64,000 nt of DNA from contig CM114271.1 of assembly GCA_050084515.1 (NCBI GenBank), positions 47,182,001 through 47,246,000 on the forward strand, written 5' to 3'. Origin of the DNA: Blasia pusilla (taxonomy: Eukaryota). Of the stretch, positions 1 through 64,000 are shown piece after piece. The notes under the pieces are model-generated. The model ran no database searches and was not told the origin of the DNA. It worked only from the letters and a program-made list of their open reading frames with translations. A program made the translations under genes and the position numbers. Numbering within the stretch: position 1 is the first letter of the stretch; each line of letters starts with the position of its first letter.

Positions 1-2616
1 TTTTCCCTACTGATTATCAGGTCAAGTACATTGACAACTTAGGTATGGTTCCAGCCTTTTGGGAATAGGGAGTTACAAGACGGAAAATTCAAACCCTTAT
101 TAGCCCAGGTTAAATTTGGGACGCTAAGTTCGGTGGGCTCAACAAGGATGCCCAAGCTTCATGTGCATTTTTCAGCTTTTGCAGTCATTGTACATTATTT
201 AGCATTTTTTGCATCCTACTTCTTACTTACATTTTGAAGTCATTGTACACCAGACATCCAGAAGGAGGTTCTCAAGTCCAAGAATCTTGATTTCAAAGAG
301 ACTTCATTGATACAGAAGGATGCGTCTAGGATGTTCAACCTTGTGTCCGACGGCATTAGGCTTGATCAACTGCGTGTCTTAAGACACCAGATGCAGTTAC
401 CACTCTCCATGTTGCTAGATTTAACTTCATCTAAATCAACTCATCTAATAGATCGCATGAAGTCAACACAAGATGTTGGCCAACAACCAGAATTTGATCC
501 TCTCCCCATTGATGTTGACAATGCTAGCCATTTCCCTACTCTGCATGATTTCGATGATGTCCAGTGCTGCCATCTGATACTACAATTCATCCTACACCAT
601 CTGGTGAACAGGTTGTCCATAATCTTACTGCTGTTAAACCAAACACAGATGTTGTTGATTTTGTTTCTACTCTATACTCTCCAAGCAAGAGGAAATGCAC
701 ATGATCAAACAATGCATGGTATGTACAATTTCGCATTGTCATTTCTTATAATCATCTATGGATTTTTTTTTTCTATCTTGATCGCCACAACTCCTATTGA
801 CTCTAATTTCTGCTTACTTTGCAAATCCACCTTCTGCCACAAACTCACCAAGCCCTCCTCTATCCCTTTAATTTTCATCTACCCCACAAGTTTTTCCGGC
901 ATTTATGCACTCAATTATCTCCATTGCAACTATGAGATTTGATCCAAATTTTGTATTTGGATCTATTATCTACAATATAACTTCTTTCTGCCATATTTCT
1001 ATGCATTAATCTATTTGATCTCTTGATTTTTTGCTTACTCTGTTCACATGTGTATTGTTCTATTCATTAACTCCTATGGTGATTTTATTGACCTTTTTGC
1101 ATGTTGCCTTGTCTCTCCAACCAATTGGCTTCTGGATTTTTATTCTAGGTGAATCTTATTGCAATTCTCTTGTTATGATGAATTTTATGTTCATGCCAAT
1201 ATGCATTTCAGGCTACTCTTTATTCTTGAACCTTCATGAGTATTGCTTTCTTTCCTTCATTCTTATTTTTTTCCTGAGTTTTTCAATTCTTACTCGCTGA
1301 TCAATACTCTACCCAATTCTGAAATTTTGATGTAGGCTTGGGCAAATATTCACGATCCTCATTCAAATACTCAAACATACATTGGAGATGGTACCAGATG
1401 GGATCACCCCCTGCAAGATTCCCACGACGTGACTATGACTACATTCGTTCAACCTTACATAAGGCCGAAGAGTGCTCAATACATCTATCAACAGAAATTG
1501 TTGTACTCACAAATGTCCTACAACTTGAACAAGATGCCAATAAAGCACATATGGCTAAGTTGAACAATTTGAAAAAGCAACTAGTCGCTGCTAGGTCTTA
1601 GTTCAGAGACTTCTTAGATAGTGTTAAGGTCTATATTAAGAATGATCCCAAGCTTGATGTTCATGCATCTATCATTCAGTCACTTCTCCGATCTTAGTGT
1701 ATTTCAGCATCTGCTTCACCATTTTCCAAAGGCTGCCATTTGAGGATTTTTGGGGTTTGCTATTAACCAACCCCCTCTCCATACCAGAATTGCTTCTTTT
1801 CTAGTTCTCTTTCATTTCAAGCATGATAATGGCTTTTCTTGTATATCGAATATTGTCCTGCAAACAAAGTGTTTCTCCTCCGTCTATCTCCAATGCAATG
1901 TATATTGATGGCAACGCTCAATTAGCTGCTAACTTACTCTCTTATGAAACACAACGTACATCCAACCGTAGTCTTCCCAAGCAGTGGCTCTTATCATCAG
2001 TAGCTTCTCAGGCTTTAACGATGCTTTTAAGTCCCTCATTCACATAAACATCCCCATGAAAATTCCTTTTGCTCGAACTTAGCCGTCATTTACTCTACCT
2101 CAACGGATTTAACCCCACAGATATCTACTACATGTTAAGAATAATAACTCAAAAGATGTTATAAAATCATGCCCACGCTACTCTGATCTAGACCTACAAT
2201 CACTTTGCACATATGGTTCTTTCATATATTTCACGTGTATTTTGAATCCAAGCCGACGTTTAGTAATTACTCATTCCATCTTATCTCTTCCTAGAGATAT
2301 AATTTAAAAGGCAATTAGTCCTTTCCGAAGTCATTTGCACACAAATCAGGCTCGTCATAAATAACCCTCAATAATCAGATTCCCGTCCTTATCTAGTTTG
2401 CTCTAAGCCACACACTCATTATATTATTTAACAAAATATTTGATTTCGGATCCTTAATAACCCCCTCTCTTAATTTTAGGATCTTTTTTAACTTATCTCT
2501 ATTATTATTTGAGGAACGTTTTTCAAATGGTGACAGATGAGTGTTTACCATGTGTCATTTTAAGCTCCATGTGTCATTATCATCATGGCATAATCGGGTG
2601 TTTAAGGTTACTTGGA

Positions 2617-2653
2617 CCATGTGTTGCACGGTCTCTCACAGGTTTTAACTAGT
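2617..2653 (+). mobile_element. Helitron 3' terminus (hairpin + CTAG|T); upstream extent of the element not resolved
   Basis: CCATGTGTTGCACGG imperfect palindrome followed about 17 nt later by CTAG (2649-2652) then T. This matches the plant Helitron 3' signature. A related sequence lies in inverted orientation at 34525-34700. Confidence 0.55.
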
Positions 2654-3864
2654 CACAAATAAATATAGGTAATTATTATCTGATACTTACCCCTTCAATG
2701 AACATATTATTAAAAATATTCATCACAAGAGAGTAATTCTTACATGCTATAATCACTCCGAGTCTATGCAAGAAATAGATCTAGTAATTTTTAATCGACT
2801 CCCATTTATCTAAGGACTAATGTTAGAACATGATTGGCTCAAAAATTGTGTGGTAAAGAGAAAGATGTTGTAAAATCTAAAATCAAAAGTGATGCAGATT
2901 TTTCATATGTAAACATGATCTCTTTTCCTCCTCCAAATTTTACCCTCACAAATGTATGATCCCAAGAGATATATCAAAATCATAATAGTAAAAAGATAGG
3001 ACTATTTTGTCCTATTGATATATTTTAAAAAACAAAGTTGTATGATATGTTGACAATACTAACATGTAGATTAAGAGGAAAATATTTGATGAAAAAGATT
3101 CTTAATTAAAAGTCCAATTGGAAGCTCTCTCATTTTGACTACAAGGGTACTAGCTCACTTTCAATGTGAGAAGGAGAGTTTGTATGAGGACGTTTTTATC
3201 TACTACCCAAGAATATCAAATCGGGAGTGTTGTGCATATTAATAACTGAATATCGAATCGCGAGCATGTATCAATTCCAATGCATGACCTTTTGTAAGCG
3301 TGGATGGCATAAGATGCATGCCATGAAGAAATTTAGAATATGTCGCATATCAAACTTTTGGCACACATGTTTGAGGACACGATATTCGCATTATACGATA
3401 GTGCAACTTGTTGATGTAAAATAATCCATTTTATTATAAACATAAATCTCAAAGGAAGACAGAGATAAGAAAAAACATCCCAAAAATTGGCAAAAAAGGA
3501 AGGAAGCAAGAAATGCAACATGATATTACAAGAACCACAAGGATATTGCTCTAAAAACTTATGTGAGTGTTCATTGGGAAACGGATGTTCTACATGCATC
3601 TTCAATTAGCTATCATAATCCTTCAATTCTTCTTAGAGGCTAATTCACAAGAATTAGACAAAAGGATATCCCTCTCAAAGGATTGTGCTTATCTAAGGAA
3701 GCTAAATTCCCAAATCATTTAGGTAACACACTACTAATAATGATTGTCCAATTTCAAGTTTTTTTTTCTTCATTATAGCTTGCAGTGTTCTTTATGGTGT
3801 GGGCTACCACAAGGAGTCTGACACACCAGGATTTGAGCTCTAGGATTCATCTAGTGGCATCCAA

Positions 3865-4040
3865 AGATCTGTGTTGTGAATGCAAAGTGTGACTGTGTAG
3901 AAACTTTCCTTAGAATCTGATTGATAACAAGGAGAGTCAACATGGTAGGAATTTGACAAGCGAGTTATGACTTGATTTGCTGATTGTGTACATACTGAAA
4001 TCATGGATGGATAAGCCGATGCTAGTTCTGGCTTTGTACA
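3865..4040 (+). repeat. Dispersed repeat fragment, homologous to 7725-7908 in a FAAH intron
   Basis: GATCTGTGTTGTGA.TGCAA.GTGTGACTGTGTAGAA...CTGAAATCATGGATGG...GATGCTAGTTCTG.CTTTGTACAAG is present at both loci. Confidence 0.75.
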
Positions 4041-4567
4041 AGGAGATACTTTTGCAGGTCAATCTTTTTCTCGCATAGCACTCCTCTCCCCAGTTTTCCG
4101 CATTTGGGAATCTTTGGGAACATATTAACTTCCTCACTTTGAAAGTGATAGGTTCTATTGACATTCTTGCATAAATTCACTACGCCTCTACTTGCATAAA
4201 CCATACACTCTCTATCCCTATAATTGTTCACGTGAATGATAGCTCTTTCTTTGACATATGAACTTGCCGCAACTATCGAATACCACCTTCACTATTAGGC
4301 TTCCCAATTCACAATCAAACTGCCCATCTCTCATCTTGGCAATTGCCCAAATTAGCTTAAGAAGAAGAAGGAATGTGTACAAGTACTAATATTTTCCTCC
4401 ACAGTTTCACCCTTGTGTATGGTTTCTATATAATGCCAACACTATAGTCCTCCCACATTGATCTTCACCCTATGATTGTCTAGTACAATGAATTTTGGGG
4501 TTTGGAAAGTGAAATCAGATTTTTGTTTAGAAACCGACTCCATCAATGATGGCGAGGTATCACCTAT

Positions 4568-7500
4568 TTATCGAAGAAGATCATAGAACACCTGAGGTCG
4601 TTTCCTTAACGATGAGCACAATCCCTGCACAACAACCATAATATCAATCCGTCAATTTGCATGTAAGTATACATACATATACATACTAGTAATCATATTG
4701 CTCTTGGTGGATATAGAGTCTAAGAAAAGCATGCCAAAGGCTACCACAAGAGAGCAAGGAAAATACCTCCTAGAAATTCCAATAATCTAATTCATTGATT
4801 GCTTTTCAAAGGATGTTGTGTGGTAGTCCTCTTGTGACTCCATCACCTTCCTGTGGGACGTGCAAATTGATCGAGCTTTCTATCGAGCTTGGAAATGGAA
4901 GACATCAACTGGTTTCGTCGGGAGTTTGCAGGTGAAAGACATCCTCATGGAATCTTGCGAGTCTAGAATGGAAGACATGAACATGTGGATACCTCGATGG
5001 CTGAAGCTACTCGCAGCAATGTAGCTTCCTCCCAAGGACGCCCAATAAGCTGAAGACCGATTGGCAGCCCTTTGGAATCATGACCAACCTATAGAACACA
5101 CACATAATCAACCTCCAAAGTTATAGCACCTCATTTCTGCTCAAAGCTTACTTGACACTCACTTGTTTACACCTCACTCAATTGCACAAAAGAGGAAGAA
5201 AAAAGATGACCATCATCAATTTCCCAGCCATAACCTTCTTTCCTTTCAAGAAACCTTTGAAAACCTTTGATAATAATCAGATGGTCATGCACACGTAAAC
5301 TCAATGACTTTAGCTCAACAGAATTATTCAATCAATCATTCAAGGGGTGCCCACCGCACATCAATTGAATGAACTAGATCACAAATGAACAAGCCCATAC
5401 CGGAACACTCAAGCATGGAAGGCCGAGAAGATTCCCATGTAGTGCAAAGCGCATAAGGCTTCCTGAAACATCCACAATTTGTCAATGAAGTAAGTGTTCT
5501 ATTCATTAAGTCCCATTTTTTATTCACCGCCTCCGATCAGGGACCATTTCCATCTCCACCCTGCGAGTGCCCCAAATCCCCCATTGCCCATCCACCTTCA
5601 GTTGTTACCTACTTCCTTCTATGCTATCCAAGCAAAACCATTAAATCTTCCCCTATGGACCTCTTTCCATCGCCGTTTTCTTGCCCATGAGTGCCTTTTA
5701 CCTTGGTGTTTACAAACATCTCTTAAGAGCACTCTGGGAAGAGAAATAAATGACCAAATGAATTTGCACACATCCTGGAGACCACCAAAGTTTCTTGAGG
5801 TGCCAAAAGAGTTCCTATCCACGCCATTCGAAGAGAATTACATGACATACCTGTTTTTTCAAGATCACTTTCACCATATTTGAGAGAATCGGGGTTCACA
5901 AGTGGGGCCGTCATGCTGCGTGACATAAAACCCGTAGCCAAAGAATTGTTGGTGAGTGCCATTTGGGGCTACCAATGAAGAGTTGTTCAGCACAACCTAG
6001 GTCTAACTAACTATTAGGGGTATCAAGATTCTTCAACAAACTTAGTTCTACTTGGCGACCATTCTTGTGTCTTTATGATTCTCACCATAGCTCTATCCAC
6101 CTACTTCAAGTTTATTTCCCATTTGTGGGTACTTCTTGTCTTAAATATCTTTCTTCAGCTTAAAAATGTTTAATCTCTACTCTGGAAATGCTTCCAAACA
6201 GTTGGGCAATATCACTTGCTTTAAATTCCCAATCTATTATGTTTAATCTCCAATTTAGGGTAAGTCACCTTATCAGACTGGAGTCAGACTCCTATTTGGA
6301 AGATCTAAGAAAAGATATTGACCACTGCTCGGCAATAAGTCTTCCTCTGGAAGCAGAATTGTGTGCTACATTTCAGAGGTCTACTGAGGACTGATGATGA
6401 GAACCCAGGCGTCTCTGGATTACTAGCTCTCCTGTGGAGTGATCAGGAAAGACGAGACTGCACACCTTAAATTGTGCCTGTTGTAGCCTTGCTCCCGTAG
6501 GCCCATGCCCAGGTCAGACGGTGCTGAGACTGGGATGTGAGCAAGGGTAGGAAGAGTGAAGAAAGTATTGTGTATTACAATAGTGCTTAGGATATGTGGT
6601 GTTGGTGCAGAGCTTCTGGGTAGCAACAAAGAAACCCTTTTCAACACAATCAACCTTACCTGATTGGGATATCTCTCAATAATGTTTCTTGCCAGTGCAG
6701 CAGATTTTGACAATGAATCTACGCTACTGAATGTGCCGAAGAGCTCTGGTGGTACCAGCTTAGCAAAGTCCGCCTAGGCTATTGCTCTTTGTGTCGTAAA
6801 TTTCCAACAAGAGACCAGATCTGGGAGGAGGAAACTCTACTCATCAAAGGCAGAAAGGTCTACTCTGGGACTAGGAGAGTTAAGCAAGGTCAACTGTTTC
6901 TTTACACTGAAATTTTCATTGGATCAGATGTTACCTTTGGGCTTGCACTTAAATTCCCATATCTAATTTCTCATCACTAAAAGCACAGTTCCAGATTTCT
7001 ATTCGAGCTCCTTTGCTAACAGTCATTTTGGTCATGAAACAAAGCAACTATTCATGCAAAACAGAGATTTCTTGCAAGCTTCTCTCGAGGAACCAAACCT
7101 GAGGTACTCACGCTGTAGTAGGAGTAACAATGATGTCCACCAACTTGAAGACCTCGGTAAAGTAATACATTTGTCTTCTTCTGCACACACGTACTCCACA
7201 AACACAAGACCAATAATGTAAGTCCTTCAACTCAGGCACAAGATGGGGAGGTATGTGTTGAAATTTGTTAATATCTAATTTAGTGATGCCCTAAAAATAG
7301 TTAGTCAAATACTAACTTAGCTGGATACTAACTTAGTGCTGGAGATAACTTAGTGCTCCTCTATCTTTTTAGGGTAATCTCGAATTAGGGCAAGCCACCA
7401 TCCGATATTTAGGGTATGGATCTGTTCAAGAAGATCTAGGACCAGAGATGCTCACCCTCATGTACATCTTGTCTCTGCTTAGAGTCAGAAGGTAATTCTA

Positions 7501-10500
7501 CAGTATGCATAGCTTTTGGTGAGGACTCCTGAGGCTCTTAGTCTGTAGTGCAGCACTGCCCCTGCTGCAGAGTGATCTGAGAGAAGGAAGAGGAGATTGA
7601 GACTAAGTTCTGTGTTTGCTAGAGCCTCACTGGAAGGCAGGTCGTTTTGTCTAGATAGCTGATGGAGATTGTTTGTGCTCAGTGATGTGAGCCATGTGTG
7701 ATCTCTGAGCTGGTGGCATGTGAGGATCTGTGTTGTGAGTGCAAGGTGTGACTGTGTAGAATCCTTCTTAGTATCTGATAGATAATAAGGAGAGTCACAT
7801 CATGGTAGGGCTCTGATTTGGCAATAGAGTTAGAAACTGATTTGCTGATTGTATACAAGCTGAAATCATGGATGGTTTAGCTGATGCTAGTTCTGACTTT
7901 GTACAAGTATGAACTAGCATCAGTATGAACCTGAATTTGACGTCAATTGGTCAAATGAAGCATTTTGGGTGTGCACCCATAGGTTGGGGATTTCAGATCT
8001 CAAAAGGGTATTTCTGTCACTCATTCTTGGTCAGTTGTGGCCATGCTCATGCTGAAATCCTCCAGTCCCCCTTATTGCCTTCTGGATGGGCTCTTCCGAG
8101 CTTCCTTTTCTTACTGGAAGCTTTTCCTATATCTATGACATGCAGTGTCGTGCTCCTGGAGGACTTACAATACATGGAGGAACATCCTAGATCATCTTGC
8201 AGATACAAAGCAAAAAAGACAGACGAAACCTTTCTTTGTTACATGCCAAACCCTCAAAAGTAAGACGAGGGCCTCCAGAAGCCAAAACGTGTGTACCTTG
8301 GCAATTCTTGGACATTCTGCACCTTTTAATGGGAATGCAGATACTTGCAAGGAGACGCATGTATGACTGGATTCAAGCATCCAACACAATAGCCTCCATA
8401 GACAAGCCAGCTGGAAAAAAATCTTATGACAACTGACCTCAAGCGTTGAGCTGCAATGTAGTGAGTGGAGCTGATGACATTGAACAGAGCAAGATTGAGT
8501 CGAGGCTCATGACCCATTTCCGTTTTTCTGCAGCAGCGTATGGAAACCATCAAATAAACCTCAATTTTTCCTGAAGTACTGAATGTCATTTCACTGGTTG
8601 TGTATCATATGCCCAGAACTTCATCACCATACCATCTCTTGCCTTCCTGACTACTACAATAATCCAATCAACATCGAGGTCGCAATGTCTGAGAACTAAC
8701 CATAGGCCTCATACCACCACAAACTCAACGGAGTTTCCACTAACTCAAATAATAAATGGTTCTACCCAAAGGCATACATTCAATGACCAACGAACATTAA
8801 AGTTCGGTCGGGAACTACTTACACAAAGTTGTAGTGGGCACTCAAGGAAGATATATATTCCCCACCCACTGTAGCTGTGTGAGCAGTTCTCACATCCAAT
8901 AACTCTGGCAACACAACTTCTCTGATCTGCAAATAATAGAACTCTTCAACTGAGAGGATTGATATCTTGCAAGCTTCTTGAGCAAAGCTTTCTCTTGCTT
9001 TAGATAGTTGGTTCAAAGCTAAACCGCTAGATGATTAACTTAAATGAGAGCACTAGTAACTCCAATCTGATTCAGAGAGCTATCACTTGCTCTTTCTGGA
9101 ATATGTATATCCAATCTGCTCATGATCTCATCGTCTGAAGAAACAATCATGGATGCTATTAACATCTACAGAAAGGAAGAATCATCAAATACCTCGGTTC
9201 CAAAACCTTCATTCAAGAGGTCCAAGCTCTTTTCACACACTTCTGCCACTTCCGAATCCAGGACGTCCTTGAACCACTGCAAACATATTCAGATTCTGAT
9301 GTGTTACCCAGTTGTAAACTGTACGGCCACTCTTACAGTCAAGTTGGTAGCTACCCAAGAGAAAAACAAGAGACGAAGCCCATGACATGGTACACTTACA
9401 AGAGTATACTTGCCAATCTTTAGTTGAGCAAGAGCAGACCGTGGGTCATCTTTGAAGTTGGGAACACAGGGTGGAAGCTGCAGTAGGAAAGAGAACTGAC
9501 CTCAGTGTAAGACAATAATCTCAGAAAAAAATCATTATCAAGGTCACTTGTGACATTGATAATGAAACCTGCTAGCCTGAACAACTTGCTTTCGTGAAGT
9601 GGGGATGCCAGATAAATACTGGCATTTGAGGATGAAAATGAAAATGAAAATGCGACAGGAGAGTGTTTCAGTGAGAGCAGGAGAAAGAGTGAGAGCTGAG
9701 CTTGAAAAGACGAGCGCAAGGAACCCAAGCCTGAGGAACGCAAGCCACAAGCGGCAGAGCGAGGAGGTTGAAGATTCCATTGCTACAACTAGACAGAGTA
9801 ACTTGATTTCGTGACACAGGGACCTTTGGTACTTTAAAGAATCTCAACTTCAAAGTAGAGAAACACACATATAACAGAATTAGACAATTCCAAAGCCAGT
9901 ACGGCCAAGAGTAAAAGTTAGATGGAAATCTGTGCACACAAACAACGTCCATGGTGTGGTAGGCCTCAAGCTTTTAAGTCAAGCATAAGCAAAATCAGAG
10001 CTTTTATATTTAGATTCCCATGCCCAGTTCTAAGTAAAGATAAGTATATGCCAACAAGGTGATACAATAGACTCTGATGTGTAGAAATTGCTGAGCTTGA
10101 CTTACTGGTCTGGAATGCAGTATATCAGTTGGGAGTGAACCAAGAAAGGCTGCATACCTGAACGAAGTAGAACAAACAAGACCATGAAGATCAGCACCAA
10201 AAATTTGCAAAAACAATAAAATGACTTTGAACAACAATTCACCATAGTGATTGCGACAAAACTGAAAACTCTGCAATCAATTTGTGTCAGCAGCTCATCA
10301 GATGTCAATCCCATGCCTCTTTGACACGAAACATCCTCTGTGCCCTTCCCTTAATTCTAAATCTACACTCCTTGAAAGCAGGATGAGGGAAGCAATCACC
10401 ACAAAGCTAAGGGAACAAATTATGGTTACATACAGAAGTGTCAGATCCTCTACATTTGCCGCTATTGGTCCCACTGATTCCATCGTCCAACCCACTGTCG

Positions 10501-13500
10501 ACACCCTGCACGGCAAGTTTTGCGTTAGATACCAAAATTGCTTGAGTCCAAGCCTTCCGTGAAAGGGGATTCCAGAAGAACAGGTACATTTTCAAAAGGT
10601 CTGTGCCCCTATGCATACAGAATTCGTTTGGAATCTACAAATGTGACACCTCACAGCTTTGAGAAACTTGGGAGATGATGACTACCAAATGCTATTTGCA
10701 GTCCATTCCATGATGTCTACTATCGCAATGTTCTTCACTTTGTCTTCTGGATTCTGAGAAAGTTTTTACGAGATTTCTATGCGAGTTGAAGTGTAGTTTA
10801 TAAGTGTATACCCTTCAAGAGTTGTTCGACCAACAGTAACTTTCAAACCAGAAGTTCCACATAGACCTGAGGGTATCCGAATAGACCCTGAAAATAGAAA
10901 GACCAATATACACAATTAGTCCACACTCATATAGGTGTGTAAAGGATATAAACAGAATGGGAGGAGGTTTTTGTTACTCCACAACATTCTTAAAGCTGAA
11001 GATTCGACATCATGAAAGATAAGATAACATGTCAAGACTTCAGGATCTAGACATTGGTGATGTTTGATTAACCAGACACCAGCTCCCACACTTACCTCCA
11101 ACATCAGTTCCCAAGGCTCCAGAACACAAACCAGCTGCAACAAGACCACAAGAACCTGCAGAGGATCCTCCTGTGTGTCGCTGGGGATCATGAGGGTTTC
11201 TGATAACTCTGTGTGACAAATAAAAAATACCCATGATTAAAAGGGATACTCGTGTGAGAATCCCGTTTGAGCAGATTCCCTACGTTGCCCGATCAAGTAT
11301 GACCAAGCATGCCAGCTCAACAATCCTGGTCTTAATTTTCCTTTAGTAAGGATTAATGATATGAAGGGCATCCGCTTGGAGAGATACGGGTTTCTACGGG
11401 TTTCATATAGTTGCTGGCTATGAGTCGTACCCATAATGTGAATTGTGGCCAGTGACACCCAGTCCAAGCTCATTCATGTTAGCTTTGCCAACAAACACAA
11501 CACCTGCCTTCCGGAGTCTGGATACACACTCAGCATCTTCTTTGACTTCTCTCACTTTCTGCAGCCATTTCGACCCTCCTGCAAACAATCTACCCACAGT
11601 CAGCTCAATTAAAGTATCAGGCCAAATCTCAATGCTCTAAATTTTACAGAGTTTCAAATTGATGGTTTCATTTCGGAGTAGTGAACAACCCGTTTTAATT
11701 GCCTACTCCTTCCCATAATTGCCCCCTCACTCCCTAGTCCCTCAAGTTCCCTAGTAAATTTGACAATTTTGTCTCTTAGTGGATTATGCACTTTCAATCA
11801 ATAGTATATGTATATATAATTAAATAAAAGCAGCAGATAATCATATTCAGAAGTAATACCAGTGCTTGGGTGTGGGCAACAATCAATATCATCTTTCACT
11901 GCAAGCAAGATGCCGTCAAGTATTGATATACTCTTCCCTGAATGGATGAACAGCCCACTGTCAATTCATGAAGAAATGTAGCCAGATAAGGTAGCACAAA
12001 ACTTGCTAATAAGACACACCTTAACCTTGATCAATCTTTCATAATAATTTTTAAACAACAAAAAATCTTCGGTATCACTGACACTTCTTGATATAGAGCA
12101 GAGGACATGCTCACTGTGAGTCTCAATGCAACTGGTTTGTGACATTAAGGTTGTGGCAACAATGGCTCCATGTCAATCAAGACTTATTTCAACTTGTACA
12201 TCTGAAATATGTCCTGGTCGCAATTGGGTTCAAGAAGACACAGGAGGATGGGTATCTCTTGCCACTGAAATTTATGTTCATAGAGAGGTTTGGTTGTATT
12301 CTGCATATTTATAGAAGTTGATTGCTCATGGAATCAATGCGAAAAGCAGCGTATATCTATAGCAACCTGTAGCATGACGTCCAGTTGAAGCAGCAGCTTG
12401 CTTGCGCAGATCATCTGGCTTGAATGATATTAAGAAGTTCATCGGAGGACTACGCTTTTGCGAATCTTCGATAGCCGTTATAAAGCGCTCAGCTACCTGC
12501 ACCAAAGACACTCAACGTTAAGAATCATCCTTAAATCAAGGAGTCCGGGAATAAGCCAAAACCTATCTACATCGTGTCACTTCCTGCAAAGGTAGAGTCT
12601 CACCTCAGAAGGAGTGACGTGCCCGAACTTATAGGCCTCCGCATAGTCCCTTATTGTCCAGTACAAAAAAGGGTAGTCCGAGGCCATCTTTTGTTGCAGA
12701 GACGCCGGAGGTGGGGCCAGATACTCCAAAGCTGACTGCACCCGGGATGTAGAGGGCCCATCTTCATCCAATTGTACAACATCCACCTCAGTAACCTCTG
12801 TCAACACCCCAGTTCCTTGAATGAATACTTTTGAACAGATATGCTTGATATATGTTAATACCACAAAGAATGTCTACAGAGTTCATATTATTTCTTTCGT
12901 TTTACGCATAAGATAACTTGATTGGAAACCACCACACACTCTCCTCAGAGCTCAGGTTGGTCTGTGAGCCAATCGCACCAGTGGGAGGTAGCGCTTACTC
13001 AGTGCAGGATACTCTGGATAGAACATTGGCGCATCAGGAATCACTGAATCTTTGAGCACCTGAAATAAATTCAAGAACCTCTCTCAGCCCCAGATACCAG
13101 AAAACAAAATCCATCTCAAGTGTCTTGAAGCAATACACTCCATGTTCTTCCCAGTTGTCCTCAACATGGAAATTAGATACTGACAACAGGCTCAGTCCTT
13201 GAACCTGACAACAATCAAATAATTTGCGAGCAGAGCCATATATGTCTAGCATCCCTATGCTCTAGGTGTCAGAGACAAGACCCTAAATCTGTTGCCCACT
13301 TTTCATTAGCAACCTAACTGATGTTTGCACCACCCTTCCTATAACTATTGATTCCTGAACACTGTAATCGCCATGAGAAACTGCTGGAAACAACTGCAAG
13401 ATGGACTCAGAGTAATTTTGATGTACTATTACTTCTAGCCTCTCAAATAAGTATGAAGTACTCAAAGACCATGTGCTAAACTGAATTTTGATTAGCAGAA

Positions 13501-15086
13501 GGACATCACAACATCACAAATTCTGGGCAAAGAAAGGAAGGAAACAAAGAAAAGAAAAAGCTTACAATCCTTTAGTGGAAATTAGTTTTTGCAGGCACGA
13601 CTTCAGTAGACAGTAACTGTGGGAGCTCTGGGAAGAAATTCTGGTGGAACTGTGGGCAGTTCAAGGATTGGATTTTAGACTGAACACAAATGGGGACAAC
13701 CAGGTGCTATTCAGCAATGCCACAAAGGAGCACGCAGGTCCTCTTAGGGACTCAGAAGCATAGAGCAGTGATCTCAAGTCATAGCACATCTATTCATTGC
13801 AGCTGCAGCACCAATTGCAAGACGATATACAGCAATCTTCATACAATTGCAAGATTAAGAGTACCTCATTGATTTTGTTGCTTTTGAGAATATGATTGAG
13901 CAAGGGAGGTCCGACAATTTTATTTTCTGCTGCCCAAACAAATGCCTTCAGACCCATTCCGGATAGCTTGGGAGCTGCAAGTTCCAACAACAAGAGCATT
14001 ATTATAGTCCTGAAACCCCTTTGTTTAGACCCTTGTCAAATCAAGCAACGGCTACTGCCCAAAAATCCCCTTCAGAATCATTCCTCAAGGCTTGAGCTGC
14101 AAGTTCTGACAAAGAGATCAAATTTTTTAGTCCTGAGCCACTTTCTGTCGACCCCTCCCTGTCAAATCATGCAAAAGCTACTGCCCAAACGAACAACTCC
14201 AAACCCATTCTCAATAGTTTGGGAGGTTCATATTCGTGCAAGAACAAAGTTTTCAGTCCTGAACTACTCTTAGTTTTTGACCTTTGCCTAATCAAACAAC
14301 AGCCACAACTCAAACAAAAGCGGCCAGATTCATTCCTGATACTCTAGAAGCTACATTTTCAGACAACAGCAACACCTTTTTTAGTCCTGAATCGATCTTC
14401 TGTTTCTCACACAAGTCACATCAAGAAACTGCCACTGATCAAAAAATGTCTTCAGCCCATTACCGATAGTTTGGGAGCTGCATTTTCAAACACCACAAAC
14501 GCAATTTGGAGTCCTGAATAACTCTTCCTATCGTTAAATTAAGCAATAGCCACTACCCAAACATGACTAGAGTACAGCCCATGCTTTGCATGGAGTCAAT
14601 ATTCATGCAGTCCCAAAAACCAAGAAAAAGTTTTGTCGTTGTGCGTGCTACTAAAACATTTCTGGTCCCATGTTGATCAAAGAGGTGTTTCCAAACCATT
14701 AAGCTATTCTCGCTTGCCAGTATAGACTCCCCCTACCAGGTGCATACCCAGGCAAGAAGGCCACAATTTTGGACCCCACTTAAATCAAGCAACAACTAAC
14801 TGTTATGTGCATTTCCTAGCCCTCTTCCAGGAGGCGGCTCAAAGTCGAACTCCCCTTGCAATTGTCGTCACTTCAAGCTCATCACCATCTTTCCTTCTTG
14901 TGTTTAGAACGAGTGAGGACAGTGGTTTGCTTCTTTCCATGCTTCGTTAGCCCAGCTAACAAGTACAGCAGCGCAAGTGATACCCGTAGATCGTGAGAAG
15001 CAGGACATACCGAGAATCTTGGGGTTGGAATACGCGTCAGATGCCTTGAGAACATCCTCCACAGGTCGGAGTGTCACTGGCGCCAT
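4568..15086 (-). CDS. FAAH: Fatty acid amide hydrolase (amidase-signature family), 20 exons, 604 aa
   Basis: Hand-spliced exons, all GT-AG and in phase: 15086-15011, 13974-13865, 13059-12999, 12797-12604, 12496-12367, 11937-11860, 11578-11431, 11208-11096, 10887-10812, 10505-10434, 10157-10106, 9477-9400, 9276-9193, 8926-8823, 8527-8438, 7180-7112, 5915-5851, 5462-5401, 5088-4993, 4624-4568 (1815 nt). Motifs: [30 protein letters not shown] (catalytic Lys), [41 protein letters not shown] (nucleophile Ser), [27 protein letters not shown]. Colinear with plant FAAH. Confidence 0.95.
7256..7930. mobile_element. LTR-like repeat remnant in FAAH intron 15
   Basis: Begins TGTTGAAA, is non-coding, and its 3' part is repeated at 3865-4040. 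Right boundary and TSD not resolved. Confidence 0.4.
13930..14560. repeat. Degenerate ~125-bp tandem array (5 copies plus a partial one) spanning the FAAH intron 1 / exon 2 junction
   Basis: Unit CTGCCCAAA...TTCAG..CCATTCC.GATAG.TTGGGAGCTGCA...AGTCCTGAA...TCAAAT.AAGCAA starts near 13930, 14055, 14181, 14305, 14433 and 14551. Confidence 0.8.
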
Positions 15087-16225
15087 CGCCTTCGGAATCC
15101 CTCGGCTCCCTCCCACTGCATTGTCCACAAGCGTGTCGTCACTCCTCGGAAGTCGTGCAAAAAATGGCAGCCACCCTCTCAAAGGAAGGAACAAATGAAG
15201 GGAAGGAGGGAAGAAGAACAAACTGAAGCAATCAAAAAGCAGCCAGTTCTGTTTCGCTTGGCAAGTCGTTTCTTGCGCGCTCTCCTCTTTTGACAACCAC
15301 AGTGGAGACACTGCACAACGAACTCCCTGGATGTTCGAGCGAGAAGCTGAGAGAAGAGGGCGACGGTCAAGCCACCAGGTATTCCATATTGCACTGCACT
15401 GGCTGGGCTTAGCAACACTTGAACAGCTGCAATGCAAGGTTCTTTGCACCACCTTCGCCGATCACAGTGTTCTCACGGAGGATGAAACTTCCCAGCCTCA
15501 AAAAGGTGGTCCTCACTCAGCTAGCTTTACTACCCATAGTCAAACTCCAGAATCGGAACCTCAATTCAACGACCCGGTGTAAGCACTCACACATTTTGGC
15601 ACGTGTCCATGAGCTCCAAGCATCGCCCATCACCATTGGACGACCTGGGCGATTACCACAAGCCCACATTCTCGAAGAACAACTTAACTTCGCATGCTTT
15701 TATGACACTCTTCTTCTCTCTCGACCTGACGGCTTAGCTTCAATCGCTTTGTACTAAACTCTCTGAAGTGGTGGGTAGAACACAGATATGCCCCTAGGAC
15801 TATGAGCCACTAAAGTGCTTTTTCTTAGCGTAATATTTTGTTAGCTGTATTGTGCCTTACGGTAATAATCACTCTCAAAATAATTGAGCATTGGAGAGGT
15901 GCATCATGGCTGAGCTATGGAGCAGTTGAAGGATCGATTAATGGCGGACGGACCCAGTTAAGGGTTCTGACAAGGTCGCTTTGTGCTTCCCCACTCCCTC
16001 CGCATGTGCGCTTCCGCTCCAGGAATAAGTATTCTCTACCTCAGATCCTCTAAAGTTCTAACCACTGGGCTCAAGGGCACAGGGACACCAAATATGATCC
16101 AGCTCACCCTGGCCGGGTGCAATCACTGCACGGATCTGTGGATCCCAAGTCTGAGGGGTGACAGCCTCTCTTCCTTTATTGCTAACCAAGCAAAACCGAG
16201 CTGCCTAGAAATTGCATAACCAACC

Positions 16226-16228
<3 letters not shown>

Positions 16229-16259
<31 letters not shown>
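16229..16259. repeat. (GA)n microsatellite
   Basis: Direct reading of the sequence. Confidence 0.9.
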
Positions 16260-16264
<5 letters not shown>

Positions 16265-17229
16265 TTAGTAAGATTTGTGGTCCACGGGAAGCGGCTGGGA
16301 CTGTATGTGTGTGATAGTGACATCCGACAGGCTCCTTTACATCCAGTGATTCTCAAGCACTTCTGCTTGCGATTGCATCGGAGGGGATTTGTTGTTTCAG
16401 AGACTGTACTCATTAAGTAGTGCCTGTCGTAGCCTTACGACCATAGACACCGCGCCCTGGTTTTTCACAGTGAGAGGGAGAGAGAGAGAGAGATGTGGGA
16501 AGGAGTCATCTCTGATTGAAGGTACATCAGTTGCCCAACCCACAAGACTTTCTCACCTCTGCAGGAGTTTTCTCGCTCACTACCAGCTTCGAATTCCCTT
16601 TGCGCTCTCCACCTTTACTTCGTTATTTTCTTCCGCTCCGACTGTCGGCAGCGCTGATGAGCTCCCAGTGACTCTCCCTATCTCCAACTCATTATCCCAC
16701 AAATGCTATCCATTCCTCTCCTCAGATCCTTCATCTCATCACTCCATTTTCCTGCACTGACGAAGCCTCACGTGTTTTCATGCCAACAGTTGATCAAACT
16801 GAACTCTGAATCTTCCTACTTCTTAAACAGGTAATCCTCAAGAACTTCGGATACATCAAATATACACTTGTCCACAGTCGGGCTGGTGTCGGGCTATCTG
16901 TGCCACCTCCTACCATCTTTAGTGGGCTCTTCAAATCCATCACTGGTGCCAATCCTTGCAGTCTGGGAGTGACCGGACTAGATTTAACCTGCCAATGGGT
17001 AATGTTTTCTTCTCATTCACAGCTGCTCTTGAAAATAACAAACTCTTTCATCTATGGGCTTATATTCTTCATGGGCTGGCCAACCAACCAGCAAGTGAGA
17101 AGACCATAGCACCCGTTGAGTGAGCTATGGTATGGTATTCTTGTTGTTCCCTCATTGCATCTTTCGTTTAATGGGAACACCTTCTCAAGGTGGAGGTGTA
17201 CTTCCACCTTGAGAGGGAGATATGCCATT

Positions 17230-17580
17230 GTCACTTCAAGGATGGATCGAGGCTATGGTTCTTGGAGCTATGTGCCACTCGCATTTCAAGGATAGCTTTA
17301 GATGATTTGAAGGATGGATTGTGGCTATGGGGGTTAGCTGCCTCTCTCATTTCAAAGATAGATTGTTGCTATGGCTATGGGAGCTATGTGCCACTTGCAT
17401 TTCAAAGATTGAGATGATTTCAAGGATCGTTTGTGGCTTTGGGAGTTATATCCCTCTTTCATTTCAAGGATGGATTGTGGCTATGGGAGTTGTGGCTTTG
17501 GGAGTTATATCCCTCTTTCATTTCAAGGATAGATTGTGGCTACGTGAGCTATGTGCTTCTTTCATTTCAAGGATGGATGT
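17230..17580. repeat. Degenerate minisatellite (TTTCAAGGATGGATTGTGGCTATGGGAG.. units, about 8 copies of variable length)
   Basis: Recurrent (CA)TTTCAAGGAT(G/A)GATTGTGGCT core, spaced roughly 20-60 nt apart. Confidence 0.8.
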
Positions 17581-19859
17581 GGACCCATGGTTCTCCTAAT
17601 GTTGCCATTCTTTGTAATTACAACCGACTGACAAAGTTTGGAGACTTCCAACGTAGGTCTAGGAAGTTTGGCCATTTTCAGGTGAAAAGGAGGGCCTATT
17701 CAAATGTTCCCATGGAAATCTCCAATGGAATATTTTTCATTATTAGAAAATCGACTAGCTTCAAATACACTAGTGTACATCCCGCGCCATGCACACAAGT
17801 GAAGGGATTAATTATGTTGGACACAAATCAATTTTTGTTTTCTTGCTTCGTGAAGTATGGAAGACATTTTCTTGTTGCCCAACTGCCACATGTCAAGCAT
17901 ACAAGTATTTGCAAATCAAGAAGACACTCTCCAATAATAATATAGATTTGAGGTTGAGTTCACTTCAAGGATGGATGGAGGCCATGCTTTGAGTCTCATC
18001 AAAACTTTGAATTCTAAGCCTTACACTCCCAATATCTTAGTTTGAAGGTTTCATGAAGTAATAGTAATATTAGTGAAGCTCGTGTAGATGCTTCCAATGG
18101 TAGAGTATAAGGCCAAGTTTCCTATCAATATAGATCATTCTTTTCTACAACTCCCACTCAATCTTTGGTTTCTCATCTTAAGGAGTCCTTTTGAACCTAA
18201 ACCCTTAAGGTACATATCCACATTTCCTCACCATTTTGAACAAGGATTAGTCATATATAGATACTCCTCGCATGTGAATGCATGTCTTGGAATTGAGTCA
18301 TGATTGTGGATTGAAAGAAGCAACCAAGAGGAACCAAGGCCAATATTATACTAATGTAGTCACAATATTAGCTAGGTTCCCTACAGTTGTGGCATGGTCA
18401 CCTATTTGATTTATAATCATGCCGAACAATAGTGTTCGACGTGAGCATTAGGTCAATTCAGCCAATTACTTGGCCAAAACACAATGTGTTTCAAACCAAT
18501 TGTTGCGGAAGGTTGTTATATGATCTTTGTAAAGCCTATTATTGACATCCATATTATCTTGAGAAGGCCATGTTATGTCCTCAAACCCTGAACCGTGTCA
18601 TTGCTTTCCTACGCGACGGTCAAGTGATAGTCACTTAGACCAAGATTGACTTCTCACTATAGCAATCTCATAGCATAAGAGTCTTGATGTGGAATATACG
18701 AGGTCTTACAAAAAAAAAGTACATGAGTACTTTCCTTATTTGGGAGAAGATGTACATCATCAATATCATTGGATGTGGGAACACAAGAGCAATACCATTT
18801 AAGAGTTGCAAAGGTTTACTTTAGTGGGATCAAAATCGTCGAAAATGGCTAAGTCCATAGCGGCCACACTAGTGGGGATCCACAAAGTGAGTCATGCTTA
18901 TGGGTCCAAGGAGGAAAGATCTTGTTGTGACCCACCAAATTCAGCACCAAGACTATGTAGTCGCTAGACTAGGAAGATTGACGGAACCGACCATGGGACA
19001 AATACTTGACAAGACATACACAAGTCTTATGACTAGCCTTAGACAAGGAAGGGCTATAACTACTCCAAGGAAAAAATGTAAGGCAAGAAAAATTTTAGAC
19101 CTTGGAGCCAAGCGCCAAGTCAAGGGCGAAAAGCAAGGGATACGTGAGTAATCAAGATAGGCGAGATGTCACGAGATTAGTCACAAAACACGAAAGGCAG
19201 CAAGACAAACATGAGATGCCAAACAAGGAGTCAAGACGGATGCTAACCATGAAACATATGGAACGTGTATCCAAGCTTCGAGATGCGTTTGGGGAGCCAA
19301 GAGTTGCATAATTTGCAAGAAGCCTTTGCCAAGCCATCTTGACGGATAACTAGTCAACGTTAGATCGCGGGTCATAAACCACATTTAAGTTGAGGGGAAA
19401 AATCAAGGGCCTAAGGGGAACAATAGGAAAGGTGGGGTTCTCTCGAAGAACCCTAGAATTACCTATAGGGGAGGGACACTCTCTCTGCCTACCCGCTCAA
19501 GTTGTTGAACCATGAACTATTTATGATGTGTGTTTGTTTGTGTTTCAAGTTTGAGCTAAAGACGCACCTTGATGAATTGACTGATGCAATAAATAGACAA
19601 TCAAGTTGGGGAGATTGGTTGAGGCTTGGGGAAGAGGCTTCTTAGGGAGACAATATGCACTTGGGGAAACTTGATTTGATAGGCACTTGGGAATTTCTCA
19701 GCTATCTACAAAACACGCAACCTGTTGAGTCTTTGGGACTCGACCAAAGTCGACCCATAGCAAAGCTTAAGGTTAAGAGTGCTTTAGGGCAAAGCTAGGA
19801 GAAGTAGAGATCAAACTCCATTTATTCTCTTGTTCCATGTTCTTCACCATGACAAACAT

Positions 19860-20285
19860 AGAGCAAGAGAAAGCAACAGACTCGAAGGGATTATGGAGGT
19901 ATTGTTATCTACGTCAAGTCTAAATTTCTATACCTCATACATCTACAAGATCAAGATATTGAGGAGTAATGTTGTTGGATACGTCTTGGTTTGGTTGGGA
20001 GACCTGATTATTATTTGGAAATGTATTATTTTGCATCACTTTCCATGCCTACATATATACCCAACGTGCGCTTGTCTTAGGAGTCAACCATTCATCATCT
20101 AGGTATTGATGTTCTCAACATTAACTCAAACCAAAGGCTAAGTCTTTCTAGTTGGGGATTTCAATGCTACGACACATACTACTAAATTTACCCAATTCAA
20201 TGATTCCTTGACATCTCCTCTTCTCGAAAAACCATATAATTGTTTATAGTCTAAAGTTTCTCATGATCCTTCCACTAATTTCACG
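19860..20285 (+). pseudogene. LINE AP-endonuclease remnant
   Basis: VFLVGDFNATT at about 20142-20175 (GDFN motif of L1-type endonucleases). The surrounding frame is degraded. Confidence 0.45.
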
Positions 20286-20289
20286 TTGA

Positions 20290-21812
20290 GTGTGGTCAAT
20301 AGAGTTAGTATGCCACAAGCAACACTTTGCACACTAATGATTTTTCCTACCTCCTAGACTTATAAGGAGGGAGGTCCTTGCTTTCTTTGGTATGATTTGG
20401 CAAATCACTTAATGGAGCCCAACATCGACTAGAAAGAATGTGGGATCAGATTTCCCATATGAGTGACGATAGTGTTGTTCTTGATAGAGATGTCTCAACG
20501 TTAGGTAGTCAATGAGATTATGGATCTAAATTGTATGACATGGATTATCAATCAAGGAGTTGTTAATTAAGCAATGTCATATGCGATTGAGGTGTGTTAC
20601 CTTTAAGGTATTGAAGACTGAGTTATAGTCAAGCTCATCGTCACCCGAACTGCTACATTTGGTACTCACACGAAGTAAGGAAGCTTAATCTAGGTTAGTC
20701 AATTAAGCGCGATTATCTTAACTAAGGTTAATTAATCACAATTAGTCTAACTCAAGACTATGTTTAGGATTAAGGTTAAGGATGCTTGTACATACCCTAT
20801 GAAATTGAGAAGGGGACCAACCTTCACTCATTCTCTTATTGCAAAATTTCGTTCTCCATGGTGGTGTGTGAGTGAGAGTTATTTCCCACCAATTACGCTT
20901 TTTTAGTAGTTTTTTACATGGAATCATAGCGATAGGAAAACATCATTTGAAATTCTTGTTTGAGGAGAGAAGAGAAGCAAGAGAAGGCACAATTTTGGTT
21001 TTGGAGAAGGAAATTTCTTTCACAGTTCAGTGGTTGCAGATTTTAGGTAGAGCTTTGATGACGACTAAACTTTGGAGGCATTTTTTAGGGCTTTCCCACT
21101 CGATTAAGCAATCTGGTTCCGCATCGATTAAAAAAAACACCAAAGGCTGGTTTTAATCGTCCTATAGAGCTCCTCAAGAGCTTTCCACCGCATCCAAAAT
21201 TGCTCGATTCTAACATTCTAAGCTCATGCAATAGCAATTTTAGTGTAGGAAAGTGCAATTAATAGAGGAATGTTGTGCAGTTTGCTCTCTACAAGCTAAT
21301 TTTGACTATTTCTTCCATGCAATTGGTCAATTTTGACAAAATTTAGGTCATTTTTTGTGTAGAAGTGATCTATGCTTCAATTGGAGCAGTGGATAGCGTA
21401 AAATTATGTTTTTATGAGTAAAATCGTTCGTCATGGAATATTCCTCAACAGTAATCATATGCGAGAAGCTAGATAAGCAGAATTACAATGTTTGGAAGTT
21501 TCGCATGAAATAATTTCTCATGGGTCAAGAACTGGAGCTTGTTATAGATGATGAGGCTAAGCCAGAAGATGACTCAACAAACTTGAATATTCGCGCTTGG
21601 AATAAACGCGCAAGACAAGTAATCTACTACATTTCAATAATGATTAGTTCGCCAATGATAGGTCTAATTCAAGATGTTGATTCTCCAAAGGAGGCTTGGG
21701 GTGCATTGAAAAAATTGGTCCACACATCTACAAGGGCCAGAAAGCTTCGATTGAAACGAAAATTGAACGAAGTGAGGAAAGGATAGTAGAGCATCAATGA
21801 CTATATTTTGAT
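20290..21812 (+). mobile_element. Ty1/Copia 5' remnant: LTR, degenerate tRNA-iMet PBS and gag N-terminus
   Basis: LTR ends ...TTTTACA (20918), followed by TGGAATCATAGC (2 mismatches from the TGGTATCAGAGC PBS). gag from 21433: EKLDKQNYNVWKFRMK*FLMGQEL...IQDVDSPKEAWGALKK...RKLRLKRKLNEVRKG. LTR start is approximate. Confidence 0.75.
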
Positions 21813-21949
21813 TAGAAACATATAAATATGTGCATATGTAAAAAAAAAAATAGACACTCAAGGGGATGGAAAAACTTGATCCAAAAGATAATATTATTCG
21901 ACCCTCCCTCATGGAAGGTAGGGGTATGTATCCTTAATCTAAACACTAT

Positions 21950-22721
21950 TGTCGTGCGCATACACATTGCTACAGAACATACATCGTTGTCACCAAACAC
22001 ACACACACAAACATGCACGATCCCATCCTAACTCATGGGATCCAAACAACGACATAAGAAGTACCAAAATATCTCCAATAAATCAAGATCCAATCTCTCT
22101 CAACACCATAGCTCTCTAATGTGTGCACTCTCACATGTCTCTCTCAATGTCAAACCAAACCCACTCTCCTAATAAGAGGCTTGGGTTACACACACAAGGC
22201 AAGCAAGACCATAGCTCTACCACCTTATGTCAAGAGGTTCAACAAAGAGAGAATGAGTTCTCAAGCTCTCTCTCCTTGAGGTATACCCCTCCCTTCCCCC
22301 AAGCTCTCTCCATAGTAACCTATGCTCCCAAGTCACCTCTTTGGCTCTTGACCCGATGTAGGAGGTCTAGGGCCATTTATAAAAAATGGAAACTCGACCA
22401 TATACTCAAAATAGTATTGACCTAAAATAGTAAGTTCCTCAATATGGCTCCAAATGAGCCGAAACGAAGGAGAAACCTTCTCTCTCAGGTTTCTCAAAGC
22501 CTCAGTAGGTCATCCTTGACCTCTTGAGCCTGTCCACCACTACTCGAGAAGGCGCTTTGCTTGATCTTACCGATCTATCTTAAAAGACGTGACAACTATC
22601 GTACGCATACACATCGTTACACAACACACATCGCTGTCATCGAACACACACAGAAACACGCACGATCCCATGCTAACTCATGGCATCCAAACAACGAGAC
22701 AAGAAGTACCAAAATATCTCC
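21950..22721 (-). repeat. 3' split terminal repeat block of copy 1: A (21950-22076), B (22079-22594), A' (22597-22721)
   Basis: A and A' align over about 125 bp (TGTCGTGCGCATACACAT...CCAAAATATCTCC). B aligns with 33535-34040. Confidence 0.9.
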
Positions 22722-22899
22722 GATCGTCCCTCTAGTTGGTGGTTAGGACCCTCTAACTCCAGATAGCCGTCTATCCCTACCTACCATGACATACATCTCT
22801 CGGACACTAAGAGCAAGAAGGTTGGGTGCTCATGTGGCCCCATCGTTAGTCGCCTTCTTGTCATCCATGTCACAGACACAAGTCAAAATGTAGAACTAT

Positions 22900-23060
22900 C
22901 TACGCTTTGTACATCTGAGACACATCTATCGTCCTTGAGGAACCCTAGTGAGAGGTGGCGTCAAACATGCCACATGCCATCCTATCGAACATCCATCACA
23001 GACTAGCATAGTGGCTGCACTACAGGCGGAACCACACAACATACACCACAAGATGGCAGG
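22900..23060 (-). pseudogene. PHD finger at the integrase C-terminus, copy 1
   Basis: CMLCGSACSAATMLVCDGCSIGWHVACLTPPLTRVPQGR*MCLRC is a C4HC3 PHD with the terminal Trp mutated to a stop. Confidence 0.88.
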
Positions 23061-23169
23061 AATTACTCCTAAGCTCGGATCAACTGTACCGTCAATGTTC
23101 GAAAGATGACACAACGTACAACTACGCACGTGGTCCTTCCAAACCATACCATCACATCCCTCCAATGAT

Positions 23170-25560
23170 TAAGAGAATACTTGATGGCAAAACCTCACAC
23201 ACTCTCAAGATTGTGGATGTTGAATTTGTATCCCACCGCCAAGCACGGGAGGTGAAGGTCCCAATCTCCTAGGTGACCTCTTTGCAAGCCATACTTGCGT
23301 AATCCTCTCTTCACCGTCTGCACAACCTTCTCCGCTAGTCCATCCGCCTCAGGTTGATCTCACAAAATAATGCGGTGGTTGATTAGTGCCTGATCACACA
23401 AGGTCTGAAACTCCCCGAGAAACTCTATACCCTGGTCTGTCAACACCTCAGCTGGTGCGTCGTAATGACTCAACACTCAATCTAGAAAGGCATACGCTAC
23501 TCCCTCACTCGCTTTGTCAGGCAATGCAATCAACTCTATCCACTTGGAGAAGTGTTTGACCATCACCAACACATAGCGACTTTGGCGCTCTGTCAAAGGC
23601 AAAGGTCCTACAAAATCCAAACTCCATCTATAACCTAAACCCATGATCGGAAGTGGATGCAACTGTGGAGTCCAAGCATTGAACGATGCTCGGACTCGAT
23701 CATACACCATGAATTTGGTAACAAATTGTTGAATGTCAGTTTGCATGCCTCACCACCAATACTGAATCTAGAGCAAGCTGTACGTCTGCTTCACTCCAAA
23801 ATGACCCAACTTCTCGTGGGCATGACATACCAAACGTACTCTCTACAAAGAATGAGGCACTACACGCACCCTACCATCCTCCCACACCCGCAACACATGT
23901 GTCCCCTCCCACCAGAATCGTTTGGCTCGTTGTAGGATCCGATCCCGCTCTCTAGCACCCACTATACTCGCAACGCTGCTAGTACGCAAGTACTCCAAGA
24001 CCACTCCATCGTCGTGAATTTCTCGGCCACTTGTCATCTCCTCACTAGCCTCTAGATCTAGGGACTCTCCATCAAACCTCGCCACCGAAGTCTCAACAAT
24101 TTGGCTCTCCATAGCCAACAAGCCTAAATAGGTTGACCCATGCCATCCTGGCACCAACTCCTCATCACTCTCACCATGCCAACGAGCTCCAATCGCATCT
24201 CGCTCACTCGAGCATGGATTACGGCTCAAACCATCTGAATCCTGGTTGAGCGTCCCAGGTCTATATACCACCTAGAAGTCATACTCCTGCAACAAAAGAG
24301 CCCACCTCGCAAGCTTCCTTGTAAGCTTGTCGGACTCCATCAACCACTTAAGTGGCTGATGATTAGTAATGATGGTAAAGGAATTGCCAAATAGTTAACA
24401 TCCGAAATGTGCGACAGCCCACATTGCAGCCAAGCACTCACCCTCATACCAGCTATATCTCGCCTATGTAGTGTTGTTCGAGGGACTAGCGTAAGCCACC
24501 ATGAACTCTCTACCATCATCATCATGCTGGGTGAGCACGGCTCCAAGCCCCAACATGCTCCAATTAGTATGCAACTAGAAAGGACGCCCCCTCATCGGTC
24601 TCCTTAATATGGGCGCGGACGTCAATCTGTCCTTGAGCATCTGAAATGCTCTCTCCTACTCATCCCCCCAATGCCACTCATGATCCACCTTGGTCAGTAA
24701 GGTCAACGTCTTTGCAATCGAGTTGAAACCCTTGATGTACCATTGATAGAAGTTCGCCAATCCCATGAATGCACGAACTCAACTCACATTTGTAGGGCGT
24801 GGAATGCGTGAAATAGCCTCTACCTTCGCCCACTGCACACCAAGGCCCCGTGGATATATTGTATGACCCAAGTACTCAATCTGGTCGTAGAAGAACTTGC
24901 ACTTGCCTGGATGTAACTCCAGCCCATGTAATTATAATCGTCGAAACACCTCCTCTAGATGTCGCTCATGCTCCTCAACCGTGGTGCTAAAGACCACGAT
25001 GTCATCAATATAACATCTAGCAAAATCAAGACCTTCCAAGATCCTATCCATGACTATCTAAAACTCAGCCGGGGCGTTCTTTAACCCGGATGGTAAGAAC
25101 CGCCACTGGTACAAAAAATCCTTCTCGTGAGGATCGATGCCCCAAAATGCCGTCTTCAACGTGTCCTCCAATCTGATAGGCAACTGATGGTATTCAGCTC
25201 GCAAATCCAATGAATTGAAGACCTTTGCATGCCCAATCGCATCAAAGATCTCCTCTAGGATGGGCATGGCATACCTATCAAACTTCATCTGCCGATTGAT
25301 AGGTCGGTAATCTCCACACATCCGGCTATCCGTCCAATTGCCATGTACATCCTTCTTGGCGGGCATGACAGTGGTAGATGCATACTCCCCATGCGACATC
25401 TCCACTAGTCTTGCTTCGACCAAGTCCTGGCTCCTACTCTGAATGAGAGCCCTCTCCACGTTAGTGTATCTATAGGTTCATTGGAAGATCCGTGTGTCAC
25501 TCGACAACTCAATGCGGATCCCTCGACCCTTCAACGTACCTAAATCATGCATGCTAAATG
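23170..25560 (-). pseudogene. RT - RNase H - integrase, copy 1
   Basis: RMCGDYRPINRQ, FNSLDLRAEYHQL, LPSGLKNAPAEF, YRPGTLNQDSDGLSR, YRWSLDFVGPLP, VMVKHFSKWIE. Lacks about 330 bp of the IN C-terminal region that copy 2 has (junction near 23215). Confidence 0.92.
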
Positions 25561-25994
25561 CCAAACAACTCTTATAACTCCTAAGGAAGTGATGTATCCG
25601 GCGCCGCTCTCCTCCTGTCAACTTAGGGCCCATATTTGGTTCCCAAGTCTCCATCGTGACTACAGTAGGAATCTTCGGCGCGGGTTTTGGTGGTTGCTAT
25701 GGTGCAACCTCATCTCGGACAACAAAACTCGACTGCTCCCCTGCAGCCAACTGCAAAATCGGATCTCCGTTTGCAGTACCCCGAACCATGGTCGATGTTA
25801 TGGCTACCATCTCTTGACGTTCCTGCAAAACATCCCAAGAAGTCCAAGGGTGTTTCTCCCGATCACCCTTAGCGTGTCGATCTCCTCGGGTCTTGCCCCT
25901 AGCCACTTCCTCAATCGTCTCGGTAGGCATGGGGCTCACCAACGCAACTACTGTGATCTATCGCATCCTCAAACGACGCTGCTCAGCTACTCCT

Positions 25995-26935
25995 AAGCTG
26001 AAAATCCATATTAAGCAGTTCAGGTCCATTGCTTGATCCAAGACATGAAGTCGTGACGCCTCTGATAGTGATGGTACTGCCATCATTCCTGTGGGGAATC
26101 CCATTGCTCGCTCTCGCTCATCCGCGTTGGGCTCCACCAACCTCTGTACCTGGTCATCCCAAACCAAGCTAGGTCCGACCTCCTTGGATGCATAGGAAGC
26201 GGGAAAACTCACCAATGTGGGAAAGGCTGCGCATGGCATGCCAATCCTGTTGACCATAGTCAACGGCGGTCGATCATCATGCCTCACTGCTTGTGATCGA
26301 CCGCCCAAATCCAATATAGAATCCACCAACAAATTAGAGGGACGCTCCACTCTCGCATATCTTGCAACACCTCGTGTGGTACCAAGTTGGTCCACCAAAG
26401 ATGCGGGCGATGTGCTCGTGAATCCACACTTGCCGCATCCAACAAAACTGTCAAGCCAATCCATACGTGCACTTGATATGCACTCGTCACCACACGGGAC
26501 CTCGAATCGCCCAAAATTGGTACATTTTCAAGAATGTATGCTGGAGGATGAGACTGATGCTCCTGCAATTGTCGCAAGATCTGCATCATCTCCCAAAACA
26601 ACTTGGACCGAGAGTCAACCCCGTCCAGTACTCGACTCGCCCTGACATGGGCAACCAACAATGACCAAGTCTATGGTCCCTACCCGCTCCAAGTCCTACA
26701 CCCCCAACAATGAAATGTCCCTCGATAGGGACTCTGGTAATCCTGAATGGCGGACACAGACAACTAATCAGGAACATGGAGGCGTGACTGCGCCACATGG
26801 TGAAGTGAAACACGCCTCGCAACATCATCAATCTCCACATACAGGTATTGTTGCACGTGCACTCTAGCATACAAAACATCAGCTAATCAAGTGTTGATCC
26901 CTCCAAAGAGATCCAACACCCAAATATACTCCTCT
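25995..26935 (-). pseudogene. DNMT3-like C5 cytosine methyltransferase domain, copy 1
   Basis: Motif I VLDLFGGINT*L; IV IDLVIVGCPCQG; V SRSKLFWEM; VI YILENVP; VIII LDAASVDSRAHRPHLWWTNL; IX-X ERERAMGFPTGM...SRLHVLDQAMD. Confidence 0.9.
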
Positions 26936-27699
26936 GGGATGCACCACACAATCGGGGTGGTATCTAAAGGGGTCATAGCAGCACTCCTGCCTACTTGGGG
27001 TTCCTCTCACCCGTCACACTCTGATGCAAACGTCTCGCTCCACGCAGTCTGCACATAATCAGTGGCTAAGCGTCAAAGCTCCTCAGTTGAGCCCCAAATC
27101 GGCACCTCTCCTCCATAGACGGATGCGGATACCATGATACTCCTCTCCACAGAAATGTCAAGAACGAGAGTATCATGTGCATGGACATGTGGCAAGTGAT
27201 GGCATTGCTAAATACTGCTAACGTTGCCATCTCTCCTCCATAGACTGATGCAGATACCATGACACTCCTCTCCATAGAAATGTCAAGAACGAGAGTATCC
27301 TGTGCATGGACATGTGCCAAGTGATGGCATTGCTAAATACTGCTAACGTCGCCATTTCTCCTAGAAGTCACTCAATCACTGCACATGTGAATCGAACGGG
27401 TAATGAGCTAAGGCGCCCATCACCTGATTGCCATCCTAGTCTATAGGACGCTGACTCCTCCCAATAACCCAGGGAAAATCCCATCGGGTGTAAAATTGCT
27501 CCACCAACCAAGATGTCAGAGGACTCTGCATCAGTCACTATCGCCTTGGCTAGCACCACGAACTCACCTGTAGGATGTCTCGGGAAAATCCTCACCACAA
27601 CCTCCTGTCGGGTGATGTACTGTGTGGTACTCGCTCCACCCACGGATGTCTGTATCCAGAATGGACAACGCTCCACATCGGCTCTTGTCAAGTCCATTC

Positions 27700-29704
27700 T
27701 GTGCGCCCCTTCATGAGTGGCTCCCATGTGTGTTAGATACTTTTGGGACTCTAGTTAGGTGAGTAGAAGGAGCTAGAACAACAATCTGCAATTTAAATGG
27801 GATCATTGGTGCTATTCGGACCAAAATGGTGGCAGCTCACATATCAGATTAGGATAGGAAATTAGCTTCAGCTGTCCATGCTTACAACACAGTTGAGAAG
27901 AGCACCACAGGGAAAAGTCCCTACTTCTTGGTGTATGGGCAGAACCCTCTCTCGGTAGTAGAGTTGGAGTTGAAGACTGATCATACTCTAGAAGGGGACT
28001 TCCAACCTGAAGGTGGCATAGATAGCAGGCTGGATATGATTGATGCCCTAGAGGAGGAGAGAAAGGCAGCATTAGAGAAGACCAAGGCCGTTCAGCAACA
28101 AAGGAAGATGAGGTTTGATAACCAAATACAGCATGATCCAGTGAAGGAGGGGGACATGGTGCTGATGTATGATAGTCGACCCCAAAATTTTCCAGGATAG
28201 CTACACATTCGACTGCTTAGGCCTTATCAGGTGAGGAGCAGCAGGGAAGTAATGAGGAGGTGAGGAGCAGTAGGGAAGTAATGAGATCAGGTGAGATCAG
28301 GTGAGGAGCAGCAGGGAAGTAATGAGGAGGTGAGGAGCAGCAGGGAAGTAATGAGATCAGGTGAGATCAGGTGAGGAGCAGCAGGGAAGTAATGAGATCA
28401 GGTGAGATCAGGTGAGGAGCTGAGGAGCAGTAGGGAAGTAATGAGATCAGGTGAGGAGCATCCAAGGGAAGCTCGAACCAGCTTAAGAAGAAGCAAGCTT
28501 GGGAAATGCTAGTTAGAACAGGTTCAGAAGTAGATGAGGTCGAAATTTCAGGCAGTAGATGCCTTGGAGTAGATGCTTAGGGGGAGGTAGATTTGTAGGA
28601 AGGTAGGAACCCAGAATGCCAGAGAAGCCCAAGGAAGAAGAGGGCTCTCAACTTCACTTATAAATACTCTAGTGGGTTTGCTTGAAGGCGGGAATAGACA
28701 TGTTGTTGGATAGTAGACACTCGATCTCTTGAGCCAAGCTAACCAGCACAGTTATGTGCTCCCAAGTCTAGGTAGTGTGTAGTGTGCTTGAAGGGGGCTG
28801 AGAAGAAGAAGGTCTCTCATGTACTCTATGATTTTGTGATACACAGGAGGTAGCCCTGTGAAATGAGTTCACACCATTGCCCTGTATTTGAGTATGTGCA
28901 TGATTGAGTGATGACTTGGGGGAGGGCTTGATGAAGGGAGATTCTTGGAGATGATTCAACTAATCATTCAAAAGTGCAGGGAGAGGACAAGAGGTCTGTC
29001 AAGAGAGGGGAGGCAAGCTTGGGTTCCAAGATTGTGCTCCACCAAGGTGTGCTTGGAAAGCTTGCTGTTCTACCCACCTAAGCTTGGCCTTTGACACCAA
29101 TCACATGATTACTTCGGTGTGACAACCTGGACTTCAGTCTGGTAAGTGATAAGAGTTAGTGAGTGGAGAGAGAGAGGGTCATGCTTGAGCTCCCCTATAG
29201 GTAGAAGACCATGGGCTCAGCTGTTAAGTCTCCTACTACCGAACAAGAAGGGAGAACATCGGATCAGCAAGGTACGAGGAGAAGAAGAAGGTGATTGCAC
29301 TACCTGATCGGTTAGGAGTTGGGTGTACTTTAGAGGATGCCTTGGTACATTCAACTAGTCAAGGCAAACACATTGGAGGACCTTATGTTGCCCTGGTCAT
29401 CCTTGACCTGTGAATTCTAAGTAGAGTGTGCTTGTTGGGTTCCACTGGCCACTCCACTCAAAGCACTCAAGAGGAAGGAAGGAGTTTTGGTTAGTAGGGT
29501 GAGGATAGGATTGTGATACTGAAGTGGAGAGAGTTCCTCCATCCTCTTAAGGTAAAGAGGTGGGGTTTACAGTAGTTAAGGAGTACATCTTGTAGATCTT
29601 GATCTTCTGATCTAGCCCTAAGCTCTTACATGGGACCGAACTGGTGGAACTAGCAACATTTTCACTTGGGGTTGTGTGTTGGCCATGTATTACCTGGTGA
29701 GACA
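27700..29704 (+). mobile_element. 2005-bp solo-LTR-like insertion (TG...CA, 5-bp TSD CATTC) containing a Gypsy integrase C-terminal fragment
   Basis: CATTC at 27695-27699 and 29705-29709. Removing the insert restores the protease sequence seen in copy 2 (CAAGCCCAATCCTCTGAATGAC). Internal frame at about 27855-28230: RKLASAVHAYNTVEKSTTGKSPYFLVYGQNP...VKEGDMVLMYDSRPQNFPG*LHIRLLRPYQV. Confidence 0.88.
28226..28460. repeat. Purine-rich compound tandem repeat (GGTGAGGAGCAGCAGGGAAGTAATGAG / ATCAGGTGAG)
   Basis: About six near-identical GAGCAG(C/T)AGGGAAGTAATGAG units with variable ATCAGGTGAG linkers. Confidence 0.9.
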
Positions 29705-30399
29705 CATTCCTCTGAATGACGCTCTCCCCAACATCAGGGGTTGCGCTCCTGAATCCAACAAGACGCTTTGCGGATTAAAAGCTCTACCTCCAAGACTCAC
29801 CAATTGGAAGACCTCTCTCTGGTTATCCAGCAACACAACACCATGAGAAGCCATGGCACGCTCTATCGTGGGTCTAGTGGGCATCTCCGCCATCCTAGCA
29901 GCCGCAGACTGCCATGAATCTGACGTGGACGGCCCGAGCATCCGCTCGAAGGGCAGGTCCATCACCTCCTTTGCAATCACCTCTAAACGTGATGCAAGAA
30001 CTCCAACTCCACACTCACATAGCGTAGTGGCGAGCCCAACACCTTGGCGGGCGTACCTCCCAATGTCATAACATCAGAAGCAAAAAATAGCGGAGCACAT
30101 TACACAATCGTGGCCGCCCCCAACATCGTACTCGACACATGATCCTCCTAAGCATCAGCAATAGGAGTTGTCGCACTTGTTTCTCCCATTGCCCTCCGTG
30201 CCTGCACACCAATAACATCACCAAGTCTCTGAGAACTCTGATCAAGATCCAATCGATGGGATCCTCATCGCCTCTGAAAATGTGAAAGAATCAGGAAGCA
30301 TGGCCTGTTTTTTGGCTTCCACTCGATGTGGATCCAACTCTATGGCTGCTCCACGCGTCACAACTGCGGCGGCCTCCATCTGGGCACATCCAACCAGGA

Positions 30400-31983
30400 T
30401 CCTCTATATCTCTGGCTGCTCCCTATGATGTCGATGCCGCGGATCCGGCATCGGGTAACCGCAATGCCATAGCAGCAATCTGCTCATGTAGCTGCTGTAT
30501 CTGAGCAGCCATCCCAACCTCATGCCCAAAATCTCCCTCGACGCGTCTAGGTGGTGGGACTCTACCTCCTCCACGGTCAACTCCACCACCTTGTCGGGCA
30601 ACTCCAGCTCCTCGTCCCCCAACGGGACCACCTGGTGCATGATCTCTAGGCCCACCCAGACCGGCTACTTGCTCTGGTACCCTCTCTGGCCTTTGGTCCG
30701 GACGTAACTCAGGGTGTAAACTAAAACACCTAGCGCGTATGTAACCATACCTCTGACAATAGCCACAATGATAACCCCTCCTCGTGCAACACCATCTCCT
30801 CCTCCATCCTGAGGCACACGTCCATGACCCTAACGAGTGCAATCACGCTGATGATGAGCTCCACCACATGACCAACAAGTAATCCTAGGTGGTTGCTGTT
30901 GAGCCGCATATGAAGGCGCAGGTCTCTGTGGCACGGCCTCCTGGTATCCTCCTTGAGCTCATGGTGCCACAATCAACCTATCTCAGAGTCCACATTGCTA
31001 CACTAGTGGTGCAGAAAATCGTGACTGCTCTCGCCCATAACTCATGGTGGCTACGCTCTCCTCTACCAAGTTGCGCTGAATGTTCTTGGCGGTCCTAAAA
31101 ACATCTCTCAACGTAAGGGAGGTGTTCATAAGAAGCACCCCCTCCCACACTCGTGTCCGAAGGGTCCGATCCAACATCGAGTACCATGATTGGATAGCCT
31201 GAGCCTCTGTCATCCCCTGAGTGACGTTGATCAACCGACGCAAGCGAGTGTAAGCCTCACACAAACTCTCACCCAAGCGCCTTTGGAAGTCATGATCCTC
31301 CGCAACTTCTTCGTCCATACCCCCTAGTAGCTCGCCCTCAACTTAGCGAAGAAGTCAACCATGGGGTTGAACCTGGGCCGAACCCGACTAGACGGTGCAA
31401 CTGCTCTAGTGCGAGTGACTCCTTCTAAAACATCACTAGTGGAAGAGGAAGTAGTCTCTCTTGACTCCTCCTCCTCATCTCGGAATGGCTCTATCCATGA
31501 CACATAGTGTGGATCATAGTAGAGTCACCATGCCTCAAACTCCTGGGCATATTTATGGGAGAACTCATGGTAATCGTCCATGGGCGACCCCTCTAAATGT
31601 TGGAACATAGCGTTCCATGCTGTAAAAAGTTGAACTCTCTAGAGTTCCTAGCCCATTGTGAGTCACACCAACCCGATAAACTCAGCAATAATGTCGTGTA
31701 GCTCTATAGTGCCTACAGTACCCAAAAACCTACACGGTCTTCTACCTCGTTCGTCCATCTCGTACGCCCAACTGGTAGGACCACTCAATGTGTACGGCGG
31801 ATCACTAACACACTCCTCTATACGCTCCCCCTTGTCTGAAGATGACACAGAAAAAGATTGAGGTGGTCTCTCACCTGGAGACCCTCGAAACCTCGCACCA
31901 CTCCGGGTAAACCCTCCAAAGCTACTCTCAAGTCCACTACCTCGCCTCTCAAAATCCCGAAAGGACGTCTTGATGGCCCTCAT
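30400..31983 (-). pseudogene. Gag with CCHC-type zinc knuckle, copy 1
   Basis: DFQRRLGESLCEAYTRLRRLI (retrotransposon gag QxxxES motif). CGYCQRYGYIRARC is a knuckle; the His position is intact in copy 2 (CDYYQRYGHTRARC). Confidence 0.8.
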
Positions 31984-33534
31984 GCCGTTCTCACACGATC
32001 ACTCTCAATCTCGCAAGTAATCCCTCAATCATTCAAACTAAACATACGGCACTCAATCTACACTCTCTCATTAAGACGTGTGTTGTGCGGCAACAAGCAG
32101 CGTGGTGCGACAAATCAACTCATCTATCGTCTCATCAACAAACCATCCTCAACTCTGGACATCCCACACAGGTCTATGTCCCCTAAACCCATACATCATT
32201 GATGTTCTCAACATCAACACGAAACCCAATATCCCAAATAACTTCCCAATATCCGGAAATCCCTCACACGTGTAGGGTAAGAGACCAGAATGGGTAACTT
32301 GACAATCATGTTGATGTCACTCCTCGGAAACTGAAAATCTTGACCCCAATTCGGTCATGAAGATAACTCCTCTAATCAGCAAGTTGTACTCCTCTCATAT
32401 TGACGTTGCTCAAACCTCCTCGATGTGCGGTGGAGATCTAGCGGTCTGATGCGCACGAAACGGCTACAAATAGCACGATACTCGGGAATGGGGTGCGGCA
32501 CCCGGCGACATATCCTCCTCAATCAGAAATTCACACGATGTGCTCCTTAGTGAAGGAGTGGTTCTATGATCGAGACGGTGTGCTGCGGCCACGAGCGGCA
32601 CGGCGTGGCAATCGGCGGCGCGTTGTGGCTACGAGCGTCACGGGACGGTACTCAATCGTCGTCGTGCGGCTACCAATCACAACATAGCAGCATGAAATGA
32701 AAACTCAAACACCTTAACCCGAGGTCATCTGCCATCATTGGTCGATGACGAAATTTTGATGAAGGAGGCGGCCAAAAAAAAGTCCGTGGTGGCGGCGCAA
32801 GTCAAAGAATCAATGGTCGTCGTGGAAGACCCTCCACTCCGTAATGGCGGCAATGGCAACTAAGGGTGGACAACGGCCAAATGCGGCTCTGAGCAATGCT
32901 AGGCGGCGTACGATTGACTGTTGATGGTGATGATTGACCATTGACGGCGGACCGTTGACAATGACTATAACGGGCAACGGTGGTGGTTCACGGTTTGAAC
33001 AATTTAACCCTAAAAATCATCTAGCAATGGTAGTTTTGCAAGACTGACCATAACTTTTTGCTCGCAACTCCAAATTGCGTATTGTTTGTTGCACATATGT
33101 ACAACTTTATGATCTACAACGACCTCAAAAAATATTTTAAATCGGACATTCCAATAAAAACTAACAGGGATTGTCGTAAATCCCAACGTCTCTTTCTCCT
33201 ACAGAAATTTTGGCAGCGCTTCTGTGCTGATTTCTCCCAACAAAAATGTAAAACCTGTGACAATAAAAATCATCAAGCTACATAGTGCTCTCGAGAGCAT
33301 CGGCATGGGGGAATTTGCCCCCATATTCAATCCTTATAAAAAATTGGGCAGCGCTTCCGCGCGCCACTTTTCCACAAAAAAATGGCAAAAGAAACATAAA
33401 AAATGAGCGGCTCCGGCTCCATTGAGCACTCCCATGAACCGCTGAACGGGGAATACGATCCCCAACCTACAAAACCAGCGAGTGATCAGCGAGCTCTCCC
33501 ATGAAGCTCTCTCACTCATCTCATTCTCTCTTTG

Positions 33535-34040
33535 TAAATCAAGATCCAATCTCTCTCAACACCATAACTCTCAAATGTGTGCACTCTCACATGTCTCTCT
33601 CAACGTCAAACCAAACTCACTCTCCTAATGAGAGGATTGGGTTACACACAAGGCAAGTAAGACCATAGCTCTGTCACCTCATGTCAAGAGGTTCAACAAA
33701 AAGAGAATGAGCTCTCTCTCCTTGAGGTATACCCCTCCCCTCCCCCAAGCTCTCTCCATGGTAACCTATGCTCCCAAGTCACCTCTTTGGCTCTTGAACC
33801 GATGTAGGAGGTCAAGGGCCATTTATAAAAAATGGAAACTCGACCATATACTCAAAATGGTACTTACCTAAAATAGCAAGTTCCTTAATATGGCTTAAAA
33901 TGAGCCAAAACCAAGGGGAAACCTACTCTCTCAGGTTTCCCCAGGCCTCAGCAGGTCATCCTCGACCTCTTGAGCGTGTCCTCTACTACTCAAGAAGGCG
34001 CTCTACTAGATCTCACCGATCTATTCTAAAAGACGTGACA
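33535..34040 (-). repeat. 5' terminal repeat of copy 1 (segment B only)
   Basis: Aligns to 22079-22594 from TAAATCAAGATCCAATC to AAAAGACGTGACA. Segment A is absent next to it. Confidence 0.9.
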
Positions 34041-34524
34041 CTATTAAAATAATGGCTTATCGAAATAGAAGAGAAGCCTACTACAATGGGTGATTGGAAG
34101 CATCGAATTATTTGACACAAACAAAAATTAATTGACATGAAGGAATAACAAGAACCGATAGAGAATAAATAACCAGTTCACATGAAGGAAAAAAGATGTA
34201 AATCAATGGTGGACATAAACATACGAGATGGAATGATGTGTTGGATACCATGCCTCGCTAGGAAAAAAATATGAAACCTGCCTATGGAGTCCATAATTAG
34301 GGGATGTAGAGAGCATGTGACGCAACATGATGGTAACCCTTTGGGACAAAAAAACCCCCTAAATTCCAAAGAAAAGAAAAAAAAGCCATTCGCTATCCAC
34401 TAAGACAATAAAGTGGATTCTATTAAGAAAATAAACTACATATAAACCATCCTTCCACCATCGACCAATCACCCTCCACAGACCCATTAGAAAAATATAA
34501 GAGCACTCGTTTATTTATTTATTA

Positions 34525-34700
34525 CTAGCTAGTTAGGGCACGTGAGAGACCATGCGATGCACGATCCCTTTAATCCTAAACACAAGGTTTCTAAAGGAAA
34601 TTTATTAAAAACTTATTTTATATGATAGACATAGATGCCACGTGTCATATATTCTTGAGCTTAAAAAGACATGTGGTGAATGCTCATGTTGTCGCCATTT
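34525..34700 (-). mobile_element. Helitron 3' terminus, same family as 2617-2653
   Basis: The minus strand reads ..CGTGCATCGCATGG TCTCTCACGTGCCCTAA CTAG CTAG T. Both loci share the TCTCTCAC spacer and the upstream ATGT..TTTTAAGCTC block. Confidence 0.55.
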
Positions 34701-35649
34701 TAGAGACTTCTAGTGATAATCTATCTTTTATTCCTTCCCAAGGCTAATGTGATTCTAAGTGCAAAGCTTGTAGAAATGCTTGTTCGGGTAGGAATTGGCC
34801 TGCCATCGAATTGAAATTGGGATGTATTCCATATATTTGATGATATGCTCTATTCTACATACATATCCCTAAGGTCGAGCCAAAGGAGTGATCAATTGTT
34901 CTTCGTTGAAAGCATAAAACTATGCGAGTCATCAAAATTGGACCACAAATTTGGAGTAGGGCATATAAATATCAAAGACAAAGATCTCATATGAAGTAAC
35001 ACCTATCGAGCCTGAAAGAGTGAGTTCTGTTCCGTTCCAACATACTCTACTTACTTTTGCATTTGATACAAATTTTGTGTTATATTATTATCTTCATATT
35101 ACTTTTATCTTCCATGTTAGTATATAATTTTTATCCCTCTTAGTATTTTTATTCACCACATCCACGTTAGTGTAATTATCTTCTTATAATTTTTTGATAT
35201 TATTATCCCATATGTGTGTTAGTAATATTATATTGTAAAATTTCCGTATTAGATATTCGTTTTTTTTTAAAATAAATATTTTCCCATCCATTTGTCTCTT
35301 ATCTCAAAATTAAAATTTTAAATTAAAAAAAAAACCTAAACCGCGTCGTTGCTATTTTAGAGTGTCGAGGACTTCTTCCACGTGTAGGTCTTTCTCCTCT
35401 TTTCTTTTCTTCTTGGAGTTCCTAGACCCCTTACGGTTCATGAATCCTGCCACGTGTAGGACCATACAGCCCTCGAAGCTGGGGATGGGCGGAATCGATG
35501 GCTGAACATCGTCCACACTGCAAAAAAGTGGGAATATGACTGAATCAAATCAAAGGCTCCATGGAAGCACCGATAGTAATATTCCAAGCATAATGCGCGC
35601 CCACAAACACACACAATGAGACAACTCCAAGACAAGGGCACACGGTTTT

Positions 35650-36260
35650 GAGAAACACAAACGTGGGTGAAGATTTGGAACTCGCTAGCTATGGAGTAGG
35701 AGGCGTACTCTTAGTTTAAATGGCCAAACCCAAAACTGGACAAGGGTTTGGAATCGGCTGGCTATGTTGTTACTCTCGTGGCTATGTTGGTGTTGCCCCT
35801 TTTCTTTTTCGAGCTGGTTATGGTCTTCATTTACTAGACTCTTTGAGTCCCTTTTTTTTATCCATCGCCGACTTTTTCTTGAGGCCTCTTTTGTCTGGCT
35901 ATGTTGTTACTCTGGTGTTCAATGTGGAAAGCCCAAAATTGGATGAGGGTTTGGGATTGGCTATGGTGCACTCTTATGAGAAACCCAAAACCGGGCAAGA
36001 ATTAGGGAATGGCTAGTTATGGTGTACTGGTTTCGTGTTGTTTATGAAGAAACCCAAAAGTGGCCGAGGGTTTGGAAGTGGCCGGCTGTGGAGTTACTCT
36101 TGCTGTGCGTGGCGAAACACGAACCTGGCCGAGGTTTGGAATTGCCTGGCTATTGTGGCGAAGCACAGAATTGGCAGAGTGTACTCTGATGTGGTTTATG
36201 GCGAAACACAAAACTGGCTGAGGGTCTGGAACAGACTGGCTATGGTGGGTGTACTCCTGT
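35650..36260. repeat. Degenerate array of about 7 copies of a ~50-nt unit upstream of the orphan ORF
   Basis: GAAAC(A/C)CAAAA.TGG..GAGGGTTTGGAA..GGCTGGCTATGG.GTACTC at about 35652, 35726, 35927, 35980, 36049, 36114 and 36203. Confidence 0.75.
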
Positions 36261-36861
36261 GGACCAAGAGAACCAGTGGAAAATGTGGAGGCAGCTTCGG
36301 TTTCTTCCCATCTGTGGCTCTTGCTGGAATTCTCAAATGAAGCAGAGTTTGCTGCTGCTAGTTACAAGGCGATGGAAAAAATGTTTGCGATTGTTCTTCC
36401 CAGTGATGTAGAGCTCCGAGTCTTCGGCGCAGTCGCTTGGCTCACTGATCCATCAGATCGCAGCTGCTCTTTCTTTCTTCCGGGGAGTTGGAGTCACCGA
36501 TCTCACGAAGCTCTCGCCGAATTTGAGCGGCGAGCTTTGCAGAATCGTCGTTGAATTGGGGGCTGGGGTGATTGTGGGTCGTGATCTTGGAGCGTGCGTG
36601 GAGACAGCCTGGTGGTGATGGCGGAGAGATGGGCGAATGAGGAGTGTGTTGGGTTTTTCATGTGCGCTTTGGGATGTGAGTCGTGAGGCAGTGGGAGCTA
36701 TGAAGGGAAGAGATGTTGGGAGCATGATTCTTGCAGCAGAGGGAGTCTTTGAGCTGGAGCTGTGGAGGAGATGGGGGATTCGCCTGGCGAGCGTGTGTAT
36801 GCCTTGTTCGATGAGGATAGTCTGTAGATGAGTGGGAGGTTCTGATCGTTTTGGCCTGCCC

Positions 36862-38496
36862 ATGGGGATTCTGGGGAGCCCACCCGGTGGCGGATTCTTG
36901 GGGCCTCCCTCGGGAGCAGGGGATCCGATGTTCGAGAGCTTGGCAGCGAATGTACTGAGGAGCTTGCAATTCAGCTATTTCATGATGAAGGGATTCAGCT
37001 CCACCAGCCGAGTTCTGAAAGATCTGGGAAGATCGAGCGAGGGGGGATTGCAGGGGAGTGGCGGGAGCTCTGAATGGCGAGGTTCGGGATCGTTGAGGTT
37101 GCGGTTGAAATTCAGAGGCGGTAGAGCAGGAATGGGAAGATTGTCGGTGTCGAGAAGAGGTAGGGGCGATGGTAGAAGACCCAATTGTGCGAACGACAGC
37201 TACGGTGCTCGACCCACCGAGAACGGATGTGTGGGAGAGAAAAGCTCTGGGAATCCAAATCATGGCGATGGTGGCAGAATGAGGAAACCCGCGCGCCCCA
37301 TTGCAACTGAAAAGGAGTCGGCATTCGCCAGATCGGACGATGTGAATGGTGATCTCGCTTCGGAGGGCAGCGTTTTTAGTGGGATGGCAGAGTGCGAAGC
37401 GAGATTGGCACAGGAGACCGTGCTCGTGAGACGATTCACCAGCGGATTGACCAACAGGACTCTGTCGGTGACGGGACTGGCCGCTGTAGATGGAGTGTCG
37501 CACAAATTGAAGCCCATGGGCAAAGGGTTTGCGAAGGGTGTGAAGATGGCCACTGGCGTCGTGAAGGGTGTGAAGACGGCGACCGGTGTGCTTCAGAAAT
37601 TCCAGGCTCCCGCAGAAGGTGTTCTCATGGGGTTCGGAGCTGCAAACGGCGTCGCCCTGGGTTACGAAGCGGCGAAGTTCATAGTCAGCGGTGCCAAGAT
37701 GTCCAAGAATTTCGCCTCCGTTTTCAAGTTCACCAAGAATTATGTCAGTGGAGCGGCCAGCGCTGCCGGAAAGAACCCTGCTGGAGACAAGGTCATACGA
37801 GAGAGGCTCATGAAGGGCCTCAAGGTTTCCGATGGAGCTTTGACCTTGGTGAAGCTGACGAAGGAATTCGGTAGCGCTGGTTTGGGCTCCAGCTTTCCCG
37901 GTGGTCTTTCCAGTTGGGATTTGATAACCAAAGGCTACGAAGCATCCAATAGCCTTCTCAAGGTTTCGGAAGCCACTCTTGGATTCAAAGGGGGGATAAG
38001 TGTTTTGGGCAAATTCTTCCTGGGCTTGAAAGGGGCGATCGGTGGAACTGGTGTGGTGGTGAAATCTGTTTTTCTCACGAAGGAGATCTCCCTGGTTCTT
38101 CTCAAAGGAGTGGGCCTCTGGAAGGGACTGGGGGAGGTTTTCAAAGCCGTCTCGGAGGGCAAAACGCTGGGAGATGTACTGATGTTCAGAGGTGCGAGTA
38201 AGGACAATGTGGAGATGCTGAAAGGCGAGTATGTGCTGGAAATTGCCACGGTGGTCTTTCGCAAGGGAGTGTTCACCAATCCCAACTTCTTTGAGCTCCC
38301 GTTGAAGTTACTCAACCCTCGTTCTGCTACTGGTGGTGACGGCAGCAGAGACGCTTCATCCTCACTCTTCGCTTCTTTGGCTTCTCTTCTCCTTGCTCAT
38401 AGCCAAGCTGATGAGGCTGGTGATCCTGATGATAATGGGTCTACCTACTCGAGGTTCTCCTGGTCATACTTGTTCTATCTCTCCCTTCCCAGCTAA
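36862..38496 (+). CDS. Intronless uncharacterised Gly/Ala/Lys-rich protein, about 544 aa
   Basis: A 1.6-kb stop-free frame in a window where the TE ORFs are riddled with stops. First ATG is at 36862 (alternative 36928). The N-third looks disordered and the C-half looks amphipathic-helical. No family recognised. Confidence 0.65.
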   Translation: MGILGSPPGGGFLGPPSGAGDPMFESLAANVLRSLQFSYFMMKGFSSTSRVLKDLGRSSEGGLQGSGGSSEWRGSGSLRLRLKFRGGRAGMGRLSVSRRGRGDGRRPNCANDSYGARPTENGCVGEKSSGNPNHGDGGRMRKPARPIATEKESAFARSDDVNGDLASEGSVFSGMAECEARLAQETVLVRRFTSGLTNRTLSVTGLAAVDGVSHKLKPMGKGFAKGVKMATGVVKGVKTATGVLQKFQAPAEGVLMGFGAANGVALGYEAAKFIVSGAKMSKNFASVFKFTKNYVSGAASAAGKNPAGDKVIRERLMKGLKVSDGALTLVKLTKEFGSAGLGSSFPGGLSSWDLITKGYEASNSLLKVSEATLGFKGGISVLGKFFLGLKGAIGGTGVVVKSVFLTKEISLVLLKGVGLWKGLGEVFKAVSEGKTLGDVLMFRGASKDNVEMLKGEYVLEIATVVFRKGVFTNPNFFELPLKLLNPRSATGGDGSRDASSSLFASLASLLLAHSQADEAGDPDDNGSTYSRFSWSYLFYLSLPS

Positions 38497-41400
38497 GATC
38501 TTCATAGTGTGCCATCTCTGATCGCAGACTGTGTATATAGATAGGAGCTTTTCTGCAGAATTCACTGTATTCTAGATTCTAGCTATCCAGTATCCATCCA
38601 GCTCGAGCGTGGAATTTGGGCGCATTTGTCAACTAAATCGTAGAAATCGCGAACCTTGTCATCACTGGACCTTTATCATAGTATAGACGACACACACAAG
38701 CCAGAAGAGCTGAAGATAATTAGAGTATCGCACCACCCAGTTCCTAAACGAATATAATAGGGGGTTTCTGAGTGAGATCTAAATTACACCACGGCATCAA
38801 TCAGAGTTCATGTCATGAAAATATGCACGCTTTGAGGAGTTTTTGTAGGGTTTGCGGACGAACGTTGAATTGGCTCAGCAAGCAACTCAGTTATAGTAAA
38901 ATAGATGCTGAGACTGCACTCGCGTCAGTGAAAGCATCCTTGAGAGCTATCACAAACGGTTCTTGTAACTCATATGACTATTAATACAAAGAGGTATGGA
39001 GCTCAGGAAACTTCAGCCACTTCAGGGGCTTTGTAGTGTTGGTTTGTTTCCTCTCCAGCCTTCGTCATCACCTGGGGCAACACCAGGCATCCTCGATGAT
39101 TTGCTGTTTGTCGATAACTATTGTTGTTCAATGTAGTTGACCGGATCCGTGAAGGAACTTCCCTGTATGTACGATGATGGTTTGCTGTTTGTTAATACAT
39201 AGCTGTTATTGTGCTCGTTTCGTCGGCCGAATCTGTTGGCAGCTGTTGTTATGTTTGTATCACTGATCGGATGGGTGAAATGGCTCCAGATGTATCTGCA
39301 CAGGGCACAATGATGGTTGCATAACGATATCAAGGCATAGTGCAGGTTTTTGTCAGTGTTTCGTGATGGGTGTGTGTCAACTCTGCAAGTCTGATTGTTA
39401 CCAGTGTCATGCCTACCTCTCCCATATATCTGATCAGTGATGGATCCCAGTCATGAAGATGTGTTCCCTTGGATTTGAGTCTCAGTCGAATAAGGATTGG
39501 AGGCAGTTTTCAGTCTTTGTCCTTAGCAGTTTCGGACTTGCTTCAACCAATTGAAGTCGAGTCGGCAAGACAATTGGAGATGATACAAATGTGGAACTCT
39601 GCGCACTAAGAAGGACAATGTGGAAATACACGCCAGAGAGAAATTGACTGAACACAATTTCATCCGCCAGAGGCAAAGGAGTTACAAAGTTGGACCATCT
39701 CTCCGATGTGGCACAGAGATCTAGGTTTCAAAAATTGCAATGTTTCACTTCATGAAATGGATCCATGCGAACATTTACAGACTTCACCTTCATGGAACAA
39801 CGATGCGCAAAGATGGTGAGGTCCGGATACAGAACTTTGTAGAGATAGTGATGCAAAAAGAAAACTTCGTACTCAAAAAATTACGCAGAGCTAACCTCGC
39901 AGAGAGAAAAGCGTACAGGGAACCTTTGTAGAGGAGAAATACGCAAAGAAACCTTCGCGAACATAAAACGTTCGAAGATGTTGTGACGTTCAGTAAAATG
40001 CGAAATTTGATATTACATTAATGTCAAGTCTTGGAGTCCGCATTAATTGTTCACCGTCATTCCACCACAAATAGGTGTAGACATCTCATCTAGCCCGGTG
40101 TCCATTGTCCGCAGCTCTATCATTCACCCTGATCGGATCTCTGTACGAGAAATCTACATAAAAAATCTGTGTTACATAAAGGCGATCGTGGATAGATAGT
40201 TCGGCTCAACAACTTAAAGATTTGCGACAAAAATGGGAACCATGTGACTATACCCGCGTTGCCACCTTCGGCCGTTCCGCCATCGCCATTGTCGGCTATT
40301 TGCACTCTTTGCGATTTTACTTTGCGAACTATTTTTGCGATCCCTAGCAACATTAGAACAGAAAGTACTCAATGATCCGGAGGTGTCAAGAGTTGAAGGC
40401 AGAAGGAGTTGTCAAGGAGTTCTTAACCAAGAGAATTGAGACTGCAATCAAGAGGTTGAATCTTCAACACTAGGATTAGAATTGTAAGGGGTTTCAACCC
40501 ATAGAATATTTTCTAACGAATTTTAGATGGGAGCATGTATATGGGAAGGTCATTGGTCAAACGTTAGTCTCCGCAGAGTTTAGGATCGACGTGACCTCAT
40601 AATCAAATGCATCCATCGTTCCATTGTGGAACATTAGAACTCTAGTGGGTTCACAATAGGATGGAAACACGGCATAATCTCATGAGCCAGATGTCGTGTG
40701 AATACGTATCATTGCGAATATACATTTGTTTTCATGAATACAAGTCTAAAATCGATCCAAGTATGACTCCTACAACGGTAGGCACATATGTACACAAACA
40801 ATCAAGAAACACCCCAATAAAAGTGGTCGCTACATTTGGTCTTTCCCTCTCCTCATTAGTGGCTCTAACACTTATGGTTATTTAGTTGTGAGGAATTTAC
40901 ACACAAATCTATAACAATATACTCTCTAGATGCAATCCTAGCCCACCCTCAACATAAGGAAATCCGAGGATTACATGAGCTCTAATGTGTCTCTAGATGA
41001 ATCATAATGGGAAGATAAGGCACAAAATGAGCCTCAATGGGAATATACCTCCTCTGGGCACCGTAATGGATGACTTGTGCACACATATCACCTCTCCATA
41101 GTAAGTTATTGCTTACACATGGAGTACATAACGTACTCCTTCTCTCCTAAGTTTCCACATGGTCCTCTCTATGATACCAAATGGGTGAAGGAAAGGCACG
41201 GTCCTCTCACAAGAGGAAAATTCTCATATATGATAAGTCACCTTGGGCAGTGTAGATCCAAGTAGCTCCATAAAAAGTCAAAGCACCATATGGTGCAACA
41301 TGGTACTCTTGAAAGGGTACCCACTCATGAACTATGTACCACACCACTTGAGAGCAAGTCATATATGACCTCTCAAAATGGGCAAGTATAAGATCCTCTT

Positions 41401-42179
41401 AAGGCCCTCGATATTATCTCGCCCTACCTCTCATCTCCCATAACCAAAATATGAGCTGCAAAAGCGAAACACAAGCCTAGAGAGATGTCTCAAAAGATGA
41501 TGGTTTGAACCTAGGAGAGCATGATTGAATATTGGATATAACTTAAGGAAATCTCCGGCCCCATAAGAGTAAAATTCTAGGGAAACTATAACATAGCTTG
41601 TAACATGACAAAGTGTTTAGGGGACAAGTCCAATCCACTAAAGATCCAAATAAATGCAGGAGAATAGGTATAGAAATGGGTCTCAAATTAGCACGATGGT
41701 AGCTTGGGTTGGAGGCCATAAGGAACAACACATGAGGAATCTTGGATAAATATATGGGGAAGATTTCTCTATAACTATATTTAAGGGGTAGGGTCTTCAA
41801 GGGTGTTTGGAACATGAACCCCATCTTAAGAACCATGGGGGTGACCCAAGGGCACACGATGGATTGAGAATCTTTGAGAGGTTGACTTTAGGATTTTTCA
41901 AGCTCACGCCACTCTTGTGAGCTCTCCATACACAACTCCATAAAAATTTTAGAATCATTCCCACACATACAAAATCATCTTATAAAAACAACAAACCAAC
42001 AAGCTTGGATTCTCGTGAGCATCCCCATGAGCAATTTAATGGAAAACACAATCCTCACCTTGCAAAATAGACAATAAGCAACATCTAACGTGCTCCAAAC
42101 CTCCAAAGCTCCCATTTTGTAAAGATGTCTCTCTTTCTTATGGAGCTCTCATTCTTTCTCATTTACATGCACATTCCAT

Positions 42180-42314
42180 GGCTCTCTCTAATGTCAATCC
42201 AAACACATTCTCATAGTGAGAGGCTTAGGTTACTTACAACGCAATGAACACCATAACGCCATTATCTCATGGAAAGAGGTTCAACAAAGTAAGAATCAAC
42301 TCCCGAGTTCTTCC

Positions 42315-42373
<59 letters not shown>

Positions 42374-42600
42374 AGAATATACATTCAGTCCCTTTTCCAA
42401 ACCCTCTTCTTAGTCACCTATACATGCAAGTCATCTCCTTAATCCTAATATATGATAGTAGGTTAAAGGAAAATTTTCCCAAATGGAAAAATCAAATATA
42501 CCAAAAATAAAGAACTCATCTGAAATGATAAGTTCTTCGAGATTACTCCAAATTAGTCCAAAATAAGTGGGAACCTATATACTCAAGTTACTCTCCTTCT
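42180..42600 (-). repeat. Diverged homolog of terminal segment B, within a larger LTR-like remnant; includes (CT)n at about 42322-42372
   Basis: AATGTCAA.CCAAAC.CA.TCTC.TA.TGAGAGGCTT.GGTTAC...AAGAGGTTCAACAAAG..AGAAT...TAAGTTC.TC is colinear with 22145-22490. Confidence 0.65.
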
Positions 42601-43547
42601 CAACATATTATCCTTATCATGGACCTACTCCCTTAAACGTCGGTCTAATAAGTCATATATGGAAGCTTGTATTCAACCAATTATGCTCTTCTTTCCGATC
42701 TAAACTAAACACACTTACATTAGCCATGATTTGAGTCAACTAGTCTTGTGTCTCCCAAGTTTGAGTTTTGGATCATCCCTGAAGCGCAAAAGATCTAGAA
42801 AGGGCCAAATACCGACCTAACCTTTCACTCCCTAATATATGCAAGTCATTCAAGACTTGGGACAAACTTATTTGATACTGTAGGAACCTCAAATGGTGCT
42901 AACGCACATAGCAATCACAAATGCCCAATTAACCTCGAACGACTCCCTAACCATAACTTAATGTTTGAGTCAGAGATTAAGGTCCGAGGTTGACATTCAT
43001 AAGTAGACTACATGTTGCAAAAAGATTTGCATATCTGCCAAGGCATTGAGCTCTTCACTGCAATCAGCCACGCTATGAGGATCCAACGCCATGATGACCA
43101 TGCGCCTAAGGATGTCCACCGTATCCACTTCCGCATCATATTCGATCACCAACTTACGCCACACATGCCCCCCATCCAATTATAGGAATTGCTGAAACTC
43201 AACGATTAGTCGTGCCACACTCAATTTTAGGGGTTATAATTTGTGACTACTTGTTATGTTCTATCGAAAAAAAAAAATTGATGTTGACAATGAGTTGTTG
43301 TACTGACATATTCAGGTTTCATATTTGATATGTGCTTCTTTTCCATTTCGTGTTATCTAGCGTGTTGTAAATCAACTTGACAAGTATGATGACATCGAGA
43401 GGGGATATTCTGCATTTTGGAGGTTTGCACTCAATGCACTGCGCGTTAGTATGCTGCCCCCATAATTTTCACGGAGTTTTTATTTTAGGGCATTGTTTGA
43501 GGGATGTGCCATAACTTAATTGCTCGCTTATGGATGTATTATGACTG

Positions 43548-44302
43548 TGTCGTGCGCATACACATCGCTACACAACATACATCGTTCTCACCGAACACAC
43601 ACACAAACACGCATGATCCCATGCTAACTCATGGCATCCAAACAACGAGACAAGAAATACTAAAATATCTCCAATAAAATAAGATCTAATCTCTCTCACA
43701 ACACCATAGTTCTCACATGTCTCTCTCAATGTCAAACCAAACCCACTCTCCTAATGAGAGGCTTGGGTTACACAAAAGGCAAGCAAGACCATAGCTCCGC
43801 CGCCTCATGCCAAGAGGTTCAACAAAGAGAGAATGAGCTCTCAAGTTCTCTCTCCTTGAGGTATACCCGTCCCCTCTCCCAAGCTCTCTCCATGGTAACC
43901 TATTCTCCCAAGTCACCTCCTTGGCTCTTGACCTGATGTAGGAGGTCAAGGGCCACTTACCAAAAATATAAAGTCGATCATATACTCAAAATAGTACTTA
44001 CCTAAAATAGTAAGTTCCTCAATATGGCTCCAAATGAGCCGAAACGAAGGGAAAACCTGCTCTCTCAAGTTTCTCGGGGCTTCAGCAGGTCATCATCGAC
44101 CTACTGATGCTTCTCCTCCACTACTCACAAAAGCGCTCTACTACATCTCACTGATATATCCTAAAAGACGTGATAGTTTTTGTGCGCATACACATCACTA
44201 CACAATATACATCGTTGTCACCGAACACACACACAAACACGCACGATCCCATGCTAACTCATGGCATCCAAACAACAAGACAAGAAGGGCTAAAATATCT
44301 CC
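43548..44302 (-). repeat. 3' split terminal repeat block of copy 2: A (43548-43672), B (43675-44175), A' (44178-44302)
   Basis: Same A-B-A' layout and 2-nt spacer as copy 1. Confidence 0.9.
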
Positions 44303-44491
44303 AATCGCCCCCATAGTTGGTGTTTAGGTCCCTCTAACTCCACATAGCCATCTATCCCTACCTACCATGACATACATCTCTCGGACACCAAGAGCAAGAA
44401 AGGTCGGCTGCTCATGTGACCCCATCGTTACTCGCCTTCCTGTCATCCATGTCACAGAAAATTTGGAATCGAAACCTACCTATTATCTCCT

Positions 44492-44650
44492 CTATGTACA
44501 TCTGGGACACATCCATCGTCCCCGAGGAACCCTAGTGAGAGGTGGCGTCAGACATGCCATATGCCAACCTCTCGAACATCCATCATAGACTAGCATCGTG
44601 GCGGCATCACAGGCAGAACCACACAACATACAACGCAAGCCTGCAGGAAC
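44492..44650 (-). pseudogene. PHD finger, copy 2
   Basis: LRCMLCGSACDAATMLVYDGCSRGWHMACLTPPLTRVPRGRWMCPRCT* (third Cys mutated to Tyr here, intact in copy 1). Confidence 0.9.
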
Positions 44651-44745
44651 TACTGCTAAGCTTGGATCTACTGTACCATGAATGTTAGGAAGATGATATG
44701 GTGCACAATTAGGCACATGGTCCTTCCATACCATACCATACCATA

Positions 44746-47500
44746 TCATCGCGTCCCTCCAACAAGAGAACACCGGATGGCAAAAACGTCACGAACTCTC
44801 AAGATAGTGCGCCCTGTAGTCACATCCAATATTGTCGGCATTGTCTGCTGCAAGTAGACATAATCTCCCCGATGAAACCTCTGGATAATTGGTCGATAAC
44901 CACCATCCCGAATAGTTGCATCCCTCAACGTATCACGATGTTGCGTAATCGCCAAGTTCTCGAACGCCATGGGCATCACTCTCCAAAACAACTCAGCCCT
45001 CTGAGAACATGCTCGCATCCATACATCCGAGTCATCAAGGTCCAGCACCTCACCAGCATCTCGACGAATGGCCGTAGGTAAATCTGGCTCTCGGCCATAA
45101 AGTAGCAAGTACGGTGAAAAAGACGCTAAGAATGTTTGCCTGCTGAATTTGTATCTTATTGCCAACCATGGCAACTAGAGGTCCCAATCTCCTAGGTGAC
45201 CTTTCTGCAAGCCATACTTGTGTAAACCCTTCTTCACCGTCTGCACAACTCTCTCCACTAATCCATCCCCCTCGGGATGATCTCGCAAAGTCGTGCGGTG
45301 GTCAATCAACGCCTGATCACACAAGGCGTGGAACTCACCATGAAACTCGGTACCCTGGTCGGTCAACACCTCAGCCCGTGCGCCATAATGACTCAACACT
45401 CTATCAAGGAAGGCATAAGCTACTCCCTCAATCGCTTTGTCAGGCAATGCAACCAACTCGATCCACTTTGAGAAGTGCTCGACCATCACCAACACATAAC
45501 GACTATGACACTCCGTCAAAGGCAAAGGTCCTGCAAAATCCAAACTCCATCTATACCCTAAGCCCATGATCGGTAATGGATGCAACTGTGGAGTCGGAGC
45601 ATTGAACGATGCTCGGACCCGATCACACACCATGCACCTGGCAACAAACTGTTGAACGTCAGTCTGCATGCCTCGCCACCAATACTTAATCTGGAGCAAG
45701 CTGTACGTCCGCTTCACCCCAAAGTGACCCAACTCCTCATGGGCATGCTGCACTAGTCGTGCTCTTTGCAAAGGATGCGGCACTACGCGTACTCTACCAT
45801 CCTCCCAAACCCTCAAAACATGTGTCTCCTCCCAACGGAACCGTTTGGCCCGCTGTATGATCCGATCCCGCTCTCTAGCACCCACAGTGCTCGCAATCTG
45901 CCAGTACAAAGGTACTCCAAGACTACTCCATCATCATGAATATCTCGGCCATCTCTCGTCTCCTCACTGGCCTCGGGATCCAAGGACTCTCCACTAGACC
46001 TCGCCGTCAAAGTCTCTACACTCTGGCTCTCCATAGCCAACATGCCTAAATAGGCACTGACTCCTCATCACTCTCTCCATGCCATCGAGCTCTAGTTGCA
46101 TCTCGCTGACTCGGGCATGGGTTACAACTCAATCCATCTGCATCTTGGTTGAGCGTCCCAGGTCTATGTACCACGTGAAAATCATAATCCTGCAACAACA
46201 GAGCCCATCTCGCAAGCTTCCCTGTAAACTTTTCGGACTCCATCAACCACTTCAGTGGTTGATGATCAGTGATGATGGTAAAGGGGTTGCCGAATCAGTA
46301 ACATCTGAAATGCGCGACAGCCCACACTACAGCCAAGCATTCACCCTCATACGAGATGTACTTCGCCTCTCCAGCCTTGTTTGAGCGGCTAGCATAAGCC
46401 ACCACAAACTCTCTACCCTCATCATCATGCTGGGTGAGCACCGCTTCAAGCCCCAACATGCTCCAATCTGTGTGCAACTGGAAAGGACGCCCCCTGATCA
46501 GTCTCCTCAAGATGGGCGCGGATGTCAACCTATCCTTGAGCAATTGAAATGCTTGCTCCTGCTCATCCCCAGAGTGCCACTCGTGATCCACCTTAGTCAG
46601 CAAGGTTAGCGGCTTCACAATCAAACTGAATCCCTTGACGTACCGCCGATAGAAGTCCGCCAATCCCATGAATGCGCGAACACTGCTCACATCTGTAGGG
46701 CGTCGAATACGTGAGATAGCCTCTACCTTTTTCTGCTAAACACCAAGTCCTCTGGGTATATCGTATGACCCAAGTACTCAATGTGATCCTAGAAGAACTT
46801 GCACTTGCTTGGATGTAGCTTTAGCCCATGTAATTGCAATCGTCGAAATACCTCCTCTAGATGTCGCTCATGCTCCTCAACCGTGGCGCTAAAAACTACG
46901 ATGTCATCAATATAACACCTAGCAAAATCCAGACCTGCCAAGATCCTATCCATGACCCTCTGAAACTCAGCCGGGGCATTCTTTAACCCAAATGGTAAGA
47001 ACCCCCACTGGTACAAACAATCCTTCCAGTCAGGTTGGATGCCCCAAAATGCCGTCTTATGTCTGTCCTCCAATCTAATAGGCAGCTGATGGTATCCGGC
47101 TCGCAAATCTAATGAACTAAAGACCTTTGCGTGACCAATCGCATCAAAGATCTCCTCAGGGGTGGGCATGGCATACCTATCGGACTTTGTCTGCCGATTG
47201 ATAGGTCGGAAATCCCCACACATCTGCCTATCCGTCCTGTTGCCATGCACATCCTTCTTGGCGGGCATGACAGTGGCAGATGCATACTCCCCATGCGACA
47301 TCTCCCTAGTCTTGCTCCAACCAAGTATTGGCTCCTACTCCGAATCAGAGCCCTCTCCATATCATTGTTCTTGTAAAGTCTTCGGAAGATCGGCGTGTCA
47401 CTCGACAACTCAATGCGGATCCCCGGTCCCTTCAACGTACCCAAATCCTCCAAGCTAAACGCAAAGCAACTCCTATAACTCTGGACGAATTGATGTATCC
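44746..47500 (-). pseudogene. RT - RNase H - integrase, copy 2
   Basis: RT: LDLRAGYHQL, LPFGLKNAPAEFQRVM, CYIDDIVVFS. RH: FQLHTDWS, VVAYASRS, EGECLAVVWAV. IN: HAHEELGHFG..CMVC (HHCC), SLDFAGP, LTDQGTEF, GDGLVERVVQT (DDE). The RT-RH-IN order is the Gypsy order. Confidence 0.95.
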
Positions 47501-47899
47501 TGCGCCGCTCTCCTCCTGTCAACTTAGGGCCCATATCTGGCTCCCAAGTCTCCATCGTGACTATGGTAGGACTCTCCGGTGTGGGTATCGGTGGTTGCTA
47601 TGGTGCAACCCCATCTCCAACAACAACACTCGACCGCTCTCCTACAACCAACTGCAAACTCTAATTTCCTCCACGTGCAGTGCCCGGAACCACGCTCGAT
47701 GCTGTGGCTACCATCTCCTAGCGTACCTGCAAAACATGTTGTGGCTACCATCTCCTATCCCAAGGGTGTCTCTCCCGATCTCCCCTGGTATGTAGATCTC
47801 CTCGAGTCTGGCCCTGAGCCACTGTCTCCAACGTCTCGGTAGGCATGGGGCTCACGAACGCAACCGATGTGATCTGTCGCGATCTCATACGGCGTTGCT

Positions 47900-48860
47900 C
47901 AGCCACTCCCAAGCTGAGAATCCATGTCAAGCAGTTCAGGTCCATTGCTTGACCCAAGACATGGCGTCGTGATGCCTCTGATACTGACGGTACTGCCATC
48001 ATACGTGTGGGAAATCCCTTTGCTCGCTCTCTCTCGTCGACGTTGGGCTCCACAAACCGCTGAACCTGGTCATCCCAAACCAAGCTAGGGCCGGCCTCCT
48101 TGTATGTGTAGGAAGCGGGAAAACTCACAAACGTGGGCAAGGCTGCCCGCGGCCTGCCTACCCTGTTGACCACAATCAATGTTGGTTGATCATCGTGCCT
48201 CATAGCCTGTGATCGACAACCTCGATCCAGAATGTAATCCACTAACAAATGGGAGGGGCGGTTCACTCTCGCATACGCCCTCGATAACACCCCATGGGGC
48301 ACCAAGTTGGTCCACCATAGACGCGGGCAATGGGCTCTCGAGACTACACTCGCCGCATCCAAGAACACTACTGGGCCGATCCAGGCACGCACCTCATGAG
48401 CACTCGTCACCAGTCGTGACATGGAATCTCCTAAGATCGGCACATTCTCCAAAACGTAGGCTGGAGAACAAGAATGGTGCTCTTGCAACTACCATAAGAC
48501 CCTCAACATCTCCCAAAACAACCTGGACTGAGTGTCAGCCAACCCGTTGCCTCGTCCAACACTCGATTGGCCCTGACATGGCCAACTGGCAATGACCAAA
48601 TCAATGGTCCCTACCCAATCTAAGTCATGCGCTCCCAACAACGAAATATCCCTCGGTAGGGAACTCTGTACCCCTGTACCACGGACGCAGACAATAAGTC
48701 GGGAAAACATAGGCGTAAGTATGCCACATGTCGTAGTGAGACACGCCTCGCAACATCATCACTCTCCACATACAGGTACTACTGCACTTGCACTCTTGCC
48801 TGCAAAATAGTAACTAACCCAGTGCTAATCCCTCCAAAGAGATCTAACACTCGAATACCC
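47900..48860 (-). pseudogene. DNMT3-like C5 cytosine methyltransferase domain, copy 2
   Basis: GIRVLDLFGGISTGL (I); PRDISLL (III); IDLVIASWPCQGQS (IV, catalytic PC); QSRLFWEMLRVL (V); YVLENVP (VI); LDAASVVSRAHCPRLWWTNL (VIII); ERERAKGFPTRM...SRRHVLGQAMDLNCLTWIL (IX-X). Confidence 0.93.
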
Positions 48861-49259
48861 TCCTCTGGGATACACCACACAATGGGTGTGGTATCCAAGG
48901 GTGTCATTGTTGCACTCCCTGCTACCTCGGGTTCCTCAGACCCGTCATGCTCCGGTGCAAACGCCTCGCTCCACGCGGTCTGCATGTGCTCATCTGCCGA
49001 TCGTCGAAGCTCCTCAGTCGAGCCCCACAACGGCACTTTTCCTCCACGGAATGCGGCTACCATAACACTCCTCTCCAAAGAAATGTCAGGAACGGGAGTA
49101 TTCTTTGCATGGACATGTCCCTCAATCAAATCACTAGGCCAAGTGATGGCCCTGTTAAATGTTGCTAACGTCACCACCTCTCCTCGCCGTCGCTCGATCA
49201 CTGCACCTGTAAATCGAACGGGTAATGAGCTAAGGCACCCATCACCTGACTACCATCTT

Positions 49260-49620
49260 GGTCTGTAGGATGGTGACTCCTCCCAGTAATCTAGGGAAAA
49301 CCCCATCGGTTATAACACTGCTCCACCAACCAAGACGTCGTAGGACTCTGCATCAGTCACTATCGCCTTGGCTCGCACCACGGACTCATCTGTAGGATGT
49401 CCTTGGCGAATCCTCACCATGACCTCTTGTCAGGTGATATATTGTGTGGTACTCGCTCGACCCAAGGATGTCTGTATCCAGAATGGACAACGCTCCACAT
49501 CGGCTCTCGTCAAGCCCAATCCTCTGAATGACGCTTTCCCCAACATCAGGGGTTGCGCTCTTGAATCCAACAAGATGCGTTGCGGACTAAACGCTCTATC
49601 TTCGGGACTTACCAACTGGG
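49260..49620 (-). pseudogene. Aspartic protease, copy 2
   Basis: QRILLDSRAQPLMLG ... DAESYDVLVGGAV. Confidence 0.85.
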
Positions 49621-50479
49621 AGACCTCTCCTCGGTTATCCAGCAACACAACACCAGGAGAAGCCATGGCCACCTCTATCGCGGGTCGAGCGGGCATCTCC
49701 ACCATCCTAGCAGCCGCAGCATGCCATGAATCTGACGTGGACGGCCCGAGCATCCGCTTCAAGGGCAAGTCCATCACCTCCTCTGCAATCACCTCTAAAC
49801 GTGATGTAGGAACTCCAACTCCACGCTCACATAGCATAACGGCGAGCCAAAAAGCCTCGGCGGGCGTACTCTCCAATGTCATAACATCGGAAGCAGAAAA
49901 TAAATGAGCGTGGTACACAATGGTGGCTGCCCCCAACAACGTGCTCGACACATGCCCCTCTTGAGCATCAACAATAGGAGTCGCCGCACTTGCTTCTCCC
50001 ATCGCCTTCTGTGCCTGCATACCAACAACATCACCAGCTCTCTAGGAACTCTGATCAGGACCCATCGATGGGGTCCTCATCGCCTCGTACAACGTGAAAG
50101 ATTGAGGAAGCCTAGTCTGTTTCCTGGCTTCCCCTAGCTGTGGATCCAACTCTGCGGCTGCTCCATATGTCACAATTGCGGCGGCCTCCATCTGGGCAAC
50201 CCCGCATATCCAACCAGGATCCTCCATATCTTTGGCTGCTCCATATGATGTCGATGCCAGGGATCCGGCATCGGGTAACCTCAATGCCATAGTGGTAATT
50301 TGCTCCTGTAGTTTTTGTATCTGAGCAGCCATCCCAGCCTCACGTCCGGCGTCTCCCTCGATGCGTCTAGGTGGTGGTACTCTACGTTCCTCCACGGGCA
50401 GCTCCACCATCCTGTCGGGCAACTCCTTGTCCCCCAACAGGACCACGTGGTGCACGATCTCTAGGCCCACTCGGACTGC

Positions 50480-51148
50480 CTCCTCACTCTCGTGCCCTCT
50501 CTGGCCCTGGGTTCGGACGTAACTCAAGATGTAAATTGAAACACCTTGCGCGTGTATGACCATACCTCTGATAATAGTCACACTGATAACCTCCTGGTGC
50601 AACACCATCTCCTCCTCCATGCTGAGAAACACGTCGTGACCCTGACGAGTGCAATGGCACTGATGATGGGCTCCACCACATGACCAACAAGTAATATTAG
50701 GCGGCTACTGCTTAGCCGTATATGAAGGCGCAAGTCTTTATGGCACGGCCTCCCAGTATCCTCCCTGAGCTCGTGGTGCCACAGTCGACCTATCTCGGAG
50801 TCAAAGTTGTTGCACATGTGGTGCAGACAATCGTGACTGCTCTCGCCCAGAACCCATGGTGGCCAAGCTCTACTCCGCCATGTTGCGCTGAATGTTCTCG
50901 GCAATCCTAAAAATATATCTCAACATAGGGGAGGTGTTCATAAGAAGCACCCCCTCCCGTACCCGTGTCTGCAGGGTCCGGTCCAGCATCGCGTACCATG
51001 ATTGGATAGCCTGAGCCTCTATCACCCCCTGAGTGACGTTGATCAACCAGCGCAAGCGAGTGTAAGCCTCACGCAAACTCTCACCCGGGCGCCTCTGGAA
51101 GTCATGGATGCTCCACAACTTCTTCGTCCGTACCCCCTGGTAGCTCGC
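50480..51148 (-). pseudogene. Gag (truncated), copy 2
   Basis: DFQRRPGESLREAYTRLRWLI and the knuckle CDYYQRYGHTRARC. Confidence 0.8.
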
Positions 51149-52531
51149 GTTGACACGTGGACTTTTTACCCTCCTCCTTTGATGACATGTGTAAAAGAAG
51201 AGTTAAACTGGCGTAACAGAAAAGCTGATGTCTTTCACGCGTGATATTCATTTTCATGGGGCATTATGCTAGTATTCATGATGGAGAAACCAGATTAGAG
51301 AAATAAGAAAAAAGAAATTAATTATCATCTGATAAGAAACAAACCTCCATGAAAAGGAAAGAAATCCCCATAAAAGATGCACTCAAGGATTAAAACCTAA
51401 ATACATCCTTCTTACGACATCGTAGAACAAAGTGCCTATCCAAACCAACGTCCAAGGAGAATTGGAAAATAGTGTAAAGCTAGCCAGTTAGAATCCGAAA
51501 TTGACGACGCCCAAGAAATTTAGCTGGTTGAGATTCTGACGGCTTTAGGGGACATTCTGCAAAATGGATGGCCGAAATTTCTTGAGCCAGAAATGTGCGG
51601 CTTGCTGGGAGGAGTTTGCCAGAATATTTCTGCTTCCGGTCACTTCCCCTGGATTCTTGCCGGATTGTATTTTACGGAGGTTGGAATTTTGCTTGACCAC
51701 TTTCAGGTGGTCGGAACACCGAATAGAAGGCGAGAACCATTAGATTCTCATCAGGAAATCTTGGCCGTCTGAGGTAGAGCATCTGCAACGTAAGGTTTGG
51801 AGTTGAATCGGGAGTCAGAACTTCGAGGCGAGTTAGGAGCCTTAGCGCCTAGGCCTCTGGGGAACGAGTCACCGAGGCCTGCGAAGCCGAAGGGGTCCAT
51901 TCCCTAGAGTCCACACTTTGTGCTCGAGCGGGTCGAGCGACTTGAGCCTCGAATGTCATTTGCGTCTTCACTCAGCCGCATCTCCCAAATCCCATGCACA
52001 TTGTGGCTATGCTTGTCCAAACTTCAAAGTGCCGAGTTTTTTCAGAGTTTCCATTCGATTCTTCACCCTGAGTTCTTGACACGGCTATTGCGGCGAAGCC
52101 GCACCAGAGAGTCAAGTGCTTGCGAGTTGGCTTCAAGGTTCAGGAAGATGTTTTTGAACTACCAGAGTATTACTTGTAATATTTACTATTACCCAGTTTC
52201 TTTTACAGGTTGTCGGCTCCAAGAGGGTGTTATCATGTGTACAAGTTTTTTTCTGATATTTTTAATATTAATCTGTGGATATCCAAAATTTAGTTTTGTT
52301 CCCACGTTAAATTTCTGTCCAAATTTTTGCTCTCTAGCTTATTTCCGTTTTTTTTGCAAGTCGTCAACAATAATCCGGCCGTTGGTATATTCCCTGGAAA
52401 AAATAAAATCATGTGGAATTCCACCTTTTCTTATTCATTCACTCCCACAATCTAAAGACTTAAATTCTAAAGACTAAACACTCTATTCACTTTCAAGTAC
52501 ATCTATTGAAGTTTCCCATTCCACATTCTAT

Positions 52532-52643
52532 GATATCCTTGGCAGGAGTTGAACCTGATAATACTCCCACCGGTTGGGAGCCAAGGATCCTTCCCCTCTA
52601 GAATACTTGGAGCTTTAGGGCTCCAAGTATTCTAGAAGGGCCC
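52532..52643 (-). other. Conserved hairpin + tRNA-like fold downstream of hAT transposase A
   Basis: Sense strand: CCCTTCTAGAATACTTGGAGC-cctaaa-GCTCCAAGTATTCTAGAGGGG aagg ATCCTTGG CTCCCA-accgg-TGGGAG tattat CAGG-TTCAACT-CCTG CCAAGGAT. Confidence 0.7.
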
Positions 52644-52666
52644 TACCAAACAAATTTATGAACATC

Positions 52667-54881
52667 CTACTTAATAGGTGTTTCATTGTTGTCTTCTCCC
52701 ACATCTGAAGACAAATATTTTTCTGGACTAGCAAATATATACCTAAAATGGGCACAAGTTTTCCATACCACAGACTCAGCTAACAACTCCTCATTATCAA
52801 AGAAAGATCCTTCTAAGGAAATTCTCAAAATAACATCTAAGTATTTAGTCGACAATCTATTGCGAGATTTGCTTTTGATCATATTCTGAATGGAGAATGC
52901 TCTCCCACAAATGACAATACTCACACATTGGACTCTAGCAATATTTTCTAAAACCAAAAAGTTTGAAAATTTACATTGCAAAGAGGGACTCCAACTTACC
53001 ATAGCCCATCTGAAGTTGCGATCCTTCCACTCTGTGGTAGCCATCAGTTTGAAAGACTGAAACTCTTGTTTCACAATAGGAGAATTAATTAGAGCAGGTT
53101 GCAACTGACCCTTAAGAGGTAATTCACCTCCAAAATGACCACACAAGTCATTAAGATCCTTACAACCCCAACTATTCAATCCCACCTGTCTAGAAGGCAT
53201 GTGCAAGGGGTTTAGAATTTTCATTGCACCAATGAGATGGTTATCACGAAATCGTTCCTATAAAGCTGAACAAACACTCTCAGCAAATCTTTTCTGAAAG
53301 AACAAGGCAACCTCCAAGTCCCTACCTGTACGATCGCGGGACATCTCTATACTATGGAACCTTTTACCCCTTACCTCGGACTGTAAGCGTCGAAGATAGC
53401 CACCTTGAGGCCCAAAATCAGGTAAAATGTGATAACCGGTTTCTTCAGAGAAGGTTGATGCATTTAAGTCATGTTTTTCCATCACAAAATTCATAGTGAT
53501 GGAAGCTATCTCGGAATTTACAATACTCCCTACAGTGCTAACATCCACAAACTTGTACTGAAAAATCTTGCTCAAATTTGCAAGCATGGAAAGAATATCA
53601 GCCAGAAAATACATGGTAGATTATTTGGAATGATCTTAGCTTGTTAAATAAACTACCAACATTCCCATCATCTTCCGAAGGAGAGATATCCCTAAAATAA
53701 CTCAACACCGATTCTAGAGAATCACACAATGTGGAAACAGCTTGCCATCAAGATAACCATCGTATTTTATGGTATCTTTTCATGACTCGTTGGGAGTCAT
53801 TGAACTTCTCCTGCAAAGATGTTAAGACTGTTTTCCTCTTGGAGAACCTCCGGAAGTAACCAGCAACAGCATTGAGAATGGAATCTACTTTAGTAGAGAT
53901 CGACTTGCAATTAGTTGCTTTCGCAGCAGACAAAGCAGCAAGATTTTTCCTATGAGCAACACAATGAACAGATAGAATGTAGGGGTTCACCTTTTGCTTC
54001 ATTTGTGAAGCTACCCCTGTCTGGCTACCTACCATTGTTGAGGCCCCATCAGATCCAAATGCTACCATCTTGGTAAACTCCAACCCTCCGTCCTTGATTA
54101 GTTGCAACAAGGTTTCAGTAATGGCATTAGAAGATTTGGATTCGCATTGAAGTAATCCTAGAAAACAACATTTTGCTTGACCCTCTTCAAATGAAAGTGG
54201 CAAACACAACTAAATGACCTGTAACAGATATATCGGTGGATTCATCAATCATGATACCGAAAAAGGGAGAAGCCTGCACTCTAGAAAGAGTTCTTCTCTG
54301 TAGAACTTGGGTGATATAATAAGATATTTCACTGCAACTCTTTTCATCGTGGTAAAGATCTCTGGTTATAGGTGCATTTACAGAAAGCATTAACTTATAG
54401 AGTTGGGGAATTTCAAAAATGGAATTGCCTCCTTCGCAAGGAAGTATGCACACCTAAACAATGTTAGGAGGGCTACTTCACAAGTTTGGTTTGCTGTCCC
54501 AATGGCCTTGGCCATCGATTGCTTACCTCCATTTGCAGCCCATGACAACTTGATATGCTCATTGGACTTGGCGTGGTCAGTGAATGCAGAGACTTTGCAA
54601 TTGATTGCTCCATCTCTAGCAAAAGCACTCTTCCCCTTACCCTTCCTACATACTTTACAAAAAATTCTACCAAGGGCTGAATCATAGTCAATCCATTCGT
54701 ACATTGAGTACCAAACGTCCTTCCAAGCTACGCGAACTTTCTCAGGTAAGGCTGCACTACTGCTTGACGTAGGTTTTTCATCTTTATCATCAAATGAGCC
54801 AAAAAATGCAATGATATTTGGAACATCGTTCCGGCATCCCTTGTCTAAGAAAGCACTCATGGTCTTCTGTCTCTTGGCCAT
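52667..54881 (-). pseudogene. hAT-superfamily (ZNF862-like) transposase, copy A
   Basis: MAKRQKTM start; Zn finger IFCKVC..FTDHAKSNEH; FFGIMIDESTD; AFGSDGASTMVG; VHCVAHR; IRWLS; C-terminal dimerisation region AFSIQNMIKSKSRNRLS. Frameshifted. Confidence 0.9.
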
Positions 54882-57416
54882 TAAACCACAATAAATAGAC
54901 TCGAATGCGGGAAACAAGTATATAAACCAACAGGTGGCCAAGGCTCAAGCAAATGGCCTGTTCTTTCAAATCAGATGGAAGAGTTCATGCAGATCTAGAG
55001 CTACGAAGCTTCAAGTCAAGAACGCGAACTTCCAAAGCACTTACTAAACCCTAAACTTTACTTCAGTAAACTTAATCTAAACATCTGAGAATTTGTGAAA
55101 AAAGGTACTAATCTCTGCAAGCTGGAAATTGAATCCACTACCCAAATATGACATTCGAATTGAACCAATCCCCAAGTATGAGAGTCCGGAGACCAATTGA
55201 AAAATGGCTACAACGAAAGCCGATTTGCAACTTCAAGACTTCAACGGGGCTCACTGTGAATCAACAGCCAAATCATGTTACTGAAAAACGAAACAGAAAA
55301 TACACTAACGCTAAACTGAAGTACGGATCTGCGGAGGAAAAGCGTAGAGCAGCAAAGTAGCAAAAACGAGCAGCAGCAAATCAGAGAGCGACAAAACATC
55401 AAACATTCGGAGCAGTAGGAATGGAGCGGACGTCGACAAGAATGTTGGGGCAAGGCCAAAACTCATACCAGCAAGGCTGTCTTGCAAAAGCGAGCAGAGC
55501 TGTCGTGCATGAGCAGACGTTGAGGGAAGATATTGGGGCAAGGCCACAGGGTCAAAACTCAGACCGCCAAGGCTATCGTGAAGTTGAGCATGAGCCAACG
55601 TTGAGCGGAGTTGCTGCGCAATAGTAGACGTCGAGCGGAGCTGCGCTGTAGAGAGAGAAAATCTACGGAATCGGAGTTCGGCTGCTTCTTCACTGTGTAG
55701 TGAAGAAAAGAGTTTGGACACGGGAGAATCTCAAAGAATTTCCAAACTCGAGTGCGGAGTTGGGCAACTTCAGCTGCTTCGACACTATGTAGTGAAGAAA
55801 AGAGTTCGAATGCTGGAGTCGAGACCGGGCGGGAATTTGGCAACGCTTTGCCAACGTCGAGTGAGAGGAGAGGAAAACTTGTCGAATGAGGGGGGGGAGG
55901 GCCTCCCCGGCGTACTACCCCTAGGGCCCAGCCTCCCTGGGCCCAGGCTCAGAAAGACCAAAGCCACAGCTTCCCCCGTAACCCGGGCTAGAAAGCCGTC
56001 GATGGAGATCGGACGGCTAAAGGGGCATACGGATTAGGGTTCAGCACTGTCCCACTAAGTTTTGACGGTGCGGATCTCTACATAAAAAACTAATCTCCAT
56101 CCAACCTTCCATCATGCCATCCAATCCCCCTATGCCACCTACGTACCTGGTTTCTGATAGTCAGGAATTAAAGCAACAGCATTCCGTGAGGCTTATTCCG
56201 GGAAGCCATCGTCTTCTGCCGGCTTCAGTCGGCCCTCCGCCATATTCGGCACATTCATGCTGGAATCCAGACAAGCACCGTCAGTCCCGACATCGCCCCG
56301 TCAAATTCTGGTACATGTGCAAGGCTCGCCAGAAGTCCTTCGGGAACTTCCCCTACTAGATCGGAAATTCACGAAAAGTGTCGGCAAACACTACTCGTGA
56401 CTCCGGATCTATGAAAAGATTGGTTCTTCTTCGGACCAGTTCAGCTAGCTATTCACTTGTTTTTCCTCCCTTTTTTTTCTACACGATCGCGAACGTCATT
56501 TGCGTCTACAGTGTCTTCTGAGTCCCGTGCACACTCCAGTGTGCGAAGTGCTCTTCCAAAGTTCTGAGTCTTTTCAACATTTTGAGTCCTTGTTCAATTC
56601 CTTACCTTGGGTCCTTGATGTGGTTGATGCGGCAAAGCCCTGGTCGAGAGTTGAGTTCTAGGGAGTCGGGAGTAGGCGCCTTGGAGTTTTTTTGGCTGTT
56701 TTCTAGGTTTCTGCTCGAGTGGTCAAGAGTTGGCATCCCGTGGGCTTTCCTGCTGTTATCCTTTTTATGGCCGAGCGTTGGGGACTTGGGATTCCGTATC
56801 CTAGGGCCTTTCCGAGCTATTCTCTCTTTTTTCTGCTTGAGTTTCTACACTGATTGGTGCCCGAGAGTTCATGTGCTCGGGCCAACTTGGCTCTTTTGCA
56901 ATTTGGCTTTTATCTCGAGTGCCCGGGAGTGTGGAGGATGAGACTGAGTGTCGAATGTGTAACCTTGTCAACTTGCTCTAACTACTCAAATCTCCAGTGC
57001 TCATTCTATAGCTTGAATCCTCGACCACCACGTCTTATGTTGGAGCTTTGCGTTTTGTGGATATTGCACTCTAGAGCTTTAATGTTTACACTTTTGTGAG
57101 AGGGTTTAGGCTGCTTTGTTTGACTTGCCTAAGTTTCTTCTCAGCCTTAGCGTTGCTCTACTCATGAGAGTCAGAGGCCCTATTTTTCGCTCTTGATCTT
57201 GGTTCTGGGTCTGCTTTGCTCTCGGGTTTGGCAGCAGAAAGTGATTTTGGCTAGAGTCTTGGGTTTTTCGACTTGGGCCTTTTGCTATGAGTCTTGGACT
57301 CTCGGATGCAACCTTTCTTTTGTTGTGAGACACTTTTTCTCTTGTCCAAAACATGAGGCCTTGTGCCCGGCTCTCATTTAGACCTAAACCTTTGTTAAAC
57401 CTTCATTGTCTCATAC

Positions 57417-59703
57417 GTGGCTAAGAGACAGCGAACCATGAGTGAGATGTTGGCCAAAGACGTAAGCCGAGACTTTCCAGAGATCTCAAGCCGGTCAGGG
57501 TCCTCAGATGGGAAGGAAGTTGAGAATTCCGGTACTCCTTCCAGTAGTCTAATTAAGAAGAATCAACTGGCTTGGAAGGATGTCTGGTACAACTTATTTG
57601 ACTGGATAGAGTTTCATGTAGAATTTGGAAGAATATTTTGTAAGGTTTGTAGACAAGGAAAGGGTAAAAATTCCTTTGCAAGGGATGGTGCCATAAACTG
57701 TAAGGTTTCAACCTTTACAAATCATAGAAATACGATTGAGCATATGAAACTTTATTGGGCTGCTAATATAGGAAACAGGTCGCTGGCCAAGGCCATTGCC
57801 ACTACTAATTGGACTTGTGACCAAGCCTTGTTAATATTGTTCAAGTGTGCATACTTCATCGCTAAGGAATCATTGGCTCTTGCCAAATTCCCGAATCTGT
57901 GTAAGCTGTTACTTTGAGTGAATGCACTAATTACCCGAGATTTATACCAAGATGAGAAGAGTTGTGTTGATATGTGTTATTATGTCAGTCAGGTAGTGCA
58001 CAGAAGGACACTTTTAAAAGTTCAACAATCTCCTTTCTTTGGGATCATGATTGATGAGTCCACTGATATTTCAGTAACACCCCATCTCGTTGTATTTGCA
58101 ACTTACTTATTAGAAGGGCAGGTCGAGAATTCCTTCTTAGGATTTTTGCGATGTCTAGAGAAGTCTTCAAATGCCATTACTAATCTTTTGGAGTTGATCA
58201 AGGACTTAGGACTAGCGAGTTCAAAGACGGTGGCTTTTGGATCAGATGGAGCCTCAACTATGGTATGTAGTCAGAATGGAGTAGCATCTCACTTGAAGTT
58301 GAAGGCAAACCCTTTTTTGCTCTCTGTACACTGCGTTGCACATAGGACCAATATTGCTTCTTTGACAACAGCCAAAGGACCAGGTTGTAAAGATGTATCT
58401 ACAGAGATTGATTCCATCTTGAATTCTGTAGCTGGATACTTTAGAAGGTCCTCAAAGAGGAAGTGTGCTCTTGCAACTTTGCAAGAGAAGGTGAATGACT
58501 CTCTACAGGTCATGAAGAGATATCATAAAGTTCGTTGGTTGTCTCGATGGCAAGCCGTGACTACTTTGTGTGACTCCCTTGAATCTGTTCTTGCCTATTT
58601 CAAGGATATTCCCTGCTCTGAAGATGATGGTAATGCCACTAACATGTACAACAAGCTGAGATCATTTGAAATGATCTATCAATTGTACTTTTGACAGACA
58701 TATTGTTTATCCTTGCTAATTTGAGTAAGGTTTTCCAATACAAATTTGTAGATGTTAGTACTATTGGTAGTATTGTGAATGCTAAGATTGCCTCTATTTC
58801 AATGAACTTTGTAATGGAGAATCATGACTTGAATGCTTCTACATTCTCGGAAGAAACATGTTATAATCTCTTACCTAATTTTGGACCCCCTAGTGGATAC
58901 TTGAAACAATTGCAATCTGAGATTAGGGGTAGAAATTTCCATAGCATTGAAATGTTGAGAGATCGTACGGGAAAGGATCTACCGGATGCTCTAACTTTCC
59001 ACAAGAACTTTGCTGAGAATGCATGTGTAGCCTTACACATGCCACCTATCAAACTATTGTCCCTAAATCCTTAAAAAGATTTAGGGACAATAGTTTGATA
59101 GGTGCAATGAAAATTATGAATCCTCTTCATATGCCCTCAAGGTTAGTAGGGTTGAATAATTGGGGTTGTAAGGAAGTGGATGATCTTTGCGCACATTTTG
59201 GAAGGGAAACGCCTTTGAGGGGTCACTTGCAACCACCTCTTGTGAATTCAGCAAGTGTAAAGTCTGAGTTTCAATCATTTAAGCTCATGGCCACCACAAA
59301 ATGGAAAGATAGAAACTTTCGAGATTTGTGGGCAATGGTAAGTTGGAGCCCATCTCTGCAATGTAAGTTCTCTAATTTGCTTGTATTAGCTAAAATTGCT
59401 AGGGTACAATGTGTGAGTGTTGTAATTTGTGAGAGGGATTTCTCTGTGCAAAATTTGATCAAGACAACAAGTCGTAATCAATTGACGACTAAGCATCTAG
59501 ATATGGTTCTCATGATAGCTTTAGAGGGTAAGATACTTGATTATGAGGATTTTTTGGTAGAATCAGAACTCCTTTGGAAAAATTGTGTTAACTTTAGATA
59601 TGTGTATTTTAATCCAGAGATATATGTGAATGGTAAGGATGATACTCCACTAGAGGTTGCAAATGTAGAGGATTCTCCAAGTGCCCCAATTTCAAATGTT
59701 TAG
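57417..59703 (+). pseudogene. hAT-superfamily transposase, copy B
   Basis: Same motifs (IDESTD, SDGAS, HCVAH, RWLSRW, CERDFS), with in-frame stops and frameshifts. Confidence 0.9.
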
Positions 59704-59731
59704 TTGGTGGGAAGAGAGAGATATGAGAGGT

Positions 59732-59865
59732 CCCTTTCATAATACATTGAAGATTTGTTTGAAATCTTCACAATACAAATCTTCAATGTATTATGAAGGG
59801 GTAAGATCCTTGGCTCCCGGTTGGGTAGAGGCCAGGCTAGGTTTGATTACTGCCAAGGATGTTAC
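59732..59865 (+). other. Conserved hairpin + tRNA-like fold downstream of hAT transposase B
   Basis: CCCTTTCATAATACATTGAAGATTTGT...ACAAATCTTCAATGTATTATGAAGGGG taag ATCCTTGG CTCCC..GGG..GAG gccaggc TAGG-TTTGATT-ACTG CCAAGGAT. Confidence 0.65.
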
Positions 59866-61929
59866 AAGGGAGGAAAGAGTTTAGGGACCCAAGGAGATGG
59901 ACCAGGGAACTAGAAGAATGGAACATGGAGTGAGTGTAGGAACTACTGTGAGCAAGAAATAGCAAAGGTGAAAATGTAAAGAGGCAACAAAAAAATTTAG
60001 CCGGTTGATATTCTGGCTACCGGAAATTTTCCGGGGTTGTCTGACAAATTTATGAAATCTGCCGGGATAATTTTTTTTTAAATGGATAATTTGCCGCTAA
60101 AAAAAAAGTTTCCTTTTTTTCCCCGACTAACTTTTCCCAAAAACCGTCGTACTTAAAAATTTACCGGCAACCAGCGAGTTTTCGCCAAAAACTCCCCGGA
60201 CCTTGATCCAAACGTCATATGCACTTCGCATTGATGCACCACGTGTGAGTGCGCTCGCTCGCCTCCACTCTCACCCTTCGAGCAATGAACGGGCAGAACC
60301 GGGGCTACGTGTTGACCTAGCCGGGAAAATTCAGAGAATTCTGGGCCGTGTTTGAACATTCCGGATGCAATTTTGAGTGGGGTTGGAGGTATCCCGGAAA
60401 CCTGCTGGCCGGAAAGGGGTAGGGCGGTTTTCTACTGAGTCCCGGGGAATATGTGACGGAAATGCGGCGTTCCAACGACATGCCATCCGGTTTCTAGTTG
60501 CCGGCCAAAAAGGTCATTCTGGTTTGCTGCGGCATCAGTTGCCGGCTCCCGGAAAACTAGAAAATATAGGATTTAATCGAGGCCCTCCATCTTAGGGCAA
60601 GCCGCCACGTCGAGACTCAGATGAGGCCGCTAGGGGGCGGGGCCTAGGGCGTAGCCGCGTGCGATTCGCAGGAATCGAGTTCAATCGACTCGGGCCTAGA
60701 CGAGACTCCGAGGGGGTAGAGTGGAGGGGGATCCGAGGGGCTGTCATTTGCATGCCTCCCTTCTTCTGAGTTTGTGACCTCACTCGTCCTCGCTCGCACG
60801 GCTTTTTTTTTGCGCTCTCTCTCTATTGCTTCGCGTCGCTGCGAGCTCGGTGGTGTCTTTTCTTCGCTGCTCGCTCGTTGGTGTCTTTGCGGCGTTGCTC
60901 GATCCTTGGTGTTTTCTTGCATCTGCTCGATCCTCTGTTTCTTCGCGCTATTGCTCTTTCTTAATTGTGGTTGCTCGACCCTAAACGAGTTGGTGCTCAT
61001 TCTTTCCTTCGTTCAGGCCTGAGCTGCTCGACTCTAGCGCCGTCTGCTCTTGCCGTGTTTTTTTGGTCGAGGCCTGACTATGTTGTGTGTTGCATTGTTG
61101 CTCATGTGCTGAGCTACTCCTCGTGCAGGCCTGACTGTCTTGTGCGCGCTGTCGAGGTGCTCTCGTCTAGACTGACTCTCAACTCTTGAGTTGATTTCGT
61201 GACTTGTCCAAGCCCAAGTCCACCCAATTCTCTTGTGGTTGATGATGTTAAGCTGCTTTCGTCTTGGCCCGATTCCGAGCTGCTACTGATTTCGTCAATG
61301 CCCGAGCTCTATTTGTATACTCCAATTTCGCGCTCGTCTAGCCATTTTTTTCTCTGGTCCAGTCTCGACTTGACCTGTCGTTTGAGTCTTCTTGGTTCGT
61401 GGAGTCTCGGGTGCACTTGAGGTGCATACTCGAGGACTGTGACTGGTAGAACTTTGAAGCTCCACTGACCCGCTGTTGTGTTTGAACTTTGAAGTCTTCG
61501 TGTTTGTGCCCTTGTGCTCTTCGTTGCTACTTGAGTATCGGCAGCTCTGGCTTCAGAACTCTGAATGTACATGAATCCGAGCCGCGATTACGGACCTTAG
61601 GGAATCAGGTGTGTTTGATAACACATTGCATTGGCTCATAGTATCTTTTGCCAAGTCTTGGGGTTTAAGTACTTTTCAGATCCGCATTTTCTTGAGCTCC
61701 ATTGTTTCTTTAGCACCTACTAAGTGACAGGTTTATGTTGCGCAGCTTGCACAGCTTTGCTTAGAGTTTTACTCAGGTAAAGCCTTAGGTAGGGCATTAG
61801 GGCTCGCGGGTTTGGGTTACTTTAGTGAAGTGCACAACAATAAGAGAAAAATTGTACTAAGAATATAGTAGGTCCTTTACACCATATTTTAGTATCAACG
61901 TCATAGTTCTGCACTCTCTGAGCCTCTAC

Positions 61930-63870
61930 ATGGCTAAGAGACAGCGAACTATGAATGAGATGCTACACAAAGAAAGTTAGTCAAGACTTCGCAGAGGAGA
62001 ACAGTAGGTCAGGATCATCGGATGGGAGAGAAGGGGACAAATCAAATACTCCTCCGATAAGTCAGAGTAAGAAAAACATATTGGCTTGGAAGGATGTTTG
62101 GTATACTTTGTTCGATTGGATAGAATTCCATGTAGAATCTGGTTGGATTTTTTGCAAAGTTTGTATACAGGGTAAGGGGAAAAGCTCCTTTGCTAGGGAT
62201 AGTGCCATTAATTGTAAGGTTTCGGCCTTCACAAATCATGGTAAGTCGAATGAGCACATGAAGCTTGCATGGGCTGCGAATGTGGGGAACAGATCCATGG
62301 CCAAGGCTATAGCCACTACAAATCGGACTTGTGATATTGCACTTTTGACTTTGTTCAAATGTGCATATTTCGTTGCAAAGGAAGCCTTGCCATTTTCAAA
62401 GTTCTCAAATCTGTGTAAGTTATTGATTTCTGTGAGTGCACCTATAACCCGCGACTTGTACCAAGATGAAAAAATTTGTGCTGATATGTGTTATTATATT
62501 AGCCAGGTTCTTCTTAGGAGAAACCTTTCTAAAGTGCAACAATCTCCTTTCTTTGGGATAATGATTGACGAGTCCACAGATATCTCTGTCACTGGACACC
62601 TTGTTGTATTTGCAACTTACTTAGATGAGGGCCAGGTAGAGAGTTGTTTTATAGGATTGCTACAACGTCCAGAGAAATGTTCGAACGCAATCACTCATAA
62701 TTTGTTGGAGTTGATAAAGGATTCGGGACTAGAGGGATCAAAATTTGTGGCCTTTGGATCTTGTGGAGCTTCTACTATGGTAGGAAGCCAAAACGGAGTG
62801 GCATCTCAGCTGAAACAGAAGTTAAATCCTTTCATGTTGTCTGTGCATGAAAGGATTTAACACAGCACACAGTAAGAATCTTGTTGCTTCAACAACAGCA
62901 AAATGTGTAGGATGTAAGGAAATATCTACAGAAGTAGATTCAATATTGAATGCAGTAGCTGGATATTTTAGAAGGTCGTCCAAGAGGAAGCTTCCATAAC
63001 AATGAATTTTGTAATGGAGAACCCTGATCTGAATGCCTCAACTTTCTCTGAAGAAACTGGTTATCACATTCTACCAGACTTTGGTCCTCCATATGGGTAT
63101 TTGAAACGTTTACAGTCTGAGATTAGGGGCAGAAAGTTTCATAGTATTGAATTGTTGAGGAATCGGACCGGGAAAGATTTAGAGGCTGCCTTGTTGTTTC
63201 AAAAGAATTTTTCTGAGAGTGTTTGTATAGCTTTACAAGATCGGTTTAAGGATAACAATTTGATTAGTGCTATGAGGATAATGAATCCTCTGCACATGCC
63301 TTCAAGGCAAGTGGGACTGAATAGTTGGGGTTGTAAGGAATTAGATGACCTCTGTGCACATTTTGGGACAGACTTACCCTTCAAAGGTCAATTGCAACGT
63401 TCTTTACTGAGTATAGCAGCCATGAAACAAGAGTTTCAATCATTTAAGCTCATGGCCACTACGGAGTGGAAAGGTCGAAACTTCAAGGACTTGTGGGCTA
63501 TGGTAAGTTGGAGCCCGTCCTTGCAATGTAAGTTCTCTAACTTGCTCATTTTAGCCAACATTGCTAGGGTACAATGTGTTAGTACTGCTATTTGTGAGAG
63601 AGCCTTCTCTGTGCAGAATGTGATTAAGACTAAAAGTAGAAATAGATTATTGACAAAGCATCTGGATGTTGTTCTTAGGATTGCCTTAGAGGGGAAAATA
63701 GATGATTGTGCAACTTTGTTGGTTGAATCTGTAGTTTTTGGAAGAATTTTGCACACTTTAGGTATGTGTATGCCAATCCTGAGAGATATGTTTATGAGAT
63801 AGAAATTCCACCAGAGGTTCGTGTAAATTTAGATGCTTTAGACCCAAGTGAAGTTGTTGTGGATGTGTAA
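61930..63870 (+). pseudogene. hAT-superfamily transposase, copy C (internal deletion)
   Basis: Same motifs. Jumps from ..FRRSSKRK directly to ..SITMNFVME at about 62990, losing the RW-motif region present in A and B. Confidence 0.9.
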
Positions 63871-63908
63871 GATGAGGGGGAAAAGCTTAGGGTTAGGGAT
63901 AAGGGGGT

Positions 63909-64000
63909 CCCTTTTCTGATACATTGAAGCTTTCATTAAAAAGCTTCAATGTATTATAGAGGGGTAAGATCCTTGGCTCCCAAATGGTGGGAGGCCTAGC
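63909..64000 (+). other. Conserved hairpin + start of the tRNA-like fold downstream of hAT transposase C (runs off the window)
   Basis: CCCTTTTCTGATACATTGAAGCTTT-cattaa-AAAGCTTCAATGTATTATAGAGGGG taag ATCCTTGG CTCCCA-aatgg-TGGGAG. Confidence 0.65.

Follow-up and report, generated by a model that had tools for sequence, protein, structure and literature searches.

The 64-kb window (the whole stretch of DNA that was analysed) holds decayed copies of a retroelement which, judged by its coding content, is a Ty3/Gypsy element with gag, protease (PR), a Dnmt3-like DNA methyltransferase (DNMT), reverse transcriptase (RT), RNase H (RH), integrase (IN) and a PHD finger, and its layout suggests integration by cutting a palindromic site inside the repeat, not at the ends of the DNA copy. 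On balance we lean towards the joint reading that the element belongs to the green-lineage Ty3/Gypsy group that combines a Dnmt3-like methyltransferase with a PHD finger at the C terminus (the KnitGypsy-Dnmt3 kind), and that its ends carry an LTR in rotated, circularly permuted form, the integrase cutting a palindrome inside an LTR composed of Y+X. If this reading is true, the palindrome inherited inside the LTR would be the only usable integrase site.

Repeat layout and coding content

The sense orientation of the element copies is the minus strand, and the long repeat X and the short repeat Y correspond to B and A of the original prediction. Within the window, copy 1 alone (34040-21950) has both ends, and its order is X1 - internal - Y1 - 2 nt - X2 - Y2 (Table 1). 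X1 and X2 share 90.0% identity over 521 aligned nt (blastn, E 0.0) and Y1 and Y2 86.7% over 128 nt (E 8.6e-38); the X1/X2 homology break and the start of the Y1/Y2 homology coincide within ~3 nt. In sense orientation the 5' boundary reads ...TAATAG/TGTCACGTC and the 3' boundary ...GCGCACGACA/ATAGTGTT, giving the termini TGTC...GACA flanked by a 4-bp duplication, ATAG (CTAT on the + strand), which is known from one copy and has a chance of 1/256 at fixed positions. The predicted split B...A'-B-A layout, its ends and its target duplication were thereby confirmed in copy 1, with coordinates that differ from the original ones by no more than 2-3 nt, where Y begins. Directly after X1 (...GATTTA) copy 1 continues as CAAAGAGAGAATGAG..., and no Y follows X1. 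In a profile search of the whole 64 kb, Y and X (X-like copies included) were each found exactly four times.

Table 1. Positions of element features in the 64-kb window
Feature	Position	Strand	Evidence
5' target-site duplication, copy 1 (ATAG in sense)	34041..34044	-	same four bases at 21946-21949
X1, 5' repeat of copy 1, begins TGTCACG	33535..34040	-	X-profile E 3e-187; 90.0% to X2
TATA-like GGTATACC in X1	33726-33733	-	sequence
Putative transcript start in X1, "primer segment" CTCATTCTCTTTTTG	33697..33711	-	sequence signals
PBS-like 15-mer CAAAGAGAGAATGAG abutting X1	33520..33534	-	exact reverse complement of X segment
gag remnant, copy 1	30699..31291	-	tblastn with L002 ORF1 residues 248-434
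~2 kb in copy 1, missing from copy 2	27700..29704	-	gap in copy 1/copy 2 alignment
Protease remnant, copy 1, just upstream of methyltransferase	27374-27697	-	
Dnmt3-like C5 cytosine methyltransferase remnant, copy 1	25967..27105	-	Pfam DNA_methylase E 0.004; tblastn P0047, L002 ORF1
RT - RNase H - integrase (H2C2 zinc finger + rve core), copy 1	23219..25660	-	Pfam RVT_1, rve
C-terminal PHD finger, copy 1	22908..23165	-	Pfam PHD E 2e-7; tblastn
Decayed polypurine-like tract CTAGAGGGACGA directly before Y1, copy 1	22724..22735	-	aligns with CTAGGGGGGGCA of L001/L002
Y1, internal short repeat, ends GATA	22597..22723	-	Y-profile E 2.6e-40; 86.7% to Y2
2-nt spacer GT, decayed Y/X palindrome; sense GATA-GT-TGTC	22595..22596	-	intact GACA-GC-TGTC in L001/L002/L003
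X2, 3' copy of the long repeat	22079..22594	-	blastn; X-profile
Y2, terminal short repeat, ends ...GCGCACGACA	21950..22078	-	Y-profile; copy 2 same end base
3' target-site duplication, copy 1 (ATAG)	21946..21949	-	sequence
Copy 2, 5'-truncated within gag; gag-PR-DNMT-RT-RH-IN-PHD	43548..51148	-	blastn 82-85% to copy 1; tblastn
Polypurine-like tract CTATGGGGGCGA before Y1, copy 2	44305-44316	-	sequence
Copy 3, X of a diverged relative, 5' end only, start approximate	42119..42713	-	X-profile positions 72-480, E 2e-26, 4e-19
Copy 3 leader, directly after X, no Y between	41900..42118	-	local alignment to copy 1 leader

Copy 2 carries the same 3' block on the minus strand (Y1 44304-44178, a 2-nt spacer, X2 44175-43675 and Y2 43674-43548) and terminates at the same ...GCGCACGACA as copy 1. 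The two copies are ~16% diverged and lie in different flanks; they share the Y-X-Y block and its end point. The X2/Y2 joint is also the same in both (TTTA/TTGGAGAT), which fits precise end joining and a templated joint equally well, and no site in the window copies sets the Y1s as a group apart from the Y2s. The leader of copy 3 aligned with that of copy 1 at a score of 175, as compared to 78.8 +/- 11.2 for shuffles (0/500 reached 175) and a maximum of 126 among 170 random window pieces, while Y2 and Y1 scored 84 and 88 against the same stretch, within the shuffle range.

Four relatives (L001-L004) were found in eukaryotic short-read contigs that had been binned with bacterial MAGs. The L002 assembly is cyclic (9158 bp), a collapsed cycle in which Y occurs once, and reads Y-X->leader->gag; L001 (66% integrase identity to the window) reads Y1-X2-Y2 and then flank, of which only 21 nt are available because the contig ends exactly 127 nt past the Y2 start. 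X thus passes into the leader without Y at 3/3 readable 5' junctions (copy 1, the diverged copy 3 and L002), and Y-X-Y stands at 3/3 readable 3' ends (copies 1 and 2 and L001), as had been predicted for the 3' block. These sequences support the absent 5' Y as a family trait and not a private deletion in copy 1. In L001, Y1 equals Y2 at 106/106 positions although the L001 and L002 lineages differ at 5 of 106 Y sites, so the Y copies appear to be re-made each cycle.

Copies 1 and 2 are both decayed, with many frameshifts and stops. The RT-RNase H-integrase region of copy 1, itself interrupted by frameshifts and stops, is colinear in tblastn with P0009 and P0010 at ~60% identity, and copy 2 matched Pfam DNA_methylase (1.9e-7) and RVT_1 (2e-28) as well as RNase H, Integrase_H2C2, rve and PHD. 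The best integrase matches were from Riccia sorocarpa (81%) and Calypogeia fissa (78-80%), with Klebsormidium nitens at 53%. The expected DDE integrase was found (rve), and Pfam searches that covered copies 1 and 2 found no tyrosine recombinase. The Dnmt3-like methyltransferase and the PHD finger had been missed in the original prediction. The ~2 kb specific to copy 1 had no Pfam match and contains a ~70-nt repeat family (28226-28455); a 125-bp tandem pair (27103-27352) lies just outside it.

Reverse-transcription signals and the Y/X palindrome

A polypurine tract (PPT) had been reported as missing, with a pre-formed junction in its place. A G-run polypurine tract does lie directly upstream of Y1, not at the A'/B junction; it is weak and decayed in the window copies, abuts Y1 in L001 and L002 as ...CTAGGGGGGGCA/CTTGAGGG, and reads CAGGGGGGTA in L003 and CCAGGGGGGGAA in L004. 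No purine tract precedes X2 in window copies 1 and 2. The reverse-transcription signals therefore flank the outer borders of Y+X, not those of X+Y.

The primer segment reads CTCATTCTCTCTTTG both in X2 (22243-22257) and in copy 2 (43823-43837), and in each the T of TATA precedes it by 28 nt. In the window and L002 the segment starts 28-29 nt after the TATA-like motif and 177-178 nt from the X end. Priming looks tRNA-independent, as had been suggested, and resembles Tf1 self-priming: X contains a stretch whose exact reverse complement follows immediately behind X. For the 15-nt match in the window, 0/500 shuffles reached 15 nt (the largest was 12), and for the 12-nt match in L002 1/500 reached that length. 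The PBS-like stretch pairs with the putative RNA 5' end in both the minimum-energy and the centroid predicted folds. The self-complement was not seen in copy 3, where the longest match is 6 nt, and in L003 the sole complementary pair, of 12 nt, involves the TATA-like motifs.

On the + strand the internal junction of copy 1 is GACAACTATC (22591-22600), and the junctions read GACA-AC-TATC in copy 1 and GATA-GT-TTTT in copy 2, as described originally. At the internal Y1/X2 junction the two terminal sequences meet head to head. An ancestral palindrome GACA-GC-TGTC had been predicted from these decayed forms, and the Y/X junction of the young relatives matches it letter for letter: L001, L002 and L003 carry GACAGCTGTC without a mismatch, and in L004 the contig end interrupts it. 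The palindrome is present in all 4 loci whose contigs extend that far, with ~0.7 chance matches expected in 43 kb, and in L003 the junction forms a perfect palindrome of 16 nt. Palindrome and PPT position are kept down to 45-46% integrase identity.

A proposed rotated LTR and its alternatives

From these signals, transcription would start inside X, ~28 nt after the TATA-like motif, and end in X2. The first 12-15 nt of the RNA would fold onto the exact complement directly after X1 and prime the minus strand as in Tf1, plus-strand synthesis would start at the G-run tract directly before Y1, and the product would be an ordinary linear cDNA, (Y X)-PBS-internal-PPT-(Y X), with an LTR of Y+X. The sequence places the integrase ends head to head inside the LTR, at the Y/X junction, and not at the termini of the cDNA: ...CACGACA-GC-TGTCACG.... 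The cDNA ends may be joined, probably as a 2-LTR circle or else as a head-to-tail concatemer, and the DDE integrase may then cut the palindrome next to the PBS, leaving 3'-CA ends and 2-nt overhangs. Integration would duplicate a short target sequence and leave X-PBS-internal-PPT-Y-X-Y, as observed in the genome, and copies would be rotated because the cut falls inside the joined LTR. Among the possible cut products, this one alone would keep a full U3-R downstream and be recopiable. If either palindrome could be cut, X-Y-X-internal-Y insertions should be about as common, and 0/4 elements with an informative end have that form, so some ordering step is left unexplained.

The original prediction instead had the ends regenerated from the internal junction, and a Ngaro/PAT-like version of it would have a sub-genomic transcript without the outer X1 and Y2 use the Y1/X2 junction as template or bridge to restore both ends, the finished molecule being inserted by the DDE integrase. 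The layout is exactly the A1-internal-B1-A2-B2 defined for PAT, Ngaro and VIPER, the head-to-head termini in the internal junction suit such a bridge, and so does the identity of Y1 and Y2 in the young copy L001. However, with a PPT directly before Y and a primer-type complement directly after X, a Y+X LTR has what canonical strong-stop synthesis needs, so bridging is not required; neither a tyrosine recombinase nor an internal complementary region was found in Pfam and sequence searches, and a target duplication is present where DIRS-type elements are described as without one. We regard this route as unlikely and prefer canonical reverse transcription with an LTR of Y+X, the integration step alone being unusual.

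It is very improbable that the LTR is an ordinary X+Y from which copy 1 lost the 5' Y (perhaps with a PBS), Y1 being an old internal duplication of the LTR tail. X2+Y2 does begin with TG and end with CA, and the window holds only one complete copy; but the missing Y at all three readable 5' junctions, the coincident homology borders of X and Y, and the purine tract before Y1 with none before X2 speak against it. The L001 Y identity would need copying between the Ys each cycle, and KnitGypsy-Dnmt3 copies have been published with the same DIRS-like repeats (PMC5890265). Plant genomes often contain tandem and recombinant LTRs, and repeats collapse in short-read assemblies (e.g. L002), so a Y-X-Y block made by post-insertion rearrangement or an assembly artefact (unequal recombination, mis-join) was also weighed. 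This explanation, already disfavoured, is the least probable of all, since the same block and end point occur in two ~16%-diverged window copies and in L001, and palindrome and PPT position are conserved at far lower integrase identity.

Comparison with known systems

The kind of element is already known, but barely described. DIRS-like repeats together with Gypsy domains were already attributed to KnitGypsy-Dnmt3 in the Fig. 4c legend of de Mendoza et al. 2018 (PMC5890265), so the suggestion that the family had been overlooked is not supported. Both it and the window element have a Gypsy-type pol with a Dnmt3-like methyltransferase inside the polyprotein, and K. nitens P0047 (KFL_009030040), of KnitGypsy-Dnmt3-type architecture, is colinear with both window copies (PR?-DNMT-RT-RH-IN, 29-52% identity). 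The hosts differ, Klebsormidium nitens as against a liverwort-like host with dead copies. Section 9 and the Fig. 4 legend of that paper give no mechanism, PBS, PPT, palindrome or TSD for these repeats.

PAT, Ngaro and VIPER of the DIRS order, in which the internal B1/A2 joint corresponds to the joined element ends, are described with a tyrosine recombinase and no target duplication, whereas the window element encodes a DDE integrase (rve + H2C2) but no recombinase domain, and it is bounded by TG..CA ends and a 4-bp duplication. As in Tf1/sushi and plant Tcn1 elements, the element's own RNA is predicted to begin with a stretch complementary to the bases directly behind the 5' repeat, over 12-15 nt in this family and 11 nt in Tf1; those elements have ordinary paired LTRs, unlike the window element. 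Self-priming was predicted for Tcn1 and TAR elements in plants by Neumann et al. 2019.

Circle junctions in insertion sequences of the IS3/IS911 type are similar to the proposed palindrome site. According to Delelis et al. (2005 and 2007), the integrase of foamy virus cuts 2-LTR circles at their palindromic LTR-LTR junction to give 3'-processed linear DNA, and an HIV-1 integrase tetramer cleaves its own 2-LTR junction palindrome, so internal cutting of a head-to-head ...CA-NN-TG... palindrome, as proposed here, has retroviral parallels. In retroviruses the palindrome arises by joining cDNA ends, a minor or debated route, whereas here it would lie inside the LTR. Troyka (Kojima 2025, PMC12440569) resembles the window element in being a virus-like LTR element of an unusual kind that has non-standard termini and a DDE integrase, and had been suggested as a parallel; true LTRs with CG..CG termini, duplications of 3 bp and animal hosts all set it apart, its abstract does not mention split repeats, and the relationship was rejected. 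Taken together, the original interpretation was supported on the split layout, the palindrome, the apparently tRNA-independent priming and the DDE integrase, and was not supported on the PPT, Troyka and the supposed neglect of the family.

Repeat layout and the 5' end

Copy 1 is an old retrotransposon on the minus strand whose two repeats, X of about 510 bp (B in the original prediction) and Y of about 127 bp (A there), stand in the order X1-internal-Y1-X2-Y2. X1 and X2 share 90.0% identity over 521 aligned nt, Y1 and Y2 share 86.7% over 128 aligned nt, and the element starts with TGTCACG and ends with CACGACA. Copy 2 matches copy 1 at 82-85% identity and is without the 5' 2.7 kb. It too closes with Y1-2 nt-X2-Y2 and stops at that GACA, here in different flanking DNA, and this terminus recurs in the related contig L001. 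The profile search counted four Y sequences and four that are X or X-like; sensitive blastn and profile searches of the window added no other copy of either repeat, only a methyltransferase fragment near 20.3 kb, on the opposite strand. The original prediction had placed one repeat at the 5' end and a block of both at the 3' end. The alignments of copies 1 and 2 reproduce this split layout to within 2-3 nt, and the two-copy repeat block and the profile count therefore make that observation correct.

Features of the window and of the related contig L001
Sequence	Feature	Position	Strand	Remark
Copy 1	5' TSD ATAG, then X1	34040-33535	minus	copy 1 start
Copy 1	leader and coding region	between X1 and Y1	minus	
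Copy 1	copy 1-specific stretch, about 2 kb	27700-29704		
Copy 1	repeat family, about 70 nt	28226-28455		inside the copy 1-specific stretch
Copy 1	tandem duplication, 125 bp	27103-27352		just outside that stretch
Copy 1	Y1	22723-22597	minus	
Copy 1	spacer GT, 2 nt	between Y1 and X2	minus	
Copy 1	X2	22594-22079	minus	
Copy 1	Y2, then 3' TSD ATAG	22078-21950	minus	copy 1 end
Copy 2	5'-truncated element	51148-43548	minus	
Copy 3	third, diverged X	42713-42119	minus	
Window	methyltransferase-element fragment	20286-20546 (also 20105-20135)	plus	just beyond copy 1 3' flank
Window	GC-rich stretch	36661-38493		
Window	hAT-like transposase gene, diverged copy	52670-54944	minus	zf-C17orf113, DUF4371, hAT dimerisation domain
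Window	hAT-like transposase gene, diverged copy	57399-59700	plus	same domains
Window	hAT-like transposase gene, diverged copy	61955-63799	plus	same domains
L001	Y1	2311-2416		
L001	GC	between Y1 and X2		
L001	X2	between GC and Y2		
L001	Y2	2779-2884		then flank

Six eukaryotic contigs, L001-L006 (CADCWO010000148.1, CADCWO010000201.1, PUMO01000133.1, JBAVTE010000030.1, PWFW01000202.1 and PUMO01000218.1), were recovered from a prokaryote genome collection by an integrase-alignment scan. They had been mis-binned into bacterial MAGs (cyanobacterium, Mollicutes, Minisyncoccia, Halanaerobiaceae); they encode eukaryotic Gypsy-PHD retrotransposons and look like eukaryotic contamination of these bins. 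L001 and L002 are young relatives. L002 is a 9158-bp cyclic assembly with identical 127-nt ends and a single Y, in which the path runs from Y-X directly into the leader and gag. L001-L004 are short-read contigs with collapsed repeats; L005 and L006 were set aside as witnesses of the layout, since GACAGATGTC falls within their PHD coding region and they stop about 1.1 kb past the integrase. The L001 contig ends exactly 127 nt past the first base of Y2 (2884-2905), which equals the terminal overlap of L002, so 127 nt is probably the word size of the assembler; the assembly graph may fork at this point, for instance where copies that have the X2-Y2 unit and copies that do not share one flank.

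The absence of Y from the 5' end could in principle be a deletion private to copy 1, as the original prediction allowed in naming a full 5' LTR as the finding that would undo it. The third X, of copy 3, was detected by the X profile with E values of 2e-26 and 4e-19, and the DNA following it shares homology with the copy 1 leader (local score 175 against 78.8 +/- 11.2 for shuffled sequence, with 0/500 shuffles reaching 175 and 126 as the highest score of 170 random window pieces). No Y was found after this X, Y2 and Y1 scoring 84 and 88 on that stretch, within the shuffle range. The end of X1/X2 homology and the start of Y1/Y2 homology coincide to about 3 nt, and Y is missing from all three readable 5' junctions, while all three readable 3' ends are Y-X-Y. 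In L001 the two Y sequences are identical at 106/106 positions although L001 and L002 Y differ at 5/106, so one Y must be copied from the other in every cycle; no sites in the window group the Y1s against the Y2s. Copy 3, L001 and L002, the break in homology and the identity of the Y sequences together rule out a private deletion, and an LTR of the form X+Y from which the 5' Y was deleted is unlikely. A rearrangement or assembly artefact is ruled out by the recurrence of the layout across copies and lineages.

Coding content and relatives

Of the listed ORFs of 60 aa or more, the Pfam scan took in 21 of 31 in copy 1 and 18 of 28 in copy 2; both full L002 ORFs were scanned as well. The broken frames of the window copies encode, in order, a remnant of a C5 DNA methyltransferase (DNMT), reverse transcriptase, RNase H, an integrase zinc finger with the rve core, and a C-terminal PHD finger. 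The pol order PR-RT-RH-IN with a DDE integrase is that of Ty3/Gypsy elements; rve and Integrase_H2C2 were the matches, and no Phage_integrase or other tyrosine recombinase was found in the 39 ORF pieces of copies 1 and 2 or in both full L002 ORFs. The termini (TGTC...GACA) are of the TG...CA type, as in Ty3/Gypsy elements, and the TSD lies within their range of 4-6 bp, the 4-bp length (ATAG) being that of copy 1, the single complete copy. Two identical full LTRs, as in Ty3/Gypsy elements, are not present at the ends, which carry X only at 5' and Y-X-Y at 3'; a full LTR of the form Y+X would exist only at the cDNA stage, as the reverse-transcription signals imply.

The DNMT was matched by Pfam DNA_methylase with E values of 1.9e-7 in copy 2, 0.004 in copy 1 and 6.8e-12 in L002; its motif I is readable in the window element, and the best-matching solved structures are DNMT3A/3B/3C (E about 2e-7). 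By integrase, the nearest proteins come from two liverwort species, Riccia sorocarpa (81%) and Calypogeia fissa (78-80%), with remoter relatives in Sphagnum, Klebsormidium, Closterium and volvocine algae, most of which carry the PHD finger. P0047, a Klebsormidium nitens protein of the order DNMT-RT-RH-IN, is colinear with copies 1 and 2 and has the DNMT ahead of RT. Marchantia polymorpha has many related gag-PR-DNMT polyproteins annotated as "hypothetical", at only 35-58% identity to the window copies.

Among the six contigs the DNMT is present in two, L002 and L004. L002 has intact gag(CCHC)-PR-DNMT, a stop, and RT-RH-IN-PHD; the lone in-frame stop (3489-3491) splits the two parts, the rest is intact, and it may be a programmed read-through or a single mutation. 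The DNMT lies ahead of RT in the window copies, L002, P0047 and the related proteins P0020 and P0078, and between RNase H and integrase in L004 (5830-6864) and in the proteins P0079, P0109, P0036 and P0044; either the module moved within the group or it was acquired twice. The fragment beyond the 3' flank of copy 1 is from a DNMT element of the same group and matches residues 1166-1252 of L002 ORF1 (tblastn, E 1.6e-9). The stretch specific to copy 1 is missing from copy 2, and its GC skew runs counter to that of the rest of the element; it could be a nested insertion, or the gag-PR linker may have expanded.

Replication signals and the proposed route to integrated copies

The original prediction saw no polypurine tract, and here it did not hold; signals that the window copies no longer have intact are still readable in the younger relatives. 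A G-run tract adjoins Y1 upstream in L001 and L002 (...CTAGGGGGGGCA, then CTTGAGGG), its counterparts are CAGGGGGGTA in L003 and CCAGGGGGGGAA in L004, and the window retains CTAGAGGGACGA and CTATGGGGGCGA at this position; no purine-rich tract was found before X2. The ancestral palindrome that it proposed at the internal junction has found its counterpart in the relatives. The Y|X junction reads ...CACGACA-GC-TGTCACG..., and the 10-nt palindrome GACAGCTGTC is exact in L001, L002 and L003, extending to a perfect 16-mer in L003, with the L004 copy cut by the contig end. It occurs in 4/4 loci reaching the junction, against about 0.7 chance matches expected in 43 kb by our own arithmetic. The palindrome is kept at 45-46% integrase identity and with a different DNMT position in L004, so the site is conserved.

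The bases following X are the exact reverse complement of a stretch within X in both the window and L002. In the window, the PBS-like CAAAGAGAGAATGAG (33534-33520) pairs with the X segment CTCATTCTCTCTTTG, perfectly in X2 of copies 1 and 2 and with one G-U change in X1; this 15-nt self-complement was reached by 0/500 shuffles, and the 12-nt one of L002 (CTTGACAAAGAT and ATCTTTGTCAAG) by 1/500. The X segment starts 28-29 nt past a TATA-like motif and 177-178 nt from the X end in both, which would suit a transcript start. In the minimum-energy fold and in the centroid fold, the post-X bases are paired with the first bases of the predicted RNA, for the window and for L002 alike; this follows from the complementarity itself, so that the folds are not independent support. 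In the decayed copy 3 no self-complement was found (longest 6 nt), and L003 has only a 12-nt pair of TATA-like motifs. A tRNA primer was also considered. No tRNA gene was found in the window by ARAGORN, and a short initiator-Met PBS motif gave four matches at 2 mismatches against 5.3 expected, none of them near X1, in agreement with the earlier remark that no tRNA-type PBS follows the 5' repeat. Neumann et al. (2019) predict self-priming for the plant Tcn1 and TAR clades. The self-complement of the window and L002 lies at the PBS position, the arrangement of self-priming elements, and would pair with a putative transcript start; self-priming of the Tf1/sushi type is a candidate mode here.

With a PPT before Y and a PBS after X, ordinary strong-stop synthesis would give a linear cDNA of the form (Y X)-PBS-internal-PPT-(Y X). 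Copies in the genome open with the TG of X and close with the CA of Y; they correspond to that molecule rotated by one Y. The simplest and most likely route would have three steps. The cDNA ends would join, which would make the X|Y joint that integrated copies show as X2|Y2; the DDE integrase would then cut the inherited palindrome beside the PBS, 3' of CA on both strands, leaving recessed CA ends with 2-nt overhangs; normal strand transfer would follow and give a short target duplication. The layout, the places of the signals and the conservation of the palindrome are shown by sequence, and the transcript start, self-priming, the joined intermediate and the cut are inferred. Retroviral integrases are capable of such a cut: Delelis et al. 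(2005, 2007) report that in foamy virus the integrase turns 2-LTR circles into 3'-processed linear DNA by cutting at their palindromic LTR-LTR junction, and that in HIV-1 an integrase tetramer cuts its own 2-LTR junction palindrome. A random choice between palindromes should also yield X-Y-X-...-Y, but this product was absent (0/4 informative elements), so the reaction is ordered somehow or the intermediate differs from the one proposed. It is possible that the ends are instead regenerated from the internal junction by Ngaro-like bridging, as first suggested; this is superfluous given the positions of the PPT and PBS.

Textbook LTR retrotransposons integrate from both ends of linear cDNA, and circles are held to be dead ends. 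In this element integrase-type ends stand head to head within the repeat and priming signals at its outer borders, so that only a joined intermediate would explain the genomic copies. If so, the group would offer a natural and tractable test of LTR-LTR junctions as real integration substrates, with related DNMT-gag polyproteins in the laboratory model Marchantia, and the split-direct-repeat layout would be independent of tyrosine recombinase. A wider claim, which we offer tentatively and would sooner expect to fail than to stand, is that the PHD-finger/DNMT3 Ty3/Gypsy lineage of green plants and green algae never integrates from linear cDNA ends. Its integrase would recognise only the inherited palindrome within the LTR, the 2-LTR circle or concatemer would therefore be an obligatory precursor, and every genomic copy would be a rotated LTR element; the old "circle junction" route would then become a natural pathway, and the lineage a living intermediate among canonical LTR elements, split-repeat tyrosine-recombinase elements and IS-type circle-junction transposition.

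Comparison with known elements and other features of the window

The original prediction likened the layout to the split direct repeats of PAT/Ngaro elements, and X1...Y1-X2-Y2 in copy 1 agrees with the A1-internal-B1-A2-B2 order given for PAT, Ngaro and VIPER. Those elements use a tyrosine recombinase, whereas a DDE integrase is present here, and DIRS-type elements are without a TSD, whereas ATAG flanks copy 1, the one complete copy, on both sides; so the element works partly like PAT/Ngaro/VIPER but is not one of them. The suggested likeness to Troyka failed: as described by Kojima (2025), Troyka has CG...CG termini, a 3-bp TSD and animal hosts, which rules out identity with an element of TGTC...GACA termini, a 4-bp TSD and a liverwort-like host.

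The nearest published counterpart is KnitGypsy-Dnmt3 of Klebsormidium nitens (de Mendoza et al. 2018, PMC5890265), whose Fig. 4c legend mentions DIRS-like repeats with Gypsy domains. It shares with the window element the Dnmt3-like C5 methyltransferase within the polyprotein and the DIRS-like repeats with Gypsy domains, and the K. nitens protein P0047 shows the sequence relatedness and the common domain order. From these published elements, the colinear P0047 and the liverwort matches, the window element belongs, on the sequence compared, with KnitGypsy-Dnmt3 as a liverwort-type member, which extends the host range of methyltransferase-carrying retrotransposons to liverworts. The name KnitGypsy-Dnmt3 was met in one paper only in our literature search, a 2026 preprint names "streptophytes (Gypsy-DNMT3)", and the literature search gave nothing specific on Gypsy-DNMT3 in liverworts. 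In the records retrieved, no Gypsy element with split direct repeats and an integrase is described on those terms. As far as these searches reach, the repeat structure of this kind was noted once and its mechanism left unexplained; the PPT before Y, the self-complementary PBS after X, the conserved integrase palindrome within the LTR and the permuted-LTR reading appear unreported in the literature retrieved. An LTR finder that takes X1 and X2 for the LTR pair would place the 3' border 129 nt too soon and miss the TSD, and families of this kind are therefore probably mis-annotated.

Elsewhere in the window, the GC-rich stretch (GC content 54%, with a strongly positive GC skew) contains overlapping open frames of 549 aa on the minus and 554 aa on the plus strand; it gave no Pfam match and no tandem repeat, and the 554-aa frame has a high content of G, K, S and V. 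The three hAT-like copies lie at the right end of the window, where they form long repeats in both inverted and direct orientation.

Follow-up and report, generated by a model that had tools for sequence, protein, structure and literature searches.

Decayed copies of a Ty3/Gypsy-type retrotransposon family with its own DNMT3-like methyltransferase in Blasia pusilla

Retrotransposons that carry their own DNA methyltransferase were described by de Mendoza and colleagues (PMC5890265). The closest described system is KnitGypsy-Dnmt3 of the charophyte alga Klebsormidium nitens, in which a DNMT3-like, non-permuted methyltransferase (MTase) forms part of a Gypsy polyprotein. In that account, its repeat structure is called DIRS-like, with the arrangement A-coding-B-A-B spelled out for a dinoflagellate element, and its MTase is reported to be under purifying selection (Ka/Ks <0.2). 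For the Klebsormidium Gypsy MTase domain there is a single published assay, performed in yeast, which revealed no methylation and which its authors call inconclusive. Two dinoflagellate retrotransposons with their own DNMT, SymbioDIRS-Dnmt3 and SymbioLINE-Dnmt, are presented in the same work; in SymbioDIRS-Dnmt3, the repeats are arranged A-coding-B-A-B and the domain is DNMT3-like, with CG methylation activity in yeast (PMC5890265). No description of bryophyte Gypsy-DNMT3 elements was found in the literature searched, a scope that most subscription journals lie outside. Hosts use enzymes of this type for transposon silencing, and the question is what benefit a transposon would draw from having one of its own.

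The stretch of Blasia pusilla DNA analyzed here, 64 kb in all and referred to as the window, almost certainly contains three remnants of a Ty3/Gypsy-type retrotransposon family that carries its own DNMT3-like methyltransferase: two dead copies and a single fragment. Both copies are Ty3/Gypsy elements on the minus strand, copy A at ~21.95-34.04 kb and copy B at ~43.55-51.15 kb, and in each a complete, non-permuted C5-type MTase domain is located between the protease and the reverse transcriptase (RT). The features of copy B are as follows.

43548..43675, minus strand: repeat unit B2, which forms the element's 3' terminus and is 94% identical to 44182-44305
43711..44173, minus strand: LTR-like repeat unit A2, 87% identical to the 5' repeat of copy A at 33585-34038
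44182..44305, minus strand: repeat unit B1, from the repeat alignment
44492..44788, minus strand: PHD finger after the integrase (PF00628, E 1.2e-9)
45175..45930, minus strand: integrase, with H2C2 zinc finger (PF17921, 4.4e-18) and rve core (PF00665, 4.8e-11)
46046..46735, minus strand: RNase H (PF17919, 3.2e-26; tblastn to the related protein P0012)
46789..47334, minus strand: reverse transcriptase (PF00078, 2.3e-28)
47598..47600, minus strand: in-frame TAG followed by CAA CCA at the ORF1/ORF2 boundary, in the same context as in copy A
47890..48868, minus strand: DNMT3-like C5 methyltransferase, motifs I to X, with two stops and one frameshift
49430..50041, minus strand: aspartic protease region, an ORF that aligns with the protease part of the related proteins P0007 and P0012
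50042..51157, minus strand: gag with CCHC knuckle (tblastn to P0007)

At unit B2 of copy B, 2504 DNA reads diverge with low agreement (0.4), as expected at an element end. Copy B is 5'-truncated at 51148, where its alignment to copy A stops and past which 778 reads continue with an agreement of 0.93. Copy A and the solitary fragment comprise the following features.

20286..20567, plus strand: solitary C-terminal fragment of a related MTase domain, heavily decayed
21952..22721, minus strand: 3' repeats of copy A (B2 21952-22076, A2 22079-22599, B1 22599-22721)
25697..25699, minus strand: in-frame TAG followed by CAA CCA at the ORF1/ORF2 boundary of copy A
25961..26937, minus strand: DNMT3-like methyltransferase of copy A, with three stops and three frameshifts
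27697..29704, no strand: foreign insert of ~2 kb in copy A, absent from copy B (gap in the A-B alignment)
33535..34044, minus strand: 5' repeat unit A1 of copy A, matching 22079-22599 with 90% identity over 521 nt

The foreign insert contains a plus-strand ORF (27853-28200) and tandem repeats (28226-28455). The fragment shows 39% identity to residues 1107-1200 of P0007 (tblastn), with several stops in its translation. When ORFs outside the elements (14, then 31 more) were compared with Pfam, only hAT-type transposase domains were matched. The CpG observed/expected ratio was 0.71-0.72 in the copies versus 0.54 in the remaining window and was non-discriminating.

The coding region has CCHC gag, aspartic protease, and RT-RNase H-integrase in the order of Ty3/Gypsy elements, with the MTase inserted after the protease. 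It is divided into two ORFs in the same frame: ORF1 encodes gag, protease, and, as its last domain, the MTase, and ORF2, behind a conserved TAG/TAA-CAA-CCN, encodes RT, RNase H, integrase, and the PHD finger. The initial annotation had placed the MTase between protease and RT; these neighbors were correct, but the domain closes ORF1 ahead of the conserved stop rather than simply lying in pol. The protease motif upstream of the MTase reads LLDSG or LLDSR in the copies, the latter in copy B, where the active-site G is changed to R; the protease of relatives matches PF13650 and PF13975, and RVT_1 lies downstream. The integrase C-terminus has no chromodomain and carries the PHD finger in its stead. 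In an intact relative, the best matches of this finger are the PHD fingers of CHD4, PHF12, PHF21A, KAT6A, ATXR5, and UHRF1.

Within the MTase of copy B, LDLFGG is found at 48830-48847 on the minus strand, PCQ within the ORF at 48489-48755, and ENV, RAHCPRLWWTN, ERERAKGFP, and LGQAM within the ORF at 47745-48488. Copy A has the same motifs in the same order (25961-26937), and both keep the canonical succession of I (FxGxG), IV (PCQ), VI (ENV), VIII (RxR), IX, and X. The PCQ-containing ORF of copy B matches PF00145 (E 1.9e-7, 31.3 bits, cut-off 22), while the match of copy A (E 0.0038, 17.1 bits) remains under the cut-off; scores of intact relatives reach 58 bits. In copy B, the domain is broken by stops at 48779-48781 and 48489-48491, a frameshift near 48660-48667, and an R>C change in AHRxR. 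The lesions of copy A are three stops, three frameshifts, a W>C change before PCQ, R>H, and G>D. Motif VIII has one substitution per copy, at a different arginine in each, and such different breaks are expected from decay after insertion. With X placed at the breaks, both MTase domains can be aligned over their full length with 17 intact homologues, and F-G-G, GWPCQ, ENV, AHRxRxWWTN, ERERAMGF, and LGQAMD show little or no variation among 13 relatives. Homologue searches found 30 and 60 homologues as well as 619 representative clusters at E<=1e-30, and the domain is therefore not due to chance. Several claims of the initial annotation are upheld by these data: an MTase at the same polyprotein position and on the same strand in both copies, its canonical motif order, lesions that differ between the copies, and a component of the family rather than a one-off capture. 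The PF00145 match that it proposed as a check was obtained above the cut-off for copy B and below it for copy A.

Searched against the PDB, a profile of the family found DNMT3A (4e-24), DNMT3C (6e-22), and DNMT3B (2e-21) ahead of DRM (2e-11 to 7e-8), HaeIII (2e-7), and HhaI (3e-6), and DNMT1 and DNMT2 were absent at <=0.01. The best match of an intact Calypogeia homologue was also DNMT3A (8e-11), and an AF2 model of the related protein P0017 (pLDDT 69.7) had DNMT3A/B/C as its top Foldseek matches (E about 5e-15, TM 0.70-0.76). Intact homologues and the profile were needed here, as the broken window ORF alone returned nothing meaningful from the PDB. A protein atlas search gave generic C5-MTase clusters (Streptophyta, phage) and was non-discriminating. 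By this ranking of matches, as distinct from a tree, the MTase lies nearest to DNMT3, with DRM, DNMT1, DNMT2, and bacterial enzymes further off, in line with its first description as DNMT3-like. The catalytic fold and motifs are common to the element MTase, DNMT3A/B/C, and plant DRM, which provide the best profile and fold matches. However, DRM is permuted and the element MTase is not; its chain includes neither a PWWP nor an ADD domain, and it has ~30 more residues than DNMT3A between motifs VIII and IX.

Comparison of copy A with copy B gave a dN/dS of 0.24 in the MTase (373 codons); the corresponding values were 0.28 in RT, 0.21 in RNase H, 0.20 in integrase, and 0.65 in gag. The gag value may be inflated by local frame errors. 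Among intact loci, the MTase gave 0.126 (dS 0.26), 0.11, 0.095, and 0.17. Purifying selection has acted on the MTase with the same strength as on RT and integrase, and the dN/dS check suggested at the outset came out in favor of constraint (0.24 between copies, 0.10-0.17 among intact relatives). As in Gypsy-DNMT3 elements, a DNMT3-like domain under purifying selection is thus part of a Gypsy polyprotein.

The stop context upstream of ORF2 is present in both window copies and in six of seven loci with an intact domain. Where the RT N-terminal motif could be found, an in-frame stop preceded it in 52 of 54 loci, and 51 of 54 had stop-CAR-YYN; most loci have CAA-CCC, not the classical CAR-YYA. Leaky stops are known from gag-pol expression, including the TMV-type stop-CAR-YYA and the UAG of MuLV, and we take the conserved ORF1/ORF2 context to resemble the TMV-like one. 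Judging from this context, the ORF1 stop may be subject to leaky readthrough. Some relatives (Closterium P0245, P0140) appear as single continuous ORFs, from which the stop may have been spliced out by gene models. The MTase domain is uninterrupted in 7 of 80 related loci, many of which derive from a few metagenomes and are not independent. Intact members of the family exist outside the window; for example, the locus L043 has an ORF1 of 1369 aa (protease and PF00145) and an ORF2 of 1047 aa (RT, RNase H, integrase, and PHD).

Two plain LTRs are absent from the element, which instead has its repeats in the order A-coding-B-A-B. Copy A is complete in this respect (A1-coding-B1-A2-B2), and copy B, with its 5' end lost, retains B1-A2-B2. 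The same A-B-A-B arrangement, which is that of DIRS-like repeats, occurs in the related locus L046. No primer-binding site was recognized by eye in the window copies. ATAG(T) recurs at every B-to-A junction and before A1, and consequently no target-site duplication can be assigned.

DNA read depth was ~1300-3100 over the element versus 2.3 in a flank bin, and the family, its copy number being taken from read depth, has hundreds of copies in the source organism. Depth in the MTase bins was only ~55-60% of that in the RT and integrase bins, which may mean that the domain is missing or more diverged in part of the copies. The family is also transcribed in sense in the source organism: three stranded RNA runs gave 25-190 in one direction versus 0-16 in the other, MTase bins included, and the favored direction matches the coding strand.

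Annotated relatives that share the domain order are known from Marchantia (16 protein clusters, among which P0012 and P0031 are fused to RT and RNase H), Calypogeia, Sphagnum, Closterium, and K. nitens; the nearest named relatives are those of the bryophytes Calypogeia, Marchantia, and Sphagnum. Given these same-order relatives, the element is best regarded as the land-plant branch of the Gypsy-DNMT3 kind of de Mendoza et al. 2018 (PMC5890265), not a new kind. The land-plant family proposed initially is indeed found in Marchantia, Calypogeia, and Sphagnum, but it does not stand apart from the charophyte case, as the K. nitens protein KFL_013780020 has the order CCHC, protease, MTase of the window family and the A-coding-B-A-B repeats recur. 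MTase identity between bryophyte-type and charophyte members is low. In an IQ-TREE quick tree, the fork joining their MTase groups was unsupported, and K. nitens P0204 shares the domain order; a FastTree tree of element MTases needed one change of position. What is new here is that the MTase ends ORF1, that the in-frame TAG-CAA-CCN boundary is conserved, that bryophyte-type copies have A-coding-B-A-B repeats, and that the family numbers hundreds of copies and is sense-transcribed in the source organism.

How such an element might use its MTase can be outlined, and we would give the following mechanism as a whole about even chances. If the stop downstream of the MTase is leaky, the enzyme would be produced alongside Gag and protease in amounts far above those of RT and integrase, and the protease would free it inside the particle. 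There it would act as a de novo cytosine methyltransferase on the newly made cDNA of the element, or on this same DNA at integration, and the new copy would enter the genome already marked by methylation. The PHD finger on the integrase would direct new insertions to chromatin whose histone H3 tails are unmodified. As both window copies are dead, they lend no support to this locus itself acting. A more tentative view, which we regard as possible but less probable than the mechanism, is that one ancient lineage, leading from Klebsormidium-grade algae through Zygnematophyceae to liverworts and mosses, combines a Gag-level DNMT3-type MTase with an integrase-borne PHD finger of a type that reads unmodified H3 tails, pre-methylates its cDNA in a stealth or self-limiting manner, and continues to be expressed in land plants, Marchantia among them, where it may also still move.

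The MTase could instead act in trans on host chromatin, in the neighborhood of insertion sites or at other loci, and change the host methylome more than the element cDNA. An enzyme encoded upstream of the stop would be made in Gag-like amounts by an abundant and transcribed family, and an effect on the host epigenome was raised for dinoflagellates (de Mendoza et al., PMC5890265). The same paper, however, reports nothing unusual about the methylome of K. nitens relative to land plants, and we consider action in trans unlikely. More doubtful still is a domain that no longer methylates DNA and serves to methylate element RNA, or to bind nucleic acid or play a structural part in the particle. The negative yeast assay of the Klebsormidium domain and the RNA methylation raised for a LINE-borne DNMT (de Mendoza et al., PMC5890265) would fit such a role, as would the GWECQ that replaces GWPCQ in part of the wider algal group. 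Yet the protease-side clade keeps the full catalytic motif set, and its fold and profile are nearest to DNA-acting DNMT3, not to DNMT2, which was absent at <=0.01.

Two further readings seem very improbable to us. In the first, the MTase is a host fragment that a successful element captured and takes along as a neutral passenger, which would agree with its broken state in both window copies and in all but the 7 uninterrupted of 80 related loci; dN/dS values of 0.10-0.24, equal to those of RT and integrase, argue against it, as do the breaks that differ between copies and the shared position of the domain in relatives from Klebsormidium to liverworts. No more credible is the suggestion that the gag-protease-MTase genes of Marchantia, annotated there as ordinary proteins, are host-domesticated and that the window copies are their pseudogenes rather than transposons. 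The window copies have terminal repeats and an in-frame downstream RT-RNase H-integrase, the family runs to hundreds of copies, and some of the 16 Marchantia clusters are themselves fused to RT and RNase H.

Occurrence in bryophytes, with hundreds of copies and sense transcripts, and the annotation of apparently intact ORF1s in Marchantia polymorpha move the question of what the transposon gains to a tractable land-plant model. Two parts of a mechanism are concrete and testable: an MTase placed in ORF1 before a conserved stop, and an integrase that bears a PHD finger. For genome annotation, there is also a warning: many bryophyte and algal gene models named DNA (cytosine-5)-methyltransferase are transposon ORFs and should be excluded from host DNMT repertoires.

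Among known systems, KnitGypsy-Dnmt3 is similar in its purifying selection, with the reported Ka/Ks <0.2 set beside an MTase dN/dS of 0.10-0.24 for the present element. The position of the MTase in ORF1, the conservation of the stop context, and the PHD finger come from the present analysis of the bryophyte-type element, and the comparison with KnitGypsy-Dnmt3 relies on its published text. SymbioDIRS-Dnmt3 is a DIRS element with a tyrosine recombinase and SymbioLINE-Dnmt is a LINE, whereas the present element has a DDE integrase, a CCHC gag, and an aspartic protease. Green-algal Gypsy elements (the 'pol' of Scenedesmus sp. PABB004, KAF8056149, and mostly unnamed records) carry a homologous MTase, with 32-41% identity to the window domain or P0007, and a PHD finger also follows their integrase. 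Their order is RT-RNase H-MTase-integrase-PHD; the MTase thus lies between RNase H and integrase, while in the bryophyte type it lies on the protease side. Among 216 proteins fetched, it was integrase-side in 120 and protease-side in 40. Chromoviruses, which are Ty3/Gypsy elements with a chromodomain on the integrase, likewise have a chromatin-reader module at the integrase C-terminus, but their reader is a chromodomain and that of the present element is a PHD finger. Leaky-stop gag-pol systems share a stop between the upstream and downstream polyproteins; in the present element, the upstream ORF additionally includes protease and MTase, and the stop is mostly followed by CAA-CCC instead of CAR-YYA.

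The methyltransferase domain that the initial annotation placed in both retrotransposon copies is real and transposon-borne. The window is transposon-rich with about 40% G+C; stop-to-stop open reading frames (ORFs) and Pfam matches identify its two blocks of higher G+C (about 50%) as minus-strand Ty3/Gypsy elements. Copy A (about 21950-34044) shares the domain order of copy B.

Features of the two copies (A and B units are split terminal direct repeats, numbered by occurrence)
51157-50042, minus strand: copy B gag with CCHC knuckle
50041-49430, minus strand: copy B aspartic protease region, LLDSR
48868-47890, minus strand: copy B C5 methyltransferase (MTase)
47598-47600: copy B in-frame TAG, ORF1/ORF2 boundary
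47334-46789, minus strand: copy B reverse transcriptase (RT), RVT_1, Pfam E 2.3e-28
46735-46046, minus strand: copy B RNase H
45930-45175, minus strand: copy B integrase, H2C2 and rve
44788-44492, minus strand: copy B PHD finger, Pfam E 1.2e-9
43548-44305, minus strand: copy B 3' units B1-A2-B2
33535-34044, minus strand: copy A 5' unit A1
27697-29704: copy A foreign insert, about 2 kb
25697-25699: copy A in-frame TAG, ORF1/ORF2 boundary
22599-22721, 22079-22599 and 21952-22076, minus strand: copy A 3' units B1, A2 and B2

The copies are 82-86% identical over four aligned blocks, with a 330-nt deletion in copy A, and the locus is dead. The plus strand (20286-20567) additionally carries an isolated, strongly decayed remnant of an MTase C-terminus, the third MTase piece in the window. 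No host gene was found within the 64-kb window. Within the insert in copy A is a plus-strand ORF (27853-28200) that resembles the C-terminal portion of a different Gypsy integrase, together with a 70-nt tandem array (28226-28455). Elsewhere in the window are three hAT-type transposase remnants (52667-54944, minus; 57399-59703 and 61955-63802, plus) with zf-C17orf113, DUF4371 and hAT dimerisation domains and mutual identity of about 74-76%. In a region of 54% G+C (36450-38500), both strands carry open frames of about 550 codons, which gave no Pfam match.

Both MTase domains run through motifs I (LDLFGG), IV (PCQ), LFWEM, VI (ENV), VIII (AHxxxLWWTN), IX (ERERAxGFP) and X (LGQAM or LDQAM) in this order, and the whole of each domain aligns with 17 intact homologues when breaks are read through as X. 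This agrees with the canonical, non-permuted motif order described earlier. The expected PF00145 match was obtained for the PCQ piece of copy B (31.3 bits, above the Pfam cut-off of 22) but not for copy A, whose piece scores 17.1 bits. The two copies share no lesion, again as first read. Copy B is broken by stops at 48779-48781 and 48489-48491 and by a single frameshift near 48660-48667, and its motif VIII carries an R>C change. In copy A, stops and frameshifts number three each, with substitutions ahead of PCQ (W>C), in motif VIII (R>H) and in motif X (G>D).

Searched against the PDB by itself, the interrupted ORF of the window gave no match. With an intact Calypogeia homologue, DNMT3A ranked top (8e-11), followed by DNMT3B and DNMT3C, DRM, and HaeIII and HhaI. 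A 13-sequence family profile matched DNMT3A (4e-24), DNMT3C (6e-22) and DNMT3B (2e-21), then tobacco DRM (2e-11), Arabidopsis DRM2 (7e-8), HaeIII (2e-7) and HhaI (3e-6), with no match to DNMT1 or DNMT2 in the PDB at <=0.01. For an AlphaFold2 model of a homologous database protein, P0017 (mean pLDDT 69.7, pTM 0.71), the top Foldseek matches were only DNMT3A/B/C catalytic domains (E about 5e-15, target TM 0.70-0.76). All three rank DNMT3 first, so the original DNMT3-like reading holds as a prediction from profile and fold ranking rather than from phylogeny.

Word-indexed protein searches returned 30 and 60 matches, which together included 16 Marchantia polymorpha clusters, one from Calypogeia fissa and two from Sphagnum. 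A full HMMER scan across 1.84 billion representatives, with a profile that included some flanking columns, gave 13654 matches at <=1e-3, 2724 at <=1e-10 and 619 at <=1e-30. Among 216 retrieved proteins, the MTase lies on the protease side in 40, between RNase H and integrase in 120, and alone in 56. Scenedesmus and Monoraphidium 'pol' proteins belong to the integrase-side group, the basal protease-side members are from Closterium (Zygnematophyceae), and in Klebsormidium nitens KFL_013780020 the domain order is zf-CCHC, aspartic protease, PF00145. In a FastTree phylogeny of 173 domains, one change explains the two positions. In a quick IQ-TREE analysis of 50 domains, the window pair (support 100) groups with Marchantia, Sphagnum and Calypogeia in a clade of 11 rows (100), so that bryophyte elements are its kin. 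Calypogeia is nearest, though not strongly so (84). The bryophyte-type clade has support of 97 and Klebsormidium plus Closterium 87, while the fork joining both with the integrase-side group lacks resolution. Part of the algal integrase-side group (P0030, P0043, P0044, P0049, P0050, P0056 and P0062) has GWECQ in place of the usual GWPCQ, a Pro-to-Glu change beside the catalytic cysteine.

Between copies A and B, Nei-Gojobori dN/dS for the MTase is 0.24 (373 codons; dN 0.15, dS 0.63), alongside 0.28 for RT, 0.21 for RNase H, 0.20 for integrase, 0.37 for the PHD finger, 0.77 for protease plus linker and 0.65 for gag, the last possibly affected by local frame errors. These values overestimate omega in the active phase because both copies decayed after insertion; the A repeats of copy A are 90% identical to each other. 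The MTase domain is uninterrupted in 7 of 80 related metagenome loci. Among six intact-domain loci, dN/dS was 0.126 (dS 0.26), 0.11, 0.095, 0.16 and 0.17 where dS ran from 0.26 to about 1.7; one near-identical pair gave 0.88 (dS 0.06), and several pairs were saturated. Together with the relatives, these ratios uphold the claim of a family component rather than a one-off capture, and the MTase has evolved under constraint.

When raw reads were placed at >=85% likeness (about 1% of the WGS run read), summed depth was about 1300-1700 in the MTase bins and 2000-3100 in the RT and integrase bins, and 2.3 in the final bin, which lies beyond the element. Taking this final bin as single-copy would give the family between several hundred and roughly a thousand copy-equivalents. 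The MTase could instead be a neutral passenger or a domesticated host gene, but the selection and copy-number data speak against both, and we disfavour them. Two further alternatives to consider are that the MTase acts in trans on host chromatin, or that it has a role in RNA methylation or structure.

In three RNA-seq runs, first-mate depth over the whole element, MTase bins included, was 25-190 on the plus strand versus 0-16 on the minus strand; by the convention for stranded libraries, this corresponds to minus-strand RNA, the coding strand. Only 27-33 RNA reads per run were >=99% alike, and other copies are therefore the main source of the transcripts. At the copy B frameshift site, one-letter length differences occur in 496/1294 DNA reads and in 13/42, 15/52 and 34/69 RNA reads, so many other copies are unlike B there. 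Across 43500-51500, family reads differ from copy B by C>T (416) and G>A (379) about twice as often as by T>C (220) and A>G (184), in DNA and RNA runs alike. CpG observed/expected is 0.71-0.72 in the copies versus 0.54 in the rest of the window.

Within ORF1 the MTase comes last, a placement absent from the initial annotation. In both window copies, an in-frame TAG follows its tail (..VAP); next come CAA CCA and the same-frame RT N-terminus (QPP..ETWEP). In six of the seven intact-domain loci, ORF1 stops 79-113 residues past the MTase and the in-frame downstream ORF is RT; the stop is TAG or TAA, followed by CAA or CAG and then CCA, CCC, TTA or TCA. Loci with TAG/TAA plus CAA/CAG-YYN between MTase tail and RT include L002, L012, L030, L043, L050 and L053. 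The ORF1 of L043 is intact at 1369 aa (protease and PF00145); an intact ORF2 of 1047 aa, with RVT_1, RNase H, H2C2, rve and PHD, is present in both L043 and L050. An RT N-terminal motif could be located in 54 of the 80 related loci; in 52 of these, a stop lies in frame no more than 35 codons upstream (37 TAG, 15 TAA), and 51 have stop-CAR-YYN, mostly CAA-CCC, although the loci come from few metagenomes and are non-independent. Most complete gag-protease-MTase database proteins end 57-143 residues past the domain. Stop-CAR-YYA is the leaky-stop context of tobamoviruses. The conserved context suggests that ORF2 would be made by programmed readthrough, which would put MTase at the level of Gag and protease, far above RT and integrase.

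At the integrase C-terminus, in the window and in L043, a PHD finger stands where a chromodomain would be. The intact finger of L043 (8023-8226) best matches the PHDs of CHD4, PHF12, PHF21A, KAT6A, KDM5, ATXR5, DPF3, UHRF1 and AIRE, which we take to be readers of unmodified H3 tails, not of H3K4me3. Judged from these matches, the finger may target the element to chromatin lacking H3K4 methylation, the same logic as in the ADD domain of animal DNMT3.

The element belongs to an already known kind, Gypsy-DNMT3 (a Gypsy element with a DNMT3-like MTase), as a new member of land-plant type. In the available text of de Mendoza et al. 2018 (PMC5890265), Gypsy-DNMT3 is reported for K. nitens only, with Ka/Ks <0.2, and a yeast assay of its MTase was negative and inconclusive. 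The accessible parts of a 2025 paper (PMC12344493) and a 2026 preprint (10.64898/2026.05.21.726589) cite that case as 'streptophytes' and add no land-plant cases of their own. The literature searched, mostly outside subscription journals, yielded no description of bryophyte members. The ORF1 placement, stop context, PHD finger and A-B-A-B repeats, together with the presence in Marchantia, make the family worth further study.

The 5' end of copy B is lost at 51148, and an unrelated locus, L046, has the A1 ... B1-A2-B2 arrangement of copy A (7430-7752, 16205-16752). No target-site duplication or primer-binding site could be assigned in the element ends searched. An ATAG(T) string lies at every B-to-A junction and ahead of A1. 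At 42168-42311, 120-135 nt resemble a portion of the A repeat (43716-43849, 22124-22254, 33580-33700) with 77-78% similarity and may derive from the end of another element. The order A-coding region-B-A-B is given for a dinoflagellate DIRS element, and the Klebsormidium Gypsy element is described as having the repeat structure of a DIRS retrotransposon, in the available text of de Mendoza et al. 2018 (PMC5890265). DIRS and Ngaro-type elements share split direct repeats with the element described here, which differs in having a DDE integrase.

Follow-up and report, generated by a model that had tools for sequence, protein, structure and literature searches.

What lies directly behind the stop codons of three diverged transposase genes on one stretch of DNA, and what could it do for them? 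In the window (the whole 64,000-nt stretch analysed), each of these genes, termed copies A, B and C, is followed by a hairpin and then by a fold resembling a tRNA that lacks its anticodon arm (Table 1).

The transposase genes and the hairpins behind them

By their transposase domains the three genes belong to the hAT superfamily, and read depth shows the family to be multi-copy. Copy A is of the zf-C17orf113 / DUF4371 / hAT dimerisation type (Pfam). An additional relative, L001, came from a search of metagenome contigs by protein alone, as the single intact hit whose 3' flank was included; its uninterrupted 734-aa ORF shares 46–53% amino-acid identity with the window copies. The zf-C17orf113 domain scored above its Pfam cut-off in A, B, C and L001; Dimer_Tnp_hAT reached 21.7 in L001 (cut-off 21.4) and 20.8, just under, in copy C, and DUF4371 stayed under its cut-off. 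Four other relatives (P0001–P0004) measure 743–780 aa.

The copies share 69–76% DNA identity, and their similarity runs from the ATG, which in copy A (54881) forms a sharp 5' edge, through the final base of the closing stem of the tRNA-like fold. Stop codons are at 52667–52669 (minus strand) in A, 59701–59703 in B and 63868–63870 in C, the last being in the homologous frame, reached after a frameshift. Neither repeat search nor local alignment found terminal inverted repeats with an 8-bp target duplication; a weak candidate pair for copy B lies at 56945/60619, with ∼0.3 such pairs expected by chance by our own estimate. Frameshifts and in-frame stops break all three genes, with several of each in copy A, a decay that the first-pass annotation of this DNA had not recorded.

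Table 1. Positions of the transposase genes, hairpins and tRNA-like folds in the window.
Feature	Coordinates	Strand	Description	Basis
Copy A gene	52667..54881	-	intronless hAT-type transposase, decayed	Pfam matches
Copy A hairpin	52593..52640	-	21 bp, 6-nt loop, one conserved U·G pair	
Copy A linker	52589..52592	-	AAGG, 4 nt, between hairpin and position 1 of the tRNA-like fold	
Copy A tRNA-like fold	52534..52588	-	complete	minimum-energy fold
Copy B gene	57417..59703	+	transposase, decayed	
Copy B hairpin	59732..59801	+	27 bp, 16-nt loop	
Copy B tRNA-like fold	59806..59861	+	closing stem intact, D-like and T-like arms degenerate	
Copy C gene	61930..63870	+	transposase, decayed; ∼330-nt internal deletion relative to A and B; frameshift close to 3' end	
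Copy C hairpin	63909..63964	+	25 positions, 1 mismatch, 3 wobble pairs	
Copy C tRNA-like fold, 5' part	63969..64000	+	5' strand of closing stem and D-like arm; window ends there	

Hairpins follow the stops of A, B and C at distances of 26, 28 and 38 nt. A stem of more than 20 bp some 25–40 nt past each stop had been described in the first-pass annotation, and it was there in each copy, at 21–27 bp. Pairing is kept in 62 of the 63 cells (21 pairs, three copies), while stem sequence varies at 9 of the 21 pairs and 7 of them have changed compensatorily on both sides; the pairs cited earlier as examples of diverging stems with retained pairing are among these seven. None of 500 shuffles matched this pairing and number of double changes, and slid controls were 35–49% paired with no double change. 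A U·G pair occupies the same stem position in all three hairpins, and additional G·U pairs occur elsewhere. The hairpin is an uninterrupted Watson–Crick stem; U-rich internal loops and an A-rich tract are absent from the folds. It ends 3–4 nt before the tRNA-like fold in all four copies including L001 (4 nt in A, B and C).

Nearly perfect stems of 21–27 bp might recall a precursor of siRNA- or miRNA-like small RNAs, with the tRNA-like fold only its 3' edge and with self-regulation or host defence as the outcome, and the hairpins do draw generic Rfam miRNA matches, all sub-threshold (best 39.9 bits, gathering score 88). We regard such a precursor as very unlikely. The stem is free to change in sequence with its pairing kept, which leaves no conserved small-RNA sequence in it, and no match to an Rfam miRNA family reached threshold. 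Moreover L001, the sole relative from a different genome, has a bulged hairpin of 11 bp, too short for dicing and no more stable than chance (43 of 200 shuffles were as stable), yet it keeps the tRNA-like fold.

The module was kept while the rest of the DNA around it diverged. Identity between the three window copies is 49–60% at third codon positions and 84–87% at second positions; synonymous sites between copies are near saturation. Spacers and 100-nt downstream flanks aligned no better than shuffled sequence, in line with the earlier remark that flanking non-coding DNA is not similarly conserved. Retention of the module against such third positions and unalignable flanks therefore indicates selection. 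Together with the recurrence of the element in L001, this supports the first-pass view of hairpin and tRNA-like fold as a cis-element under selection in this hAT lineage; the four functions offered there, 3' processing, a Pol III RNA, a TFIIIC site and an siRNA source, are candidates, the last of them weakened by the short L001 hairpin.

A tRNA-like fold without an anticodon arm

In copy A the minimum-energy structure contains a three-way junction (−61.1 kcal/mol, z −7.8, none of 200 shuffles equally stable). An 8-bp closing stem carries a 6-bp D-like arm, whose loop contains GG, and a 4-bp T-like arm with the loop TTCAACT; the discriminator is A and the anticodon arm is missing. The junction as described in the first-pass annotation is borne out for A; B retains its closing stem, with D-like and T-like arms that are degenerate, and C reaches the window edge after the D-like arm. 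The invariant sequence said to open the junction is present in all three copies: the 14-mer GATCCTTGGCTCCC occurs exactly three times in the window, once per copy, where 0.31 matches are expected at up to two mismatches and 1 of 100 shuffles gave three.

Closing stem and T-arm amount to 12 stacked base pairs (8 + 4) in A and L001. Defects of this stack are an A·G mispair in the L001 closing stem and one broken T-arm pair in copy B. The T-loop, for which the tRNA consensus is UUCRANY, reads UUCAACU in A, UUCAAUU in L001 and a deviant UUUGAUU in B; A, C and L001 carry GG in their D-loops. The fold therefore has the ∼12-bp coaxial stack, the elbow and the missing anticodon arm of a reduced tRNA.

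By standard tools the tRNA likeness is weak. The Rfam tRNA model (RF00005) aligned copy A over its full length, leaving out the anticodon arm (17 model positions reduced to 1), at 18.5 bits and E 0.29 against a gathering score of 29. This sub-threshold match was the only one among the three complete copies, B and L001 giving none at E ≤10. Rfam yielded no match at gathering level, and ARAGORN called no tRNA. Covariation within the tRNA-like part is statistically weak, being reached by 46 of 500 shuffles, in a set of four sequences whose changes come from one, L001.

The fold is neither a canonical tRNA gene nor a typical tRNA-derived SINE. Like tRNA genes and tRNA-derived SINEs, the fold has the T-arm/B-box motif, the GG of the D-loop and an acceptor-like stem; unlike them it has no anticodon arm, falls below the 29-bit Rfam score and is passed over by ARAGORN, and it has not spread independently, being no more abundant in DNA reads than its carrier gene. 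A common SINE or MITE independent of the transposase, one of two outcomes that the first-pass annotation had named as fatal to its reading, was not borne out: DNA depth over the elements was 21–41 against ∼40–100 over coding bins, and a scan of 118,414 bases with our own covariance model (R1) returned only the four known sites and no solo copy.

The B box raises another alternative, that the element works at the DNA level through Pol III or TFIIIC, either as a small Pol III gene or as a TFIIIC barrier holding the transposon 3' end open. Searching with the 11-nt consensus, we found one exact B box in the window, at 52545–52555 in copy A, and L001 matches it too. The paralog DNA-read consensus past the fold runs two bases and then seven T, resembling a terminator, at an agreement of only 0.57. 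On the other hand, the B box of copy B is mutated, the A-box match is partial (by inspection), and no run of four T occurs within 30 nt past the fold in A, B or L001. Three compensatory pairs of the D-like arm and the G·U pairs indicate pairing in RNA rather than a DNA box, and the adjoining hairpin would be left with no role. We consider a Pol III or TFIIIC element quite improbable.

Conservation in a second genome, strand and transcription

Behind the L001 gene the tRNA-like element stands at the same place. It is identical to that of A at 40/54 positions and to that of B at 39/55 (71–74%), compared with 56–59% for coding DNA, and three pairs of its D-arm differ in both partners. The lowest-energy structure of L001 does not form the cloverleaf (z −0.79). 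Three hAT relatives further removed, L014, L017 and L024, each with its 3' flank, gave no match to the covariance model.

DNA and RNA reads were placed on the window in 394-nt bins, a resolution too coarse for RNA 3' ends or read-through of the fold. DNA depth was ∼40–100 in coding bins and 3 in the lowest flank bin; the element bins, at 24/34 for A, 21 for B and 41 for C, lay below most coding bins. Few DNA reads (18 of 4,394) and none of the 6,121 RNA reads were at least 99% alike to the window, so that the evidence for transcription concerns paralogs and not copies A, B and C themselves. At all three copies the RNA reads of paralogs were in sense orientation. No RNA begins, ends or loose ends were at the junction among those listed for these bins. 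Matching of 46 paralog DNA reads stopped at 52535, the last closing-stem base of copy A.

Sense RNA folded more stably than antisense in 9 of 9 comparisons, and the G·U pairs favour sense RNA as the functional strand. Both observations bear on a further alternative, by which the module is a DNA-level feature of the transposon: a palindrome created, or maintained as a perfect one, by template switching or hairpin-type repair, plus a captured tRNA fragment that serves as a subterminal binding site or is unused. Template switching can imitate compensatory change, and copy B does contain a private 35-nt palindrome (59038–59109), skipped by 24 DNA and 9 RNA paralog reads. Short CCGG/GCCG-type repeats like those of hAT subterminal regions also occur 100–250 nt further downstream. 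The module, however, sits right behind the stop codon, 100 nt or more inward of that repeat-bearing region. The U·G pair shared by 3/3 hairpins and the other wobbles contradict both arm homogenisation and a two-strand cruciform, and the better folding of the sense strand argues in the same direction. Nor would a decaying relic still be alignable at such divergence, whereas here the tRNA-like part is more conserved between genomes than coding DNA. We give a DNA-level feature little credence.

Possible 3'-end processing and its known counterparts

The reading that we put forward, tentatively and at somewhat less than even confidence, is that hairpin and tRNA-like fold form an RNA module on the sense strand, within the 3' UTR of an intronless hAT transposase family, cut by RNase P and RNase Z and capped by the hairpin in the manner of MALAT1 and NEAT1. 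To our knowledge, very few Pol II transcripts have their 3' ends made by tRNA-type processing, chiefly these two; as an engineering tool such processing is widely used. Structure, selection, strand and the tie to the gene family are established by the data above; cleavage, capping by the hairpin and the small RNA are inferred, in the following steps. The acceptor-type stem stacked on the T-arm, with its D-loop/T-loop elbow and no anticodon arm, would be recognised by nuclear RNase P (in a plant host, the protein-only PRORP). Cleavage would fall 3–4 nt past the hairpin, in copy A putatively on the 3' side of the linker (52589..52592), and would leave a transposase mRNA ending in a stable terminal stem-loop that replaces, or adds to, a poly(A) tail. 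RNase Z would then trim the 3' side and release a tRNA-like small RNA of ∼55 nt. As a review describes it (PMC10941002), PRORP and RNA-based RNase P both read the elbow (G18–Psi55, G19–C56) and its distance to the 5' end of the acceptor. Features of that kind found here are the 12-bp stack, the T-loop UUCAAYU in A and L001 and the D-loop GG in A, C and L001.

Whether the poly(A) tail is replaced bears on a narrower claim, that mRNAs of this family mature without poly(A), being cut by RNase P at the tRNA mimic, capped by the hairpin and relieved of a mascRNA-like RNA; we hold this to be possible but doubtful. AAUAAG/AAUAAU-like motifs lie ∼65–105 nt downstream in A and L001, so ordinary polyadenylation past the element is possible.

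Those motifs, in AT-rich DNA, equally suit an element that is kept uncut in a polyadenylated mRNA and acts there on stability, translation, export, silencing evasion or cell-to-cell movement; the last is a property that tRNA-like structures are said to confer on plant mRNAs, in work attributed to Zhang et al. in Plant Cell in 2016. The signs of selection and of a functional sense strand fit an uncut element as well as they fit cleavage. In the bin holding the element of B (59686–60079), the RNA/DNA depth was 4.05/21, against 7.9/41 in the final coding bin (run X15); the two ratios are about equal, so there is no clear drop at the element, although bins of 394 nt are too coarse to reveal read-through of the fold. 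Two points weigh against an uncut element. RNase P and RNase Z cut tRNA-like folds in Pol II transcripts, as in MALAT1 and in engineered tRNA-flanked transcripts, and would be expected to cut an elbow-bearing fold with a 12-bp stack in a nuclear Pol II RNA. The hairpin, moreover, fixed at 3–4 nt before position 1 in 4/4 copies, would have no obvious role. Overall we think an uncut element unlikely.

Cleavage and capping, the reading we prefer, would follow the cut-protect-release logic of MALAT1 and NEAT1 (MEN-beta), where a tRNA-like fold with a reduced anticodon arm (mascRNA, menRNA) likewise stands at the 3' end of a Pol II transcript, directly behind a protecting structure. That protector is a triple helix of U-rich and A-rich strands, whereas here it would be a plain Watson–Crick hairpin of 21–27 bp. 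The known transcripts are also vertebrate nuclear lncRNAs, in contrast to a multi-copy transposase mRNA, probably of a plant, in which cleavage is predicted.

Among hAT elements, the nearest known counterpart is the ENE of intronless genes. ENEs are reportedly found in intronless, not in intron-containing, hAT genes, an observation ascribed to Tycowski et al. in 2016. As in our case, they are cis RNA elements just behind the transposase ORF of an intronless gene (the ORF of L001 is uninterrupted). An ENE, however, clamps the poly(A) tail or an A-rich tract in a U-rich internal loop, neither of which our folds contain, and it has no tRNA-like fold. One paper (PMC13541005) describes ENE stability elements behind hAT transposase ORFs, including the rice hAT element TWIFB1, as thought to stabilise the 3' end of the transcript. 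In plants, tRNA-like folds beside protein-coding RNA set mRNA ends via RNase P and RNase Z, according to papers on mitochondrial t-elements (PMC1920247) and on PRORP substrates (PMC10941002). The RNAs concerned come from organelles or are nuclear tRNA-snoRNA precursors, unlike the present nuclear transposon gene with its upstream hairpin. The first-pass annotation knew of no such hAT element, and we too found no description of a hAT-associated hairpin plus tRNA-like element in the literature searched; ENEs behind hAT genes are the related idea in print.

If these mRNAs do mature without poly(A) in this way, no earlier MALAT1-type 3'-end pathway would be known from a protein-coding mobile-element transcript, nor from outside vertebrate lncRNAs, and the module would be, after ENEs, a second independent answer to the instability of intronless transposon mRNA. 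A cut-and-cap module evolved by a transposon family would represent an independent origin of that solution in mobile elements and would strengthen the case that intronless transposase genes depend on special RNA devices at their 3' ends. A compact natural cassette of hairpin and tRNA mimic for poly(A)-independent expression would also be at hand. The module is a practical marker in its own right, since a small covariance model can pick out members of the hAT lineage and show where their coding unit truly ends in large repeat-rich genomes; R1 scored 84.3 bits on copy A (by construction), 71.9 on B and 35.4 on C, which the window end truncates.

Transposase copies and the structures behind them

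One gene family is present in three copies, A, B and C, in the final 12 kb of the window; it belongs to the zf-C17orf113 / DUF4371 / hAT-dimerisation kind of hAT-type transposase. Their DNA is 69–76% identical, and each is disrupted by several frameshifts and in-frame stops. Copy C lacks ∼330 nt (∼95–110 codons, mid-transposase) at 62989/63000, a segment kept in A (53507–53833) and B (58463–58800); both states occur, in RNA and DNA reads, among paralogs, the other genomic family members whose reads match A, B and C imperfectly. The protein-atlas cluster closest to the transposases is mostly Streptophyta (phylum known for 24 members); the host is probably a plant.

Transposase gene copies in the window
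Copy	Positions	Strand	Assignment	Basis
A	54881–52667	minus	hAT-type transposase	Pfam
B	57417–59703	plus	hAT-type transposase	Pfam
C	61930–63870	plus	hAT-type transposase	Pfam

The coding region of copy B contains a private 35-nt palindrome (59038–59109; arms 91% complementary, 2 nt apart). Here 24 DNA and 9 RNA paralog reads skip 39 nt, and 23 DNA and 4 RNA reads have 4 other letters instead; the palindrome may be of a repair or footprint type.

The first-pass annotation had described hairpins and a tRNA-like structure after the three transposase stops; both are present, with pairing in the hairpins kept by compensatory change. Hairpins of 21 (A), 27 (B) and 25 (C) positions start 26, 28 and 38 nt past the stop codons. 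Aligned with one another, the hairpins have standard pairs in 62 of 63 cells; of the 21 pairs, 7 differ on both sides and 12 are invariant. These pairing and covariation values were equalled by none of 500 shuffles. As a control the partner strand was slid by 1–3 columns, which left pairing at only 35–49% and no double changes. All three hairpins have a U·G pair at one common stem position. Matches to the Rfam Parecho_CRE model (25 bits vs 55) and to Rfam miRNA families were dismissed as generic long-hairpin matches.

An invariant GATCCTTGGCTCCC lies 4 nt past each hairpin and has three matches in the window; allowing two mismatches, 0.31 would be expected there, and three were reached by 1 of 100 shuffles. 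The three-way junction that had been proposed is the minimum-energy fold of copy A: its closing stem has 8 bp, one arm has 6 bp and a 5-nt loop, and the other arm 4 bp and a 7-nt loop. The entire 118-nt module of copy A, hairpin plus tRNA-like fold, comes to –61.1 kcal/mol (z –7.8), and the tRNA-like fold by itself has a z of –2.8. The Rfam tRNA model aligned to it over positions 1–71 with the anticodon arm deleted, at 18.5 bits, short of the gathering score (29); neither Rfam at gathering level nor ARAGORN called any tRNA. Copy B keeps the closing stem with degenerate inner arms, and the fold of copy C is interrupted by the end of the window.

Selection on the module and its relatives

Second codon positions are 84–87% identical among A, B and C and third positions only 49–60%, indicating that these lineages diverged mostly under coding selection and that neutral sites are near saturation. 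Consistent with such saturation, similarity between the copies is limited 5' exactly by the ATG and 3' by the last base of the closing stem. The spacers between stop and hairpin and the 100 nt downstream aligned no better among the copies than shuffled sequence. By contrast with third positions and flanks, the module is kept: identity in the tRNA-like core is 36/55 (A–B) and 25/31 (A–C), and in the hairpin arms 13–19/21. Judged from these comparisons, the module is selected and not leftover, which upholds the earlier proposal of a selected cis-element of this hAT lineage.

We searched metagenome contigs for relatives in a protein-guided scan, with an alignment of four intact relatives (743–780 aa) as query. 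The scan used two N-terminal peptide patterns, so that its reach was contigs holding more than the 3' half of the gene. It returned at least 27 loci, and among the 27 listed four close-family members reach the stop codon. Three of these (L003, L006 and L007) end 33, 18 and 1 nt past it, leaving L001 as the only close relative with a real 3' flank. We rejected those three ends as evidence of transcripts or assemblies breaking at the hairpin, since in multi-copy families contigs are also broken at points of divergence between paralogs.

L001 has an intact 734-aa ORF with the Pfam domains of A, B and C, and a convergent protein-kinase gene ends 360 nt past its stop codon. Its coding DNA is only 56–59% identical to the window copies (third positions 45–50%). 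A tRNA-like fold lies 69 nt past the stop, identical at 40/54 positions to A and 39/55 to B. It keeps the T-loop and the D-loop GG, while in the D-like arm three pairs have changed on both sides and a fourth is now G·U. The closing stem has one A·G mismatch, the minimum-energy fold is not the cloverleaf, and the Rfam tRNA model gave no match to L001. Covariation in the fold over the four sequences was weak, being reached by 46 of 500 shuffles. The L001 hairpin upstream of the fold, 11 bp with a bulge, is at chance level (43 of 200 shuffles equally stable). With the fold kept and the hairpin at chance level, conservation centres on the tRNA-like part, and the window's genome is the only one in which the long hairpin is documented.

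Three more distant hAT relatives with a 3' flank (L014, L017 and L024) were scanned with a model of the four copies and gave no match. Exact patterns were likewise without matches, both the 14-mer plus closing-stem strand in metagenome contigs and a T-arm/acceptor 22-mer in viral contigs, and no relative came from protein-guided scans, whether of prokaryote genomes or of viral contigs.

Copy number, strand and expression

The first-pass annotation had named a common SINE or MITE, found independently of the transposases, as the finding that would count against it; read depth and a model scan both speak for a module tied to its gene. Over 118,414 bases (the window plus the loci) the four-copy model found only its four training sites, apart from a 15-nt fragment (E 7) and a hit on the opposite strand of B. 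DNA reads of the same species (run X11, 80% likeness) numbered 4,394, with 18 at least 99% alike. Their summed depth was ∼40–100 over coding parts and 3 in the lowest flank bin; element-holding bins stood at 24 and 34 (A), 21 (B) and 41 (C). These depths indicate that the family is multi-copy and the module no commoner than its gene. At 52535, exactly the last base of the closing stem, 46 DNA reads lose their match to copy A; beyond this point their sequences vary (agreement 0.57), with a seven-T run two bases past the fold in the majority form.

One rival explanation is a DNA-level palindrome or relic. Hairpin and fold both contain G·U pairs, whose antisense equivalents are C·A mismatches, and the sense fold was the more stable in 9 of 9 comparisons, by 0.4–4.9 kcal/mol. 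We consider it very probable that the module is a selected sense-strand RNA element of this transposase family.

Three stranded RNA runs gave 1,900, 2,238 and 1,983 reads, nearly all in sense orientation to A, B and C, assuming the usual library convention. None was at least 99% alike to these copies, and the reads were therefore assigned to paralogs. Depth peaks over the 5' halves (30–93) and drops towards the 3' ends; in the element-holding bins, which at 394 nt are too coarse to place transcript ends, it was ∼0–1.3 (A), 0.5–4 (B) and 14–19 (C).

Sense paralog RNA reads also cover ∼0.8 kb upstream of the B and C ATGs (56534–57321 and 60868–61655) at a depth of 10–29, where DNA depth is low (3–16 in three of four bins). 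Upstream of C there are loose read ends at 61434, 61495, 61711 and 61882, and a 130-nt skip from 61733 to 61864 in RNA and DNA reads. This suggests that expressed paralogs have long, perhaps spliced, 5' leaders.

Candidate function and surroundings

The fold offers features read by RNase P and RNase Z: a stack of 12 bp between the 5' end and the T-loop, and an elbow that T-loop and D-loop GG form together. A review (PMC10941002) states that the elbow, and how far it lies from the acceptor 5' end, is recognised by PRORP as well as by RNA-based RNase P. According to the same review, PRORPs of plants shape the ends of mitochondrial mRNAs at tRNA-like structures, and they also process a nuclear tRNA-snoRNA precursor. 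In all four copies the hairpin ends 3–4 nt before position 1 of the fold. RNase P/Z would cut at the tRNA-like fold, and the hairpin would be placed where it could protect the 3' end that cleavage creates. Because of these features and this spacing we favour, tentatively and at somewhat less than even chances, a "cut and cap" module by analogy with MALAT1.

The evidence also bears on other readings. An element left uncut in the 3'-UTR of a polyadenylated mRNA would fit the poly(A)-signal-like motifs ∼65–105 nt downstream in A and L001. A Pol III/TFIIIC site draws support from exact B-box matches in A and L001 and from the T-run in the paralog read consensus. The module might also serve as a small-RNA precursor.

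Upstream of A and B lie B-box-like sites with one mismatch, which are at chance level (7 found vs 7.07 expected). In L001 the T-arm motif of the 3' fold recurs exactly over 13 nt, in the same orientation, ∼430 nt upstream of the start codon (393–407); this repeat gets 8.9 bits from the model (E 7.1), has no fold around it and is probably due to chance.

Three known kinds come closest: the MALAT1/NEAT1 modules of triple helix plus mascRNA, whose defining triple helix the window module lacks; the ENE elements behind hAT transposase genes (PMC13541005), whose defining U-rich loop is absent here; and the plant mitochondrial t-elements (PMC1920247), which are organellar whereas the window module is not. 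As a tRNA the module falls below the detection threshold. We would liken it in mode of working to the MALAT1/NEAT1 kind, yet it is a member of none of the kinds compared. Full-text searches of open-access papers and preprints turned up no account of a hAT transposase gene followed by a tRNA-like element, in agreement with the earlier statement that none was known for hAT transposons. This is a real, selected, family-specific RNA module, whose function we infer.

Repeated searches and alignments for terminal inverted repeats gave no convincing result. The sole candidate pair of ends for copy B, 56945/60619 (12-nt inverted repeat with 9 matches, flanking 8-bp duplication with 1 mismatch), is about what chance would give, and is disfavoured because RNA reads occur further upstream; DNA read depth does rise at position 56945. 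Downstream of A (52134–52433), B (59962–60261) and L001 (3265–3420), the first 100 nt past the fold are without any CG. Beyond them come short CCGG/GCCG/CCGA-type clusters, up to 6 per 50 nt vs 0.44 window-wide, which look like hAT subterminal repeats; the 9-mer TACCGGCAA is common to the B and L001 regions.

Elsewhere in the window, 21950–31335 and 43548–51148 are a duplicated segment (roughly 7.5–9 kb, 82–90% identity) with internal repeats at 22079–22599, 33535–34044 and 43675–44173 and an integrase (Integrase_H2C2 + rve) at 45175–45930; the two are copies of an LTR retrotransposon-like element. Self-comparison also marked 13927–14527, 17223–17582 and 16225–16259 / 42320–42373, which comprise diverged tandem repeats with periods of ∼125 and ∼100–115 nt and a dinucleotide microsatellite in two places.
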